Shown: positions 1-64,000, numbered from the stretch's first letter. The stretch is 64,000 nucleotides of DNA from Planctomycetota bacterium (GCA_052034525.1 JBPOIK010000079.1:6579-70578); one strand, 5' to 3'. Numbers and translations: made by a program. Notes: generated from the letters alone by a model not told the origin.

Positions 1-366
1 GTGAACACCGGCGCGCTGGGCGATCATGTGCTCGGCCGTCTCAGCTCGCTGGGCCGCGGACAGGCCAACGACATTCACAGCGGCAACTACCACAACGCCC
101 AGCGGATTCTGCGCAAAGCGCAGGAGCAGATCGCCAGCCTCCGCGGACGCATCGGCGCGTTTCAGAAGGACACGCTGGAAACGACGATCAACAGCCTGCT
201 GATCGCCTTCGAGAACACCGCCGCCGCGGAAAGCGCCATCCGTGACGCCGACTTCGCAGTGGAGAGCAGCTCGATGACGCGGGCCCAGATTCTGGTCCAG
301 TCGAACCTGGCCAGCCTGAAAATGGCGAACCAGCTCCCGCAGAACGCGCTGTCGCTGCTGTCCTGA
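1..366 (+). CDS. fliC: Flagellin, C-terminal part (5' end outside window)
   Basis: The frame is open from base 1 to the TGA at 364-366. The translation ...IASLRGRIGAFQKDTLETTINSL...AESAIRDADFAVESSSMTRAQILVQSNLASLKMANQLPQNALSLLS is the conserved flagellin C-terminal helical domain. It is paralogous to the C-terminus of the next gene. Confidence 0.9.
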   Translation: MNTGALGDHVLGRLSSLGRGQANDIHSGNYHNAQRILRKAQEQIASLRGRIGAFQKDTLETTINSLLIAFENTAAAESAIRDADFAVESSSMTRAQILVQSNLASLKMANQLPQNALSLLS

Positions 367-401
367 CGCCGCCACTTCCGTCGTCCGGACATTCGTGCCC
401 G

Positions 402-450
402 GATCCGCCCGTCGGTCGGACCTTGCCCGACCGGCGGGCGGATCCTTTTT
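402..450 (+). terminator. Rho-independent terminator after the first flagellin gene
   Basis: Near-perfect 18-bp GC-rich inverted repeat (GATCCGCCCGTCGGTCGG ... CCGACCGGCGGGCGGATC) with a 7-nt loop, followed by CTTTTT. It lies about 36 nt after the stop codon. Confidence 0.8.
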
Positions 451-526
451 GACGCCCGTTCGTCCGTTATCGGTCCGGGCCGCCGTCCCATAAGCCGCCG
501 ACGTTCCTATCGGACGGGAATTAAGT

Positions 527-554
527 AAAGGCCGCGCATGGCCGGGACGAAATG
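527..554 (+). promoter_or_regulatory. Possible sigma-28 (FliA)-type promoter for the second flagellin
   Basis: TAAA (527-530), a 16-nt spacer, then GACGAAAT (547-554), compared with the consensus TAAA-N15-GCCGATAA. The spacing matches the better fliD promoter downstream. The -10 match is only partial. Confidence 0.35.
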
Positions 555-714
555 CGCATTGCGGTTCGGAGTCCGCGACCGTCTCTGGCGAAGGGCGCAC
601 GGACGCGGTGGATGGCGAAGATGATCCGGACTCCGCTCGGCGTTCTGATCGTGCATGGCCGCACGATCGCGGGCAATCGATGCCAGGCGTGCCCGCTTTG
701 TCAGGGAGGATGCC

Positions 715-2133
715 ATGACTCGCATCAACACGAATGTCCCGGCCATCGTGGCCATGGGACGCTTCCGCACGAACACCGACGACCTGTACATCCGGCTGGA
801 GCGGCTTTCGACCGGCCTGCGGATCAACCGCGGCAAGGACGATCCGGCGGGACTGATCGCCTCCGAAGGGCTGCGCAAGGAGATGCGGGGGCTGCAGGCG
901 GCCATCAACAACACGCAGCGGGCGATCAACGTCATCTCAGTTGCGGAAGGCTCGCTGAACGAGGTGTCCGCCCTGCTGCTGGATCTCAAGGCCCTCGTTC
1001 TGGACATCGCCAACGAAGGCGCCGTGTCGGACGAAGAGGTCTACGCGGACCAGCTCGAGATCGACGCCATCCTCTCCAGCATCGATCGGATCGCCAACAC
1101 CACCACATTTGCCGGCAAAAAACTGCTGAACGGAGCCATGGGCTATCAGATCAGCGGCATCAACACGGCGCAGATCGCCCACACCAGCGTCTACGCGGCA
1201 CAGGTCACCGAGGGCGGAGCCAAGCAGGTGGTGCTGGAAGTGCAGTCGGCGGCGGAACTGGCGCACCTGGCCTTCGCGGCAGCGAGCACCAGCGCCACCA
1301 CGGTGGAGGTCGCCGGCCGACTGGGCGTGGACATTCTCTCGTTCCAGTCCGGCGCCACCCAGGCCGACATCGCGCAGGCCATCAACGGGATCACCGATTC
1401 GACCGGCGTACGGGCGATCCTCTCCACGGACGGACAACTGCACCTGCTGAGCACGGAATTCGGAAGCGACGCGTTCATCAGCGTGCGCTCCGTCACCGGC
1501 ACCTTCATGAACACGACCGCCGCAGGCACGACCACGCGCGACGTGGGGTTCGACCCGATCGTCATTGTGAACGGGCAGCTCGCCAACACCCGGGGGCTGC
1601 GCGTCGACACCCGGACGCAGGGACTCGAGGCCCGCTTCTACCTGACCTCCGGCTTCGCCACGGATACCAGCACGTCGACCTTCCATATCACCGGCGGCGG
1701 GGCCCTGTTTCAGATCACGCCGCAGGTGAACCTCCAGGGGCAGCTCCAGATCGGAATCGACTCCATCTCGACGGCCAACCTGGGCAACACGGTCACCCGG
1801 TTCCTCAGCGACATCCGCAGCGGCGGGGCCTTCGAAGTGGCCCGCGGCCATTACATGAAGGCCGAGGAGATCATCACCGAGGCCATCAACCAGATCGCCA
1901 GTCTCCGCGGACGGCTGGGGGCCGTCCAGAAACAGAAGATGGAGACGAACATCAACAGCCAGCAGATCGCCTACGAAAACGTGACCGCCAGCGAGTCGGC
2001 CATCCGCGACGCCGACTACGCGGTGGAGGTCTCGGCCCTGACGCGGGCCCAGATCCTCATCCAGGGCACGCAGCTCACCCTGAACGTCGCCCAGCAGGTG
2101 CCCCAGACCGCCCTGAGCCTGCTCGGCGGCTGA
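715..2133 (+). CDS. fliC: Flagellin
   Basis: Lies within ORF 655..2133. The ATG at 715 is preceded by AGGGAGGA and gives MTRINTNVPAIVAMGRFRTN..., a canonical flagellin N-terminus. The C-terminus ...ESAIRDADYAVEVSALTRAQILIQGTQLTLNVAQQVPQTALSLLGG is the flagellin C-domain. Confidence 0.95.
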   Translation: MTRINTNVPAIVAMGRFRTNTDDLYIRLERLSTGLRINRGKDDPAGLIASEGLRKEMRGLQAAINNTQRAINVISVAEGSLNEVSALLLDLKALVLDIANEGAVSDEEVYADQLEIDAILSSIDRIANTTTFAGKKLLNGAMGYQISGINTAQIAHTSVYAAQVTEGGAKQVVLEVQSAAELAHLAFAAASTSATTVEVAGRLGVDILSFQSGATQADIAQAINGITDSTGVRAILSTDGQLHLLSTEFGSDAFISVRSVTGTFMNTTAAGTTTRDVGFDPIVIVNGQLANTRGLRVDTRTQGLEARFYLTSGFATDTSTSTFHITGGGALFQITPQVNLQGQLQIGIDSISTANLGNTVTRFLSDIRSGGAFEVARGHYMKAEEIITEAINQIASLRGRLGAVQKQKMETNINSQQIAYENVTASESAIRDADYAVEVSALTRAQILIQGTQLTLNVAQQVPQTALSLLGG

Positions 2134-2184
2134 CGACCCTCCGGGCTGGATCTCGCGGCGGCCCGGCCGTTCCGGCGCCGGATC

Positions 2185-2212
2185 TAAGGGTCGCCTGTCT
2201 ATGTGCCGATAA
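2185..2212 (+). promoter_or_regulatory. Sigma-28 (FliA)-type promoter upstream of fliD
   Basis: TAAG (2185-2188), a 16-nt spacer, then a perfect GCCGATAA -10 element (2205-2212). It sits 69 nt upstream of the fliD ATG. Confidence 0.6.
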
Positions 2213-2280
2213 AACGGTGATTTCCGCGGACGCCGCGCGCCCGACGCCCGGCGGTCCGGATCGCCAAGGAGCCTGCAGCC

Positions 2281-5200
2281 ATGAGCGGCATCTCGTCCAG
2301 CGTCGGCCTGATTTCCGGACTGAACACGCAGAATCTCATCGACCAACTCATCCAGATCCAGTCCAAGCCGCTCCAACTGCTCAAACAGCGGGTGTCGGAT
2401 CTGCAGACGCAGCGGACGGCCTATATGGACCTGTCCGCCCGCCTGCTGGCGGTGAAGAACATCGTCAGCCGCTTCGCCACCAGCGCCTTCTTCCAGACCT
2501 ACAGAACTCAATCGAGCGACGAATCGATCATGACCGCCACGGCCGGCGCCGGTGCGCTGCCCGGCACCTATCAGTTCCGCGTCCACTCGCTGGTGAGCAA
2601 CCATCAGCTCATCGGGCAGGGGTTCGCCGATCCCGACACCACGCCGGTGGGGGCCGGCCGGCTGACAATCGAGATCGGCCATGGACAGCTCAACCCGGCC
2701 ACCGAGATCGACAGCCTGCGGGGCGGACAAGGCATCCGTCGCGGCGTCTTCACCATCACCGACGGCGCCGGCGGAACGGCCCGGATCAGTCTGCGGGCCG
2801 CGGTGCTGGTGGACGACATCATTGACGCCATCAACAGCCAGACGGACGCCGCCGTCCGGGCGTCGGTGTCCGGCGACCGCATCGTGATCGAAGATCTGTC
2901 CGGCGGGGCCGGACCGCTCCAGATCGCCGACCAGACCGGCGGATCTTCGGCCCGGGACCTGGGCCTGCTCGGCTCCAGCACGACCGGCCGGATCGAGAGC
3001 GCCGACCTGATCAACCTGGTGGACTCCACCCTGCTCTCGGTGCTCAACGACGGCAACGGCGTGCGCCGCAACAGCCTCTCCACCAGCGGCGATTTCCGCA
3101 TCACCACCGGCGGAGGCGCGTCTTTCGTTGTGTCGCTTTCCGACTTCCTGCAGTCCACCACCCGGCTGGAGCAGCTCAACAGCGGCAACGGCGTGCGAAT
3201 GGACGACGGTTCCGGCAACCCGCCGGGCATCATCCGCATCACGGACCGCAGCGGGCGGTCGGCCGAGGTGGACCTCTCCGGCGCCCGGACCATTCAGGAC
3301 GTTCTGAACCGGATCAACGACGCCGACGTGGGCGTGCGGGCCATCTATGTCAGCTCGCACCTCCAGATCAGCGACACGACGGATACGCCGGCCGATGCGG
3401 CGACCCATTTCAAGATCGAGGACGTCAGCGGGTTCGCCGCCCGCGACCTGGGCATCGCCGCGGATGTCGACAAGGATTACATCAGCGGGTCGGACATCTT
3501 CCGCATCAACACCGTCGGAGACGTGATCCGGGCCATCCACTACGCTGCAGGCAACGACGACGGCTCCGGATGGCCGCTGGTCAGCGCGTCTGTGGACGAC
3601 AACGGCCTGCGGCTGGAGGACAACAACATCGGCGGTGGCGGCATTACGGTCGAGGCTCTGGCTGACGCCGAGGGCGTGCTGTCCCGCGCGGCCGCGGATC
3701 TGGGCCTGGAAGGTGCGTTCACCGGGCAGACCGTCCGGTCACGCGACCTGATCGCCGGGTTGAACACCGTGCTGCTGAATTCGCTCAACGGCGGACGCGG
3801 TGTGAGCCTGGGCAGCATCGCCATCACCGACCGGCTGGGCAACCGCTCCACCTATGACCTGCGCGGGGCCCAGACCGTGCAGAACGTGCTGGACATCATC
3901 AACAGCACCGCCGGCGGAGCGAACGTCACCGCCCGTATCAACCCCGCCGGCAACGGCATCGAAATCGTCGACGAAACCGGTTCCGACATCGGAACGATCG
4001 TCGTCGAGGAAAGCGGAGGCACCACCGCGGCGGACCTGGGCCTGCTGGGCTCTGCCGCCGGACCCAGCCTCATCGGACGCAACACGCAGCTCCGCTACGT
4101 CTCCGAAGCCACGCGCCTGGAAGACATGAACCACGGCCAGGGCGTGCGAACGGGCCGATTCAAAATTACCAACAGCCGCGGCGCCGCCGTCACCGTCAAC
4201 GTCACCCAGAATCAGAAGACGCTCGGCGACATCATCCGGCTGATCAACTCGTACTCCGACGTGATCCAGGTTACCGCGGCCATCAACCCCGACGGCGACG
4301 GCCTGCTCCTGACGGACGCGGCCGGCGGGACCCAGGCGCTCAAGGTCACCGACCAGGAAGGCGGCGCCGCTGCCGACCTCCGCATCGCCGGCGAAGCGGC
4401 CGCCGGACAGACCTTCATCGACGGCACGATGGAGATCACCGTCGAAATCGACGCCGACGATACCCTCAAAGACGTGGTCGCCAAACTCAACAACGCGGAC
4501 CCGAACCTGGCGGCCTCCGTGGTGAATGACGGATCGCAGACCAGCCCCTACCGGCTGAGCATCTCCTCCCAGGTCTCCGGCAGACGCGGACACCTGGTTT
4601 TCGACGTGGGCAACAGCGGTCTGGTCGTGGACACTCTCGTACAGGCCCGCGACGCGGTCTTTTTCCTCGGAGACGGCCAGAGCAACAACCCCGTGGTAGT
4701 CTCCAGCCCGACGAACTCGGTGGCCAACGTCATCCCCGGCGTGACCCTGAATCTGCTGGGAGTCTCCGAGGAGCCGGTCAGCCTGAACGTCGCGCAGGAC
4801 ATCGACAAAATTGCCACCGACCTCAAGGGCTTCGTGACCAAGTACAACGACGTGCTGACCCGGATCGACGACTACACGGAGTTCGACGCCGACACGAAAG
4901 TCCGCGGCGTGCTGCTGGGCGACGTGACGGTCCGCCGCATCCAGGACCGGCTGAACCGTTCCGTCATGAGGGCGTATGCGTCCGGGTCGGCCGGCCTCAA
5001 CCGTCTGGCGGACGTGGGCATCCAGTATCGCAACGGCCGGCTGGAGTTCAACGAGGACAAGTTCCGCCAGGTCTATCGCGACAACCCCCGGCTTGTCGAA
5101 CAGCTCTTCACCGACAAGGAGAACGGCATCGGGGCGGCCATGAACGAGATCCTGGACGAACTGACCAAGTCGTCCGAAGGGCTGATCGACCGGGCCGCCG

Positions 5201-5373
5201 CCACGCTCCAGACCCGGGAGGACGATCTGAACAAGCGCATGACTTCCATGCAGGCCCTGCTCGACGGACAGCGCAGCCGGCTGGAACGCCAGTTCCAGGG
5301 CCTGGAATCCGCCCTGGCCAACCTCAGCGCCCAGCAGACCGCCCTGGCGGCCCTGTCGGCACGTCAGTCCTAG
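2281..5373 (+). CDS. fliD: Flagellar filament cap protein FliD (HAP2), unusually long (1030 aa) with internal tandem repeats
   Basis: The N-terminus MSGISSSVGLISGLNTQNLIDQLIQIQSKPLQLLKQRVSDLQTQRTAYMDLSARL and the C-terminal heptad region (...LDGQRSRLERQFQGLESALANLSAQQTALAAL) are typical of FliD. AAGGAG lies upstream of the ATG. The position after the flagellins and before fliS also fits. Confidence 0.9.
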   Translation: MSGISSSVGLISGLNTQNLIDQLIQIQSKPLQLLKQRVSDLQTQRTAYMDLSARLLAVKNIVSRFATSAFFQTYRTQSSDESIMTATAGAGALPGTYQFRVHSLVSNHQLIGQGFADPDTTPVGAGRLTIEIGHGQLNPATEIDSLRGGQGIRRGVFTITDGAGGTARISLRAAVLVDDIIDAINSQTDAAVRASVSGDRIVIEDLSGGAGPLQIADQTGGSSARDLGLLGSSTTGRIESADLINLVDSTLLSVLNDGNGVRRNSLSTSGDFRITTGGGASFVVSLSDFLQSTTRLEQLNSGNGVRMDDGSGNPPGIIRITDRSGRSAEVDLSGARTIQDVLNRINDADVGVRAIYVSSHLQISDTTDTPADAATHFKIEDVSGFAARDLGIAADVDKDYISGSDIFRINTVGDVIRAIHYAAGNDDGSGWPLVSASVDDNGLRLEDNNIGGGGITVEALADAEGVLSRAAADLGLEGAFTGQTVRSRDLIAGLNTVLLNSLNGGRGVSLGSIAITDRLGNRSTYDLRGAQTVQNVLDIINSTAGGANVTARINPAGNGIEIVDETGSDIGTIVVEESGGTTAADLGLLGSAAGPSLIGRNTQLRYVSEATRLEDMNHGQGVRTGRFKITNSRGAAVTVNVTQNQKTLGDIIRLINSYSDVIQVTAAINPDGDGLLLTDAAGGTQALKVTDQEGGAAADLRIAGEAAAGQTFIDGTMEITVEIDADDTLKDVVAKLNNADPNLAASVVNDGSQTSPYRLSISSQVSGRRGHLVFDVGNSGLVVDTLVQARDAVFFLGDGQSNNPVVVSSPTNSVANVIPGVTLNLLGVSEEPVSLNVAQDIDKIATDLKGFVTKYNDVLTRIDDYTEFDADTKVRGVLLGDVTVRRIQDRLNRSVMRAYASGSAGLNRLADVGIQYRNGRLEFNEDKFRQVYRDNPRLVEQLFTDKENGIGAAMNEILDELTKSSEGLIDRAAATLQTREDDLNKRMTSMQALLDGQRSRLERQFQGLESALANLSAQQTALAALSARQS

Positions 5374-5446
5374 TCCCGGGTTATCAGCCCTGCCGCCGGG
5401 TTTTTTGGTCAATTCGACCCCGGCGGAATCCGATGTACGAACCGGA

Positions 5447-5968
5447 ATGTCCGCCGGCACCCCCAATTCGTACCTTCGCAACGCGGTCATGACGGCCTCC
5501 CCGGAGCAGCTTCACCTGATGCTCTACGACGGGGCGATCCGGTTCAGCCTTCAGGCCCGGGATGCCATCGAGGCACGCGATTACGAAACGTCTTATAACA
5601 AGCTGTCCCGGGCCCAGGCGATCATCCTGGAAATGCAGAGCGGGTTGCGACCGGAGGTCAACCGCGAGCTGTGCGAGCGGATGGCCGCCATCTATTCGTT
5701 CATCTATCGCAAGCTGGTGGACGCCAGCGTACACCACAGCGTCAGCGACCTGGACGACGCCCTCAAAATTCTCCGCTATCAGCGGGAGACCTGGGTCATG
5801 CTGATCGACAAGGTCAATCAGACGCGGGCGGAACAGGGATCGGCGGGTGCGGACGAGGCGCCTGACGCGAAGCCGGGCCCCTCCCCTAAAACCCCGGCCG
5901 CCCCGGCAAAGCCCCAGCCGGTGGGGGAAGCGGCGTCCGCGGGCTCCACCTTCTCTGTTGAGGGATGA
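5447..5968 (+). CDS. fliS: Flagellar export chaperone FliS with a Pro/Ala-rich C-terminal tail
   Basis: ...NAVMTASPEQLHLMLYDGAIRFSLQARDAIEARDYETSYNKLSRAQAIILEMQSGL...YSFIYRKLVDA matches the FliS four-helix family pattern. The ATG at 5447 was chosen; the ORF track starts at TTG 5405. The gene lies immediately downstream of fliD. Confidence 0.85.
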   Translation: MSAGTPNSYLRNAVMTASPEQLHLMLYDGAIRFSLQARDAIEARDYETSYNKLSRAQAIILEMQSGLRPEVNRELCERMAAIYSFIYRKLVDASVHHSVSDLDDALKILRYQRETWVMLIDKVNQTRAEQGSAGADEAPDAKPGPSPKTPAAPAKPQPVGEAASAGSTFSVEG

Positions 5969-6099
5969 TCGGGGCGGGAAGCGTGCCTGTGTCCCTGTCT
6001 TCCGCTTGACCGCAGCACCCGGGATCGCGACCATTGACCCGTCTTGGACGCCGCGATGGAGTACGTTCTGGCGTTCGGAGAAGGTTTGGAGGTCCGCGC

Positions 6100-7215
6100 A
6101 TGAACCATCCCTTGCTGCTGTGGCTGCCGGCTTTGGCCGGGTGGCTGTTGATCGGTTCACCCGCTCTGCTCGTCGCACAGACGGCGGACACACCGGACGC
6201 CGCGCCGCCCGGCGCGACCGGCGCCGCGCCTTCCATCTCCCAGAGCCTTGACCAGGCCTCCGCCGAAATCACGGCTGCCGAGGAGGCCATCGAAAGCGGT
6301 CGCGGCGAGTGGCAGCCGCGTGCCCGGAAGGCAAAGGAGCTGGCGAGCTACGTCTTGTCCGTCGAGCCCTTGAATCCGCGAGCCCAGTTCGTTCTCGGAC
6401 GGGTGCTGCTGCTGGAGGGTCGGGCCCGGGAGGCGATGGATTACATCACCAAATACACCCAGGATCCGCGGGAAGGTCAGTTTGACTGGCTCGGCTTCAA
6501 GCTGCTGGGCGACGTTCTGGCGGAGGGCAAGTATTACGAGCTGGCCGAATCGAAGTACCTCCAGGCCCTCCAACTCAACCGACAGGAACCGAGCATTTTC
6601 TTCGGGTTGGCCACGGTCCGAGCCAACCGCAAGATGTACAAGGAGGCCGCCGACAACGCCCGCCAGGGCATTACGCTGCAGTCGCCGCCGCGGGCCAAAT
6701 ACCACGCGCTGCTGGCCCGGATTCTCCTGGAAACCCTCAAGGACGCCACGACGGACCCGCAAACCAAGCTGAAAAACCTCGCGGAAGCACAGGCCGAAGC
6801 ACGGCGCGCCGTGGAACTGATTCGTGAGCGTGTCCGCGAAAGCCCCGGTGAGGTGACCCGCCTGGGCCAGTTGAGCAACCTGCTGAGCCTGCAGCGGACC
6901 GTGGAAGAGACCCGTCTGAGCCTCTATCCGGAGCAGGCCGAGACGTACCTGGCCATCGCCCGGATCGTGCAGGACCAGGCCGACCTGGCCCGCCTGAACG
7001 CCTATCACCAGGCGATCAGCGTTCTGGAACGCGGCATCGAGCAGACGGGCGCGAACGCACCGCCGGAACTGCTCTACGAGGCCGCCCGCCTGATGTATGC
7101 CGTGGGACGAATCGAGGACGCCCGGACCACCCTGACAACACTGCTGGAAAAAGACCCCAGCCACGCGGAAGGCCGGGCCCTGCTGGAGCGCCTGGGCGAA
7201 CCGCCGGCCCCGTAA
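6100..7215 (+). CDS. Secreted TPR-repeat protein
   Basis: The ATG at 6100 follows GGAGGT and gives a signal-peptide-like MNHPLLLWLPALAGWLLIGSPALLVAQ. The rest has repeated Ala/Leu/Tyr-rich 34-residue-like helical motifs (e.g. GKYYELAESKYLQALQLN, KMYKEAADNARQGITL). Confidence 0.7.
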   Translation: MNHPLLLWLPALAGWLLIGSPALLVAQTADTPDAAPPGATGAAPSISQSLDQASAEITAAEEAIESGRGEWQPRARKAKELASYVLSVEPLNPRAQFVLGRVLLLEGRAREAMDYITKYTQDPREGQFDWLGFKLLGDVLAEGKYYELAESKYLQALQLNRQEPSIFFGLATVRANRKMYKEAADNARQGITLQSPPRAKYHALLARILLETLKDATTDPQTKLKNLAEAQAEARRAVELIRERVRESPGEVTRLGQLSNLLSLQRTVEETRLSLYPEQAETYLAIARIVQDQADLARLNAYHQAISVLERGIEQTGANAPPELLYEAARLMYAVGRIEDARTTLTTLLEKDPSHAEGRALLERLGEPPAP

Positions 7216-7261
7216 CGGAAACCCGGGCCGGCCGAATCCACGGCCCGATCATGAATCTGCC

Positions 7262-7641
7262 ACAGAGCGAAGCGGGCTTGTAAGCCGAATTCTGTTCGAC
7301 GGGACCGCACGAGTCGGCGCCCGCCGGGCGACCATTCATCTGGGCCGGTCGTCGCCGACCGGCTCGAGCACCCTACCCGCGGCTCGTATCGAGGCGGGCC
7401 GCCTCTGGCCGCTGCTTGGGCTTGCTGGCGGTGGGGTTTGCCCTGCCGCGACTGTCACCAGCCGCGCGGTGCGCTCTTACCGCACCTTTTCACCCTTACC
7501 CGAAGGCGGTGTGTTTTCTGTGGCACTTTCCCTCGGCTCGCGCCGGGTTGGTGTTACCAACCACCGTGCCCTGCCCAGTTCGGACTTTCCTCCCATCCGC
7601 GCGAGGCGGATGAGCGGCCGCCACCGCCCGCTTCGCTCATC
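7262..7641 (-). ncRNA. rnpB: RNase P RNA (bacterial type A)
   Basis: The minus strand reads GAGCGAAGCGGGC...GGGAGGAAAGTCCGAAC...GGTAAGGGTGAAAAGGTGCGGTAAGAGCGCACCGCGCGGCTGGT...GGGTAGGGTGCTCGAGCC...CCCAGATGAATGG...ACAGAATTCGGCTTACAAGCCCGCTTCGCTC. This closely parallels the universally conserved blocks of E. coli M1 RNA. The 5' GAGCGAAGCGGGC pairs with the 3' GCCCGCTTCGCTC to form P1. The ends are accurate to within a few nt. Confidence 0.92.
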
Positions 7642-7705
7642 GGGATTATAGGGCCAGGCCGGACACGGTCCACGTGCTGGTTACCGCGGGCCGGAACCGG
7701 TCGCC

Positions 7706-9133
7706 TCACGAAGCGGAGCCGGGAATGCCCGCGCCACCTTCCGCCGGGCGGTTCGACGCGGGCTGGGTGGTTGCGGGCGGAGGCGCAGGCTCCGGATAGG
7801 CCGAGCGATCGGCTTTGATGTCTGCGAGTGTCTCCTGGATCAGGGCCTGCTCCTGCCAGCCGGTGGCGAGTCGAACTCCGCGCTCCGCCGTCTGGATCGC
7901 CTCGTCTTTCTTGCCCAGGGCGTGCAGCAGACGGGCCAGGGTGTCAATCACGCCGATGTCTTTGCCCTCGGTCAGTTGATCGGCCTTGCGGGCGTATTCC
8001 AGGTCGGCCGGCGTGGGCTTGCCGGAGAGATATCCATTCCAGGCGAGAGCATTGTACGTATCGGGTTCGTCCAGCAGCTCGATCAGACGGGCAGCGACCT
8101 TGGCCGCGTCTTGCGTGCGGCCCAACCCCTCCAGTATCTGGTAATAGGACGGCACCGCAAAGAGCCCCATGAGGCGCTCCTCCGGAGGCGCCGCGTCCTT
8201 GGCGGGCACGCCCGCCAGAATCCGATCGACGGTGGCCATGATGTCCAGATCGGCCGCCACCTCCGCGTAGCGCCGGGCGCTCAGCAGTAACGGCAGGGCC
8301 GCCTCCGCAAGCGCCGCCCGGACGGCGGCCGGCGTCTGGGAATCCGCCCGTTTCTTCTCGTACAGAGCCAGGGTCTGCTGGGGCTCCTGAAAGATTTCAT
8401 TGTAGAGGGCAAGGGTCATTATGGCGTCGACATCCGCGCCGCCGTCTTCCACCTTTTTGCGGAGCGCCTGGCGCCGGGACGCCAGTTCGTCCAGCAGCAA
8501 CGGATACTGGTCGTAGAGCATCATCATCATTTCCGAAGCGACGACGGCCCGCATGGCGGAGAGGTTCGGGTGCCGGGCGAAGCCCTGTTCCAGGCACGCG
8601 ATGTACTCGTCGAACGCCATCTTGTACTGGCCCTTGGTCGCGTAGGCGAACGCCAGCTCCTTGCGGATCAGCGGATTGGTGGGGTCTGTTTTGGCGATCT
8701 TTTCCTTGGCCCGGGCAATGGCGTCCTTGCCCTCGGCGATCCCGGCGGCCGCTTCCAGGAACTGCTCGACGGTTACGTAGGTAATCAGGCGGTCGATCTC
8801 CGTGCCGTCGGGCCTGAGGAAGATCAGCGTGGGAAACGACACCACCTTGAACTGTTCAAGAAGCTTGGGATTGTTGTTCTCGTTGACCTTCAGCGCAATG
8901 GTGTTCTTGCCAATCCACTCGATCACCTTGGGATCCTTGAAGGTCGTAGCGTCAAGCATGCGGCAAGGCTGGCACCAGTCGGCATAGAAATCGATGAAAA
9001 CCAGCTTCTTCTCTTTGCCGGCCAGGGCCTTGGCGTCGTCCACGGAGAGGTCTCGGTACAGCTTATCCTGCCCCAGGCTCAGCCCGGCCGTACCCAGCCA
9101 GAACGCGGCTACCAACAGCGTGCGATGTCTCAT
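7706..9133 (-). CDS. Secreted thioredoxin-fold protein with a helical-repeat (TPR-like) C-terminal region
   Basis: Signal-like N-terminus MRHRTLLVAAFWLGTAGLSLGQ. Thioredoxin-fold motif KKLVFIDFYADWCQPCRMLD...VVSFPTLIFL, which includes the WCxxC redox site. The remaining roughly 330 aa are Ala/Leu-rich helical repeats. Confidence 0.8.
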   Translation of the reverse strand: MRHRTLLVAAFWLGTAGLSLGQDKLYRDLSVDDAKALAGKEKKLVFIDFYADWCQPCRMLDATTFKDPKVIEWIGKNTIALKVNENNNPKLLEQFKVVSFPTLIFLRPDGTEIDRLITYVTVEQFLEAAAGIAEGKDAIARAKEKIAKTDPTNPLIRKELAFAYATKGQYKMAFDEYIACLEQGFARHPNLSAMRAVVASEMMMMLYDQYPLLLDELASRRQALRKKVEDGGADVDAIMTLALYNEIFQEPQQTLALYEKKRADSQTPAAVRAALAEAALPLLLSARRYAEVAADLDIMATVDRILAGVPAKDAAPPEERLMGLFAVPSYYQILEGLGRTQDAAKVAARLIELLDEPDTYNALAWNGYLSGKPTPADLEYARKADQLTEGKDIGVIDTLARLLHALGKKDEAIQTAERGVRLATGWQEQALIQETLADIKADRSAYPEPAPPPATTQPASNRPAEGGAGIPGSAS

Positions 9134-9605
9134 GTTCGGGTCCTTCTCGAATACCTGCGGAACCGCCCGACGCCGTCAAAAACCAAAGCGCGGCCGACCA
9201 CAGAGCGGAAAATGCTAGCACGGCCGCACTCCGAAAGCCACCGGACGGCCCCGCGAACCCTTCGAAACGGGCCGGGACAGCCCCGGCCGTGACACGGGAG
9301 GGAGCCGCCTTCCTCCCGCTTCCGCCGCCTTTGCCGGAGCGGGCGACCGGAGGCCTTCCGGTCTCTCGACGCGGAGCCGGCGGTTCTCTACAATACGGCC
9401 CTGCGGAACGTATGGCGGGGGCATCAGGCTGCCGCCCCAGGTCACGAATTACCCGTGTACGCACGGGCCTCCACCGCCCAGGTAGCGACCCCTCCAGACC
9501 CTGCTCCGACCGGACGGTCGTGGTCCGACCGGCGGCAGGCGGGTCGGATGGTCCAGCGGTACCGGCCCGGCGGGTTTCACGGTCCAACAGCGGAGACGAA
9601 CGATC

Positions 9606-10721
9606 ATGGCCCAGTATCGGATTGCATGGCTGCCCGGCGACGGCGTGGGCAAGGACGTGATGGAAGCGGCTCGCATCGTGCTCGACGCATTGAAGCTGGA
9701 CGCAGAGTACATCCCCGGCGACATCGGCTGGGATTTCTGGTGCCGCGAGGGCAACGCTCTGCCGGAGCGGACGCTCGAAATGATGAAGAACACGCACTGC
9801 GCCCTGTTCGGAGCCATCACCTCCAAGCCCAAGGACGAGGCGGACCGCGACCTGGACCCGTCTCTGAAGGGCAAGGGGCACGTGTACTTCAGCCCGATCG
9901 TCAAGATGCGACAGGTGCTGAACCTGCACACGAATCTCCGGCCGTGCAAGGCGTACCCCGGCAATCCGCTGAATTATCGCGAGGGCGTGGACCTGGTCGT
10001 GTTCCGGGAGAACACCGAAGGCATGTACGGCGGGGTGGAGTTCCATCCGATTCCGCAGGCGGTGTACGACGCTCTCTGTGTCCACCCGAAGATGAAAGGA
10101 TTCGCGAAGCACGGACTGGACAACCTGGCCATGTCCACCCGGATCATGTCGCGCGAGGGCTGCCGGTCCATCGTGACGCAGGCGTTCGAATTCGCCCGCA
10201 AACACAAGCGACGCTCCGTGACGCTGGTGGACAAACCGAACGTACTGCGGGAAACCGGCGGCCTGATCACCCGAGTCGCCCGTGAGGTCGCCAAGAGCTA
10301 CCCGGAAATCCCGCTCTGGGAGACGAACATTGACGCCCAGTGCATGTGGCTCCTGAAGAACCCGCAGGATTACGACGTGCTGGTGGCGGAGAACATGTTC
10401 GGCGACATCATTTCCGACCTGGCCGCCGCCCTGGTGGGTGGCCTGGGTTTCGCCAGCGCCGCGAACATCGGCGATGCGTACGCCGTCTTCGAGCCGACCC
10501 ACGGCTCCGCCCCGAAATACGCGGGGATGTACAAGGTGAACCCCATGGCCATGCTGCTCACCTGCAAGCTGATGTTCGACTGGCTGGGCGAAAACGAGCT
10601 GTCCGCCCGTCTGGAAGCCGCCATCGCCCGGGTGATCCGGGAGCACAAGGTCGGCACCTACGACGTGGGTCTGAAGAACACGACGCTGGAAGTCGCGGAA
10701 GAGGTGGCGAGGAACGTGTGA
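9606..10721 (+). CDS. Isocitrate/isopropylmalate dehydrogenase family enzyme (isocitrate-dehydrogenase-like)
   Basis: Motifs IAWLPGDGVGKDV, NLRPCKAYPG, LVVFRENTEGMYGG, NMFGDIISDLAAALVGGLG and FEPTHGSAPKYAGMYKVNPMA. The last block resembles the IDH block HGTAPKYAG.DKVNP more than the LeuB equivalent. Confidence 0.85.
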   Translation: MAQYRIAWLPGDGVGKDVMEAARIVLDALKLDAEYIPGDIGWDFWCREGNALPERTLEMMKNTHCALFGAITSKPKDEADRDLDPSLKGKGHVYFSPIVKMRQVLNLHTNLRPCKAYPGNPLNYREGVDLVVFRENTEGMYGGVEFHPIPQAVYDALCVHPKMKGFAKHGLDNLAMSTRIMSREGCRSIVTQAFEFARKHKRRSVTLVDKPNVLRETGGLITRVAREVAKSYPEIPLWETNIDAQCMWLLKNPQDYDVLVAENMFGDIISDLAAALVGGLGFASAANIGDAYAVFEPTHGSAPKYAGMYKVNPMAMLLTCKLMFDWLGENELSARLEAAIARVIREHKVGTYDVGLKNTTLEVAEEVARNV

Positions 10722-10726
10722 GGGGG

Positions 10727-10882
10727 AGGGATCGAGGAATTCAGGGACCCAGGGATCGAGGGAGCCAGGGGTCCCGGGATCAACGGGTCCAGGGATCGAG
10801 GGATCCAGGGGTCGAGGGATCTAGGGATCCAGGGATCGAGGGATCCAGGGATCGAGTGGTCGAGGGATCCAGGGATCGAGGA
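10727..10882. repeat. Tandem array of about 17 degenerate 9-bp units (GGGATCGAG / GGGATCCAG)
   Basis: Direct reading: gggatcgaggaattcagggacccagggatcgagggagccaggggtcccgggatcaacgggtccagggatcgagggatccaggggtcgagggatctagggatccagggatcgagggatccagggatcgagtggtcgagggatccagggatcgagga. The array starts 6 nt after the stop codon at 10719-10721. A shorter copy lies at 51768-51812. Confidence 0.9.
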
Positions 10883-11004
10883 GGGGGGCGGGGGCGGCTG
10901 CTCGATTTCGGACTTCGTGATCGACCGGTCGGCAAATATGCACCGATGGGCCCCAGGGCGTGGCGTTCCATGGACCGCGGGAACCCGCTGATGTTTGGCC
11001 GGTC

Positions 11005-11175
11005 ATCCGGGTCGGCTTCAGCCGACCGGCCAGTGCCCCCACCTTCAGGTGGGGGTGGGCGGCCATCCCATTACTCCAGTCTTCTTTCCTCTTGTGTCAG
11101 AGCCGGCATTCAGCCGGCTTTTTCCGCGTTCCCGCGAGTTGCGTTGGTAGGACAAAGCTGGCTGAAGCCGGTTCC
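11005..11175. repeat. Cluster of short GC-rich hairpins sharing a TTCA loop (REP-like)
   Basis: Four hairpins: GGTCGGC-TTCA-GCCGACC (about 11010-11027), CCCCCACC-TTCA-GGTGGGGG (11036-11055), AGCCGGC-ATTCA-GCCGGCT followed by TTTT (11101-11123), and an inverted copy CTGGC-TGAA-GCCGG (about 11158-11171). Confidence 0.6.
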
Positions 11176-11441
11176 CGGGAGAAGTGCGACAGGAAAGACT
11201 GGATGCGCGCAGGCTGCAGAGAATCTGGACGGCTGGCGTCCAGCTGGCGGTCTCCTCGCCCTTGGAGCTTCGGACGAAAAAATCATCAGATCCAGCGCGC
11301 CGACGTACGGCGGCTCTCCCGGCCGCCCGCGCGTGCGTCCCAACGTATCTACCAATCGTCACTTGCGAACAACGCACCGGCTCGGCCTGAGCCGGCCGGC
11401 TGCGTTGCCCGGGAGCGCGGCCGCTCATACAATTTCCGATC

Positions 11442-12248
11442 GTGATCCGGCTCACGCGCGAAATTCGCTTCTCGGTCGACCGGGATTGGGCCGGGCGCGT
11501 GGAGTTCAACCGGCCGATCACCAATTCGTGGGGCGGCTGGCCGAGCGCCGTAGGAGTTGTGCCCTACCTGGTCCTGCGGGCCACGGTGGCCGGCGATCCC
11601 GACCCGGCCACCGGGTACCTGTGCAACACGACCGTCCTCGACGATCTGGTGCGCCGCCACGCCATCCCGTACGTCGCGGCAGCGCTTCGCGAGCACGGCT
11701 GGCGGATGCCGGCCGAGCACCTGCTCGAGCACATCTGGCGGCACGTGGTTCGCGAGACGCCGGCCCGCGCGCCGCTGGTCGAGCTTGAGCTTGGTGTGAC
11801 CCCCTGCCTGCGTTACGGCATCCGACGGGAGGCGCCCGACATGATTCTTCTCACCCAGCAGTTTGAATTCTCCGCGTCCCACCGGCTGCACTGTCCGGAA
11901 CTCTCGGACGAACAGAACCGTCAGACGTTCGGCAAGTGCAACAATCCCCACGGCCACGGACACAACTATCTGCTGGAAGTCACCGTCGCCGGCACGCCGG
12001 ACCCGCGAACGGGCGCCGTACTGCCGCTGCCGGCGTTTGAGCAGCTCGTCAAGGAGCGCGTCATCGACCGGCTGGATCACAAGCACCTGAACACGGACAC
12101 GCAGGAGTTCCGCGAGGTGAACCCCAGCGTCGAAAACATCGCCCGAATCATCTGGAACCTGTTGCAGGACCGCGTGGCGCCCGCCCGCCTGCACCGCGTG
12201 CGCGTCTGGGAGACGGCCAAAACTAGTGCCGAATACGCCGGAGGCTGA
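11442..12248 (+). CDS. 6-pyruvoyl-tetrahydropterin / 6-carboxytetrahydropterin synthase family protein (two-domain form)
   Basis: GTG start. The C-terminal half carries the family signature FEFSASHRLHCPELSDEQNRQTFGKCNNPHGHGHNYLLEVTV...IDRLDHKHLN. The N-terminal half is a degenerate copy of the same fold. Confidence 0.8.
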   Translation: MIRLTREIRFSVDRDWAGRVEFNRPITNSWGGWPSAVGVVPYLVLRATVAGDPDPATGYLCNTTVLDDLVRRHAIPYVAAALREHGWRMPAEHLLEHIWRHVVRETPARAPLVELELGVTPCLRYGIRREAPDMILLTQQFEFSASHRLHCPELSDEQNRQTFGKCNNPHGHGHNYLLEVTVAGTPDPRTGAVLPLPAFEQLVKERVIDRLDHKHLNTDTQEFREVNPSVENIARIIWNLLQDRVAPARLHRVRVWETAKTSAEYAGG

Positions 12249-12461
12249 GGAACCGTGCGCGCCACGAGTGCCGCCGCCCGGCCTCCCCGGCCGCTCGCCT
12301 CCAGCGCCGCCACCTCCCGGCCGCCAGATGCAATTCATCGCGCGCTTACGATACAACCGCGCGCTGGGTTGAACGTTGAGGGAGAACCTGCCGGCGCGGA
12401 CCGGGGCCGCGCTTGCCTGCGGCGCGCCCAGGTTCGATCCGGCGAGCCGGCGGAGCGGGGC

Positions 12462-13829
12462 TCAAGCTCCCGGCCGGCTGCGAAGCACGCTGCACACCGC
12501 GCCCGCCAGCGCCACACACACGGTCACGGACAGACTGTTGCGCACCGCGTGGGCCACGCCCTCCGGAGTCTGTTCCCAATGGGGCAACGAGTGCGTGTAG
12601 ATCGTGCCGGCCAGGGCAATGCCGGTGGCGAATCCGGTGGTTCGGGCGGTGGCCAGAATCGCCCCCGCCACCCCGCGACGTTCCAATGGGGCCGCTCCCA
12701 TCAGCGCACTGTTGTTCGGTGCCGTAAAAAGCCCCGAACCCACGCCCACGAACGCCAGCACCATCACGAGAAACGCCGGCGGAAAACCCAGTTGGATCCG
12801 ACTCAGCAACAACGCGCCCAGCGCCATGAACAGCATCCCGGCCGTCGCCGGAAGCCGCACCCCCACACGATCGGAAAGCCACCCGCTCGGCCCGGTCAGG
12901 ATCATCATGCTGATCGGAATGGTCACCAGGAACGTCCCGGCCTTTTTCGCCGAAAAGCCGACCCCGGTCATCAGAAAGAACGGCAGCAGAAACGTGATCG
13001 AAGAGGACGCCATGTAATTCAGATAGGCGGCCAGCACCGAGCCCGAAAACAGCCGGTTGTGAAACAGACGCAGGTCCAGGGCCGGATGTTCCAGCCGGGC
13101 TTCGGTGACCACGAACGCGATTCCGGCTGTGACCCCGCCCAGCGCCAGTCCGATGATGAGCGGATGCTGCCATCCCAAATCGCCGCCTTTGCTGAGGACA
13201 AACAGGATCGTCACCAGTGTGATCCCCAGCAATACGACGCCTACCGGATCGAAGGGCTGACCGGTCGGCCGGGAATCGACGCGCAACGCCCGGTGCGCCA
13301 CCCGCATGATCACCAGCCCGATGGGCACGTTCACGAAAAAGATCGCGGGCCAGCCCGCCAGATGGATGAGGAACCCACCCAGCACCGGTCCGATAGCGAT
13401 GCCGAAATAGGTCATCGTCGCCTGCATGCCCAACGCCCGCCCGCGTTCGCTTCCCGGGAAGGCCGAAAGCAGAATCCCCGGGCTCAACGCCAGAATCATC
13501 GACGCTCCCAACGCCTGCACGGCACGCGCCGCGATCAGCAACCCGACGTGCCCGGACAATCCGCACCCCAGCGACGCGGCGACGAATATGCCCTGCCCCA
13601 GCAGGTATATGCGTCGTTGACCATAGATGTCGGCCAGCCGCCCGAACAGAAGCAGCGACGCGCTCGTGGTGATCAGATACGAAAGGGAAACCCACTCCAC
13701 CGTGGTGACGCTGCAGCGGGTGGTTTCCTTGATCACCGGCAACGCGATGTTCACGATGCTCGAATCCAGCGCAGACATGAAGGATCCCAAACCCACCACC
13801 GCCAAGGTCTGCCATTTGTTCCCAACCAT
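12462..13829 (-). CDS. MFS transporter (DHA2/EmrB-like, about 14 TM helices)
   Basis: N-terminus MVGNKWQTLAVVGLGSFMSALDSSIVNIALPVI and the motif FGRLADIYGQRRIYLLG are typical of DHA2-type MFS proteins. Hydrophobic helices run throughout the protein. Confidence 0.85.
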   Translation of the reverse strand: MVGNKWQTLAVVGLGSFMSALDSSIVNIALPVIKETTRCSVTTVEWVSLSYLITTSASLLLFGRLADIYGQRRIYLLGQGIFVAASLGCGLSGHVGLLIAARAVQALGASMILALSPGILLSAFPGSERGRALGMQATMTYFGIAIGPVLGGFLIHLAGWPAIFFVNVPIGLVIMRVAHRALRVDSRPTGQPFDPVGVVLLGITLVTILFVLSKGGDLGWQHPLIIGLALGGVTAGIAFVVTEARLEHPALDLRLFHNRLFSGSVLAAYLNYMASSSITFLLPFFLMTGVGFSAKKAGTFLVTIPISMMILTGPSGWLSDRVGVRLPATAGMLFMALGALLLSRIQLGFPPAFLVMVLAFVGVGSGLFTAPNNSALMGAAPLERRGVAGAILATARTTGFATGIALAGTIYTHSLPHWEQTPEGVAHAVRNSLSVTVCVALAGAVCSVLRSRPGA

Positions 13830-14311
13830 GCACCGCTCTCATTCCTGCGAAAGAAGCCCGACCGGATCCACCGGCTTTCCCAAAAAGGACGGCACGACAG
13901 GCGATCGGTTTCCCTTTCTCTGGCTGCCGCTCCATCGCTCGCGCTCCGTCGAAATCCCTGCTTCTACACCTCCTGGGCCGAACATTTCATCCTGCCGCGC
14001 TGATATTTTCTTGTTTTGCCTCCACTTTTCGACATTCGGCCGGTAGGTTTTGGTCAAAATCGGCAGGTTGGACAAACGGGGCAACCCGTTTTAGGCGACC
14101 CTTGGGCCCGGGCGCGGGTGATCATCTGATCTGGGCCGGCACGCGACCACTCGACAGGAGACACAAATTCAAGGCGGGGTCCGCCCAGAGCGTCGAAAAT
14201 CCAGCCCCAGCGGGGAAAGGTGCACTCCAGCAGAAAGGAAGGGTGCCGTAGCACGCCTGATGGCGCACGCGAACCGCCGCCACGAAAGCAGACACCTTCC
14301 GCTTCGCGCCT

Positions 14312-14815
14312 TCAGTACAAATCGTATCCCAGGCCGGTCTCGTCGCGATCGTCGGTGTTGGCGATCAGATCGCCCGTGACGCTGTTGTAGACCCAGCCGA
14401 TGGTGGCGAGGCTCTCATCGACGGTGGGCCCGGTGCCGGCCACGAACACGCCGTTCGCACCGCGGTTCGGCCCGACGGAGATGGCCGGAATGCCGGCGCG
14501 CAGGTAGGGACCATAGATGTAGATGTTCGGATCGGAGCCCACGTTGCCTTGGGCGTCCGTTCGCCTCGTGAGCTGGTCGACGAAGGTTTCCGGGCTGTTG
14601 TCCTGGGCGGGATAGGTGAAGTTGTGCTCCCGATGGTACAGGTCGATGGCGCTGCGGAGCGTCACCAGGCTGGTCAGAACGTCCGAGTCCGCCGCCCCGC
14701 GTGCGCCGCGACTGATCCGCGGCACGGCCACCGCGGCGATGACGCCGATCAGCACGACCACAATCAGGATTTCGAGCAGGGTGATCGCCGCTTGCCGTCG
14801 AAGGAACGCCATCAT
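14312..14815 (-). CDS. Pseudopilin-like protein with a prepilin-type N-terminal hydrophobic helix
   Basis: From the ATG at 14815 the protein reads MMAFLRRQAAITLLEILIVVVLIGVIAAVAVPRISRGARGAADSDV.... This is a type IV pilin / T2SS pseudopilin-like N-terminus, although the cleavage motif is non-canonical (no G-F). Confidence 0.7.
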   Translation of the reverse strand: MMAFLRRQAAITLLEILIVVVLIGVIAAVAVPRISRGARGAADSDVLTSLVTLRSAIDLYHREHNFTYPAQDNSPETFVDQLTRRTDAQGNVGSDPNIYIYGPYLRAGIPAISVGPNRGANGVFVAGTGPTVDESLATIGWVYNSVTGDLIANTDDRDETGLGYDLY

Positions 14816-15060
14816 GCACCCGTATTCGCCGCCGTCCGGCGTCTTGGAATGAAGCAATACCCGCCGCCCGGATCGCAGCCTGCGGCCCGATGCTCATATC
14901 GTCCCGCAGTTTTGGGTCCTTTAGGCTGCGGTTCGGCAGATTGTGCGGCACTCGCCCCGATTCGGGAGCGCCGGCGGGCGCGTTGCCAAACCGGACACGA
15001 CCGAATAAAACGCCGCCCGGCCCCGTCCGTGTGTGGCGATGCCATTGTGAAAGGAAGCGT

Positions 15061-15885
15061 ATGCCCGCAGACCCCAGCGTACGGCCGGTTTTGGGCCGGT
15101 CTCACGCGATCATCGGCATGGTGCATGTCTCCGCGCTGCCCGGAACGCCCCGGGCGGCCGATTCGGTGGACGCGATCGTCCGGCAGTCTGTCCAGGAGGC
15201 TCGCCTGCTGGTCGATGGCGGTGTGGATGCCGTCATGATCGAGAACATGCACGACGTGCCCTACGTACTGGCCCCGATGGGCCCGGAAATCGTGGCGGCC
15301 ATGACCGCCGTCGCCTGCGGGGTGCGGCAGGCCGTTTCGTGCCCCCTGGGAGTGCAGATTCTCGCCGGCGGCAACCGCGAGGCATTGTCCGTGGCCCTCG
15401 CCTCCGGCGCCGCGTTTGTCCGGGTCGAGGGGTTTGTGTACGCGCACGTGGCCGACGAGGGCCTGATGCCGGTGGCCCAGGCGGGCGATCTGCTGCGCTA
15501 TCGCCGGGCGATCGGGGCGACCCAGGTGGCGATCTGGGCCGACATCAAGAAAAAACACGCCAGCCACGCCCTGACGGCCGACGTGGATCTGGCCGAAACG
15601 GCTACGACGGCGGAGTTTTTCGGTGCGGAGGCGCTGGTGGTCACCGGGGTGGCGACCGGTCGGCCCACGTCGCCCGATGACTTGCGGGCGGCCCGAGTGT
15701 CGTCGAGCCTGCCGGTGGTAGTGGGCAGCGGAACAACACCGGAGAACCTGGAGGCGCAGTGGCCGGTCGCGGATGCCTTCATTGTCGGATCCAGTATCAA
15801 ACGCGACGGCCTGTGGTCCAACCCGCCCGATCCGACCCGGCTGCGGCGTTTCATGGACCGAGTGATTGCGTTGCGGAGCGGGTAA
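15061..15885 (+). CDS. BtpA/SgcQ-family TIM-barrel protein
   Basis: The ATG at 15061 follows GAAAGGAAG. The sequence IIGMVHVSALPGTPRAADSVDAIVRQSVQEARLLVDGGVDAVMIENMHDVPY...GADALVV-like region and the C-terminal FIVGSSIKRDG match the BtpA family pattern. Confidence 0.75.
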   Translation: MPADPSVRPVLGRSHAIIGMVHVSALPGTPRAADSVDAIVRQSVQEARLLVDGGVDAVMIENMHDVPYVLAPMGPEIVAAMTAVACGVRQAVSCPLGVQILAGGNREALSVALASGAAFVRVEGFVYAHVADEGLMPVAQAGDLLRYRRAIGATQVAIWADIKKKHASHALTADVDLAETATTAEFFGAEALVVTGVATGRPTSPDDLRAARVSSSLPVVVGSGTTPENLEAQWPVADAFIVGSSIKRDGLWSNPPDPTRLRRFMDRVIALRSG

Positions 15886-15893
15886 CGCACGGA

Positions 15894-16607
15894 TCAGCCG
15901 CCCACGCCGTGGAGCAGTTCCCGCAGGCTGTCAAACGGAAAGAAGGGTAACCGGCGGGGCGTCAGAAACACGACGCGCCAGCAGTCGCCGGTTTTCTCGA
16001 AATGCAGTTCCCAGCGTGACGGCCGGCTGCCGCCCAGGCCTTCCGCGGCGCCGTAGACGCGGGCCGAGGCGTTGAAGAGCACCTTCGCGAGCCGTCCATC
16101 CTCGATGCTGATCTCGAAGCCGCTGAGCCGGGCGCTTCGGACCTCGACAGCGGTCAGGCCGCGGCGGACATAGTCCAGAAACCCGTCCCGGTCCAGGCCC
16201 TCTGCGGCGAACCGGTCGGAGATGTGTCCGCCGATGCCGTCCACGTCGCCCTTCACGGCGGCGGCGGCCAGTTCATTACACAGGCCGATGAGCTTCTCCC
16301 GCTCTGTGACGACCAGATGCTGCATCAGCAGCAGCAGAGCGGCCACGACCAGTCCGCCCACGACCGCCCGCCGCGCGTTCGGCGTCTGCCGCGTCGCCCA
16401 CCGCCGCAACAGGACGAACTCGCCGACCAGCAGCAGAGGCATGAGGTACAGCGGGCTTTCGAACAGGATCGTCTGAATCGTTGACAAAGCTGGCTCACCG
16501 GTTTGTGTCGTTATTCCTCGGGCGGCCGGAGCCGTCATCTCCGTTCCGAGGCACCGCCTTCCGGTCGCGAATCGCCACGCCGTGACGGCCGCATGCGGCC
16601 TTTCCAC
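15894..16607 (-). CDS. Hypothetical membrane-anchored protein
   Basis: GTG at 16607 preceded by GGGAGA; an alternative ATG lies at 16538. There are two hydrophobic segments (LYLMPLLLVGEFVLL, VVGGLVVAALLLLMQHLVV) followed by a soluble domain of about 130 aa. No family was recognised. Confidence 0.5.
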   Translation of the reverse strand: MERPHAAVTAWRFATGRRCLGTEMTAPAARGITTQTGEPALSTIQTILFESPLYLMPLLLVGEFVLLRRWATRQTPNARRAVVGGLVVAALLLLMQHLVVTEREKLIGLCNELAAAAVKGDVDGIGGHISDRFAAEGLDRDGFLDYVRRGLTAVEVRSARLSGFEISIEDGRLAKVLFNASARVYGAAEGLGGSRPSRWELHFEKTGDCWRVVFLTPRRLPFFPFDSLRELLHGVGG

Positions 16608-16748
16608 GGAGTCTCCCGGCCGCGCTTCGGACCTCGACCGTGTGCGTCCGGCCTCCTCCGGCCGTTCCTGAGCAAAACACGCACACTCCGTGTTTCCGAA
16701 CGTTCTCCCAACGGAAATGACCCCGGAATCACTGGGAGAGTCCGGCGT

Positions 16749-17867
16749 TCATTTCAGGTTCTCCGGGTTCAGGGGCTGCAGATCGGGCGGAACAAACCGA
16801 CCGTCCTTGCGGATGAGCTCGTTGTCGAACCAGATTTCGCCGCCGCCCCATTCAAGCGTCTGGATGCAGACCATGTCCCAATGCACGGCGGAACGGTTGC
16901 CGTTGTCCGCCTCATCTTCGTACGCGGAACCCGGGGTGAAGTGGAAGGAACCGGCGATTTTCTCGTCGAACAGGATGTCCAGCATTGGCCGGGTGATATA
17001 GGGATTGAATCCCAGGGCGAACTCGCCCACGTACGAGGAGCCCTCGTCCGTGTTCAGCACGGTGTTGAGATGCTCGGTATTGGAACTGCGCGCGTTGATC
17101 ACCTTTCCGTCGCGGAACTCCAGCCGGATGTCCTCATGCACCACGCCCTGATAGAGCGTGCGGGCGTTGTAGCGGATGGTGCCGTTCACGGAATCGCGGA
17201 CAGGGGCTGTGAAGACCTCGCCGTCCGGAATGTTCAGCTTGCCGGCACAACCGACAGCGGGAATGTTCCGGATGGAAAAATGCAGTTCGGTCTCCGGGCC
17301 CAGGATTTTCACGCGGTCGGTCGCATTCATTCGCGCCACCAGCGGCTCCATGGCCGCGGCCATTTTGCGGTAATCCAGAGTGCACACGTCGAAATAGAAC
17401 CGCTCGAAGGCTTCCGTGCTCATCTGGGCCTGCTGGGCCATGGAAGGGCTCGGGTAGCGCAGCACGACCCAGCGGGTCTGCCGCACACGGATGTCGCCAT
17501 GCACCGGCTTCCACCAGATGGATTGGTAAAGCTTCATTTTGTCGGCGGGCACGTCGCTCATTTCGGTGATGTTCAGGTTGCCGCGCAGGCCGATGTAGGC
17601 CTGGACCCCCTTCATCCGCAGGGCCTCGGTCTCGGCAATGAGCCTGAGCTGGGCCTCGCTGCCGTGAATCAGGAGATGCCGCAGCACCGTGTTGCTTTTG
17701 AGCGTCACCAGCGGATCGGCGCCGGCCTCTCGCGCCACGCGTACGATTTCGTTGGTGATCTCGTGTGGAACGTCGATCGCCTCGATCAGAATCTTCTCTC
17801 CCGGCTGGACCGCCGTGGAGTAGTTGATGAGCACGTCCGCCAGCCGGGTCATTCGGGGGTCAAGCAT
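16749..17867 (-). CDS. Aminopeptidase, M29 (AmpS/PepS) family
   Basis: MLDPRMTRLADVLINYSTAVQPGEKILIEAIDVPHEITNEIVRVAREAGA...GEFALGFNPYI...HFTPGSAYEDE...AVHWDMV matches the thermophilic metalloprotease M29 pattern over the full length. Confidence 0.85.
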   Translation of the reverse strand: MLDPRMTRLADVLINYSTAVQPGEKILIEAIDVPHEITNEIVRVAREAGADPLVTLKSNTVLRHLLIHGSEAQLRLIAETEALRMKGVQAYIGLRGNLNITEMSDVPADKMKLYQSIWWKPVHGDIRVRQTRWVVLRYPSPSMAQQAQMSTEAFERFYFDVCTLDYRKMAAAMEPLVARMNATDRVKILGPETELHFSIRNIPAVGCAGKLNIPDGEVFTAPVRDSVNGTIRYNARTLYQGVVHEDIRLEFRDGKVINARSSNTEHLNTVLNTDEGSSYVGEFALGFNPYITRPMLDILFDEKIAGSFHFTPGSAYEDEADNGNRSAVHWDMVCIQTLEWGGGEIWFDNELIRKDGRFVPPDLQPLNPENLK

Positions 17868-17989
17868 CGGTGTTCCTCCTTTGATTCATGCTCACTGCGG
17901 GCCCTGCCGCCCACCCCGCCGCACCAGAATACCCGAAAGCCGGCCGGAAAGGCAGCGGGGATCGCGGTGGCGGCCCACAGGAACGATCC

Positions 17990-19141
17990 TCATTCCACGG
18001 CCGGTTCCAATAGGGTGAGGGTCCGGGCGGTGGCGTCGAGGTCGGCCAGAACGCCGAGCGGAATGGTGGCGTTGTCGCGCACGTGCCCGATGGGGAACCG
18101 CGCGACCACGGGGTAGGGTGCGTCGCCGAAGTAGTCTGCAAACACCTCGTCCAGGGTGAGACTCTTCTCGGGCATCCCCGGGTTGCATTTGTGCCAGCGG
18201 CCGAGGATCACGCCGGCGACGCCGTCCAGCAATCCGGCATGTTTGAGCTGGCGCAGAAAGCGGTCAATGCGGTACGGCTCTTCGCCGACATCCTCGAGAA
18301 ACAGGAGGCGCCCTTTCGTCTCGATCTGCCACGGCGTGCCCATCAGAGCACACACCAGGGAGAGATTTCCGCCGACCAGCCGTCCGCGCGCCCGCCCCGG
18401 GCGGAGCGTCTGCGGGCCGGGAGTGTCTGGCTCACAAAGAGCGAGGTCATACCGCAGGGTGCCGTCGGGCGGAGAGGGAACCAGGGCCTCGAAGCCGGGC
18501 ACCGGATCGGTGGCGTCCGGCTCGGCGGATCGGGCGGCCAGGGCGGACAGGGTCTTGGCGTCGCACACGTTGCGCCACAGATGAACGGAGGCAAACGGCG
18601 TGAGGTTGCGGTCCTTGCTGCCCAGCCCCCACATCAGATTCGGACCGTGAAACGCGACCTGGCCGGTCTGTTTGTGGATGGCAAGGTGGAGTGCGGTGAC
18701 GTCGCTGAACCCCAACAAGATTTTGGGGTTGCGCCGGATGACCTCATAATCCAGCAGATCCAGGATACGCGTGGTGCCGTAGCCGCCGGTGCCGCAGAAG
18801 ACGGCTTTGACCTGGGGATCCATGTACGCCTCCATGATGGCGTGGGCTCGCTGGGCATCGGTGGAGGCCAGGTATCCACGGCGGGCATAGACGTCGCCGA
18901 TGACACGGGTCCGAAACCCCATGACCTCCAGGCGGCGGACCGCCTGGCCGACCCGGTCGCGGTCCAGTGGGTGCCCGGGAGCAACGATCGCGATGGTGTC
19001 GCCCGTCCGTAGGGCCGGCGGTCGACGGGAGCGCTGTGTTTGCGCCTCCGGGGTTTTCGAATCCGCGATGGTGAGGGTTGCCAGGATCAGAGCGCTCAGG
19101 CCGGCCAACCCAGTCCACTTCCAGACGACCGCATCACGCAT
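17990..19141 (-). CDS. LD-carboxypeptidase (peptidase S66, LdcA/MccF-like), secreted
   Basis: From the ATG at 19141 the protein reads MRDAVVWKWTGLAGLSALILATLTIA (signal-like). It then carries LRTGDTIAIVAPGHPLD...GYLASTDAQRAHAIMEAYMDPQVKAVFCGTGGYGTTRILDLLDY...ILLGFSDVTALHLAI, the S66 nucleophile region. Confidence 0.85.
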   Translation of the reverse strand: MRDAVVWKWTGLAGLSALILATLTIADSKTPEAQTQRSRRPPALRTGDTIAIVAPGHPLDRDRVGQAVRRLEVMGFRTRVIGDVYARRGYLASTDAQRAHAIMEAYMDPQVKAVFCGTGGYGTTRILDLLDYEVIRRNPKILLGFSDVTALHLAIHKQTGQVAFHGPNLMWGLGSKDRNLTPFASVHLWRNVCDAKTLSALAARSAEPDATDPVPGFEALVPSPPDGTLRYDLALCEPDTPGPQTLRPGRARGRLVGGNLSLVCALMGTPWQIETKGRLLFLEDVGEEPYRIDRFLRQLKHAGLLDGVAGVILGRWHKCNPGMPEKSLTLDEVFADYFGDAPYPVVARFPIGHVRDNATIPLGVLADLDATARTLTLLEPAVE

Positions 19142-19326
19142 TGCTTGGGCCTCCTGTTGGCGGGGCTGGTCGAATGGTACCGGACCGCCCTCCGGCACAA
19201 AAGCGTGAGGTGGTTGCAATCTCGGTCGCCGGAGGTGACACTACTGCCGCCGGCTCCTATAATGCGAGCCGGTCGTCCACCGCGGGGTTCGGCGGAAGTC
19301 CGGTTGCGGTCGAACGAATACTGGAA

Positions 19327-19400
19327 GCGCCTGTAGCTCAAGTGGATAGAGTGGCTGGCTTCGAACCAGCAGGTTGGAGGTTCGAGTCCTCCCGGGCGCG
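19327..19400 (+). tRNA. tRNA-Arg (anticodon UCG)
   Basis: Manual cloverleaf: acceptor GCGCCTG/CGGGCGC, D arm GCTC-AAGTGGATA-GAGT, anticodon arm GCTGG-CTTCGAA-CCAGC, T arm GGAGG-TTCGAGT-CCTCC, discriminator G. CCA is not encoded. Confidence 0.92.
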
Positions 19401-19526
19401 GTGCGGGCCGAGTGCCTCATTTGGCCTCCGGCCGTTTTCCGCAGGTTGCCCCGCATTTGTCCCGGTAAGGGCGAACACTCCGGGTTGTCGGGGTCTAACG
19501 AGTAGTCTCGCGAGCAGGTCCAAATC

Positions 19527-20132
19527 GTGGCTGACGAATCCGAAGAAACGAGAATCAAGGAAGAAGAGGACGGCAAAGGCACCGTTTCAGGCAGTAGCGC
19601 GGCCCGCAAGAAGGAGCCACCGGCGTTTGCCTGGAAGCTGACGGGCTATGCTGACGGGCTGACCCTGACTCTGCTGAAGTGTGTCGAACGTAAGGACGCG
19701 GAAGCGCAACTGGTTCGGTTGGAGAAGGAAGGCTACTACACCGGCCTGTTGATCACGGCCCTGACAGATCCGGTGCCTCCGGGGCCGGCCGTGAAAAAGA
19801 AGTGGGAGCCGGCGCCGGCTCGAGTTTTCGTAGACGACAGCCGTATGCGTGCGGCCAGAACCCGCCCGGCTCCACCACGCACGGTAGAAAAGGCCGCCCC
19901 AGTCGCATCCAAGCCGCCGGCCAAACGACCGAAGCCGGTTGCCACCAAAAAAGCCCCCGCAGCTCAGCCGGCTACGAAGACGAAACCCGCCGTCGCCCGC
20001 AAGGCATCTTCCAAAGCCGCGCCGGCGGACAAGACGGCCAAAACAACCGCCAAGACCAGAAAGACCGCCGTGAAGTCCGCTGCCAAGACGCCCAAAACAA
20101 AAGAACCCAAGGCAATTCGCAAGAAAAAATGA
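19527..20132 (+). CDS. Hypothetical protein with a histone-H1-like Lys/Ala/Pro-rich C-terminal tail
   Basis: GTG start with no clear RBS. A small N-terminal domain (FAWKLTGYADGLTLTLLKCVERKDAEAQLVRLEKEGYYTG) is followed by ...KPPAKRPKPVATKKAPAAQPATKTKPAVARKASSKAAPADKTAKTTAKTRKTAVKSAAKTPKTKEPKAIRKKK. Confidence 0.6.
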   Translation: MADESEETRIKEEEDGKGTVSGSSAARKKEPPAFAWKLTGYADGLTLTLLKCVERKDAEAQLVRLEKEGYYTGLLITALTDPVPPGPAVKKKWEPAPARVFVDDSRMRAARTRPAPPRTVEKAAPVASKPPAKRPKPVATKKAPAAQPATKTKPAVARKASSKAAPADKTAKTTAKTRKTAVKSAAKTPKTKEPKAIRKKK

Positions 20133-20182
20133 TGATGGATCGTTCACGGACCGCCACGTCCGGGACCGGCTCGATAATGCCG

Positions 20183-21148
20183 CTATCGTGGCTGCGTTCC
20201 GGCCGTCCCGTCCTCCGTTTGCCGTCCGTGCGCGGGAGCTTCAGGTGATTCACCCTCGCTCGACACGCGGGACAGGAAACCCACGCTGGAAGCGAAAAAC
20301 GATTCCGTCATGGGGCGGATGGCCTGCGACTGCTCTTCCTGAAGGTCCTGCAGATTGGCCAGGCACATGGGGCAGCCCACTACGTCCAGGTGAAACTGCG
20401 TGTAGCTGCGCCACGGGTCGTCCAGGATGCCCAGCAGGTAGCTGCCCAGCGTACTGCGCTTCAGGCAGGTCAGGCGAAACTCACGCCACACGCGGGCGAC
20501 CGTCACTTCGGTTTGTTCTTCGTCCATGTTGCGACGGTCGGTCTGCGCCGATTGTTCGACGAAGCTCCGCAGGCGTTGGATCGCCCGGAATTTGATGCCG
20601 GCCACCGTTTTCTGATCGATATCGAGCAGGTCGGCCGCCTCCAGGTTGCGTTTCCCCGCGAAAAACAGCAGCTCGATGACTTGCAAGTCATCGAACGCCC
20701 CGCGATCGCGGCACTCGTGAATGAATGCCTTCAGCCCGTCGCGCAACACGTATCGCTGCATCTGTTGAATCTCAGCCCGGACGGCGAGACTGCTGGGAGT
20801 CTCCGTCTGAACCGGAGCGATCCGGTCAAACACCACCTCCTCCAGATCGCCGGCCAGTGGGAGAATGAGCGGCAGCCTCCGACGGCGAAGCAGGTCGATC
20901 AGCTTGTACCGTAGAATCGTGAAAAGATACGTTTCCAGGCTTCGGGTCGGATCGTAGCGATCGAGTGATTGCAGGAAACCCACGAACGTATCCTGCACCG
21001 CGTCTTCCGCGTCGGCCAGGGTGGGCGTCTGGGCCCGGGCGAAAGCCTGGAGACGCCCTTCATAGCGGGCGATAAGCTGCCGCCAGGCGAGCTCGCTGCC
21101 ACGGCGGATCTGCTCCACCAGAAATGTGTCCGCGCCATCCGGCGCCAT
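20183..21148 (-). CDS. ECF-type sigma-70 family factor with a C-terminal extension of about 120 aa
   Basis: Region 2: AWRQLIARYEGRLQAFAR...AEDAVQDTFVGFLQSLDRYDPTRSLETYLFTILRYKLIDLLRRRR. Region 4: IELLFFAGKRNLEAADLLDIDQKTVAGIKFRAIQRLR. The extension contains FHLDVVGCPMCLANL. Confidence 0.85.
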   Translation of the reverse strand: MAPDGADTFLVEQIRRGSELAWRQLIARYEGRLQAFARAQTPTLADAEDAVQDTFVGFLQSLDRYDPTRSLETYLFTILRYKLIDLLRRRRLPLILPLAGDLEEVVFDRIAPVQTETPSSLAVRAEIQQMQRYVLRDGLKAFIHECRDRGAFDDLQVIELLFFAGKRNLEAADLLDIDQKTVAGIKFRAIQRLRSFVEQSAQTDRRNMDEEQTEVTVARVWREFRLTCLKRSTLGSYLLGILDDPWRSYTQFHLDVVGCPMCLANLQDLQEEQSQAIRPMTESFFASSVGFLSRVSSEGESPEAPAHGRQTEDGTAGTQPR

Positions 21149-21771
21149 TGCTCGGCCGTCTCCAAAATACAGACACCCGGCCCTTTTTCAGCAGCGCCGA
21201 CCTCCTTCCGGTCGTCTGCCCTGACTGCGTGGCGCGTCGTGTCAGCGCGATGATACGACAACAGTCCCTGAATGGCTACGGGAAGGATTCCCGGAAATGG
21301 TTCGCGGGCACGGAACGGTGTGCTGGAGTCCTCGGTCCGCAATTCTCGGAGCGGCGAACGACGCATCGGGCAGCCAGCGGTCCAGCTTCTTCACGGCGAG
21401 GATCCTTCTGCGAACGTTGCCCGCGCACTACACCGTGGTAACCACTTGTGTTCCAAGCTGTTGCAGAATCGGACGGGGAGATGGCCTTCAGGGCCTGTTG
21501 CGCCCAGGCAACAGGCGGGCGCACGCCGTAGCGGTACGTCGCGCTGCAATCGGCCGGGCCGATGGGCATACCATTGCAACGGACGGCGTTTTACCGGGCG
21601 TGCGACAGGGAGAACGGCGAAAGAAGGCTCTGGCACAACCGTTGCCCTTGGTTCCAGCGAACGCCCGGAACCGGCAACGCCACCCGGACGTTTCTGGAGG
21701 TGTCATCAACCGATAACCGAAACCGCGACTTTGAGCGGTGCGGGAGGATGAGGGAAGGAAAGGGTGAATAC

Positions 21772-22056
21772 ATGAACGAAGAAACGTTCCAGAAAAAACT
21801 GGCGGAACTGGTTGCGGAGATCGGTACGCTGCCCACCGGGGAGCGGGAGAAACTGCAGGCCCTGGCAGATGAGACCAAAGAGCGGCACAAACAACTCAAG
21901 CAGACGGTCTCGAACCTCCAGGAGAGCATTGATTTCCTGCGGTTGTCCATCAAGTACATGCTGTTCGACCTCGAAGCCACGCGAAGGGAGAACAACTACC
22001 TCCGCAAAATGCTGGAAGACAGCACGGGGCGATCGGACGACAATTCGGCCGGATGA
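21772..22056 (+). CDS. Small coiled-coil protein (94 aa), unknown function
   Basis: The ATG at 21772 follows GGAAGGAAAGGGTG. The protein MNEETFQKKLAELVAEIGTLPTGEREKLQALADETKERHKQLKQTVSNLQESIDFLRLSIKYMLFDLEATRRENNYLRKML has heptad character. The part of ORF 21562..22056 upstream of this ATG looks non-coding. Confidence 0.55.
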   Translation: MNEETFQKKLAELVAEIGTLPTGEREKLQALADETKERHKQLKQTVSNLQESIDFLRLSIKYMLFDLEATRRENNYLRKMLEDSTGRSDDNSAG

Positions 22057-22522
22057 GGCCGTTCGCCAGGTCCTGTCGGGCTGGACCCCGATTCTGCTGG
22101 CGGAGCGACGGGAATTGATTCGAAGCTGACGCAGAGACCCACAGAATCGTCGCTGGGCCGTCGGCCCGGGTATCTCGACCCGGGTCGACGGCCTGTTTCG
22201 TTTGTCATGATCGACCAACACGTCCCGATCGAAACCGACGCATAATCGTAGCAAAATGCCGCATATTGCACTAACGTCTTGTAAAACGAAGGGTTAACAC
22301 AGACCTCACCGTCGCCCAATGTATGGGACGCGCGCTCAAATGTCCAAAATTGTCTGAAATTGAGATGCCAACCTTATTGACTTAACGACCGATATGTCCA
22401 ATATGTAAGAATGTGTAATGGGCGGAGTCGCGGCCAGGTGCCTGTCGAGCGACTCCTCCGCTGCGGGTTGCCGTGATCAGCGGGCACGGTATGCTAAGCG
22501 GGTCGAGAAAGTGCCGAAAGCT

Positions 22523-23659
22523 ATGAGGAACGCAATCATGCTCAGAACACAGTTGAAGTGGTGTGAAGGGGCGCGGGCGCGGTCGGCCGGCTTCACGTTG
22601 ATCGAACTGCTGGTGGTCGTCTCGATCATCGCGCTGCTGATTTCCATTCTGCTTCCATCGCTCAAGAAGGCCAGGGACCAGACGAAGGCGGCCGTCTGTT
22701 GCACGAACCTCGGCGGACTGGCCAAGGCATCCAACACGTACGCGGCCGATGACCCAACGGGCGTTGTGATGCCGTGTTGGGCGCACCTCGGCGACGTGGG
22801 GCCAGGGACAAGAAATAGAGGGCGGCAAGTAGCGGATACTAGTAAGTCAGATCTCAATGCAGCCTTTGGGTGGGGGGGCAAGGGCGGTCGAGGCGCTTAC
22901 GGGGGGAGTCACATGCAGACGGGTTGGTCCTCGGGCTGGGGCGGGCAGAACTGGCGCGGCGCCGACAGCCGCCCGCTGAACTACATGATATACAAGAGCA
23001 TTTCCAAGGTGGAACCGGGAAACACGGACGCGATCATCGCAGACCAGAATCTGGACTTCAATGCGTACCGGTGCCCGGCCGATACGGGATACACCGCGAA
23101 AAACTGGGACAACTACTGGGGTAGGGGAAAGGGTTTTGCGAGCAGCACACTGAGCGCTTACGATCATTTCGGTACCAGTTATGGGGGTTCGGCGTTTACC
23201 ATTTACATCACGTCGGGTGGCGTCGCCGAGGGCCCCATGCTAACCCTCACGCCGTGGCTGCGTCCGCTGGCGCGGATCCGCAATGCGTCCAAAGTGATTC
23301 TGTACCAGGAGGCGAACGGCCTTTACGCGTGGACTCTGAAGGTGGACGACATGAAGGGGGGCAACAAGGTGTGTTCGGGGGCTGACTTCGACGATGAGCC
23401 CAATGCCATCGTGAAGGGTTGGCACGGAAAGGACTGGACGTTCACCGCGTGCTTCACCGACGGTCACGCGGCCCCGATCCGGATGCGCGGCTGCTACCAG
23501 CCGCCGCCGGACCTTGGTTCGCAGTATGCGAAACAGTACCAGGTGCCCGACCAGTTCCAGTTCTGGTGCCCGGTTCAGTTCTGGGGAAACGGCTGGCAAC
23601 TGGACACGCTCCCGGCGCCGGGCATAAGCACCGGGATCCTAGCCCAGGACGTCTTATAG
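22523..23659 (+). CDS. Prepilin-type N-terminal cleavage/methylation domain protein (DUF1559-like, planctomycete type)
   Basis: From the ATG at 22523 the protein reads MRNAIMLRTQLKWCEGARARSAGFTLIELLVVVSIIALLISILLPSLKKARDQTKAAVCCTNLGGL, the classic G-FTLIELLVV pilin-like signal. The Gly/Trp/Tyr-rich body resembles the H-X9-DG family (WHGKDWTFTACFTDGHA). Confidence 0.8.
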   Translation: MRNAIMLRTQLKWCEGARARSAGFTLIELLVVVSIIALLISILLPSLKKARDQTKAAVCCTNLGGLAKASNTYAADDPTGVVMPCWAHLGDVGPGTRNRGRQVADTSKSDLNAAFGWGGKGGRGAYGGSHMQTGWSSGWGGQNWRGADSRPLNYMIYKSISKVEPGNTDAIIADQNLDFNAYRCPADTGYTAKNWDNYWGRGKGFASSTLSAYDHFGTSYGGSAFTIYITSGGVAEGPMLTLTPWLRPLARIRNASKVILYQEANGLYAWTLKVDDMKGGNKVCSGADFDDEPNAIVKGWHGKDWTFTACFTDGHAAPIRMRGCYQPPPDLGSQYAKQYQVPDQFQFWCPVQFWGNGWQLDTLPAPGISTGILAQDVL

Positions 23660-23768
23660 GTGGTGCAATGCGGCAGGCTCTGCTCCGCGTCGGCGTCCAG
23701 CCTTGGGTACAGCGGCATGAGGTCGGTTCGCGAGTGGTCGGCCAGGCTGCCAGAAAGGACAACTGAGC

Positions 23769-24149
23769 ATGAGTGCGAAGCAAGCGGGCAAAGGGAAAGG
23801 CGGGGGAGGCGGCAACACCACCCTCTACATCGGCCTGGCGGCTGCGGCGGTGGTGGTGATCGCGGGAATCTGGTACATGAGCGGTGGAACACAGGAGGAG
23901 ACGCCCATTGCTCCACCTCAGGACGTTCAGACAATGGGGGAGAATCCGGAGAGGGATTCTACGGCGGGCACGAGACGTCCGCCCCCCGAGCGGCGATCGC
24001 TGGACCGGGCATCCACCGAGCGGACTGATCCCTCTGCGCGACCACCGCGCGCGACGTCCGGTGACAGGGATTCAGGAGGCCCGTCCTCCCGTGGACCGGC
24101 CCCGACTCCCTCAAAGCCGCCGCCAAAGCCGGGCAGGTACAAGGGTTGA
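23769..24149 (+). CDS. Hypothetical single-pass membrane protein with a Pro/Arg-rich tail
   Basis: MSAKQAGKGKGGGGGNTTLYIGLAAAAVVVIAGIWYM contains one TM helix and is followed by a low-complexity Pro/Ser/Arg region. No family was recognised. Confidence 0.45.
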   Translation: MSAKQAGKGKGGGGGNTTLYIGLAAAAVVVIAGIWYMSGGTQEETPIAPPQDVQTMGENPERDSTAGTRRPPPERRSLDRASTERTDPSARPPRATSGDRDSGGPSSRGPAPTPSKPPPKPGRYKG

Positions 24150-24185
24150 CTTGTCTGCCGCACGGTGAAGTGTGGGGCGCGAACA

Positions 24186-24228
24186 CGACACCCCTGTTGG
24201 CCGCAGACTGTGGCCGACAGGGGTGTCG
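24186..24228 (+). terminator. Strong hairpin after 23769..24149 (possible terminator, no U-tract)
   Basis: Perfect 12-bp stem CGACACCCCTGT ... ACAGGGGTGTCG enclosing a second short stem (GGCC...GGCC). It lies 37 nt after the stop codon. Confidence 0.45.
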
Positions 24229-24473
24229 TATCATGGAGCGCCGGCTCGCCGATCACCCGCGATTCCGTTTCGAACTGGGGCAATTCGCCGTCCGACACTC
24301 TCCCAGCCTGTGGCGATTCGAGCGGGGTCTCAGGCAGGTGTGCTCAAGAGCGGCCGCTTCGATCTCGACGACCAGAAAACCCTGTCTTTCGTGCGCCTTT
24401 CCTGGTAGAATAATGCTCCGTGAGCTGGGATGAGTCTCCCCTGTTGAGTTGCAGAAAAGGGGGTAGGAAGTCC

Positions 24474-25802
24474 ATGTCTGCCCGTCTCCGTGCGCCAGTG
24501 TGGTGGCCGTGTCCATACGTGGCGGTTTTGGTCTGTGTGGTCGTCACACCGATCGCCCTGGCCACCCGACCGGTGGAGCCGCTGCCAGCGGGGCGCTATT
24601 CGTTTGATCACGGGTCACCAACGGTTATGGTGGGGTTTCTGGGAGCCGCAGACGTGCTTCGGCTCTCGCAGACGGAACCGGATTTTCCCACCGTTGACCT
24701 CAGCGCCGGCGCGGTCGGGCTGACACCGTTTGATGACATTGACGCGCTGTCCCTCAACATAACGGATGTGGAGCCGTATGACCCGTTGCTGCTGATCTTC
24801 TCCGTCGATCGCTTCACCACGGGAATCGCCGCGCCCGATCCGTCCTTGGTCGCGCAGGGTGTGCCGTTCAACGTGCAGGATCAGGCGGCCCGAGGGCACG
24901 CTGCCGCCGATCAGTTCATGAGCACGCGGGCATTCACCCTATCCGGTTTGCCTCCCCCGGCCGGGGGGCGGCCGGTGCCCAACAACACCCTGATCCGCAA
25001 CAACTTTGATGAAGGAGGCACCGGACACGGGGCCCAGCCCCGACGGGCGGCGGACATCTGGTTGGTCGGCCATCCGCAGGATAACATCGATGCCATCACG
25101 GGTGAGATCATCCCGAGCGCGCGAAGCCAGCCACCACTGTACCTGTCGTTGACACCGCAATCCCCGACCGTCATCCAGACCGGGACCACCGGCGCTCACA
25201 TCTTCTATCTGTCCGAGCCGAGCGGGGATTTGACCGTTTTTGCCTCTCCCTCCGCCCTGGGCCTGACTGCACAGGACGACATCGACGCGCTGGTGGTGTT
25301 CGATATGAACGAAAACGGCGTCTTCGACGGATCGGGGGCCTTGGCGGACCAGGTGCTGTTTTCACTGGCGCCCGATTCACCGTCGCTTATGACGATACCC
25401 AATGCCAGCGTGCAGGGCGCGGCGGCGGATATCTTCTCCGTCCGCGCGGGAGCACCGCCGAACATTACCGTGCTGGCCCGCGCATCCGACCTGGGGTTGG
25501 GAGCCGCTGGGGATAACGTGGATGCCCTGCATTTCGTCCGATCCGCCTCGCCGATGCAGAGCGCCCTGCAGCACGGTATCCGCCAGCGTGTGCCCTGCGA
25601 TTATGACAACGACGGCGACGTCGATGACAAGGATCTGGCGGCCTGGGTATTGGAGTGCCAGACCGGGCCGGGCATCCCCGGTGCGCCCGTGTCATTGACT
25701 CCCGAATGCCTCCTGGCGTTTGACATGACTGAAGATGGGCAGATTGACCTGGCCGATTTCGCTGCGTTCCAGCGGCTTTTCACGGGAACCATTATTCCGT
25801 AA
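24474..25802 (+). CDS. Secreted repeat protein with a C-terminal dockerin/EF-hand-like module
   Basis: The ATG at 24474 follows AAAGGGGGTAGGAAG. The N-terminus MSARLRAPVWWPCPYVAVLVCVVVTPIALA is signal-like. A D(D/N)(I/V)DAL motif recurs four times. The C-terminus has DYDNDGDVDDKDLAAW...FDMTEDGQIDLADFAAFQRLF. Confidence 0.7.
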   Translation: MSARLRAPVWWPCPYVAVLVCVVVTPIALATRPVEPLPAGRYSFDHGSPTVMVGFLGAADVLRLSQTEPDFPTVDLSAGAVGLTPFDDIDALSLNITDVEPYDPLLLIFSVDRFTTGIAAPDPSLVAQGVPFNVQDQAARGHAAADQFMSTRAFTLSGLPPPAGGRPVPNNTLIRNNFDEGGTGHGAQPRRAADIWLVGHPQDNIDAITGEIIPSARSQPPLYLSLTPQSPTVIQTGTTGAHIFYLSEPSGDLTVFASPSALGLTAQDDIDALVVFDMNENGVFDGSGALADQVLFSLAPDSPSLMTIPNASVQGAAADIFSVRAGAPPNITVLARASDLGLGAAGDNVDALHFVRSASPMQSALQHGIRQRVPCDYDNDGDVDDKDLAAWVLECQTGPGIPGAPVSLTPECLLAFDMTEDGQIDLADFAAFQRLFTGTIIP

Positions 25803-25865
25803 GCTGCGGCACCGTCGGCCAGGAATAGTGCGACGCTTCCCAGCGACGAGAGGGTTCTGACGGCA

Positions 25866-26438
25866 TCAGGCGGCAGGGCCGATCTCGGCCAGGATCGTCC
25901 TGAGGGCGTGCGCCAGGCTCCGGTTGAGAGCTTCGGCCAGGGGCGTGCTCTGAACGGACACGGGTCGCCATCCGGCGCTCGTAGACAGAAGGGTGTGCAA
26001 CTCGCGCAGTAGTGCTCCCAGCGCTACCCGCTGGCCCAGACCCAGATCCTCTTGCGTGCCCTCGCACGCCACTCCGATACGAATCACGTCCGAAGGCTGC
26101 CCGATGGCCTGCTGAGCCAGCCAGGATCCGGTGGTGTGCACGAGCCCGGTGCCCGTGATAACGAAATGGAACTGGTCGGTGGAACTGATGGCCGCCAATG
26201 CCATCGACCGAGTGCCTGTGGGCAGGGAACACGGAGCCACGTCAATCTGGTGCCAGTGACCGAGCCCAACCCGCAGATCGCGGATCACGGCGCGTTGGGC
26301 CTGCTCTGCGGCGAGTTCGGGCAGCAGAGCTTGTGCGGTCGATTGGGATGGCTCGATCAGGATCAACAGTCCGGCGGTGATCGTCATCGCGACGACCAGA
26401 GAAGCCAGAACCCGAAGCATGCGCGCACGCTGATCCAT
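25866..26438 (-). CDS. Hypothetical membrane-anchored protein (weak amidase_2/PGRP-like pattern)
   Basis: N-terminal TM helix MLRVLASLVVAMTITAGLLILI. The soluble part (...FHFVITGTGLVHTTGSWLAQQ...IRIGVACEG...QRVALGALLRELH) loosely resembles N-acetylmuramoyl-L-alanine amidase-like domains. The assignment is weak. Confidence 0.4.
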   Translation of the reverse strand: MDQRARMLRVLASLVVAMTITAGLLILIEPSQSTAQALLPELAAEQAQRAVIRDLRVGLGHWHQIDVAPCSLPTGTRSMALAAISSTDQFHFVITGTGLVHTTGSWLAQQAIGQPSDVIRIGVACEGTQEDLGLGQRVALGALLRELHTLLSTSAGWRPVSVQSTPLAEALNRSLAHALRTILAEIGPAA

Positions 26439-26629
26439 TGGTGCTTTAATCCGCCCTAAACCACAGCAAATCGGTGGGTTAACAGCCCCTTGTCACCCTT
26501 TATCTACAAAACATATCGGTTCGATGTCAAAAAACATTCACCTGGATTTTTCATCCTGCCGATAATACCCCATTTGCTTCTCGGACGCGCCAATCGACAC
26601 TCTACATATGGTATGAGCATCTTCAAAGA

Positions 26630-27436
26630 CTACTTCCCGCAATAGTCGATGATGCGGGCAATCTCGGGTCGAAGATTCTTGCGCTCCACGATACGATCGA
26701 CGAATCCGTGGCTTCGCATGAACTCGGCCGTCTGAAATCCCGGGGGCAGCTCTGCTTTGATGGTGTTGGCGATGACTCTGGGGCCTGCGAAGCCGATCAT
26801 GGCGCCGGGCTCGGCCAGAATGACGTCGCCAAGGCTGGCGAAACTGGCGGCCACACCCGCCGTGGTGGGGTCGGTGGCCACGATGATGTATAACCCGCCC
26901 GCATCGTCCAGGCGAGCCAGCGCGGCCGAGGTCTTGGACATCTGAACCAGCGAGACCATGCCTTCCTGCATCCGGGCGCCGCCGGAAGCCGTCACCATAA
27001 TCATCGGGAGATTCTCCTCCGTGGCCCGTTCGATGGCCGCGGTCACTTTCTCCCCCACGACGGCTCCCATGGAGGCCATGATAAACGCGGGGTTCATGAC
27101 CCCGAGAATCACCTTACGTCCGCGAATGTAGGCCCGCCCCACGACCACGGCCTCGCGCTCCCCGGTTGCCTTCTGCTGCGATTTGATCCGTTCCGGATAG
27201 GGGATGCGATCCGTGAAGCGGAGGGGATCGGTGGGTGTGAGGTCCTCAAGGAATTCCTCAAAGGTTCCCGGATCAACGAGCTGGGCGATGCGGGTCCGGG
27301 CGTCGATCCGACGGTGGAAGCCGCATTCGGGGCAAACGTGCAGATTCTGTTCCACTTCTTCGCGATAGAGCATGGCTCCACACGATTGACAACGTTCCCA
27401 TACGCCCGCGGGGATGTCCGTCCGTTCATTCTGCAT
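26630..27436 (-). CDS. accD: Acetyl-CoA carboxylase carboxyltransferase beta subunit
   Basis: From the ATG at 27436 the protein reads MQNERTDIPAGVWERCQSCGAMLYREEVEQNLHVCPECGFHRRIDARTRI, carrying the AccD zinc ribbon. It continues with ...GGARMQEGMVSLVQMSKTSAAL...PTTAGVAASFASLGD. The upstream part of ORF 26630..27610 is not conserved-looking. Confidence 0.93.
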   Translation of the reverse strand: MQNERTDIPAGVWERCQSCGAMLYREEVEQNLHVCPECGFHRRIDARTRIAQLVDPGTFEEFLEDLTPTDPLRFTDRIPYPERIKSQQKATGEREAVVVGRAYIRGRKVILGVMNPAFIMASMGAVVGEKVTAAIERATEENLPMIMVTASGGARMQEGMVSLVQMSKTSAALARLDDAGGLYIIVATDPTTAGVAASFASLGDVILAEPGAMIGFAGPRVIANTIKAELPPGFQTAEFMRSHGFVDRIVERKNLRPEIARIIDYCGK

Positions 27437-27614
27437 GGTCAAACCTCGATGTCCCATAAAACAAACCACGCACGCCGACCCCGTCGGTCCGGCCGACGTG
27501 CCGGGAGAGTGGATGCGGAACGCACCCGGCGTCTGACGGCTCAGTGTAGGCAAGCGCCCACCGATGGCCAAGGGCGGAAGCTGTGTATCGCGGTTCTGTC
27601 CGGGGCGCAAGCCG

Positions 27615-28193
27615 TCAGGACGGGCCCGCCGCCCGCCGCCCGGGCTCCACTTCGTACCAGACCGGTTCGAGGGAAGTCAGACCTCGCAATTCACCCAGGT
27701 TCCGGTTTTCCAGGGCGCAGCGGGCAAGAGCCAGGGCGAAAGGTCCCAGAACGACGCCCACCGTGTGGTTTCTGTGCTTGCGGGTGATGCGCGCAATCGC
27801 CTTGCGGATCCGGGCGGCGGCGTCTGCCAGGTTCTCTCCATCCGGAGGACAGACGCTGGCGGGGTGATCCGTCCACTGCCGGAACACGCGGGGGTACCGC
27901 TGGCGGACCTGCGGTTCGGTCAGGCCCTCCCAGAGCCCCACATCGAGCTCCTTCAAGTCGCGAACCTGCCGGAGCCGGACCTCCGCCCGCTCGGCAAACA
28001 CGGCCGCTGTTTGAAGGGCGGGCGTCTCGGGGCTGCCATACACGGCCGCCAGCTCCCGGCTGGCCAGCACGTTAGCCCAGTGAAGCGCCCGCCGACGGCC
28101 CTGTGCATTGAGGGAGACGGGGGTGCGGGCGTTCAGCCGCCCCTCCCGACTCCAGTCCGTGTCGGCCCAGGGAATGAGAACGACCGTTGTCAT
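27615..28193 (-). CDS. Histidine-phosphatase-superfamily-like protein lacking the catalytic RHG motif
   Basis: The overall pattern of the phosphoglycerate-mutase-like family is present (...SLNAQGRRRALHWANVL...VYGSPETPALQTAAVFA...DLKELDVGLWEGLT...). The N-terminus reads VVLIPWADTDW where RHGET-W is expected, and VVLGPF sits where V-HG is expected. Confidence 0.6.
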   Translation of the reverse strand: MTTVVLIPWADTDWSREGRLNARTPVSLNAQGRRRALHWANVLASRELAAVYGSPETPALQTAAVFAERAEVRLRQVRDLKELDVGLWEGLTEPQVRQRYPRVFRQWTDHPASVCPPDGENLADAAARIRKAIARITRKHRNHTVGVVLGPFALALARCALENRNLGELRGLTSLEPVWYEVEPGRRAAGPS

Positions 28194-28996
28194 GGCCGCC
28201 CCTCCGTCCTGGCCTCTAGGGCTCGCCGCCGGAGAGTCGCCACGGCGTCGGCGGGCGAGGGGGCGTGGAACACGGCCGAACCGGCCACAAGCGTATCGGC
28301 CCCCGCACGGACGGCCCGGACGACCGTGTCTGGGTCAATCCCGCCATCGATTTCCAGCCGCTGGTCGGGGCGCAGACGATCGCGCAGCTCCGTGACTTTC
28401 GCGAGCACCTCCGGCATGAAGGTCTGCCCTCCGAATCCCGGCCAGACGCTCATGACCAGCACCAGGTCCACGTGGGGCAGGATGGATTCAATGGCAGACG
28501 CGGGCGTTGCGGGGTTCAGGCACACGCCGACACCCGCGCCCAAGGCGCGGATGTGGTCTACGACCTTGCGGGGCTCGTCCGTAACCTCCGTGTGGAAGGT
28601 CAGCAGATCCGCCCCGGCTTTGACGAACGACTCCGCATAGCGGAGAGGTTCTTCGATCATCAGATGGGTGTCAAAAAACAGGCTCGTGCAGCCGCGGATC
28701 GCGCGAACCAAGGGCGGACCGAAGGTGATGTTCGGCACGAAATGTCCGTCCATCACGTCGAGGTGGAGCATGTCGGCCCCGGCCTGTTCCACCAGGGCAA
28801 TCGCCTCCGCCAGCCGCCCGAAGTCGGCCGCCAGAATGGACGGCGCGATACGGATGCCCGGGCTCGACAAGGATCGGCTGATCCCTGCCTCGCCCCTTCT
28901 GCGCAAATCCTGTTCGGCAGACACGGTCCTGTGTTTCCGCAGCCTCTGTGATCCTGTCCTCTTGTACTTGTATCGGCTCGGGCTCGCCGGGTGCAC
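28190..28996 (-). CDS. rpe: Ribulose-phosphate 3-epimerase
   Basis: [54 protein letters not shown]...HLMIEEP...FHTE...[11 protein letters not shown]...IDGGI is the canonical Rpe pattern. The true start may be the TTG at 28870, since the roughly 40 aa N-terminal extension looks non-conserved. The stop overlaps the next gene's start by 4 nt. Confidence 0.9.
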
Positions 28997-29015
28997 GACA
29001 ATTCATCCGGCGCGC

Positions 29016-30245
29016 TTACGCCTCGTCCAGGATGTCGATGGCCTTGAACGGCTTGCCCTCCAGGAACTCCAGGGAGGCGCCGCCGCCGGTGGAAATGTGG
29101 GTCATCTTCTCGGCGAGGCCCATCCGTTCGACCGCCGCGGCGCTGTCGCCGCCGCCGATGATGCTGACCGCCCCGCGCGCGGTGGCCTCCGCTACGGCCT
29201 TGGCGATGGCCAAGGTGCCGGTGTCGAACGGAGGCGTCTCAAACACGCCGACCGGCCCATTCCAGAAGATGGTTCTGGCGGTCAGCAGTTCACGGTGGTA
29301 GGTCTCAATGGCCTCCGGCCCGATGTCCACCCCCATCCAGTCATCGGGGATCGCTTCCCGACAGATCTGGCTCGAAGCGTTGGGCTCGATTTTCTGCACG
29401 GCCACGGAATCGATCGGCAGAACGAGCCTGTCCCCGGCCAGTTCGCGGAGGCGTCGGGCCTGATCCAGATGGTCGCGTTCCACGAGGCTGTGGCCGACGT
29501 GGATGCCGGCCGCCGCGCGGAACGTGTAGGTCATGGCGCCGCCGATGAGAATTTTGTCACAAAGACCGGTCAGTCGCTCGATGACGCCGATCTTGTCGGA
29601 GACCTTGGCTCCGCCGAGCACCACCACAAACGGGCGGGCGGGGCTGGCGACGGCGTCGCCCAGGAAGGTAAGCTCCTTTTTGATCAGAAAGCCGATGACG
29701 CGAGGCTTGCCCTTCATGAGCTGCGGGACGGCCAGCATGCTGGCGTTGTCGCGATGGCAGGTGCCGAAGGCATCATTGACGTAGGCATCACCCATCTCCG
29801 CGATCTGACGGGCGAACTCGTCTTTCTCCCGGCGAAGCGCGGGATCGTCCTTGGCTTTCTTATCTTTGATTTCTTCGGCGGCGTGAAACCGGAGGTTCTC
29901 GAGCAGACAACACTGGCCGTCCTGGAGCGCGTTCACCAGTTCGACGGCCCCGGCACCGATGCAGTCGGGAGCGATCGGAACGGTCTGACCGAGAAGCTCG
30001 CCCAGTCGCTTGGCCGCCGGCTTGAGAGAGTACTTCGGGTCCGCCTTGCCGTCCGGACGGCCGAGGTGACTCATGCAGACGGCTCGCCCGCCGCCGTCCA
30101 GAATTCGTCGGATGGTGGGCAAGGCGCCGCGGATGCGACGGTCGTCCGTGATGTTCCCTTCCTTGTCGAGCGGAACATTGAAATCCACACGTACGAGCAC
30201 TCGCTTGCCCTTGACGTCAATGTCTGCAACCGTCTTCTTGGTCAT
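29016..30245 (-). CDS. pgk: Phosphoglycerate kinase
   Basis: The ATG at 30245 follows GGAGGT and gives [45 protein letters not shown]. Later motifs: ...SHLGRP...[12 protein letters not shown]...GGGDS. Confidence 0.95.
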
Positions 30246-30442
30246 GAGAACCTCCAGCTTCCTTCCTGTCCTGCACTTCCTCTGCCCGACCGGAGCCGGC
30301 CTCATTGTGCAGAAAGCACGGGCCGGCATCGCCGGGTCGTGAGGTCTGTGCGCTCCTCCCGGCCCCGCATCGCCGGACCGTGCCGCCGAACGGGTGAAGT
30401 GTTCAAAGGCGTCCGTGTGAGCGCCCGTGTCGTCCGACCGGT

Positions 30443-31468
30443 CTATAGTGCGGCCATCTTGAGAACCAGATCCGATGTCCGCACGGAATAGCCCCACTCA
30501 TTGTCGTACCACGTGACTATCTTGAGCAACTTGCCGCCGTCCTTGGGCATGGTCATGGTGCTCAACCCGTCAAAGAGGGAGCTGAAATCGCTGTGAATGA
30601 CGTCGGTGCTGACGATCGGATCCTCGGTATAACCCAGGATACCCTTCATCGGACCCTCGGAAGCCTCCCGGATGGCGGCGTTGACCTGGTCCCGTGTCAC
30701 CGATTTCTCCAGGACGCAGGTCAGGTCCACCAGCGAGCCGGTGGGGACGGGAACCCGCAGGGCAAATCCGTTCAGCTTGCCGCTGAGAGCCGGAATCACC
30801 TTGCCGACCGCGGCTGCGGCGCCGGTGGTCGTGGGAATGATGTTCACAGCGCCTGCCCGGGCCCGGCGCAGGTCCTTGTGAATCTGATCGGCGATCTTCT
30901 GGTCATTCGTATAGGCGTGCACGGTGGCCATCAGGCCCTCAACGATGCCGAACTGGTCGTGGAGCACTTTGGCCACCGGAGCCAGGCAGTTCGTAGTGCA
31001 ACTGGCGTTGGAAACGCAGGTGTGGGTCGCCTTGAGCAGGTTGTCGTTGACGCCCATGACGACGGTCAGGTCCGGCTCGTCCTTAGCGGGCGCACTGAGC
31101 ACCACCTTGCGGGCACCGGCCTTGATATGGTCGCCGTAGCCGCCCTTCTCGGACTCCCGCTTGGTGAAGATGCCGGTCGATTCGATGGCGATGTCCACCT
31201 TCATCGACTTCCAGGGCAGGCTGGCCGGAGATCTCTCGCCCAGCACCGCAATACGCTGTCCGTCGGCGACAATCGCGTTGTCTTCCGCGAGGATCGTGCC
31301 GGGATAGGGGCCATGCACTGAATCGTATTTCAGCAGATGGGCCAGGCTCTTGGCGTCGGCCAGATCGTTGATGGCCGCCACCTCAAATTGTCCTTTTCGG
31401 GCCAGCATATCGCGCACGATTAGACGCCCGATCCGTCCAAAACCGTTAATTCCTACACGCACCGCCAT
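30443..31468 (-). CDS. gap: Glyceraldehyde-3-phosphate dehydrogenase
   Basis: From the ATG at 31468 the protein reads [19 protein letters not shown]. Later motifs: ...[12 protein letters not shown] (active-site Cys) ...WYDNEWGYS. Confidence 0.95.
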
Positions 31469-31834
31469 CGCTCGTGACTCCGTGTCAACTCCCTGGAAAC
31501 CCACAAAACTCGCCGATATGCCGCCTGCCGACCCACCGGCGGCTGGGTGGCTTCCCGCTCAGTGCCCCCCAATGCACCCAAGGTCGAGAGAATAGGGGCT
31601 CGGTTCTGGCCGGTCAAGGGCACCCCCTGAACCTCAACTATTTCAGCCCCACTGAATCTCGTTGTAAATCTGATGGCCAGACTCTACAGTGGTTCCTATA
31701 GCGGTCGCGTTGGGAGGTCGCCGCGAAACCGCTCGGGTGAGAGTGGTCTGGATGCTGCGGGGCTGGCTGCCTCCGGCGCGCCGGGTTTCGCGCAGACGAA
31801 CTGCTGGTCATGTTGAGGATGGAGGAAACGAATC

Positions 31835-33631
31835 ATGAAGCATGTGTTGGTGTGTCTGACAACCCTTCTGTTGGCGATGACAGCCGCCAAAGCGGACTTC
31901 AGCGAAGATTTTGACAGTTATGCGACGGGCCCCCTGTCGGTCGTATCAGGCGGGGTGTGGCACCCTTGGCTGAACATTGCGGTTGACGCGGAAGTGGCTC
32001 CCTTGGGCCTCAGCGCCCCCAATGCCATGAAAAACACCGGGATCGACGTGCCCGAGGTGGTCACGTATTTCACGAACGGCCTGGGCTTCGGAATGACGGC
32101 CACGTTCTCGTTCGACTTTCTCGTTCATGAGGAGGGCGACAAGGACAGCAAGGCCTGGGTCTTTGCGGGCGCGGGCAACCCTGACGATCACAGTTTCAAC
32201 TACGATGCTGCTTTCGGGGGCTCCTTTGAGATCGACCAGGGGGATGATCCGGGGATCACCTCGATACGTTTCGCGGGCGTTCCGCTGAAGACCAACCTTG
32301 CCGTGGACCAGTGGCACCACGTGGAGTTGGTCGCTCTCCAGACGGTGGAACACCTGACGTCCAACGGGCCCGAGGAAATCGACGGCTACCTGGACGTGTA
32401 TGTGAACTCCGAGAAGGTCCTGTCTCAGCAACCGTTCACCTTGAATGACGAACGCGGGTTCAACGCCCTGGACATTTATGCGGACGCGGGTGCTGATAAC
32501 ACCGATGATTATTTCCTGTTCGACAATATATCGGTGTCTTTTGCTCCGGCACCGCCGCCCAGAATCACGTCTTGGACCAGCGCACCGGACTACGCGGTCT
32601 GGCCGAATGCCTACCTCAGCGATCCCGGGCTGATGCTCACGGAGTACACCACGAGGGAGCCGGCCGGTCCGCCATACCTGGTCACCAGCAACGGTTTGAC
32701 GGCGATCGTGTCGGACATCCCAGCCGGGGAGACTGGATATATGGCGTGGGTCATTCGCCCGATCTCGGCAGCCGGGGGCCGGCCGCTGGACCTGACGAAC
32801 AGCACTCTCCATTTCACGCTGCGCTGGGACAGTCCGCCCAATCCCCCATCCGATCTTATGGGAGTCTGGGTGCGGGCCTACAACGGGACATGGGACGGAA
32901 GCGCGTGGACCAGTACCGGCCAGTCGGCCTGGTTCGTCCAGGTCCCGATTGACGGGAAGTGGCACGATTTCGAGAAGGATACGGCCCTGCCGGGATTCGT
33001 GGATGGCGCGCCCGACTTGACGCAGGTCTTCGCGTTCATGGTTCACTTTGTGTACTGGGAAACCGGGTACTCACCCGGCCGGATGGGTATCCGACACCTC
33101 GAGGCCCGCTACCCGTCCGTCATTGACCTGCCGATGGCAGCGACGGGCAACGCGGTGGGGGTCGAGCCGCGCGACGTAGCGGAGACGGTGTTGAAGATCA
33201 CGTTCGACAAACCCATGGAAACGCTGAGCCCCGGCGCCGTGGAAATTGTCGGCGTTGCCAATACCACGCCGATCTACCCCGCACTGTCCACGGATCCGCA
33301 GGACGCCTCGGTCGTGTTGGCCAGAGTGCCCGGCGGCCTGCCGAACAACGATCGCTACACGGCCACAATCGTGGGCAGCCTGCTGGACATATTCGGGCAT
33401 GACGCGCGGGACGGCCAGGACTACGATCTGGACGTGGAGTTCTACGTGCTGCATGGCGACGCGTTGGGCGGCGTGAACGTGGACCTGACGGACTACGGCA
33501 AATTCATGGAGTGCTTCGACGGACCTCTCAACCACGAATGCTTCCGCGCGGACATCGACATGAACGCGAAAGTGGATCTGGATGACTATCTGTTGTTCGG
33601 TCCTGCAATGACGGGCCCGCTGGGGCCGTGA
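31835..33631 (+). CDS. Secreted protein, unknown function, with a dockerin-like C-terminal motif
   Basis: Signal peptide MKHVLVCLTTLLLAMTAAKA. The aromatic-rich, beta-type sequence could be LamG/jelly-roll-like, but this is not verified. The C-terminus carries DIDMNAKVDLDDYLLFGPAMTGP. Confidence 0.65.
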   Translation: MKHVLVCLTTLLLAMTAAKADFSEDFDSYATGPLSVVSGGVWHPWLNIAVDAEVAPLGLSAPNAMKNTGIDVPEVVTYFTNGLGFGMTATFSFDFLVHEEGDKDSKAWVFAGAGNPDDHSFNYDAAFGGSFEIDQGDDPGITSIRFAGVPLKTNLAVDQWHHVELVALQTVEHLTSNGPEEIDGYLDVYVNSEKVLSQQPFTLNDERGFNALDIYADAGADNTDDYFLFDNISVSFAPAPPPRITSWTSAPDYAVWPNAYLSDPGLMLTEYTTREPAGPPYLVTSNGLTAIVSDIPAGETGYMAWVIRPISAAGGRPLDLTNSTLHFTLRWDSPPNPPSDLMGVWVRAYNGTWDGSAWTSTGQSAWFVQVPIDGKWHDFEKDTALPGFVDGAPDLTQVFAFMVHFVYWETGYSPGRMGIRHLEARYPSVIDLPMAATGNAVGVEPRDVAETVLKITFDKPMETLSPGAVEIVGVANTTPIYPALSTDPQDASVVLARVPGGLPNNDRYTATIVGSLLDIFGHDARDGQDYDLDVEFYVLHGDALGGVNVDLTDYGKFMECFDGPLNHECFRADIDMNAKVDLDDYLLFGPAMTGPLGP

Positions 33632-33666
33632 TCGCGGTCGGATGCGCAGAACACTGTCGAACCCTT

Positions 33667-33700
33667 GCCGGGCCGCCTTCTTGTGGGCGGCCCGGCTTTT
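33667..33700 (+). terminator. Rho-independent terminator between convergent genes
   Basis: GCCGGGCCGCC-TTCTTGTG-GGCGGCCCGGC followed by TTTT. It lies 36 nt after the stop at 33631 and 35 nt before the convergent gene's end at 33735. Confidence 0.8.
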
Positions 33701-33734
33701 CAAACGGACCGGGTCGTGCGCGGGGCCGCCCCGC

Positions 33735-34916
33735 TCAACTCCGGCGGCGTGGCAGTTTCATGGGTCGACCGGGAGCGGCGCGGGAGAGGTCGAACGGCGT
33801 GTGGCCACGAGTGATCAGGTCGGTCACGATCCGTGCGGTGATCGGGGCGAACACCAGTCCCGTTTTGAAGTGCCCGAACGCAGCGATCATGCCGTCTATG
33901 CCCGGGACCGGGCCGATGTACGGCCGCCAGTCGGGCGTGCAGGGGCGCAGCCCGGACCACAGCCCCACCACTCTCGCGTCGGCCAGGGCCGGTACCAGGC
34001 TCAAAGCCCCCTGAATCAGTGCCCCCACGCCGGCCGGGGTGTTGCGGATGGTGAACCCGGCATCATGCTCCACGGTCGACCCTACCAGCACGAGCCCGTC
34101 GCGGCGCCGCAGCACATAATGGTTCTTGCGGCGGATGATGTGCCGCAGCGGCGGATCCTCCATTTCGAGCAGAACGACCTGGCCACGCACCGGGCGGACG
34201 GGCATTTGAGTGGCGATCCGGGAATCCACCGTTCCAGCCCATGCCCCGGCCGCCACCACGACCCATCGAGCCGGAATGGACTGGTTTGCGGTGAGCACGC
34301 CGGTCACCGTGTTGCCGACCATTGACAGGCCGACTGCCGGCACTTGTTCACGCACCTGGACGCCCGTTTTTTTACAGGCTTCGCGCAGCGCTCTCAGCAA
34401 CCGGGGATTCCGAACCTGCGCACTGATCCGGCAAAGAAGTGCGCCGTACACGGGGCGTTGCATGGCGGGTTCCAGGGCCGTCGCGTCGTTGGGGGACAGC
34501 ATCTCCAGCACCGGGGAGCCGTCGGGCATGGCGCGGTCGGCCGCGGCCCTCACCTCGGACAGGCCCATGCGATAGCGCTGATCCACATCACAGAGTTCCA
34601 GCCGCCGGCAGCGTTCGTATTCGGGGTCGATTCCGGTCAGCGCGCGCAGTTCCTCGCAGAAGGCGGGATAAAGGTCGAGACTGGCCAGATGCAGCCGGGC
34701 CAACGCGTGCTTGAAGTTCGGATTGCCCGGAGAAAGCACGCCGACCGCTGACCACGACGCCTCGCGGCCGCAGTACCCGCGCTCCAGCAGGGTGACGGCC
34801 AGCCCGGCCTGCCTGAGCCGCCAGGCGCACGACAGCCCGATCACCCCGCCCCCCACCACAATCACGTCCGGGTCTCCGCTCATGCTGACGGGTAGTTTGC
34901 GCGCTGTGCCCGCCAA
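33735..34916 (-). CDS. FAD-dependent oxidoreductase (DAO family, glycine-oxidase ThiO-like)
   Basis: Rossmann motif DVIVVGGGVIGLSCAWRLRQAGLAVTLLERG...EASWSAVGVLSP. The C-terminal pattern G.RP.TPD..P.IG is also present. The start could be the ATG at 34883 instead. Confidence 0.75.
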   Translation of the reverse strand: MAGTARKLPVSMSGDPDVIVVGGGVIGLSCAWRLRQAGLAVTLLERGYCGREASWSAVGVLSPGNPNFKHALARLHLASLDLYPAFCEELRALTGIDPEYERCRRLELCDVDQRYRMGLSEVRAAADRAMPDGSPVLEMLSPNDATALEPAMQRPVYGALLCRISAQVRNPRLLRALREACKKTGVQVREQVPAVGLSMVGNTVTGVLTANQSIPARWVVVAAGAWAGTVDSRIATQMPVRPVRGQVVLLEMEDPPLRHIIRRKNHYVLRRRDGLVLVGSTVEHDAGFTIRNTPAGVGALIQGALSLVPALADARVVGLWSGLRPCTPDWRPYIGPVPGIDGMIAAFGHFKTGLVFAPITARIVTDLITRGHTPFDLSRAAPGRPMKLPRRRS

Positions 34917-34919
34917 AGG

Positions 34920-35975
34920 CTACTTCCGCGCTCGGTACTGTCGCAGAAGAGCGAGAATACCCTGGATATTGGCGGGAACCGGCGCCTCGATCGTCAGGGA
35001 CCGCTCGGTGATGGGGTGAATGAACTCGATCCGCAAGGCGTGGAGGGCCTGATGGGTGATGAGCGGCTCGGTCGAGCCCGCTCCAGCCAGATCCTTCTCG
35101 CTCAGCAGGTGCCCGCCGTAGAACGTGTCGCCCAGAATCGGGTGGCCGATCGCGGACATGTGAACGCGCAACTGGTGCGTTCGGCCGGTTTTGGGAAACA
35201 TGTGAACCAGGGTGAACCCATGGAAGCGGTCCTGCACGCGATACTCCGTGATGGCCTCCTTGAACAGCGCCTGGCGCGAGGGCATGCCCGGAACCAGGTA
35301 GCGGTCCTTGATGGCTGGATGGGCGGCCAAAGGCTGATCGATCAGGTCGCCGTCCAGCGACGGACTGCCCTCGACGATGCCCAGATAGGTTTTGCGAGTG
35401 GTCCGGCGCTCGAACTGGAGGGAGAGCCGCCAGTGGGCCTCGTCCGTCTTGGCCACCAGCATCACGCCGGTGGTGTTCTTGTCGAGACGATGGACGATGC
35501 CGGGGCGGAAGGGCTCGTTGACCCGGCTGAGAGACGAAGAGTAGTGCGCCAGGGCATTGGCCAGGGTGCCCGTCTGGGTGCCCTTGGACGGATGGCAGAT
35601 GATGCCGGTCTGCTTGTTGAGGGCCAGGAGGTGGTCGTCTTCGTAGATCACATCCAGGGGAATATCCTGCGGGATGATGTCCAGCGGCTCGGGGGGTGGG
35701 ATGATGACCTCAATCAGATCGCCCGCGTCGGGCTTGTAGCTGGCCTTGGTGGGCAGGCCGTTGACGGTGACCGCTCCTTCCCGGATGAGCCGCTGCATGA
35801 GTGTCCGCGAAACGCGCGGAAACCGCGTCGAGATGTACTTGTCCAGCCGCGACGAAAGCCGTTTGCGGATGTGAAGCCGTTCGATGCGGACTTCCTCATC
35901 GTCGCCTTCGTTGGCGACGTCGGTTCCGGGCGGTTCGGAGAAAATGTCGTCCGTATCGAGCTGCATGATCGTCAT
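34920..35975 (-). CDS. rluD: Pseudouridine synthase, RluA family (RluD-like) with an S4 domain
   Basis: S4-like region RLDKYISTRFPRVSRTLMQRLIREGAVTVNG. Catalytic motif PGIVHRLDKNTTGVMLVAKT. Also ...YLGIVEG...TGRTHQLRVH. Confidence 0.88.
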   Translation of the reverse strand: MTIMQLDTDDIFSEPPGTDVANEGDDEEVRIERLHIRKRLSSRLDKYISTRFPRVSRTLMQRLIREGAVTVNGLPTKASYKPDAGDLIEVIIPPPEPLDIIPQDIPLDVIYEDDHLLALNKQTGIICHPSKGTQTGTLANALAHYSSSLSRVNEPFRPGIVHRLDKNTTGVMLVAKTDEAHWRLSLQFERRTTRKTYLGIVEGSPSLDGDLIDQPLAAHPAIKDRYLVPGMPSRQALFKEAITEYRVQDRFHGFTLVHMFPKTGRTHQLRVHMSAIGHPILGDTFYGGHLLSEKDLAGAGSTEPLITHQALHALRIEFIHPITERSLTIEAPVPANIQGILALLRQYRARK

Positions 35976-36130
35976 CGCACCGCACGACGCGGGAGAACGG
36001 AGAATACCGGCCTGTCACACGTTTGTCGATCAATCGCAAGGCCCGCCGCCGACCGGTTGTCCGGATGGCGGAACTGTATGCGCCTCAGGTGCCAGGGAAC
36101 CAAAGCAGACCGCGGCACGGCCGGACGAGG

Positions 36131-38203
36131 TCAGTGGGTGGGTGGCAGAACGGCGAAGCGGGCGGCCGCGGCGGGGCCGTCACCAGCGGTGCATCGAAGC
36201 TCGAACTGGCCGGGGGGCAGCGTCAAGCGAGTAAGCTGGTCCGCAGACAGAACCCGGCCGTTGAGGAACCAAGTGAGGTTGCCATCCCGGTTGGCACGAG
36301 GGCGGATAACGGTCTGCCCCGAGAGTGCGATGAACCGCGAGCCGTCGCGCGGGCTGAGGATACGCAGCGGGCCGCCCAACTCGGTCGGGCGGGGCAACGG
36401 GTTACGGACGGCCCAGAGACCGGGTGGATCGGGGGCAACGGCCGAGCGAATGGTTGGCAGGTCGAGAATAGCGCTCAGCAGCGGCTCGGCGGCCTGCGCC
36501 CCGACGTAGCCGGCATGGCCGGCGCCGGAGAACCGCCCGATCCACACCCCGACGACCACCTTGCGGTTGTGGCCGACCGCCCAAGCATCGCGCCGGCGGG
36601 AGCTGGTGCCGGTTTTCCACATGAACCAGGGAATCGTCTCCGCCGGCCAGGCCTCCATGCCATTGGGGCGACGACGCTGGGAGGAAAGGATGTCGTCCAG
36701 TGCAGCGCAGACGTCCGGCTCCAGAACGCGGGCGGTGGTCGTCGGATCGTCCAGGAAGAGTCGTGGAGTCTGCCGGACGCCGCCGCGCCCGATGGTCGCA
36801 TATCCCGTGACCAGGTCCACAAGCGTTACTTCCACTGCCCCGGTGACGACGGCCAGCCCGCCACGGGCGAGCACGTTGTCAGGCAGGCGGATGCCGGCCG
36901 ATTCAACAATGCCGGCACAGTGGGCGAGGCCGACGGCCTCCGCCGTCAGGATGGCCGGGACGTTCAGGGATCGTTGGAGCGCCTCCGCTGCCGGCAGGGG
37001 GCCGCAGAATGTGCGGTCAAAGTTCTCCGGCGACCAGCCGGCACGGTTGATCGGGATGTCATAGACGGTGGAATCCGGCGCGAGGCGCCGGGTCTGAAAG
37101 GCGGCGGCGTAGACAAACGGCTTGAGTGTCGAACCGGGGCTCCGCCGGGCGATGGCGCCGTTCACCTGCCCGTCGACGGGGTCGGCCGGGTCGGCCGAAC
37201 CGACTAGAGCGAGGATGTCGCCCGTCGGGATATCCATGACCAGCACGGCCACGTCCGAGCCGGGCGGGAGGGCGGCCGCACGTTCACGTACGAGCCGTTC
37301 CACGTCGGCCTGGAGAGAGAGGCAGATCGTGGTTCGGCCGCCGTGCGGACGGCGTTGCAGCGCGAGCCAGGCGGCCTGGGGTGCGTGCATCTGCCGCGGC
37401 GCCGGTTGCAGAACGAGTGGTTCGGCGACGGCCTGTCGCCATTGTGCGGCCGTGATAACGCCTGTCTCGAGCATTCGGCAAAGAACGGTATCGCGGCGAG
37501 CGTGGGCGCGGTCGGGGTGGCGGTCCGGACGATAGCGGGCAGGGGACTGAGGCAGACCGGCCAGGAGCGCGGCTTCCGACAGGGTAAGTTCCGATGCCGG
37601 TCGGCCGAACCAGGCCAGCGATGCGGCCTGGACTCCGCGGTAGTTGCGACCGTACGGGGCGAGGTTGAGGTAGATCTCCAGGATATCATCCTTGGAACGT
37701 AATCGTTCCAGTTGCAGCGCGCGGAAGGATTCGACGATCTTGGCGCGGAAGGATCGAGGTCGGTCGTCCATCATGCGGCACACCTGCATGGTGAGCGTGC
37801 TGGCGCCGGACCGGATGCGGCCGGCGGCGACGTTCTGACCGATCGCCCGGATGACGGAGATCGGATCGACCCCCGGGTGAGAGTAGAAGCGTTCGTCCTC
37901 CGCGGCGATGGTGGCCTTGACCAGCCAGGGGGACATCCGATCGAGAGGGATGGAAAACCGCCATTGTTCGTCTTTGGCGACCAGCGTGAGCAGCACACGG
38001 TCGGAGCGGTCCGTGACACGCGGACTCACCGGCCAGTTGTTCAGGTGTTCAATCGGGAACGGGAAGGCAATCCAGGCGACGACAAACGTGAGCAGAGCGA
38101 CGGTAGTGAGGATGGCGGCCCATCCTGCTGCCTTTCGAAGCCGACCGGAAGGCCGGCCTCCTCGCGCATGAAACCACTGTCGCAGCCGCTCGATGGGTCT
38201 CAT
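36131..38203 (-). CDS. pbpC: Penicillin-binding protein 1C (glycosyltransferase GT51 plus transpeptidase)
   Basis: GT51 motifs ATIAAEDERFYSHPGVDPISVIRA...SGASTLTMQVCR. Transpeptidase motif SPGSTLKPFVY. The ATG overlaps the stop of the upstream alpha-2-macroglobulin gene (ATGA at 38200-38203). Confidence 0.9.
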   Translation of the reverse strand: MRPIERLRQWFHARGGRPSGRLRKAAGWAAILTTVALLTFVVAWIAFPFPIEHLNNWPVSPRVTDRSDRVLLTLVAKDEQWRFSIPLDRMSPWLVKATIAAEDERFYSHPGVDPISVIRAIGQNVAAGRIRSGASTLTMQVCRMMDDRPRSFRAKIVESFRALQLERLRSKDDILEIYLNLAPYGRNYRGVQAASLAWFGRPASELTLSEAALLAGLPQSPARYRPDRHPDRAHARRDTVLCRMLETGVITAAQWRQAVAEPLVLQPAPRQMHAPQAAWLALQRRPHGGRTTICLSLQADVERLVRERAAALPPGSDVAVLVMDIPTGDILALVGSADPADPVDGQVNGAIARRSPGSTLKPFVYAAAFQTRRLAPDSTVYDIPINRAGWSPENFDRTFCGPLPAAEALQRSLNVPAILTAEAVGLAHCAGIVESAGIRLPDNVLARGGLAVVTGAVEVTLVDLVTGYATIGRGGVRQTPRLFLDDPTTTARVLEPDVCAALDDILSSQRRRPNGMEAWPAETIPWFMWKTGTSSRRRDAWAVGHNRKVVVGVWIGRFSGAGHAGYVGAQAAEPLLSAILDLPTIRSAVAPDPPGLWAVRNPLPRPTELGGPLRILSPRDGSRFIALSGQTVIRPRANRDGNLTWFLNGRVLSADQLTRLTLPPGQFELRCTAGDGPAAAARFAVLPPTH

Positions 38204-41200
38204 CGGCTCACCACAAGATTTCCCGCTCCGTGGACCGAGGCAAACCCGGGGTCATACATGCACGACGCCTCGATCGGCGGCACGACGAAGGAGCCGGCGG
38301 ACACCGCACGCAGGCTGTAACGGAAGGTGCGGGCTTCGCGGCCGACGGAGGTGAACACAAGCACGCGGTCGTCGAGGAATTCCACCCGGTCCGGCACGTC
38401 CCCGGGTTCGTCCCATGGCGCCGCGCGAACGGAGGTGACCAGACGCGGGTTTTCCACTTCCAGCCCGCCAGGCAGAGCGTCCACAATGCAGACGTTCTCC
38501 AGCAACTGGTAATCGTCCAGACCTGGTGCCGCCACTTCCACCTCCACGAGAATCAGGTCACCCGTCCGCACGGCGGTCGGATCGATGGGGGTCCCGTCGC
38601 CCTTAAGCCACCGGCGACGGACGGTGAGCTGGCGGTCGTACGGTCGTACGGCGGCCTCGGCCGCCAGCCCGGTGAAGCTGACGGAAACATGAATCTGGCC
38701 GGTTCCCTCGGCGGCAATCTCGATGGGGCATCCTCCGCGTTCCGCGGTGAGCGAAACAGGCTCGTTGCTGGAAAAAGGTGCCGACACGTTGGGGCCGGTG
38801 ATGGTGCCGTGGAAGTCGGCTGGTTCGGCGGCGAGAGCCTGGTAGCGGGCCAGGGCGGCCAGCGCGCCGGCCGTCTGCAGCGTGTTGCCCCAGTGGCCGT
38901 CCTTCCGAGCGGCCTCCAATCGCCGCACGAGCGGCACGATCCACGGATGGTTCGGGTCCAGATCGAGCAGCACGAGCAGCAGCGTGGCTTCCTGGTGGAC
39001 TTGCGACGTGATTCGATCGCCCGTCGTGGCAACGACAGATTGCTCGAGCGTGTCGTCGGCGAGCACCTGTTCGGCCCGGTCCCGCTGGCCGGCGGCCAAC
39101 CAGGCGGCAGCCAGATGCGCCCGGCCGGCGATGTCGAGTTGGATGGTCGGTTCACTGAGGCGGGCCATCCAACCCCGCTGGGGACGATCCCAACCGGCCA
39201 GCACGTGGCAGATCATGGCCCGCAGATTGGCGTTTCCGCCGTCGTCGTCGATGTCGTTCAGAACGGACTCAAGGTATTTGCAGAGATCATTCATCAGTTG
39301 AGATTCGACGGCATAACCCTGACGCGATGCGCAGAGCAGGAACTCGCCGACGTATGTGGACACCCACGCTTCCGCGCGGACGTCGCCGGGCCAGCAGCCG
39401 AAACCGCCGGACCGGGTCTGCATGGACCAGAGTCGGAAGATGCCGGCTTGGATCAGGTCGCGTACGGCATCCCCGGCCTGGGCCGACGGGCTGGATGTCG
39501 GGAACAGCTCCGGCGCGTACAGCAGGGCCAACAGACGGCTGGTCGTCTGTTCCAGGCAGCCGTACGGATAGTCAAGCAGGAGCTGAAGGGCCGGACGAAG
39601 CTGAACGGCGGGCCGGGCCCCGACGGTGACGGCCGTTCGAACGGTCTCGGCTCGGAGTGTCTCCGGCGGGTCGAGCATCACGGGATCGCCGGGTGTGATG
39701 GTCAGAAGCCGGCTTACCGTAACCAGCGGGACGGCGGGGCGGACAGTCACGTCCGCCCGAGCGATGGCGGCCAGCGCTTCCCCATCGGCCGCCGTGGCGG
39801 TCGCCTGGACCCGGGCCTCCGCGATGCCCAGCGTGTCGGTCGTGGCCGTGAACCAGACCGTGCTGGAGCCACCGGGCGGAACGGCCACTGCTGGCCGCTG
39901 CGGCTCCGCCACGGTGAGAACACCCGGCGGGGCCAGGACATGCACATCCACGCTCAGCGGGTTCTCAGACGTATTGAAAAGCTTGACCGGCACGTCGAAC
40001 GTGTCGTTTGGTGCGGCGAATCGCGGCCAGGCGGCTTCCACCACAAGTGGCGCCGTGACGGTCAGCGCGTGTTCGGCGTGGCCGTAGAGGTCGGCATCCG
40101 CCGCCACGCCCATGATCCGCATCTGCCCCGTGAGGTCCGGCAGCATGAGGTCCGCGTGGGCGGTCCCGTCCGCCTCCAGCGGCACCACGGTTCGCCAGAT
40201 TACGGCCGGATCTCGGTGTCGAACGCCCACGGGATTCCGCCGCATCGCCTCTTCCCCGAAGTCGTCTCCGCCGATGCGGGTCATGTCGGCGGGGCGGAGG
40301 TAGTCCGGCATGAGGTTGGCGAACAGATCGGCCGACCACACTCCTGCCACGCGCGGCGCCAGGAACCAGGAAAGCGGGTCCGGCGTCTTGTATGCGGTGG
40401 TCAGCAGAATGCCCTCGTCAACGGCCCACAGATGAAGGCAGCCCGGCCGCTGAAGATCAGCCGGCGCCGACGTGCGAGCGATCACCTGGACAGACTGCCC
40501 CGGTCGGGCCGTGGCGGGCGCCTCGATGGTGATCGGCAGGTTGTGAGCCGTGTGATCCGCAATCAGGCGCACGGTACCCATGGCGCGGTGTGGGAGCCAC
40601 TGCGGCTGGTCCGGATTCAGCGGGCGCACGATGGTGGCGGTGACGAACCCGCCGCCGCGGATGGTCTGAGGGACGGCAAGCGCGACCTCGATGCCGTTGC
40701 TGGTCATCTCCACTACCTGGGTGTCCAGCACGCGATCCGTTTCCAGTGCCAGCCACAACGTGCCGGGGAAGGGACTCCGCACAAGGACGCGCGCCTGCGA
40801 CCCGGGCACGTACCGGTCATGATCGAGGATGACTTCTGCTCGCTCAGGCTGATCCAGAGCCACGGTGACCGCCGCGGTCCCGTCGCGAACGGCGTGAAAC
40901 TCCAATCGGGTCAGGCTGCCGGACTCCACGTCCGTCGCCTCGAACCGGTATTGGCCGGGGGTCGGGCAGCGAACCGTGATGACGCCCTCGGGCGTCTGAC
41001 TGGCCGCCAAAGCACCGGTGGCGACTTCCGTAACATCCTCGACAGATTTGAACACCCACCGCCCGTTAACCCACTCGAGTACGGATTCATATTCCACCCG
41101 TTGCAGGACGTATTTCAGGCCGCCGGGCTGGGCCGGTTCGTCGGTACACGACACCTGTGTCCATGTGATGGGCACCTCTTGATCGACGGGTACGAGGTGT

Positions 41201-43617
41201 CCGGCCGGCAGTCGCAGTCCGACGTGTCTACCGGCTGCATCGACGCGGAAACCCGTGCCCGTAGAGACGGACCGCCCGCCGGGTTCGGAAACCGTGACAG
41301 CAACGGCGGCCTCCCACAGACCGGCCGGTACATCCGGCGGCAGGGGCAGCTCGAGCGTCGCGTGCCCCTGCTCGTCCAGCGGGGCCTCGGTATCCGGGAT
41401 GGCCGCGCGAGCACCGGCCAGCGGATCTGTGAACGTGTGGTCGGGGAACCGTCTGGACTGGAACGAGATGCGCCGAAAGGTTCCGCTGACGACGGCCGGG
41501 AGCTTCGCCGCAGGCTGGCCAAACAGGTACCGGGCCTTCGTCTCAACCGCCGGCGCCTGATCGGGAGCGAACAGGGGCGCCGTGGGATTGGCCGTCACTT
41601 CCAGGCGCACCGGGACGAAGGTCTCAATCAACGCGCTGGTTTCGCCGAGCACTTCCGCCGCGCCCGGCAGGCTGACGGAGAACCGATACTCGCCAAGCTG
41701 CCCGTCGGGCAGGCTCGGGTACTCCGCGTGGAAAAACCCCTGTCGGTCCGGCTGTGACGCGATCGCCATCTCCTGAACGGCGCGTCCGTCGGGACGGGTT
41801 ACCTTCAGGGTCAGGGGGAAGGCCGGTGGAACCTGACCGACATCGTCCCGGATGATCCCCGTAAGATGGACCGGGTCGCCGGGCCGGTAGACGCCACGCT
41901 CGGTATAGAGCATCACGTCGTAGGTGCGCGGATACGGGCGACCGGAATGATCCACGTCATCGAACACCCACGGTTCCCGCTCCGGAACCACGTAATTCAG
42001 GTCGTCGCCCAGCCGGGCGGTGACCAGCCAGGGATTGCCATCCGGGTGGTTATCCGGCACGACCAGCCGGGCAATTCCATCCGGGCCGGTGGTGCCGGAA
42101 CCGAGCAACTGGTTGTTGAACGACCAGGCGCACACCTCGGCCCCGGCCACTGACCGGGCCGTGCGCAGCGAGGTCACCCAGGCGGTCAGCCCGTCTCGTT
42201 CCTGCTTGACGGTCAGGCCCAAGTCGGAAATGCAGACAATCGCGGTGTCGTCCACCCAGGTCTGGTCCGTAGCGCTGGCCTGCACGTAGTAGACGCCGGG
42301 GTGATCCGGCAGCACCTGCTGAAGGCTGACGGCGGTGACGGTGGGGATGTTGCGGGGCAGATCGAGCGGAAAGATTTGCTCGTCCAGCTCGCGGGCGGTC
42401 GCTCGCGGCCTTTCACCCCGAACGTGTGCGACCAGGTTGTTCTCGTGCACGCGCCGCGTCCGGATCGCCACGCCGGCCACGTTCACGGCCCGCAATTCCA
42501 CCTCACGATGCCCGTAGGGTGTCAGGATTCCCCGGCTGACAGGAAAACGCAGCCCGGGCCAGCGGTCGGGAATCTCGAAGGTCACCGTCTGGGGCGACCC
42601 CACGGTGGACCCGTCAACGGCCACGGCCTCGGCGCCCACGATGGCCGTGTATGTCCGGCCCGATTCAAACGGCCCCTCGATCCACAGGGATCCCCAGGAT
42701 CCCCGGCGCACTCGCAAACCGGGGACGGGCGGATCGGTTTGGACGGTGGGCAGCGGTTTGTCGTGGTGCAGGGCGAATGAAAAATGCAAGTCAATCGCTA
42801 CGTCGTCCTCGAGGCAGGGGTGGTTGACTTCCGCCGAGAGCAGAACGAACCGCGGGCTGACATCGAGCTGCCGTGTTTCGTTCTGGCCGAGCGGTCGGTT
42901 GCCGCCGTGCCCGGTGAGGGCGGCCGCCAACGTCAGGTATACCCGAGCGGCATCGCTCCGCGGGCACCGGATGATCATGCGTTCCGCCGGTTCACGCGTC
43001 AGGCAGACCGCGTCCAGAATCTCGCCGGACGCGCGCTGGGATCCTGGAGTCGCCTCCTCGCACAATGACGTCCGGATCCGAAGGTGGGCGAGCAGGTCGC
43101 TCGGGTTGACCGGCTGGTTGAAGACGAGTTCCAGCGTCAGATCAGAACGATCCACGGCCAGAAGCTGGTGATGGATCAATTGGAGGGGGCGCGTGGCAAA
43201 CTCAAACGAAGACGTGCCAACGAGCACACGCCCGGTCTGCGTTTCCGCGTCCGCCGCAGGCTTGACCACGTATACCCGACCCGGCGCCAGTGGCCTGTCC
43301 AGGCGATACTCCAGTCGGTCCGGCTTGGCCCAGACCCATTGGCCGTCCGGCGGCGGATCCACGAGGAAGGGCGAGCGGGCTGCCGGTTTGCCGACCAGAG
43401 ACGTAGGCACCAGCGGCTCATCAAAAACGAGGGTGAGCCGGTCGGTCTCGTCGATGTTCTGCGTCGGGAGAGCGGCGAGCACGCGGAGCTTGGGCCGGTC
43501 CGTGCGGGTGGCCGCCCGGTAGATGAGCCCCAGTCCAACGGCGTTCAATACGAGCAGGGCGGCAGCCAGAAACGCAAAACGAGTGCGGGAAAGCATAGGT
43601 TCGACTCCATGAACCAA
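38200..43617 (-). CDS. Bacterial alpha-2-macroglobulin family protein (YfhM-like), 1805 aa
   Basis: Thioester motif YPYGCLEQTTSRL, with CLEQ encoded at 39547-39558 on the minus strand. The size, the N-terminal hydrophobic anchor (FAFLAAALLVLNAVGLGLI) and the genetic linkage to pbpC all fit this family. Confidence 0.9.
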   Translation of the reverse strand: MVHGVEPMLSRTRFAFLAAALLVLNAVGLGLIYRAATRTDRPKLRVLAALPTQNIDETDRLTLVFDEPLVPTSLVGKPAARSPFLVDPPPDGQWVWAKPDRLEYRLDRPLAPGRVYVVKPAADAETQTGRVLVGTSSFEFATRPLQLIHHQLLAVDRSDLTLELVFNQPVNPSDLLAHLRIRTSLCEEATPGSQRASGEILDAVCLTREPAERMIIRCPRSDAARVYLTLAAALTGHGGNRPLGQNETRQLDVSPRFVLLSAEVNHPCLEDDVAIDLHFSFALHHDKPLPTVQTDPPVPGLRVRRGSWGSLWIEGPFESGRTYTAIVGAEAVAVDGSTVGSPQTVTFEIPDRWPGLRFPVSRGILTPYGHREVELRAVNVAGVAIRTRRVHENNLVAHVRGERPRATARELDEQIFPLDLPRNIPTVTAVSLQQVLPDHPGVYYVQASATDQTWVDDTAIVCISDLGLTVKQERDGLTAWVTSLRTARSVAGAEVCAWSFNNQLLGSGTTGPDGIARLVVPDNHPDGNPWLVTARLGDDLNYVVPEREPWVFDDVDHSGRPYPRTYDVMLYTERGVYRPGDPVHLTGIIRDDVGQVPPAFPLTLKVTRPDGRAVQEMAIASQPDRQGFFHAEYPSLPDGQLGEYRFSVSLPGAAEVLGETSALIETFVPVRLEVTANPTAPLFAPDQAPAVETKARYLFGQPAAKLPAVVSGTFRRISFQSRRFPDHTFTDPLAGARAAIPDTEAPLDEQGHATLELPLPPDVPAGLWEAAVAVTVSEPGGRSVSTGTGFRVDAAGRHVGLRLPAGHLVPVDQEVPITWTQVSCTDEPAQPGGLKYVLQRVEYESVLEWVNGRWVFKSVEDVTEVATGALAASQTPEGVITVRCPTPGQYRFEATDVESGSLTRLEFHAVRDGTAAVTVALDQPERAEVILDHDRYVPGSQARVLVRSPFPGTLWLALETDRVLDTQVVEMTSNGIEVALAVPQTIRGGGFVTATIVRPLNPDQPQWLPHRAMGTVRLIADHTAHNLPITIEAPATARPGQSVQVIARTSAPADLQRPGCLHLWAVDEGILLTTAYKTPDPLSWFLAPRVAGVWSADLFANLMPDYLRPADMTRIGGDDFGEEAMRRNPVGVRHRDPAVIWRTVVPLEADGTAHADLMLPDLTGQMRIMGVAADADLYGHAEHALTVTAPLVVEAAWPRFAAPNDTFDVPVKLFNTSENPLSVDVHVLAPPGVLTVAEPQRPAVAVPPGGSSTVWFTATTDTLGIAEARVQATATAADGEALAAIARADVTVRPAVPLVTVSRLLTITPGDPVMLDPPETLRAETVRTAVTVGARPAVQLRPALQLLLDYPYGCLEQTTSRLLALLYAPELFPTSSPSAQAGDAVRDLIQAGIFRLWSMQTRSGGFGCWPGDVRAEAWVSTYVGEFLLCASRQGYAVESQLMNDLCKYLESVLNDIDDDGGNANLRAMICHVLAGWDRPQRGWMARLSEPTIQLDIAGRAHLAAAWLAAGQRDRAEQVLADDTLEQSVVATTGDRITSQVHQEATLLLVLLDLDPNHPWIVPLVRRLEAARKDGHWGNTLQTAGALAALARYQALAAEPADFHGTITGPNVSAPFSSNEPVSLTAERGGCPIEIAAEGTGQIHVSVSFTGLAAEAAVRPYDRQLTVRRRWLKGDGTPIDPTAVRTGDLILVEVEVAAPGLDDYQLLENVCIVDALPGGLEVENPRLVTSVRAAPWDEPGDVPDRVEFLDDRVLVFTSVGREARTFRYSLRAVSAGSFVVPPIEASCMYDPGFASVHGAGNLVVSR

Positions 43618-44059
43618 CAGTGCATCCGTGCGGGGTGAGGTCGCATTTACTTATAGCAGATCGCTGCGCATGAATACAAGAGCGAACCAGGGCGCACGAT
43701 AAGAAATCAAGCGGCAAAGCCGCGGCTCTCGGATCCAATGAGAAATCGACTGTGCGAACACTGTTGAATCACGGTGAACAACACGGGGGTAGGTCGGGGA
43801 TACGAGTGGCCGGGCACGCGGGAGCTGAATTGGAGCTGGGGCATTTGACGCGAGGAACCGCCCCCTCCCTCCTTTCCCTCAGGGCGTGAACGGTCACGTG
43901 CCCGGTGAGTCCTGACGCCGGGTGCACCGGATGCCCTTTGTCCGTCAGACCAAGGAAGCGGGCAAGCCGCATGGCCGGGCCGTGGCGGCGGCGGGACAGC
44001 GTCACGATTTGCGCTTGACGATCGGGAGGCCCGCAATAAGACGTCTTGTTTTGTGACCA

Positions 44060-45148
44060 TCAAGACGTCACGGCGGCGCATGCGGCGCGCACGATCGCGT
44101 CCGGCACGTCGTCACGCAGCACCGTAGCGCCCAGGCCCCGCGGCAGCGTGAATCGGACCTTGCCGCCGGCCACCTTTTTGTCGCGCGACATGTAGCCCAG
44201 CAACTCGTCCTCGTTCAGCGGGATGTCCAGTCGCACGGGCAGGCCGTACGCTTCCAGACACCGCACCACGTGCCCCGCATCCGCCTGCGAAAGCAGCCCC
44301 ATCTCCACCGCGATGCGGCACTCGGCGACCATGCCCAGCGCCACGCATTCGCCGTGTCGCAGGGCGTATCCTCGCGCGGCCTCGATCGCATGGCCCACGG
44401 TGTGCCCGAAGTTCAATGACGCCCGCAGCGCTGTCTGTTCCCGCTCATCGCGCGAGACCACGTCCGCCTTGATCCGAACGTTCCGCTGTACCAGCTCCGT
44501 CAGCACGTCGGGCTCGCGGGCCAGCACACGCTTGCATTCCGTGATGTGCCATCGCAGAAACGGCTCGTCGGTGATCACCGCGTGCTTGATGGATTCGGCC
44601 AGGCCGGCCACCAGATCCCGCGGCGAGAGCGTGCGCAGGCACTCCGGATCGATCTGCACCAGCGCGGGCTGATGAAACGCTCCGACGAGGTTTTTGCCCG
44701 CCCGATGGTTAACGGCCGTTTTGCCACCGATGGCGGCGTCTACGTCCGCCTCAACCGTCGTCGGGCAGATAGCGAATGCCACGCCACGCATCCACGTCGC
44801 GGCCGCGAAGCCCGTCAGATCGCTCACCATGCCGCCGCCCAGCGCCACCAGCGCGCCGTCCCGGGCCAGCCGCATTTCTCCCAAACGGTCGTAGATTCGG
44901 TCGGCCGAGGCGAGCGATTTCGTCGCATCGCCCGGCGGCAGGATCAGAGCGGCGACCTCCAGCCCCGCATCGCGCAGGCTCGCCAGCGCGGCCTCTGCGA
45001 ACAGCCCAGCCACAGTCTCATCGCTGACCAGCAGAACCTTCGTCGGATGGACCAGTTCAGCCAGCGCCGGACCCAGTTCTCGGAGGGCGCCCGGGTGAAC
45101 CGTCACGCGAGTCCGGCTGGCGGCGAAAGAAATATCGAAAGTGCTCAC
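44060..45148 (-). CDS. aroB: 3-dehydroquinate synthase
   Basis: A GTG at 45148 gives (M)STFDISFAASRTRVTVHPGAL.... Motifs: ...LVALGGGMVSDLTGFAAATWMRGV...PTTVEADVDAAIGGKTAVN...NFGHTVGHAIE. The upstream 127 codons of ORF 44060..45529 look non-coding. Confidence 0.9.
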   Translation of the reverse strand: MSTFDISFAASRTRVTVHPGALRELGPALAELVHPTKVLLVSDETVAGLFAEAALASLRDAGLEVAALILPPGDATKSLASADRIYDRLGEMRLARDGALVALGGGMVSDLTGFAAATWMRGVAFAICPTTVEADVDAAIGGKTAVNHRAGKNLVGAFHQPALVQIDPECLRTLSPRDLVAGLAESIKHAVITDEPFLRWHITECKRVLAREPDVLTELVQRNVRIKADVVSRDEREQTALRASLNFGHTVGHAIEAARGYALRHGECVALGMVAECRIAVEMGLLSQADAGHVVRCLEAYGLPVRLDIPLNEDELLGYMSRDKKVAGGKVRFTLPRGLGATVLRDDVPDAIVRAACAAVTS

Positions 45149-45528
45149 GTCGCGGTCCTTCGTTCGGGGGCCATGATACCGGCAGGTGAGCCTCGTCGGA
45201 AACCCGGCCGCCCGGCGGGGTTGTGTCGCTTGCCCGCTTTGTGTCGCGTTACCACAACATATAGAGCGACAGGTTTCTACCGGCCGCCATCCCTGCGATC
45301 TCTGGCAAATTCGACGCGGTTGAGGTAAACTGGTGGGCTGTGTGACTCGTATAAGAGTGCAATGGAAGACCGGTAATGTCCGCCTGCCACACGTGAAAAG
45401 GAGTGCCTGACGTAAGTCGCGAGTCACTAAGGATTTATAGCGGCTTCCCTGGTGGTATCTCACAGATGTGAGGTTCTTCCTCAGAACGCTAAGTTCAATC
45501 CTGGCAAAGAGTAGTAACGGTTTCTTCA

Positions 45529-45557
45529 TTGACGCTGCTGCTTATCGGAGTTAAAAT
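45529..45557 (+). promoter_or_regulatory. Sigma-70-type promoter giving an apparently leaderless folC mRNA
   Basis: TTGACG (45529-45534), a 17-nt spacer, then TAAAAT (45552-45557). The folC ATG at 45565 lies 8 nt after the -10 hexamer and has no Shine-Dalgarno sequence. Confidence 0.5.
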
Positions 45558-45564
45558 CCTGCCC

Positions 45565-47031
45565 ATGGCACGGTCAACTGCTGTTAAGACGAAACCCAAG
45601 TCGTCGTCCAAACCAGCTCGAAAACCCGCTTGCGTGACTAAGACCGCCCCACGTCGGGCAACGGCGCGCAAGCCGAGCGGAGTATCGGTGCGGACCTACA
45701 AGGCGGCACTGAACTACCTCAGCTCACTGGTGAACTACGAGCAGGGTGGCCGGTTGGGGTACAATTCCACGAATTTCAATCTTTCCCGTATGACCCGGCT
45801 TCTTGCCGCGCTGGACAATCCTCAGCGCGAGTTCAAGACGGTCCACGTTGCGGGGACGAAGGGCAAAGGCAGCACGGCGGCGATGGTGGCCGCCATGCTC
45901 CAAGGCAACCGGCTGAAAGTCGGGTTGTATACCTCGCCGCACATTCTGACCGTTCGCGAGCGCATCGCGATCAACGGAGACATGGTTTCCGAATCCAAGT
46001 TCACCAAGCTGGTGGATGCCATCTGCCGGGTGAAGTCGCACGGAGACACCTTCACGTACTTCGAGGTTCTGACGGCCATGGCTTTTCTGCACTTCGCGGC
46101 GGAAAAGGTGGACGTGGCCGTGATTGAGACCGGCCTGGGCGGTCGGCTGGATTCGACGAACGTCATCCGGCCGGAGGTGTGCGCCATCACGTCGATCAGC
46201 ATGGATCATTCGGGTCAGCTCGGAAGCACGCTGGCGGCCATCGCCGAGGAGAAGGCCGGCATCATGAAGCAGGGCGTCCCGGTGATCAGCGCGCCGCAGC
46301 GGGCAGAGGCGCGGCAGGCGCTGGCGGCGGCTTCGGAGAAGATGGGCGCTCCGTTGCGGTTCACGGGCGAGGACATCGAGTTCAGCTACCGATTCGAGGC
46401 GTCGCGGGGGCTGGGTCCGCACACCCGGCTGTGCCTGACCACCCCGACCAGCCGGTTCGAGCATGTGCATGTGCCGCTGCTGGGCGAGCACCAGGCGATC
46501 AATTGCAGCGTGGCACTGGCCGTGGTGGACGTACTCAAGCAGCGCGGCCTGAAGATTGACGACCAGCTTGCCATTGACGGCCTGGCGTCCGTGCGGTTGA
46601 GCGGACGGATGGAGATCATCTGCGAGAACCCGCGCATTCTGGTAGACGGCGCCCACAACGCGGCCAGTGTGCATGCGCTGATGCGCGGAATCGGGCAGAA
46701 CGTGCCGTACGACTCGATGATCGTGATTTTCGGCTGCCAGCGGGACAAGGACGTGGCGGGCATGCTGCGTCATATTCAACTGGGGGCCGACAAAGTCATC
46801 TTTACCACGACGGGCTCGCCGCGCACCATGGATCCGCACGACCTGGCCTCCGCCTACGTGGACCAGTGCGGAAAAATGGCCCAGGTGGCGGAAGACCTGG
46901 AAGAGGCGATCCGCATCGCGGGCAGCGCTTTGACGCGTGAGGATCTGATCTGCATTACCGGATCCTTCTACCTGGTGGGCCGGGCCAAGCGGCTCTACGC
47001 CCAGAAGGCGGGCCAGACAGTGGGGCAGTAA
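45565..47031 (+). CDS. folC: Bifunctional folylpolyglutamate synthase / dihydrofolate synthase
   Basis: P-loop VHVAGTKGKGSTAAMVAAML. Also TSPHILTVRERI and ...ETGLGGRLDSTNV...DGAHN. A Lys/Ala/Ser-rich N-terminal extension of about 50 aa precedes the conserved core. Confidence 0.9.
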   Translation: MARSTAVKTKPKSSSKPARKPACVTKTAPRRATARKPSGVSVRTYKAALNYLSSLVNYEQGGRLGYNSTNFNLSRMTRLLAALDNPQREFKTVHVAGTKGKGSTAAMVAAMLQGNRLKVGLYTSPHILTVRERIAINGDMVSESKFTKLVDAICRVKSHGDTFTYFEVLTAMAFLHFAAEKVDVAVIETGLGGRLDSTNVIRPEVCAITSISMDHSGQLGSTLAAIAEEKAGIMKQGVPVISAPQRAEARQALAAASEKMGAPLRFTGEDIEFSYRFEASRGLGPHTRLCLTTPTSRFEHVHVPLLGEHQAINCSVALAVVDVLKQRGLKIDDQLAIDGLASVRLSGRMEIICENPRILVDGAHNAASVHALMRGIGQNVPYDSMIVIFGCQRDKDVAGMLRHIQLGADKVIFTTTGSPRTMDPHDLASAYVDQCGKMAQVAEDLEEAIRIAGSALTREDLICITGSFYLVGRAKRLYAQKAGQTVGQ

Positions 47032-47111
47032 GCCCGCGGCCCGCCGACACCCCCACAAACACAACCACACGCCAGCGCGCGGATCGAGAACAGTCCGGGC
47101 GCTCGGCGATG

Positions 47112-47372
47112 TCCTGACTGGGGTTCGCGTACCAGGACGTTCCGCCTCCGGCCATCGGGGCATGGAAGCGCCTGCGCCGCTTCTGTTTCAATTCGCGGGC
47201 CGGCATGTTGCGAATCAATCGTGCCCCCGGGCGTTTCCTCTGCGTAAGGAGCACGGTCCGGTAGGAGTTGTTCGCACCGCACGCCCGCGTGTTCGATTTG
47301 ATCCAACTGCATCTTCCGACCTAGGACTATTGTCCCAACAGAATCTGCGCATTGCGGGCCGCCACGTCTTGA
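47112..47372 (-). pseudogene. Eroded IS5-family-like transposase remnant
   Basis: Part of ORF 46995..47561(-) reads ...SRRGGPQCADSVGTIVLG..IEHAGVRCEQLLPDRAPYAEETPGGTIDSQHAGPRIETEAAQALPCPDGRRRNVLVREPQSG. From memory, IS5-group transposases carry RRGRP...(I/V)L, RW..GVWE.LL, ..P(S/T)AAIIDSQSVK and NGRKRH.LVDT.G. No start codon, no DDE core and no inverted repeats were recognised. Confidence 0.35.
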
Positions 47373-47654
47373 AGTGATGTCATCGTGTGGCATTAGAATT
47401 ATGACTTCTATTTTTGTTCTCGATTCAGCCGATAGAAATGTGTCCCGGCGCAGAAGAGAGCTGAAGGAATGTCGCCCTGTCATCTGGTGACATTGCATCG
47501 CACAGAACGGGCGGCCGCGCGGACGTCGGGAGAAACCTGCGCCGCCGAACGCCTGGCTCATTCGAAGAGAACGCTCCGCTTTGTTCCGGCATTCGATCTT
47601 GTGACGTTGCAGGTCGGGCAGAGCGAGCCGCGCGCATCAGAAGAGGTCTGAACC

Positions 47655-49184
47655 ATGTCCAACACGGTTACGATCAGTCCGCTGACCCGCATCGAGGGCC
47701 ATCTGGCCATCCACACCGAGACCGAGCCGCACATCAGCGGTTCCGGCGTGCAGGTGACTCAGGCCCATTGCGAGGGGGAGATGTTTCGCGGGCTGGAGGT
47801 GATTCTGGTGGGTAGAGACCCGCTGGACGCCCAGCAGATCACGCAGCGGACCTGCGGCGTCTGCCCGATCTCTCACGGTATGGCCTCGGTGCGGGCCCAG
47901 GAGGGGGCATACGGGATTCGGCCGGTGCGGAACGGACGGCTGCTGCAGAACCTGATCGCGGCGGCCAACTATTTTCACTCGCACATCCTTCACTTCTATC
48001 AGCTCGCCGCGCTGGACTTCGTCGATGTGACGGCCGTGCTGAATTACACGGGGTCCGACCGCACTCTGCTCAAACTCAAGGCGTGGGCGCAGTCGACCCT
48101 GGATCGCAAGGATGTCTTTCCGGTGGCGCCGTTCCTGCCGCGCTACGAGGGTGACTACGTTTCCTCCACGGAGATCAACTGCGCGCTGCTTGCCCATTAT
48201 GCGGATGCCTTGAAGACGCGCCGGATTTGTGACGAAATGGGGGCGGTGTTCGGCGCGCGGTTGCCGCACTCCACCGCCCTGCTGCCGGGGGGATGCACGC
48301 AGAAGCCCACGCTCGAGCGGATCCTGGCCTACCGGTCCCGGCTGGACGAGGTGCTCGCGTTCGTGGAGGACGTGTACCTGCCGGACCTGCTGGAGGTGGG
48401 TCGTCAGTTCCCGCAATATTTCGAGATCGGACGCGGATGGGGGAATCTCCTGGCGTACGGCTCGTTCGAAATGGACGACAGCGGACGGAAGTTTTTCCCG
48501 TCGGGAACGCTCATCGACGGCAAGTGGGAGGCGTTCGATCCGCGTCACATCAGCGAAGACGTCAGCGCGGCCTGGTACGAGGACGACGCGGCCCGTCATC
48601 CGTTCGAGGGCCAGACGCTTCCCAAGCCGGGCAAGCCGCGGGCGTATTCCTGGATCAAGGCGCCGCGCTATCGAGGACTGCCGCTGGAAGTCGGTCCGCT
48701 CGCCCGGATGCTCGTGCACTACCACGCGGGGACCGGCGGCTGGGCGCGCGAGCTCGTGGACTCGATCTGCCAGAAGCTCGGCGTCACGCCGGACAAACTG
48801 GTGTCCGTGATGGGTCGACACGTGACCCGGGGGCTGGAGACGCTGGCCCTGGTGCGGCAGTGTTTCCGCTGGCTGGACGAGATTGCCGTGGATCAGCCGG
48901 CCGTCACCGAGTTTGAGTTTCCCAAAAACGGCAAGGGGGCGGGCCTGGTGGAGGCCCCGCGCGGCGCGCTGGGCCACTGGCTGACCATCGAAGATTACAA
49001 GGTGAAAGCATATCAGAGCGTGGTGCCGACGACGTGGAATTGCTCGCCTCGGGACTCGAAGGGGCAGTCCGGCCCGGTGGAGAAGGCGCTGGAGGGCACG
49101 CGGGTGGCCGACGCATCCCAGCCGATCGAGCTGGGCCGCATCGTACGCTCGTTCGATCCATGCCTGGCGTGCGCGGTTCATTGA
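47655..49184 (+). CDS. [NiFe]-hydrogenase large subunit (509 aa) ending at the DPCxxCxxH histidine
   Basis: N-terminal motifs LTRIEGHLAIH and RTCGVCPISHGMAS (CxxC Ni ligands). The C-terminal SFDPCLACAVH is followed directly by TGA. AGAAGAGG lies upstream of the ATG. Confidence 0.93.
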   Translation: MSNTVTISPLTRIEGHLAIHTETEPHISGSGVQVTQAHCEGEMFRGLEVILVGRDPLDAQQITQRTCGVCPISHGMASVRAQEGAYGIRPVRNGRLLQNLIAAANYFHSHILHFYQLAALDFVDVTAVLNYTGSDRTLLKLKAWAQSTLDRKDVFPVAPFLPRYEGDYVSSTEINCALLAHYADALKTRRICDEMGAVFGARLPHSTALLPGGCTQKPTLERILAYRSRLDEVLAFVEDVYLPDLLEVGRQFPQYFEIGRGWGNLLAYGSFEMDDSGRKFFPSGTLIDGKWEAFDPRHISEDVSAAWYEDDAARHPFEGQTLPKPGKPRAYSWIKAPRYRGLPLEVGPLARMLVHYHAGTGGWARELVDSICQKLGVTPDKLVSVMGRHVTRGLETLALVRQCFRWLDEIAVDQPAVTEFEFPKNGKGAGLVEAPRGALGHWLTIEDYKVKAYQSVVPTTWNCSPRDSKGQSGPVEKALEGTRVADASQPIELGRIVRSFDPCLACAVH

Positions 49185-49222
49185 CCGCGTCCGGGGCCGA
49201 CGGGGCGGGGTCGCCCGTGGAG

Positions 49223-50194
49223 ATGACAGTGATGGCAGAGATTTCGCGAAGGGAATTCCTCGGGATGGGCGCCGCGCTGGCGGCCGGCGCCGGACTGGGC
49301 CCCAGCGCGGCGCGGGCCCTGGCCAACGGGCTGGAGCGGGTGTTCAGCGGCCAGAAACGGGTGGTATGGCTGCAAGGCATGTCCTGCACCGGGTGCAGCG
49401 TGTCGCTGCTGAACTCCGACGAACCGGGGCCGGTGGAACTGATCACGCAGGTAATATCCGTCGTGTTCCATCCGACCCTTTCGGCGGCGCAGGGCGATCT
49501 GGTCACCCAAACGCTGGATCGGCTCAGCGAGGCGGGAGACTTTTACCTGGTGCTCGAAGGGGCGGTGTGCCCGCAGATGCCCCAGGCGTGTACGATCGCC
49601 GGCAAGCCGCTGACCGAGCTGCTGCCGCCCTTGCTGCGGCGGGCGCAATTCGTGCTGACGGCCGGTTCCTGCGCGGCGTTCGGCGGTATCCCGGGTGCGG
49701 AAGGGAACCTCACCGGCGCGATAGGGCTGAAGGAATTCATGATCGGCCAGGGGATTTCCGTGGAACGCAAGCTGGTGAACTGCCCGGGCTGCCCGGTCCA
49801 TCCGCACACGCTGGTCACCACGTTGGCGTATCTGGCGGGCGTGGGGTATCCGGCCGTCGATCCGGCCACGCTGACGCCGGACATGATCTGCTCCGCGTCC
49901 GTTCACGACGACTGCCCGCGATTCCATCACTGGCAGAAGGGGCACTTCGCGGAGCACTTCGGGGATGAAGGGTGCCTGTTCAAGCTGGGGTGCCTGGGGC
50001 CGTTGAGCCATTCGAACTGCTCGCACCGTCAGTGGAACGGGGGAATCAACTGGTGCATACGAGCCGGGGCGCCGTGCATTGCGTGTACGAGCGAGGATTT
50101 TGCGAAGCGCAAATCGTTCCCATTCTATCGCCATGGTGAGAAGTATCACACGGTGGCGTATGGTGATGAAGACCGAAAGGGGACTGCGACATGA
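49223..50194 (+). CDS. [NiFe]-hydrogenase small subunit with a twin-arginine (Tat) leader
   Basis: [32 protein letters not shown] is the Tat motif. It is followed by [49 protein letters not shown] and [12 protein letters not shown] (FeS-cluster ligand motifs). There is no C-terminal TM anchor. Confidence 0.9.
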
Positions 50195-51681
50195 TGCTGA
50201 AAGAAGCCAGCCTGGCCCGACGGATGTACGTGCCGACGATCGGACTGTTTGTCGTGTCGATGGCGGTGCTGCTCGGCATTCAGCACACGTTGTACGTGCG
50301 CGGTTTTGAGGACACACTGGGAAGAATCGAAGGTTCATCCCTGGACGTGCAGCGCGAGTCGTCGAAGGGGATGGCCCAGGGCATCTGGGCCGCCACCGAC
50401 CGCTGGCTGCAGACCGGCGAGCACACCCAGTTCGTGGATTTTGCGCACCGGCAGAGAGAACAATCGTCCATCGGAGTGATTGCTTTCGTCGGTCTGTCCG
50501 GGACGGCCGAGCTGGCCTCGCCCGTACAACACGTAGGCACGCCGCTGGCCGAGGGTGTCTGGGACCAGGCAGCCGAGACTTCGGACTTGATCCTGCGGGA
50601 GGATGCGAAGGCGATTAACCTGTATCAGCCGCTGCACGTCACGCCGGACATGCGGCGGCTTCGGCCGGACATGGAGGTAGGTACGCTGTACGGCCTGCTG
50701 CATCTGGAGTTTCCCAAGGACGAGTTGAACAAGATGCTGGCAGATGCCCGCTCCGTGTTTGAGGGCCGGGTCAGACAATCCCTGACGCTGACCTGCGCGA
50801 CGGGCGTCGCCGCCCTGGTGGTGATGGCGGTCAGCCTGTTCCCATTGGTCGTCCTCCCGCTGGTGCGTTCTCTGCAGGGAGTCATCGGAAACCTGGGTGA
50901 GGGCTCGAAGGAACTGGTGGAGATTTCCCGGCAGATCGGCGGAGCGAGTCAGCGACTGGCGACCTCGGCCTCGGAGCAGGCGTCGTCCCTGGAGGAGACC
51001 AGCAGTGCCATGGAGCAGATGTCGGCCATGACGCGGACGAATGCGGCGAACGCCCGCGAAGCCGACACGTTGAGCGCGCAGGCCCAGGAGAACGCCGCCG
51101 CGGGCGACCAGACGATGGTCCGGCTGACGCAGGCCATGACCAGCATCAACGAGTCGTCAGCCCAGATCGCCAAAATCATCAAAGTCATCGAGGAAATCGC
51201 CTTCCAGACGAATTTGCTGGCCCTGAACGCCGCCGTGGAGGCGGCCCGGGCGGGCGAGCACGGCAAAGGCTTCGCAGTGGTGGCCGACGAGGTACGGAAC
51301 CTGGCCAGTCGGGCGGCCGAAGCGGCCCGGAACACGCGAACGCTGGTGGAGGATTCGGTGGGGCGGGCGCGGGACGGCGTTGAGGCCGTCCGTGAGGCGG
51401 GAGTCGCCTTCGGGGCGATTGTGGCCAGTACGCAACGGGTATCGGAACTGGTGGGAGAAATCGCCCGGGCATCCGAGCAACAGGCGCAGGGGGTCGACCA
51501 AGTCAACAGCGCTGTGTCACAGATGTCGCAGATGACCCAGGAGTCGGCTTCCGAAGCGAGTCACTCCTCCTCCGTGGCCGAGCAACTCGGCCTGCAGGCG
51601 GAGTCGGTGAAAGACATGGTGGGCGCGCTGGTGGGCATTGTGAAAGGCGCTGGAGCCGCACGGGAAGAACAGGAACTCTGA
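50191..51681 (+). CDS. Methyl-accepting chemotaxis protein with a periplasmic domain of about 160 aa
   Basis: The start ATG overlaps the small-subunit stop (ATGA, 50191-50194). TM helices lie at about residues 14-34 and 198-225. The signalling domain reads ...[16 protein letters not shown]...[42 protein letters not shown]. Confidence 0.92.
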
Positions 51682-51756
51682 AATCGCATCGCCAGGGGAC
51701 TCTCGCTTGACGAGAGGGGGCGGCGCCCCTGCCGGCAGCAAGCGGCCCCCCCCCAA

Positions 51757-51840
51757 GCGCGAGCCGATGGGATCGAGGAATCAAGGGATCGAGGGATCAA
51801 GGGATCCGGGGAAGGTGGCCCCCCACGCGCGAGCCGATGG
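51757..51840. repeat. Second, short GGGATC(G/A)AG 9-bp array flanked by a 14-nt direct repeat
   Basis: GCGCGAGCCGATGG (51757-51770), then gatcgaggaatcaagggatcgagggatcaagggatccgggg, then GCGCGAGCCGATGG (51827-51840). Each copy of the direct repeat is preceded by a C-run. Confidence 0.85.
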
Positions 51841-51901
51841 CCCTGCGGAAGACTGGCACAGACGATGCACCACATTTGCACCAAATCAGGCGCAATTCAC
51901 A

Positions 51902-52020
51902 GGACGTCGGCGAACGTCGGCGAACAACGGACATCGGCGGCCAGAGAAAATAGGACGCCCACAACCCCTTGAGTAAGGGACAGATACGAACGTCGGCGGA
52001 CGTCGACGAACACCGGCGGG
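51902..52020. repeat. Two clusters of (G/A)ACGTCGGCG-like short repeats abutting the 3' end of tRNA-Lys
   Basis: Cluster 1 (51902-51940): ggacgtcggcgaacgtcggcgaacaacggacatcggcgg. Cluster 2 (51988-52020): gaacgtcggcggacgtcgacgaacaccggcggg. About 47 nt separate them. Confidence 0.7.
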
Positions 52021-52024
52021 CGAC

Positions 52025-52097
<73 letters not shown>

Positions 52098-52181
52098 AAA
52101 GACAGACCCGTATTGAATCGCGAAAAACAGGGGCTGTCAACGTGGGCAGACTCCGACGAGACCGAGTCCGCCTCGGCGAAA

Positions 52182-53225
52182 TCACCGCTGCCGGTGCACC
52201 ATGAAATGCGCCAATCCCGCCAGCGAGTCGCGTGCCGGGCCGGGCGGTAACGCACGCAAGTGCTCGATAGCCTGTCCCAGAAACCCGCTCGCCCGCTCCA
52301 TCGCGTATTGCAGGCTCCCGCACTCGTTCAGCCAGTCTCGCACCTCCGCCGCGGGTGCCCGCGAGCCATTGCCCAGCACCGCCGCCAGCCGACGCGCAAC
52401 CGCCGGCTCCCCTTGACGCAGACAGTGAATGGCAGGCAACGTCGGCTTGCCCAGATCCAGGTCCCGACCCAGGGTCTTGCCCATTTCGGCCTCCGTGCCG
52501 GTGATGTCCAGCACGTCGTCAACGATCTGGAACGCCACCCCCACCAGTCGGCCGAACGCGCTCATGGCCCGGACCGCATCCGGCGAAGCATCCGCAAAAT
52601 GAGCGCCCAATTCGCCGCAGACGGCGGTCAACGCGGCGGTCTTCCGGTCGATGATGTCAAAATACTCGGCCTCCGTCAGCTCGCAGTTGCCCCGATGGTG
52701 GCTCTGCATCAACTCGCCTTCGCAGACCGTCGTGGTGGTGGCTCCGATGCGGCAGGCCGCGTGCCGCCCCGCAACCGAGCTGCACAGGTGATAGGCCTGG
52801 GATACCAGGTAATCCCCCAGGAGCACGGCCGTCTCGTTGCCGTGCAACGCGCTGACGGTGGGACGCCGGCGGCGAAGGTCCGCGTGGTCCAGCACGTCGT
52901 CGTGCAGAAGCGTGGCCACATGGATCATCTCCACGACAGTCGCCACGACGATGTGGGTTTCGGTGATGTCCCCGACCGCCCGGCCCGTCAGAAGCAACAG
53001 GGCCGGCCGGAGCATCTTGCCGCGATACCCGTGGACGTAGGTGCTCAGCTCGTTGACAAACGGGAAGTCGCTGAACAGCGTGTCCTCAAAAAGCCGGCGG
53101 ACCCGTGCCAGATCATCCAGGATCGGCGCATAATACTCCGCCAGCCCGCGTCCGTTTGCATCGCCGCCGGCGGCCGGTGAGTTTTCCTGAGTCCAATCGG
53201 AGAACGTCAATGCCATGGTATCCAT
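52182..53225 (-). CDS. Long-chain polyprenyl diphosphate synthase (IspB-like)
   Basis: First DDxxD motif: MIHVATLLHDDVLDHADLRRRRPT. Second: GVAFQIVDDVLDITG. Also ...GKTLGRDLDLGKPTLP. The start is ambiguous among 53255, 53225 and 53216. Confidence 0.88.
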   Translation of the reverse strand: MDTMALTFSDWTQENSPAAGGDANGRGLAEYYAPILDDLARVRRLFEDTLFSDFPFVNELSTYVHGYRGKMLRPALLLLTGRAVGDITETHIVVATVVEMIHVATLLHDDVLDHADLRRRRPTVSALHGNETAVLLGDYLVSQAYHLCSSVAGRHAACRIGATTTTVCEGELMQSHHRGNCELTEAEYFDIIDRKTAALTAVCGELGAHFADASPDAVRAMSAFGRLVGVAFQIVDDVLDITGTEAEMGKTLGRDLDLGKPTLPAIHCLRQGEPAVARRLAAVLGNGSRAPAAEVRDWLNECGSLQYAMERASGFLGQAIEHLRALPPGPARDSLAGLAHFMVHRQR

Positions 53226-53476
53226 TCTAGAGCGGTCCGAATCCGCCGCCCACAATGTTTCAAAACTTTTGAAAACAAGTGAAATTTACCGTGCCGAGAT
53301 CCGGACGCCCGGCGGCACCACCGACCTTCTGAACGAGAGGCCGGACAATTCGCCGGCCGAACCGGCCGACCCCGGAGAGAGGCCGATGAAGGGCTCTCGA
53401 CCCAGCGCATTTGTGGGAACCTGTCGGAGCGGGAAGGAACCCTCACGCCCCAACCAGGGGAGGGCCACGCCGGGGG

Positions 53477-54691
53477 TCAGCCGCACAGCATGCTGGGGGG
53501 GGCGGCCAGAAACCGCAAAGCCACACCACAGTACATGGCCATCGCCGTCGGCAGCGCGGCATCGTTGAAATCATAAGCCGAGTTGTGGATTGTCGGCCAG
53601 TCGGGGGCGGTCTGTGGACGAACGCCGACACGAAAGAACACACCGGGCACCCGCTGACAATAGTACGCGAAGTCCTCGCCGCCCATGCTCGGAGCGTGGG
53701 TATCGCAGACACAATCGGGGCCCAGCAGTTCACGGCCGACTTCATGCACCACCCTGGCGCACCGGGCGTCGTTGATTACAGGCGGATACGCATCCACCAG
53801 ATCGAATTGTACGTCGACATCGAACATCTCGGCCACGGCGCGCGCTGTCTGCTGAACCTGCGTCCAGGCAGACTCCAGGGCCGCGGCGTCCAAAGCTCGA
53901 ATGGTTCCCTTCGCAACACAGACCTCCGGCAGCACGTTAAACGTCTGCCCGCCGGAGACTTGGCACACAGAGATCACCAGGGGGGTGAGCGGGTCGATCC
54001 TTCGCGTGCGGATCGCCTGAATGGCCGTAACGATCTGGCACGCCGCGGCGATCACGTCGCCCCCTCGGTGCGGATAGGCCGCGTGCGTTCCCTGGCCGCG
54101 CAGCGTCAGCTCGAAGGTTCGCGTGCCCGCCATGACCGGGCCGGCCGCCACGGCGACATGCCCCAGCTCCAGGTCCGACCAGCCGTGAAGGCCGAAAATG
54201 GCGTCAACCTTGGGGTGGTCCAAGACGCCTTCCTCGATCAGGCGTGCGGCGCCGCCGCCGGCCTCTTCCGCCGGCTGGAAGATGAACTTCACAGCGCCGG
54301 GGAGCTGGTCGGCCAGGCGGGACAGCACAATCGCGGCTCCCACCAGGGCGGCCGTGTGGCCGTCGTGCCCACAGGCGTGCATTTTGCCGGGCACCGTGGA
54401 GGCGTATGGCAGGCCGGTGGTCTCCTGAATGGGCAGCGCGTCCATGTCCGCGCGAAGGGCCACGCACGGGCCCGGTCGACCGGCATTGAGCAGGGCCACG
54501 ACGCCGGTGCCCGCGATCCCGCTGCGCAGCTTGAGATCCGGGATCGCTCCCAGGTGTTCCAGCACCCGTCCGGCGGTGCGGCGTTCCTCGAACGCCAACT
54601 CGGGGTGCGCATGCAGGTCTTGGCGCAGGGCTACTACCGTACCAAGAACGTCGTCGATCTGCTCCCGCAGATGCAGCAAAGTGGAGTTCAT
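53477..54691 (-). CDS. M20-family amidohydrolase (N-acyl-amino-acid amidohydrolase / hippuricase-like)
   Basis: The ATG at 54691 follows GGGAGAC and gives MNSTLLHLREQIDDVLGTVVALRQDLHAHPELAFEERRTAGRV. Motifs: ...ALRADMDALPIQE...MHACGHDGH...GGEDFAYY. Confidence 0.88.
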   Translation of the reverse strand: MNSTLLHLREQIDDVLGTVVALRQDLHAHPELAFEERRTAGRVLEHLGAIPDLKLRSGIAGTGVVALLNAGRPGPCVALRADMDALPIQETTGLPYASTVPGKMHACGHDGHTAALVGAAIVLSRLADQLPGAVKFIFQPAEEAGGGAARLIEEGVLDHPKVDAIFGLHGWSDLELGHVAVAAGPVMAGTRTFELTLRGQGTHAAYPHRGGDVIAAACQIVTAIQAIRTRRIDPLTPLVISVCQVSGGQTFNVLPEVCVAKGTIRALDAAALESAWTQVQQTARAVAEMFDVDVQFDLVDAYPPVINDARCARVVHEVGRELLGPDCVCDTHAPSMGGEDFAYYCQRVPGVFFRVGVRPQTAPDWPTIHNSAYDFNDAALPTAMAMYCGVALRFLAAPPSMLCG

Positions 54692-54970
54692 CCGTGTCTC
54701 CCTGGGCCGGCCATCCGTGCCTGGTTCTACCGTGTGCGACGGACCGGTCACCCATCCGGTAGAAATGGTACGTCCGCGATGGGATGGAAGAAAGCGACCG
54801 AAGGCAGGTTTGCGGAAGCCGACAGGCCCGAACACCGCAAGTCGGGCCGCAGTTTGACCTTCCAGACGGCCGCGGCAGGTGACGTGGAATCGTGGCGCGC
54901 CGGGCTGCAAAGGAGGGACCGTACGGTCCCCAAATGGGGTGAATACCGGGCTCGCAGACTGGTCCGGCAT

Positions 54971-54999
54971 TTGTCAGGACATTCGGCGTGTGGTATACT
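54971..54999 (+). promoter_or_regulatory. Near-consensus sigma-70 promoter with an extended -10
   Basis: TTGTCA (54971-54976), a 17-nt spacer ending in TGG, then TATACT (54994-54999). It would give a leader of about 225 nt for the sigma-factor gene at 55232. Confidence 0.55.
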
Positions 55000-55231
55000 T
55001 TATACGGTAGCAGGCTCCCCAGCGCACCACTCTCCCCTTATTGAGCGAAGGACGGTATGTACTTGTCCCTGTACCCGGGACGCGCGGAAAGGCCTTGTAT
55101 GGTCCGATAAAAAGCGGGCGCGAAAAACGCACCATTTGGGCAAAGGAACGTAGTAGATCGTAGATTGAAGCCGGGATGACGGGTCGAAATCGCTTTGGTC
55201 CGTAGGCCTCAGAGGCTGAAGGAGTTGTGAC

Positions 55232-56221
55232 ATGGCAGCCAAATCAGCCGAGCAAACCAAGCCATATGGCACGGTGGCGTACACACCCCAGGCAGTTCTG
55301 CCGGGCAAGGCGGTGCTTGCCGCTTTGAGCCCGCAGGATGTGGAACTGCTGGAGCGGCTGCTCTCGGAGCCCATCGAGTACGTGGATCATCCGCGTTTGC
55401 GCAGTCGGAACGCCGACCTGGAGTTGTTTGGAGCCAAAACGCAACTGGCCGGTGCGACGGCCACCGAATTTGTGTCGCCCGAGCCGGTGGTGGACCCATC
55501 GCTGCCGGACTCCAAAGTGCCGACATTGGACACGGAGCAGGAGCAGACGCTGTTCTTGCGGATGAACCTGGCCCGGGCCCGGATCATGGAAATCCTGAAG
55601 CAGTACCAGAACAAACGGCTGACCGCCGCGGCCGTCCGGCAGTTGCTGGGCTGGGCCAAGCGGATGCTGGACGCCCGGGCGGAAATCGCCCGGCGGAACA
55701 TTCCGCTGGTGCTCGCCATGGCCAAGCGGACGCGCCTGACCGGCATCGACTACAACGAGTTGATCAGCGAAGGCAACATGGCCCTGCTGCGCAGCGTGGA
55801 AAAATTCAACTGCGGGCTTGGGTTCAAGTTCAGCACGTATTCGTGCCGGTCCATCCTCAAGGCGTTTTCCCGGGTGGCCATGCGGGCCAGCCGGCATCGC
55901 GGGCGGTTTCCCGTGGAGTTCGACCCGGCCATCGAGAAAAGCGACTTCATCGAGCGCAAGCGGGAGGAGCACGAGAACAACTGTATTGACGAGCTGCGGT
56001 CGATTCTCATGAAAAACCTGGCCGAGCTGAACGACGTGGAGCGGACAGTGATTGACGAACGGTTCGCTCTATCGGCGACGGACCCGGCCAACGCCCATCC
56101 CAAGACGCTGGAGCAGGTGGGCCTGATGATCGGCGTGACAAAGGAGCGGGTCCGGCAGATTCAGAACCGGGCCTTGCAGAAGATCCGGCAGGTGCTGGAA
56201 GAAAGCTACCTGGCGGCCTGA
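55232..56221 (+). CDS. Sigma-70 family RNA polymerase sigma factor (divergent, group-3-like)
   Basis: Region 2: NIPLVLAMAKRTRLTGIDYNELISEGNMALLRSVEKFNCGLGFKFSTYSCRSILKAFSR. Region 4.2: TLEQVGLMIGVTKERVRQIQNRALQKIR. GAAGGAG lies upstream of the ATG. Confidence 0.85.
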   Translation: MAAKSAEQTKPYGTVAYTPQAVLPGKAVLAALSPQDVELLERLLSEPIEYVDHPRLRSRNADLELFGAKTQLAGATATEFVSPEPVVDPSLPDSKVPTLDTEQEQTLFLRMNLARARIMEILKQYQNKRLTAAAVRQLLGWAKRMLDARAEIARRNIPLVLAMAKRTRLTGIDYNELISEGNMALLRSVEKFNCGLGFKFSTYSCRSILKAFSRVAMRASRHRGRFPVEFDPAIEKSDFIERKREEHENNCIDELRSILMKNLAELNDVERTVIDERFALSATDPANAHPKTLEQVGLMIGVTKERVRQIQNRALQKIRQVLEESYLAA

Positions 56222-56281
56222 GAAGGCGCCTGAGCCACCACGCAAGCTCAAGGGGGCACGAACAAAACAAGGAACAGCCGA

Positions 56282-56316
56282 AGCGGCCTTCGCGTGTATC
56301 GCGGCGGCCGCTTTTG
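56282..56316 (+). terminator. Putative terminator after the sigma-factor gene
   Basis: AAGCGGCC ... GGCCGCTT forms an 8-bp stem with a 17-nt loop. The run continues as TTTTGCG. Confidence 0.5.
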
Positions 56317-56382
56317 CGTGGTGCGCCAGGCATGGCGTGTGACGGCGGGGAGTAAGTTTTCTGCGGGGGCGCGTACGCTGAA

Positions 56383-56490
56383 TTACGTCTGGCCGCAGGA
56401 CTGGCCGGGCATTTCCGCGTAGCGCTCGGCCAGATCGCCGGTGGACATCTGGTTCAGGGCGGCGAGTTCGGCTCCGATGTCGTTCACCAT
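56383..56490 (-). pseudogene. Truncated DUF2924-like ORF (35 codons), remnant of a serine-recombinase module
   Basis: A perfect AAGGAG lies 5 nt before the ATG at 56490. The product MVNDIGAELAALNQMSTGDLAERYAEMPGQSCGQT* resembles the N-terminus I recall for DUF2924 proteins (..L.AL..MS..EL...W.ELFG..), which are normally about 150 aa and followed by a recombinase gene. Here it stops after 35 codons and the sigma-factor gene follows about 160 nt later. Confidence 0.45.
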
Positions 56491-56504
56491 GCGGCTCCTT
56501 TCAT

Positions 56505-56726
56505 TCAGGCTTTCCGAGACGCGGCGGGTTGCGGAGCCACACGGAGCCCCGTTTCCACCGAAATATCAAGGAGCTTTCGAGACGCTTCCGAGACAGTCTG
56601 GTGGCGGCCTGAATCGGCCGTTTTGGCCAGGCGGACGCGGCGCAGAACGCCACGCGCGAGAATACTGGCGACCTCGAGCCGGCGCTCTTCGGCTGTCATG
56701 CTTTCGGGATCGGTAGTCGAGATCAT
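56505..56726 (-). CDS. Small hypothetical protein (73 aa) upstream of the DUF2924-like remnant
   Basis: The ATG at 56726 follows GGAGAG. The protein is MISTTDPESMTAEERRLEVASILARGVLRRVRLAKTADSG.... Its stop lies 14 nt before the next ORF's start. No family was recognised. Confidence 0.45.
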   Translation of the reverse strand: MISTTDPESMTAEERRLEVASILARGVLRRVRLAKTADSGRHQTVSEASRKLLDISVETGLRVAPQPAASRKA

Positions 56727-56870
56727 GGCAAGCTCTCCGGGAAAGTGTTCATGCTCCTGCCCTCTCTGGTTACCTATGCCGTCCGCCGCCGCCGCGCCCA
56801 CTTTCATTAACCACTTGATGAGGGTTATGGTTGGTCGCGTCAGAGTCACGACTATGCCGTTGGTCAGGGA

Positions 56871-57548
56871 ATGGAGGCTTCAGACATGGCGTTTGACATT
56901 ATCGAAGTCTTATCGGTTCTTGCAGCCCGCCGGCCCGTCTTCCATTCAGAAGCGGACTTCCAGCATGCACTGGCGTGGATCATCCACGAGCAAAACCTGG
57001 GCGTTGAGGTCAGGCTCGAATACAGGCCTGGCAAGCTGAAGCAGAGGACATACGTCGACATTTGGCTGGAACATGCTGATGCGACCTACGCGATTGAGTT
57101 GAAATACAAGACACGACGTCTACGGGTGACCGTGGGCCAGGAGCCGTTTGATCTGCTGGATCAGAGCGCCCAAGACCTTGGGAGATACGATTTCTGCCGG
57201 GACATCGGACGGATTGAGGCGATGGCGAGCGCCTACCCCGGCCTGACCGGGTTCGCCCTGATCTTGACGAACGACCCAACGTATTGGCGAAAGAGCGGTC
57301 GCGATGGCAACGTTGACTGCGCGTTCCGCGTGCATGAGGGGGCGAAGCTCAGCAGCACGCTCGCTTGGGCTGGTCATGCGTCAGCCGGAACCACGAAGGG
57401 CAGGATCGCTCCCATCTGTCTGCGGGGCGAGTATGTGCTGAACTGGATGCACTACTCGAAGTGCGGCGATGGGGGGAACAACGAGTTCCGAGTGGCCGTT
57501 GTGAGCATCGACCCGGTTGCGCTCGCCCCAGCGGAGACAACCACCTGA
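56871..57548 (+). CDS. PD-(D/E)xK nuclease-fold protein (restriction-endonuclease-like), unknown family
   Basis: ...FHSEADFQHALAWIIHEQNLGVEVRLEYRPGKLKQRTYVDIWLEHADATYAIELKYKTRRL. The D...E-L-K arrangement after a beta-strand is the classical PD-(D/E)xK core. The codon third positions are visibly more A/T-rich than in neighbouring genes. Confidence 0.6.
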   Translation: MEASDMAFDIIEVLSVLAARRPVFHSEADFQHALAWIIHEQNLGVEVRLEYRPGKLKQRTYVDIWLEHADATYAIELKYKTRRLRVTVGQEPFDLLDQSAQDLGRYDFCRDIGRIEAMASAYPGLTGFALILTNDPTYWRKSGRDGNVDCAFRVHEGAKLSSTLAWAGHASAGTTKGRIAPICLRGEYVLNWMHYSKCGDGGNNEFRVAVVSIDPVALAPAETTT

Positions 57549-57964
57549 TAACCCGAGCCTACGGTTCTCTCCGGCGTGGAGAGGCTCTGGGCCAAACCCG
57601 GCCAATCAGGTGGCCACCAAGAATGGTGCGGTTATCTCTGGTGGCGAATCCGAGATCCTGGCCATAGACGGTGTGGATCGTAACCCCTTTGTGGACAGAA
57701 CGTAAAAAGCGAAGACGCCGACGCCTGGGGGCATCGGCGCGTTCTGTGAACCACGGGGCCGGCGTGTTCTGCAACGGCCCGGGAAATAGCGGGGGCACGC
57801 CACGCGGTTCGCCCACGACACCGGAAACACCGCGTTTCCCGCGAAGAAACAGCCTCGGCGACCGGCGGCCGGCTGATCCTGCCGTTCCGGTGGGACACAC
57901 ACGGCATCACAGACGAAGGTGAGGCGCTGGTGGTCGCCGCCGGCGGCGGACGGGAGGGCGCGAA

Positions 57965-58789
57965 GTGAGGCGACTCGCCGCACGGGCCGAGACCCTCTGC
58001 CGAGCGGTGGCGCCGGACCTGGCCGGCCGACCGGTGTACGTCGTGCTGGCCGCGGATCTGCCGGCGGAACTGCGTTGGCCGGACCGACTGGAGGGCCTCA
58101 CGACGCGGTACCTGGACCTGATTCTGCGGCCGACGCTGGAGCCGCTCGGCCGATGGCGGGGCCGTGGGCCGGCGATGGTGGTCAATCCCCAAGCGATCGC
58201 GGCCGACCTGGCCGAGCTGGGCCGGCCCGCCCGCCGCCGCTGCTTTGCACGGACCTTCCTGGGCGACGTGCTGCACGAGCTGGCGCACATCCTCGATGCC
58301 GGACTGATCGGCGGACCCGAACCGCCCGCGAGCTTGGTCACCTTCGCCGCCCTGGCCCTCAAAGCGGAACTGGACGGCGTGACCGCACCGACGAACGGCC
58401 CGAGTGCAACGATACCCTGGCGCCGTCACGAAGCCCCATTCATCCGCATCGTGCTGCACCTTGCCCACCGCGCCCGGGCGTGCGGCGCGTGGCTGTTCGC
58501 CGAGGACCTGTTCGACGCCGTCGAGTACGGCCTGTCGCCCACGCGGCGCTACGCTGCGGCGCTCGGCGACGAGCCCGGACGGCTGGCCGGCTGCGCGTTC
58601 GCCAACATCCAGGCGACGCCGCAGCCGGCGGCATTCGCGGAATTGTGGCAGGCCGACGTGCCGCGCTGGAAGTCGAAGACGGCAGCAACAGAAGAGCTTT
58701 CGAGGACGCTCGCGGCGTGCGAGCGTCGCATCCTCATCCCTCAGGGCGGTGCAGGAGGCGCCGCAAGGAGACAAGGAAGTCTATGTTGA
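57965..58789 (+). CDS. HExxH-motif protein (putative zinc metallopeptidase, SprT/ImmA-like core)
   Basis: GTG at 57965 follows GGGAGGG. The central motif is FARTFLGDVLHELAHILDAGL. A second His pair (IVLHLAHRA) lies about 60 aa downstream. Coding-like GC3 is very high throughout. Confidence 0.6.
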   Translation: MRRLAARAETLCRAVAPDLAGRPVYVVLAADLPAELRWPDRLEGLTTRYLDLILRPTLEPLGRWRGRGPAMVVNPQAIAADLAELGRPARRRCFARTFLGDVLHELAHILDAGLIGGPEPPASLVTFAALALKAELDGVTAPTNGPSATIPWRRHEAPFIRIVLHLAHRARACGAWLFAEDLFDAVEYGLSPTRRYAAALGDEPGRLAGCAFANIQATPQPAAFAELWQADVPRWKSKTAATEELSRTLAACERRILIPQGGAGGAARRQGSLC

Positions 58790-59472
58790 CCGAACTGCTG
58801 AGCGAACTGGAGACACGGAAGAAGGGCCGGGAGGCCGACTTCTGGGCGACGGTCCGGAAGCTGGCGGCCGGCGAGAGGGTCGCGCCCGCCGCGGTCGAGC
58901 GGCTGCTGGCCGATTGCGGCCGGACGCCGGCGGACCTGAAGGCAGCCGTGGAGCGGATGCAACAGCGACAGCAGTGGTTCGCGGTGGTCGCCGGCGTGGG
59001 TGCCCTGGAACAGGAGCGGACCGAGCTCCGCGAGCGAATGCTCGCCGAGGACCGCAAGCTGGAGGAGGCCGAGCAGGCCCACACCGACGCGACGCTGCCG
59101 CTGCACGCGCGGCTGGAGCAGATCCAAAGGGCGCTGTGGGAGGCCCGCGACGCCCGCCAGCGGCTCATGGACACGTGCCCGTACGCGGACCTGACGGCCG
59201 AGCTGGCGGAGGTGCTGCGGCGGATTGCCGCACTGCGGACCCGCTTGTACGAGCTGCGTCACACGGCTGGCGAGTGCGAGTCGGCGGCCAAGGCCGACCT
59301 GGAGCAGGTCGAATGCGAAGGCGGGCGGCGGGCGGACTACTGGCGGGCCCAGGCGGCAGAACACCGCCGGCGAGCAGAGGCGGCCCGGGCCGAACTGCCC
59401 GAGATCGAGCGCCAGCTCGCGAAGCTGGAACGCGAGGAGGTCGAGCTGCGGGAGCGAATGGTCCAGCCGTGA
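58783..59472 (+). CDS. Coiled-coil protein (229 aa), translationally coupled to the HExxH protein
   Basis: The ATG at 58783 follows AAGGAGACAAGGAAG and overlaps the upstream stop (ATGTTGA). The protein MLTELLSELETRKKGREADFW...LEQERTELRERMLAEDRKLEEAEQAH...ERQLAKLEREEVELRERMVQP is rich in heptad Glu/Arg/Leu. Confidence 0.65.
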   Translation: MLTELLSELETRKKGREADFWATVRKLAAGERVAPAAVERLLADCGRTPADLKAAVERMQQRQQWFAVVAGVGALEQERTELRERMLAEDRKLEEAEQAHTDATLPLHARLEQIQRALWEARDARQRLMDTCPYADLTAELAEVLRRIAALRTRLYELRHTAGECESAAKADLEQVECEGGRRADYWRAQAAEHRRRAEAARAELPEIERQLAKLEREEVELRERMVQP

Positions 59473-59844
59473 CGACCGGCCGGCCGACAGCCGTCGCATG
59501 GAGCGCCGGATGCTGCCCACGGACGCCGGCGGGATTCGACCGCGCAAGCTCGCCGCGGTAGGTCCCGCCGGCGTGGGCGCCCGCGGCAAGTCCGGCCGGT
59601 CCGCCGGGCGGGGCATCTGAAGCCAGCGCGCTGGTCAACCCCGTCTGTTCAGGGGTACGACCCTATCTGTCGGACCCATCGGGAATAATGGCAGAACCGG
59701 CGTCCATGTTCGGGGCGCCGGCCGCCTGCGACGCGGCAACAGGACAGCGTTTGACAGCAGCCTCCAACAACTATCAAATTACAGGCGTCTCTTGGCGGTG
59801 GCCGGGGGCATGTCCTCCAGCGCCCGAGCGGCGGCAGGCGGCAG

Positions 59845-60027
59845 ATGAACAGACGCATCGACAGCGTGCTGACCATCGACGAGCTTTCAGCGTATCTGAA
59901 GATCGCGAAGTCCACGCTCTACAAGCTCGCCCAGGAAGGCAAGCTTCCCGGCCAGAAGGTCGGCCGGCATTGGCGGTTCCACAGAACCGTGATTGACCGC
60001 TGGCTTGGCGACAAGAAGGCAAAGTGA
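59845..60027 (+). CDS. Excisionase-family helix-turn-helix DNA-binding protein
   Basis: MNRRIDSVLTIDELSAYLKIAKSTLYKLAQEGKLPGQKVGRHWRFHRTVIDRWL matches the excisionase/MerR-type HTH pattern (LT..E.A.YL......Y.L...G.LP..K.GR.WRF....I..WL). Confidence 0.85.
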   Translation: MNRRIDSVLTIDELSAYLKIAKSTLYKLAQEGKLPGQKVGRHWRFHRTVIDRWLGDKKAK

Positions 60028-60086
60028 TGATGGTACAGGCGACGACCGCGACCGCAAGTCCGGTAGCCACGTGTGGGTAGGACGCG

Positions 60087-63000
60087 ATGCCAAGACAGGT
60101 CATCATCGAAAACCCAGTCATCAACTCGCCATTCGACGAGCCGCAGCGACATTTCCGCTTCGATGACGAGGGCATCACCGGTATCATAGTGGAACAGCGG
60201 CGTGAGAGCGGTTGCTTCGTACCGATCGCCCCACCCCCCAGAAAGGGCAGCGGCGCGAAGCAACCGTCGTTTGACACGGAATGGACGGCCGACCGGATCG
60301 AGCCAAACCGGATGGTCAATGCGATCCGCCAGAAGGTGAAGCTCTGGCGCGAAGGCCGCTACATCGACGACACAACGTCAGTCACGGCCCGACTGCTCCA
60401 GCACTGGACGAATCCCGAGCGCTCGCGCCGGCTGTTCTTCTGCCAGATCGAGGCCCTGGAGACGCTCATCTACATCGCGGAGGTCGCCAAGAAGTACGGC
60501 GAAAACTGGATCGAGAACGACATTCGCCGCGCGAACGAGGACGCGAACCCCGGCCTGTTCCGTATCGCGTGCAAGATGGCCACGGGCAGCGGCAAGACCG
60601 TGGTCATGGCCATGCTGATCGCGTGGCAAACGCTCAACAAGATCGCCAACCCGCAGGATGCCCGCTTTACCGATAGCTTCCTGATCGTCACGCCGGGCAT
60701 CACTATCCGCGACCGCCTGCGCGTGCTTCTACCCAGCGACCCGGGCAATTACTACCGCGCGCTGGACATCGTACCGGTCGACCTGATGGACCAGCTCGGC
60801 CACGCCAAGATCGTCATCACCAACTTTCACGCCTGCAAGCGCCGCGAGAAGGTCAAGGCCGGTAAGCTAACCAAAGACATCCTCAACGGCAGCAACGCCG
60901 CCGGCAGTTCAGCGTTCACCGAGTCCGAAGGCGAGATGGTCCGCCGCGTTTGCCGCGGCCTGGGACACAAGCGCAACGTCATCGTCATCAATGACGAGGC
61001 CCACCACTGCTACCGCCATCGTGCCGGCGGCGTCGAAGAGCAGCTTACCGGCGACGACCGGAAGGAAGCCGAGAAGCGCGACGAAGCCGCCCGCATATGG
61101 ATCAGCGGCCTGGAGGCTGTTCAGCGGAAGCTCGGCATCAAGGTGGTCTACGACCTGTCGGCCACGCCGTTCTTCCTGCGCGGAAGCGGTTATCCCGAAG
61201 GCACGCTCTTTCCGTGGGTCGTCTCGGACTTCTCGCTGATCGACGCCATCGAATGCGGCATCGTGAAGGTGCCCCGCGTTCCGGTGGCCGACAACGCGAT
61301 GATCAGCGACCAGCCCACCTACCGCAACATCTGGTATCGCATCCGCGACGACCTGCCGAAAAAGGGCCGCGGCACGGCGGCGGTGTTCGGCGATCCGAGG
61401 CTCCCCGTCGTCCTGGAAGGCGCCCTCCAGAGCCTCTATGCGAACTATGAGAAGTGCTTCGACCGCTGGAAACGGAACGCCGAAGTCCACGCCGCCGGAC
61501 TGACGCCGCCGGTCTTCATTGTCGTCTGCAACAACACCAACGTCTCGAAGATGGTCTTCGACTACATCGCGGGCTGGGAGAAGCGGCTTTCCAACGAGAC
61601 AGCCGTGGCCGTCTCCGGCCGTCTGGCCCTGTTCAGCAACGTGGACGGGAGGCGCTTCATCAACCGGCCCAACACGATCCTCGTGGACAGCGAGCAACTC
61701 GAATCCGGCGAGGCGATGAGCGACGAGTTCAAGAAAATCGCCTCCGCCGAGATTGCCGAATTCAAAGCCGAATACCGACAGCGCTTCCCCGACCGCGACG
61801 TGGAGAAGCTCACCGACGAAGATCTGCTCCGCGAGGTGATGAACACCATCGGCAAGCCGGGCAAGCTCGGCGAGCATGTCCGCTGCGTGGTGTCCGTCTC
61901 CATGCTCACCGAGGGTTGGGATGCGAACACCGTGACCCACATCCTCGGCGTACGGGCCTTCGGCACGCAGCTTCTTTGCGAGCAGGTCGTCGGTCGCGGC
62001 CTGCGCCGGATGAGCTACAGCGCCGTCCCGCACACGATCGAATTGCCCGGCCAGCGCGGCACCCGCACCTTCGACGCCTTCCCCGTCGAATACGCCGAGG
62101 TCTACGGCGTGCCGTTCTCGTTCCTTCCATGCAGCGGCTCGACGATCGACCCGAAACCCGGGCCGATTCCCACGCGCGTCCGCGCGCTCGAAGAGCGCAT
62201 CGCCTGTGAGATCGCCTTTCCGCGCATCGACGGCTACCGCTACGAACTGCCGGCCGAGCGCCTGACGGCGGAGTTCTCCGCCGACTCGAAGATGGCGCTG
62301 ACCACCGCCGACGTGCCCACCAAGGTCGAGTGCGATCCTATCGTGGGCGAAAGAGCCATCCATACGCTGGACGATCTGAAACGCCGCCGCGAGCAGGAAG
62401 TCGTTTTCGTCATCGCCCGCCGCGTCCTGGAGCAGTACTTCCGTGACGACGACGGCAACCCGAAGGTGTGGGTCTTCCCGGACCTCGTGGCCATCACCCG
62501 CCGCTGGCTGTCCGAGTGCCTCACGCTCAAGGACAACACCTTCCCCCAGCTTCTGCTGCTGGTCGAGAACAGCCACCAGGCCGCCGACCGCATCTACCAG
62601 GCCGTCCTCGCGGCCGATGGGGGGCAGAAGCGCCTGCTGCCCATCCCCAAACCTTACGACACCGTCGGCAGCACGCGCCACGTGGACTTCGACACGACGC
62701 GCCCGGTCTACCGCACCGACCCGCGCAAGTGCCATGTCTCCCACGTCGTGGCCGACACGGAGAGCTGGGAGCAGAAGATGGCCCAGGCACTGGAGGAAAT
62801 GCCGGAAGTTCTCTGCTACGTCAAGAACCACAACCTCGGCTTCCTGATCCCCTACACCATCGGCGGCGACCAGCGAAACTACATGCCCGACTTCCTGGTC
62901 CGGGTCGATGACGGCCGCGGCCCAACGGACCCACTGAATTTGATTATCGAGGTCAGCGGCGAGCGCGACGCCGACAAAGCCGCCAAGGTCGCCACGGCCC

Positions 63001-63131
63001 GCAATCTGTGGGTTCCCGCGGTGAACAACGCAGCGACCTGGGGCCGGTGGGACTTCCTCGAAATCGCCGACCCATGGGACGCGCAGAACACGATCCGTTC
63101 TTTTCTTGCGGGCGGGAAGACAACGCCATGA
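60087..63131 (+). CDS. SF2 helicase fused to a C-terminal nuclease-like domain (type III restriction Res-subunit-like), 1014 aa
   Basis: Helicase motifs I (KMATGSGKTVVMA), II (VINDEAHHC), III (DLSATPF), V and VI (MLTEGWDANTVTHILG...QVVGRGLRR). The C-terminus reads ...NYMPDFLVRVDD...LNLIIEVSGERDADKAAK, which is PD..ExK-like but has Ser where Lys is expected. Confidence 0.85.
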   Translation: MPRQVIIENPVINSPFDEPQRHFRFDDEGITGIIVEQRRESGCFVPIAPPPRKGSGAKQPSFDTEWTADRIEPNRMVNAIRQKVKLWREGRYIDDTTSVTARLLQHWTNPERSRRLFFCQIEALETLIYIAEVAKKYGENWIENDIRRANEDANPGLFRIACKMATGSGKTVVMAMLIAWQTLNKIANPQDARFTDSFLIVTPGITIRDRLRVLLPSDPGNYYRALDIVPVDLMDQLGHAKIVITNFHACKRREKVKAGKLTKDILNGSNAAGSSAFTESEGEMVRRVCRGLGHKRNVIVINDEAHHCYRHRAGGVEEQLTGDDRKEAEKRDEAARIWISGLEAVQRKLGIKVVYDLSATPFFLRGSGYPEGTLFPWVVSDFSLIDAIECGIVKVPRVPVADNAMISDQPTYRNIWYRIRDDLPKKGRGTAAVFGDPRLPVVLEGALQSLYANYEKCFDRWKRNAEVHAAGLTPPVFIVVCNNTNVSKMVFDYIAGWEKRLSNETAVAVSGRLALFSNVDGRRFINRPNTILVDSEQLESGEAMSDEFKKIASAEIAEFKAEYRQRFPDRDVEKLTDEDLLREVMNTIGKPGKLGEHVRCVVSVSMLTEGWDANTVTHILGVRAFGTQLLCEQVVGRGLRRMSYSAVPHTIELPGQRGTRTFDAFPVEYAEVYGVPFSFLPCSGSTIDPKPGPIPTRVRALEERIACEIAFPRIDGYRYELPAERLTAEFSADSKMALTTADVPTKVECDPIVGERAIHTLDDLKRRREQEVVFVIARRVLEQYFRDDDGNPKVWVFPDLVAITRRWLSECLTLKDNTFPQLLLLVENSHQAADRIYQAVLAADGGQKRLLPIPKPYDTVGSTRHVDFDTTRPVYRTDPRKCHVSHVVADTESWEQKMAQALEEMPEVLCYVKNHNLGFLIPYTIGGDQRNYMPDFLVRVDDGRGPTDPLNLIIEVSGERDADKAAKVATARNLWVPAVNNAATWGRWDFLEIADPWDAQNTIRSFLAGGKTTP

Positions 63132-64000
63132 TGACACTGAAGCAGTTTTCCGCCGAGCCGCAGACCATCCCCACCGCGACAAGCTGGTACTTGGCGGACC
63201 TGGGGGTGGCTCAGGGCCGTCAAGAACTCTTCACGCGCCAATCGCCCCAGAAACTCAAGGCACTCCGAGAGCACGCCCTGATCGAAAGCGCGGTGTCATC
63301 CAATCGGATCGAAGGCGTCACCGTGGATCAGGCGCGCGTTGGCACCATCCTGTTTGGCCGGCCGACCCTGAAAGACCGCGGCGAAGAGGAAGTCCGCGGC
63401 TATCGCGACGCCCTGCGGCTCATCCACGAGGGCGCGGCCGAACTACCCGTCACCGCCGCGACCTTGCGCCGGTTGCACAAGCTCTGCCGCGGGGACATCT
63501 GGGACGCCGGACGGCTCAAGGAGAAGGACGTTGACATCATCGAGAGACAGGCCGACGGCCGTGAGCGGGTCCGCTTCAAACCCGTCCCGGCGGGCCAGCC
63601 GACGCGCCAAGCCCTCAGCGAGATGGTCGCGCTCTACCGCCAGGGCCTGCGCGAGCGCTGGCTGCACCCGCTGATTCTGCTGGCCGGCCTGAACCTGGAT
63701 TTCCTCTGCATTCATCCGTTCCGCGACGGCAACGGCCGCGTCTCTCGGCTGCTGCTGCTCTTGACCTGCTACCAGCATGGGTACGAGGTCGGTCGCTACA
63801 TCAGTTTGGAGCGCATCATCGAGCAGAACAAGGAGCGGTACTACGAAACGCTGGAACAGAGTTCCCGCCAGTGGCACGCCGGCAAGCACAATCCCTGGCA
63901 CTACGTCAACTACGTGTTGTTCATTCTCAAGACCGCGTACGGCGAGTTCGAGGAACGCGTGGGACAAGTCGGCAGCCCGCGCGGCGCGAAGTCCCAACTG
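63128..64000 (+). CDS. Fic/DOC family protein (3' end outside window)
   Basis: The ATG at 63128 overlaps the helicase stop (ATGATGA). The frame is open to the window end. It carries the Fic active-site motif CIHPFRDGNGRVSRLLLLL (HPFx[D/E]GNGRxxR). Confidence 0.9.
   Translation, partial: MMTLKQFSAEPQTIPTATSWYLADLGVAQGRQELFTRQSPQKLKALREHALIESAVSSNRIEGVTVDQARVGTILFGRPTLKDRGEEEVRGYRDALRLIHEGAAELPVTAATLRRLHKLCRGDIWDAGRLKEKDVDIIERQADGRERVRFKPVPAGQPTRQALSEMVALYRQGLRERWLHPLILLAGLNLDFLCIHPFRDGNGRVSRLLLLLTCYQHGYEVGRYISLERIIEQNKERYYETLEQSSRQWHAGKHNPWHYVNYVLFILKTAYGEFEERVGQVGSPRGAKSQL

Follow-up and report, generated by a model that had tools for sequence, protein, structure and literature searches.

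A candidate periplasmic H2-sensing chemoreceptor composed of an exported [NiFe] hydrogenase and a dedicated methyl-accepting chemotaxis protein

A stretch of 64,000 nucleotides from a Planctomycetota bacterium (the window) codes on its + strand the large (L) and small (S) subunits of a [NiFe] hydrogenase and a methyl-accepting chemotaxis protein (MCP). The sequences make it fairly likely that L, S and the MCP work together as a single periplasmic chemoreceptor complex for H2, and the triplet most likely lets cells sense H2 and swim in response. Gene anatomy, cofactor-ligand motifs, the conserved triplet and the joint variation of L, S and MCP carry this reading, in which the proteins would associate physically, respond to H2 and act on motility. 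The earlier note on this DNA had proposed such an H2 sensor docked on an MCP; the results support it with regard to the placement of L among hydrogenases, the conservation of the MCP adjacency and the position of the MCP start codon. An exported [NiFe] hydrogenase with its own dedicated MCP is an apparently undescribed arrangement, and no earlier description of a [NiFe]-MCP system was found in the literature.

Organization of the L-S-MCP operon

The three genes form a tight operon with the order L then S, in agreement with the arrangement first read from the sequence. The gene coding L (47655..49184, + strand; 509 aa, PF00374 E 1.5e-148) is preceded by an SD-like GAAGAGG and followed by the gene coding S (49232..50194, + strand; 320 aa with PF10518, PF01058 and PF14720 matches). 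The S open frame spans 49034-50194; its likely start is the ATG at 49232, which has GGAG 9 nt upstream and is also the gene call in a 92%-identical relative. The MCP gene (50191..51681, + strand; 496 aa, PF00015 E 5.6e-51) starts with an ATG (50191-50193) that overlaps the S stop codon TGA (50192-50194), and the resulting ATGA (50191..50194, + strand) is read directly in the sequence, as had been described. A second ATG at 50194 is used by the database gene call (495 aa). With either ATG the MCP start remains coupled to the stop codon of S, so that the feared alternative of an uncoupled downstream MCP start does not apply. The gene folC ends at 47031 and is separated from L by an intergenic region with no coding-like ORF (47032..47654, + strand), the presumed location of the operon promoter; a consensus sigma-70 scan of its + strand gave no promoter match.

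Conservation of the triplet

Relatives of L (52-92% identity) are found in 80 species-level genomes, and 69 of the loci are informative. The same MCP adjoins L-S at 66 of these 69 loci, in Planctomycetota, Verrucomicrobiota, Lentisphaerota, Krumholzibacteriota and Desulfobacterota, and the unit is kept amid unrelated flanking genes. Because the loci come from different species and lie in different flanking contexts, this adjacency is far beyond chance. The unit stays together even when its gene order is permuted (MCP-L-S in L034, S-MCP-L in L068). Between the S stop and an MCP start codon the distance is -14 to +15 nt at 56/57 loci, and at 32 of these the two overlap. Three informative loci have L-S and no MCP (L030, L069, L078), a point against the H2-sensing reading. 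In the reciprocal direction, metagenomes were searched with patterns from the sensor domain, which gave 15 loci, 14 of them with upstream sequence; S is directly upstream of the MCP in all 14, and L is present too where it can be reached. The sensor family was never found apart from the hydrogenase. A search of genomes for the triplet had been suggested beforehand as a check.

The hydrogenase subunits

L carries the motifs RIEGH, RTCGVCPISH and DPCLACAVH, the last followed at once by the stop codon, as the earlier note had reported for this 509-aa protein. The second and third correspond to the group 1 large-subunit motifs RxCGxCxxxH and DPCxxCxxH. The lack of a C-terminal extension is general: all 80 L relatives stop at the final His of DPCxxCxxH. 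This trait is shared with the regulatory hydrogenase HoxC and would count for sensing. Its gas channel and active site are of the standard kind (CGVC, HFYQL, L1 His in ...PISH, catalytic Glu and Arg), and the Ile/Phe/Gln substitutions of HoxC are absent in a comparison of the two proteins. L scores 621 bits (cut-off 600) against NCBIfam NF033181, a model of the respiratory group 1a type, and its best solved relatives are the periplasmic [NiFeSe]/[NiFe] enzymes 1cc1, 4kl8 and 5jsu.

In a neighbor-joining tree the MCP-linked L proteins (66 non-redundant sequences) form a clade of their own (bootstrap 69, with the backbone and the sister group poorly supported), in which none of 147 outside representatives, drawn from the 150 nearest at 50% identity, is placed. 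The nesting of L inside a respiratory group 1 clade, envisaged as an objection, is therefore not found. The nearest outsiders (48-50% identity) resemble group 1a/1b and carry a C-terminal extension of 14-15 aa. Two sister clades make up the MCP-linked set, with bootstraps of 84 and 94.

The Tat (twin-arginine) signal peptide of S (49232..49324, + strand; [11 protein letters not shown]...ARALA) exceeds the cut-offs of both TAT_signal (PF10518, 23.4 bits versus 22.7) and TIGR01409 (18 bits versus 16.7) and carries the SRREFL motif, bearing out the leader (ISRREFLG) that had been noticed at first reading. The RR motif is present in most S relatives. S has no C-terminal membrane anchor and is predicted to be exported by the Tat route as a soluble protein. 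Aligned with 1cc1_S, it has the residues that ligate the proximal cluster and the distal one (His + 3 Cys), and its medial cluster has 4 Cys (SNC, NWC and PCIAC align with 1cc1_S), as in [NiFeSe] enzymes; this medial site implies three [4Fe-4S] clusters in S. Judged by these motifs and apart from the missing extension, the enzyme resembles an ordinary periplasmic group 1a hydrogenase in its active site, its gas channel and its three Fe-S clusters. Several of these traits would speak against sensing: the open gas channel (CGVC, HFYxL), L1 His and catalytic Glu/Arg of high-turnover enzymes; a complete three-cluster relay whose His-ligated distal cluster normally serves an external electron acceptor; and a similarity that appears closest to respiratory group 1a, including passage of the NCBI model.

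The MCP and its sensor domain

The MCP has two transmembrane helices, TM1 (residues 12-30) and TM2 (residues 206-224), which delimit a periplasmic sensor domain (residues 31-205; 50281..50805, + strand). The two-TM layout stands as first described, while the size of the domain is ~175 aa rather than ~160 aa. No HAMP match was found in the window MCP and the signalling domain directly follows TM2. Its conserved block [12 protein letters not shown] begins at residue 266, 41 residues past TM2, close to the ~40 initially counted, and the PF00015 match covers residues 294-449. The signalling domain has a typical MCP tip, the site of CheA/CheW binding, and methylation-helix motifs, and it is conserved throughout; no degenerate signalling domain was seen in any lineage. 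Full-length orthologues of the MCP reach 87% identity, with no Pfam match in their sensor part.

In the AF2 model of the sensor domain (pLDDT 80), a long helix at the N-terminus leads into a PAS-like alpha/beta core. Foldseek matches it to WalK, CitA, PctD and DcuS with a probability of 1.00, at modest TM-scores (0.5-0.68 on the target), and to the GSU0935 heme sensor; 3b42 and 3b47 are among the matches listed. The window sensor has no Pfam match even at E <= 10, Cache models included, and no significant match to PF21563 or PF11845 (DUF3365/sCache_heme); its membership in Cache/PDC thus rests on fold. The model identifies the domain as a predicted Cache/PDC (PAS-like) domain from a family without a Pfam model, and the profiling of this region that the earlier note had recommended has an answer at the level of fold.

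Two homologous types of sensor accompany the hydrogenase. One, the Desulfobacterota type, carries a heme-c motif (CxxCH); the other is heme-less and is the type of the window. Their homology is supported by hmmsearch (1e-25 to 1e-38) and hhalign (99.9%). When 62 sensor domains were aligned, including 37 non-redundant heme-less and 21 heme-type sequences, CxxCH, as DC[IV]RCH, was present in 21/21 Desulfobacterota-type sensors and missing from every heme-less one. The corresponding residues in the window are DMRRLR (50647..50664, + strand), which keep the Asp and Arg while both Cys and the His are missing. A conserved His and a conserved Met of the Desulfobacterota type are also missing from the heme-less type.

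The C-terminal tail of S varies along the same line. In all heme-less-type loci it is 33-38 aa long and conserved (in the window 50087..50191, + strand; [35 protein letters not shown]), with a motif, GExxHxVxYxExDRKG, specific to this type, whereas in heme-type loci it has 20-28 aa and is unconserved. The two L clades coincide without exception with sensor type (heme or heme-less) and with S tail (short or long conserved). The long tail is also present in Desulfothermus okinawensis, a carrier of the heme-less sensor, and one Desulfobacterota genome (L076) carries the complete heme-less set, fitting the co-variation. Such co-variation of L clade, S tail and sensor type implies contact between the partners.

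A proposed route from H2 to the flagellum

Hyp proteins encoded elsewhere would supply the NiFe(CN)2CO site to L; no endopeptidase step should be needed because L lacks a C-terminal extension. L would then pair with S and cross the membrane on the S Tat signal, and the soluble L-S heterodimer would associate in the periplasm with the Cache-type sensor of the MCP translated from the same transcript. Oxidation of H2 at the Ni-Fe site would load the three [4Fe-4S] clusters of S, whose redox state the MCP would read and transmit through TM2 to its CheA/CheW-binding tip, biasing flagellar rotation. In the Desulfobacterota type, the distal cluster probably passes electrons to a c-type heme carried by the sensor, a readout like that of redox-sensing heme MCPs. 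The heme-less type has no heme ligands, and its S has acquired a C-terminal tail that is conserved; here direct protein contact is more likely, with the hydrogenase behaving like a periplasmic binding protein towards its receptor. The window sensor has no evident cofactor site and a redox readout by this domain is speculative.

Comparison with known systems

The highest similarity is to group 1a enzymes (Desulfomicrobium baculatum 1CC1 and Desulfovibrio vulgaris Hys; 402 and 188 bits for the two subunits). The window enzyme is likewise predicted to be Tat-exported and soluble, without an anchor, and has the 4-Cys medial cluster, standard Ni-site motifs and an NF033181 match above cut-off. It differs from group 1a by its gene order (small then large in 1a), by the absence of the L extension and of a nearby endopeptidase gene (single-query tblastn), by its separate clade in the neighbor-joining tree and by a near-constant MCP partner, where group 1a enzymes use free cytochrome c3; its Ni site has Cys and not the Sec of [NiFeSe] members.

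The regulatory hydrogenases of group 2b (HoxBC-HoxJ of Cupriavidus necator, HupUV-HupT) resemble the proposed system in that a hydrogenase is the input of a signal-transduction protein that senses through a PAS-like domain, and in an L that ends at its last His (...CAVH in the window, ...CTVH in HoxC). The C-terminal region of HoxB contacts its signalling partner, and by comparison the S tail of the window is a candidate contact site. Group 2b enzymes are, however, cytoplasmic, have no Tat signal and use a histidine kinase (HoxJ/HupT), while the window enzyme has a Tat signal and an MCP; no kinase is conserved in L-S-MCP neighbourhoods. HoxC has CGIC, HFYLF and ...SVSQ (narrowed channel, Gln for L1 His) where the window has CGVC, HFYQL and ...PISH, and group 2b is distant in sequence, with a corrected (Kimura-type, tree alignment) distance of 1.30 to window L versus 0.79-0.83 for the nearest group-1 representatives.

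Similar logic has been proposed for an unrelated enzyme class, the [FeFe] group C2 hydrogenases, in a role that is likewise putative. These C2 enzymes are cytoplasmic. Heme-c MCPs share with the window a periplasmic PAS/Cache-like sensor (Geobacter GSU0582 and GSU0935, Desulfovibrio DcrA), and the Desulfobacterota-type relatives also share their CxxCH and conserved Met and His; in the window sensor neither the two Cys nor the His and Met are present. We know of no heme MCP encoded beside a hydrogenase. Receptors that read a soluble periplasmic detector by contact, such as Tar with maltose-binding protein, offer an analogy for what is proposed for the heme-less type, although here the detector would be a two-subunit metalloenzyme from the same operon as its receptor and would report redox state, not ligand occupancy. 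GSU0582, GSU0935 and DcrA are redox sensors with ligand-switch signalling (PMC8396549). HydDB describes [FeFe] group C2 as 'chemotactic (putative)', a hydrogenase coupled to an MCP for H2 sensing (PMC5037454), and the background given in the earlier note on groups 2b and 2c and on the [FeFe] group C enzymes agrees with that paper.

Genomic context and alternative roles of the triplet

No hyp gene, endopeptidase, cytochrome b gene or plausible CxxCH protein was found in the whole 64 kb window, extending the earlier observation made for about 5 kb on either side, and HoxZ and HoxM of R. eutropha, used as single tblastn queries, gave no match to a cytochrome b or endopeptidase gene up to 10 kb from any locus. 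This want of a respiratory partner, together with the missing membrane anchor of S, favours the sensory reading. In Krumholzibacteriota the genes hypABFCDE are directly upstream of the triplet, and 10 loci have adjacent hyp genes; their presence beside the triplet in relatives indicates that the enzyme is real. A rival explanation is an ordinary group 1a-kind respiratory uptake hydrogenase working with a distant soluble cytochrome c pool, next to an MCP that serves redox/energy taxis or shares its regulation and does not read the hydrogenase. Desulfovibrio-type enzymes indeed work with a c3 partner whose gene lies elsewhere, and the catalytic type of active site, gas channel and Fe-S relay, the respiratory [NiFeSe]/[NiFe] best matches with the NF033181 score, and the three loci without MCP all fit. 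This explanation is nevertheless judged unlikely in view of an MCP link that is near-universal and tightly coupled across phyla, with the reciprocal search in agreement, and of a dedicated sensor family that keeps to the hydrogenase and co-varies with L clade and S tail. The MCP-linked clade moreover lacks the extension carried by its nearest ordinary relatives, and in the heme type a 'cytochrome partner' is built into the MCP itself. Many carriers are Phycisphaerae, which are mostly known as fermenters.

An MCP-like protein that only tethers a soluble hydrogenase to the membrane, or serves as a scaffold for its assembly, and takes no part in signalling would account for an S without the C-terminal anchor of many group 1 enzymes and for the want of a nearby cytochrome b gene. 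Such a role is very improbable, as a tether does not need a fully conserved signalling domain with its CheA/CheW-binding tip, and no conserved heme ligands are found in the MCP TM helices. If the H2-sensing reading is retained, the output could still be other than flagellar (gene expression, biofilm formation or type IV pili), and chemosensory pathways with such outputs are well known. Genes of the che type are near the triplet in only 4 of ~75 loci: L012, L024 and L035 have cheA/cheW at up to 10 kb, and L025 has a cheY-cheA-REC-cheW-L-S-MCP-MCP-cheB cluster with a GGDEF protein near by. The chemotaxis setting of these loci favours the main reading, and their small number counts against it. 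A non-flagellar output appears quite improbable, however, given the typical MCP tip with its methylation-helix motifs, the ordinary kind of cheB and cheW in L025, and the flagellar filament genes of the window, where flagellin, FliD and FliS are coded at 649-5968, confirming the flagellar genes first noted there.

The hydrogenase-chemoreceptor gene unit

The genes coding L, S and the MCP form a co-directional trio that, by domain annotation of the window, stands alone amid housekeeping genes. An aroB-like gene and folC lie upstream while genes for a polyprenyl synthase, a M20 peptidase and a sigma factor follow. L, the [NiFe]-hydrogenase large subunit (47655-49184, + strand; 509 aa), matches PF00374 (E 1.5e-148) and NCBIfam NF033181 (621 bits, cut-off 600), and its stop codon comes directly after the codon for the His of DPCLACAVH. 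S (+ strand) most likely starts at ATG 49232, yielding a protein of 320 aa with two small-subunit domains and a twin-arginine signal that scores above both curated cut-offs in a profile search. The start ATG of the MCP (50191-51681, + strand; 496 aa) shares bases with the S stop codon TGA. The MCP features TM1 (residues 12-30), a periplasmic domain of ~175 aa, TM2 (206-224) and a first methylation-helix motif only 41 residues past TM2; no HAMP domain was detected by profile search. Coordinates, profile matches and translation bear out the large-then-small order, the DPCLACAVH-stop, the Tat-leader small subunit and the overlapping MCP start at 50191 reported in an earlier note. Its two TM helices and its spacing of ~40 residues from TM2 to the motif also hold, but the periplasmic domain is larger than the ~160 aa it gave.

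The same note had reported partner genes to be missing within ~5 kb on either side of the hydrogenase. This extends to the whole 64-kb window, where searches found neither hyp, endopeptidase or cytochrome b genes nor a convincing c-type cytochrome. The two matches of a CxxCH scan of the window were both rejected as lying in non-coding-like frames; one of the frames, 7438-7818, translates into an Arg/Pro-rich string and is not retained as a cytochrome. A promoter/terminator scan of the window (+ strand) gave nothing useful.

Triplet conservation across genomes

A pattern scan with one genome per species returned 420 relatives of L, the best 80 of which (52-92% identity to L) were analysed. The same terminal His ends L in all of these 80. 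Among them, a homologous MCP adjoins L-S in 66 of the 69 informative loci (S present plus at least 700 bp past S), and a partial MCP is visible in six further, shorter loci. The adjacency seen in the window is thus conserved in several phyla. Relatives at 91-92% identity are Phycisphaerae MAGs, which places the host of the window in this class of planctomycetes. The triplet is carried in Planctomycetota by Phycisphaerae, Pirellulales and Planctomycetales, including an Anaerohalosphaeraceae isolate. Outside this phylum it occurs in many Desulfobacterota (Desulfocarbo indianensis and Desulfothermus okinawensis, for example), in Krumholzibacteriota, Verrucomicrobiota and Lentisphaerae, and in a Fibrobacteraceae MAG.

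Only L, S and MCP recur across loci, their flanking genes being variable. The MCP start codon is found -14 to +15 nt from the S stop in 56 of the 57 loci with the usual order, and overlaps it in 32 of those 56. The order is permuted with the trio still together in loci L034 (MCP-L-S) and L068 (S-MCP-L); the genes of L067 and L073 are likewise permuted, in one or the other of these orders, and adjacent. Three loci code L-S without MCP (L030, L069, L078). The upstream sequence of L030 is limited to 641 bp, S is followed by hypB, hypF and hypD in L069, and a short S tail precedes an unknown membrane protein gene in L078. Reciprocally, sensor-domain patterns were used to search metagenome contigs, and 15 loci were retrieved. 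S lies directly upstream of the sensor in 14/14 loci that have upstream sequence, and L is also present where the contig reaches; as the seed was a 13-sequence alignment that samples close relatives of one sub-branch, this figure is not a census. A 3.4 kb contig binned as Promethearchaeota (L064) carries heme-type L-S genes nearly identical to the Desulfobacterota versions; it probably entered the archaeal bin as a contaminant and is not itself archaeal.

In a Pirellulales MAG (L025, 6236-17632) the triplet is embedded in the order cheY-cheA-REC-cheW-L-S-MCP-MCP-cheB. The cheA of this locus is split by frameshifts, its second MCP has a HBM/4HB sensor, and a GGDEF protein is encoded further downstream. 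Genes cheA and cheW are found at most 10 kb from the triplet in three further loci. Genes hyp adjoin the triplet in 10 loci; in Krumholzibacteriota the set hypABFCDE is upstream of it on the same strand. Between hypE and L lies a gene there for a membrane protein of 235 aa that matches DsbD_2 faintly (L087, 9142-9849), and it was seen in one species-level locus only (L036, of which L087 is the same region in another record). No HoxM-type endopeptidase or HoxZ-type cytochrome b was found in any locus by tblastn with single R. eutropha queries, a search that may miss divergent proteases.

The hydrogenase subunits

Among solved structures, those closest to L and S are periplasmic [NiFeSe]/[NiFe] enzymes of sulfate reducers (1cc1, 4kl8, 5jsu). 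Alignment to 1cc1_S shows that S has the ligands of all three clusters, including the proximal one. The distal cluster ligands are His and three Cys, the medial cluster has four Cys as in [NiFeSe] enzymes, and a membrane anchor is absent from S. For comparison, L was aligned with two pHG1 proteins, the membrane-bound HoxG of group 1d and the H2 sensor HoxC of group 2b. The gas-channel Val and Leu, the L1 His and the catalytic Glu and Arg are standard in L, whereas HoxC differs; the C-terminal extension is missing in L and HoxC alike. Judged from these residues, the active site of L is predicted to be that of an ordinary enzyme because the standard set is retained, while its maturation signature is sensor-like because the extension is missing. 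Metagenome surveys would probably count such L-S genes as group 1a respiratory uptake hydrogenases, since their best structural matches and the NF033181 model are of that kind.

The sensor domain and its two types

No Pfam model covers the sensor domain of the window (E <= 10), and the annotations precomputed for its orthologues give none for this part either. A full-length search identifies MCP orthologues up to 87% identical. In an AlphaFold2 model based on 30 orthologues (pLDDT 80), TM1 continues into a long stalk helix; a short helix and an alpha/beta core of five strands come next, and a last helix leads into TM2. D153, R156, E77 and K176 mark a conserved face or pocket of the domain. Foldseek matches of the model include WalK, CitA, PctD, DcuS and DctB, which are extracytoplasmic sensors of the PAS/Cache (PDC) kind, and the heme sensor GSU0935. 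The periplasmic domain, whose profiling the earlier note had suggested, is thus Cache/PDC-like according to the model. Its membership of the DUF3365/Tll0287 heme-Cache family (PMC12889525) or of the PF21563 heme-Cache family is unsupported (best E-values 0.05-0.13). Several MCP paralogues (e.g. P0154, P0180, P0186) carry DUF3365 (PF11845), a recently described heme-c Cache domain. Since they include P0154, labelled Phycisphaerae by its source, heme-Cache chemoreceptors may occur in the lineage whose hydrogenase-linked sensor is heme-less.

A HMM of planctomycete-type sensors retrieves 21/21 Desulfobacterota-type sensors (1e-25 to 1e-38) and hhalign aligns the two sets with 99.9% probability, from which both types are assigned to one family. 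The heme type carries DC[IV]RCH, a c-type heme attachment motif (21/21 sensors), together with a conserved His (V-t-H-S) and Met (RGEM.KF) that are further candidate heme ligands. The heme-less type, found in the window, has D[MLT]xR[LMF]x at the same position (37/37 non-redundant sensors) and lacks both the His and the Met. The motif Asp and Arg are common to the two types. Counted from the last cluster Cys, the S tail of the heme type is 20-28 residues long and unconserved, whereas that of the heme-less type (33-38 residues) displays FPFYRKGExxHxVxYxExDRKG.

The NJ tree of L follows the same division, with a heme-type clade (20 sequences, bootstrap 84) and a heme-less clade (46 sequences, bootstrap 94) that unite in a single clade (bootstrap 69). 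The outgroup came from a representative library, which yielded no member at more than 50% identity, and none of the 147 representatives treed (from the 150 nearest at 50% identity) falls inside the MCP-linked clade. Backbone bootstraps are 0-28 and no sister group of this clade was assigned. A placement of the heme-less type within a heme-type grade was rejected, the two being sister clades at bootstrap 84 and 94. Desulfothermus okinawensis, a member of the Desulfobacterota, has the full heme-less set (sensor, long S tail and L of the heme-less clade), so that sensor type, S tail and L clade travel jointly regardless of host taxonomy. In the draft of its strain JCM 13304 (L076, 11500-14800) several frameshifts break S and MCP; their number suggests draft sequence errors rather than pseudogenes.

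A candidate periplasmic H2 chemoreceptor

The most economical reading of L-S-MCP is a periplasmic H2-sensing chemoreceptor complex, in keeping with the earlier proposal of a Tat-exported H2 sensor docked on the MCP. We put at slightly better than even the chance that a Tat-exported [NiFe]-hydrogenase, complete and catalytically standard, is the detector module of this chemoreceptor, in a new subgroup with two versions. The strongest competing explanation is that L-S is an ordinary respiratory enzyme and that the adjacent MCP does not read it. This explanation is sustained by the standard catalytic make-up of L-S and weakened by the reciprocal linkage of sensor and S and by the co-variation of L, S tail and sensor, a three-way congruence that is the pattern expected of touching proteins.

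If the complex is a chemoreceptor, electrons would be relayed in the heme type to a c-heme inside the Cache domain, so that the MCP would in effect contain its own cytochrome partner to the distal cluster. Signalling in known heme-c MCP sensors relies on a redox-linked switch of axial ligand (PMC8396549). In the heme-less type of the window the enzyme state would likely be read by direct protein contact, perhaps via the S tail, by analogy with binding-protein-dependent receptors. A second analogy is provided by the C-terminus of HoxB, which has a role in the HoxBC-HoxJ complex.

Relation to known H2 sensing

Compartment, partner, sensor domain and the proposed pair of mechanistic versions are new relative to known hydrogenase-based H2 sensing. 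In the literature searched, the only proposed link of a hydrogenase to a MCP concerns [FeFe] enzymes, which are cytoplasmic. The [NiFe] sensors in HydDB are linked to histidine kinases (2b) or, putatively, to diguanylate cyclases (2c), and [FeFe] group C2 alone is listed as putatively chemotactic (PMC5037454), in agreement with the background given in the earlier note. The only H2 taxis found in the literature searched is that of a methanogen (PMC3817446). A neighbourhood survey tabulates a MCP cluster near [NiFe] hydrogenases and leaves it undiscussed (PMC12727194); searches of the literature, incomplete in coverage, turned up no account of a [NiFe]-MCP module.

Anoxic ecosystems have H2 as a central currency, but movement directed to or from it is hardly explained in molecular terms, for which a [NiFe]-MCP module conserved across phyla offers a concrete candidate receptor. 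The question is directly testable since at least two carriers, Desulfocarbo indianensis and Anaerohalosphaeraceae strain U12dextr, appear to be isolates, not MAGs. If the reading is true, the module would be the first H2 sensor of the periplasm as well as the first input to chemotaxis that is based on [NiFe], and would define a hydrogenase subgroup ('MCP-linked group 1') with heme-relay and heme-less contact versions. Fermenting Planctomycetota and their relatives, as well as sulfate reducers, could then orient their movement in H2 gradients, with implications for syntrophy, and the potential for H2 oxidation would be over-counted for Planctomycetota, Verrucomicrobiota and related phyla. The module also provides natural examples of a large subunit that lacks the extension and is apparently exported via Tat, and of a heme/heme-less pair of one Cache sensor, and as a compact H2-to-signal device it has possible use in biosensors.

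Other loci of the window

The flagellar genes mentioned in the earlier note are present: fliC (flagellin), fliD and fliS, coding filament proteins, lie at 649-5968 (+ strand), FliD being unusually long (~1050 aa). The stretch 36131-43617 (- strand) encodes the classic A2M-PbpC pair: a bacterial alpha-2-macroglobulin (1805 aa), in which MG, bait-region and TED domains are present, beside a class C penicillin-binding protein that has transglycosylase, transpeptidase and BiPBP_C domains. The region 57500-64000 may be a mobile or defence island. Its G+C content is 0.707 at 58-60 kb, with long overlapping ORFs on both strands that have no Pfam match. This stretch is followed by genes for a helicase of the ResIII type (60081-63131) and, from 62912 to the window end, for a protein with a Fic domain.
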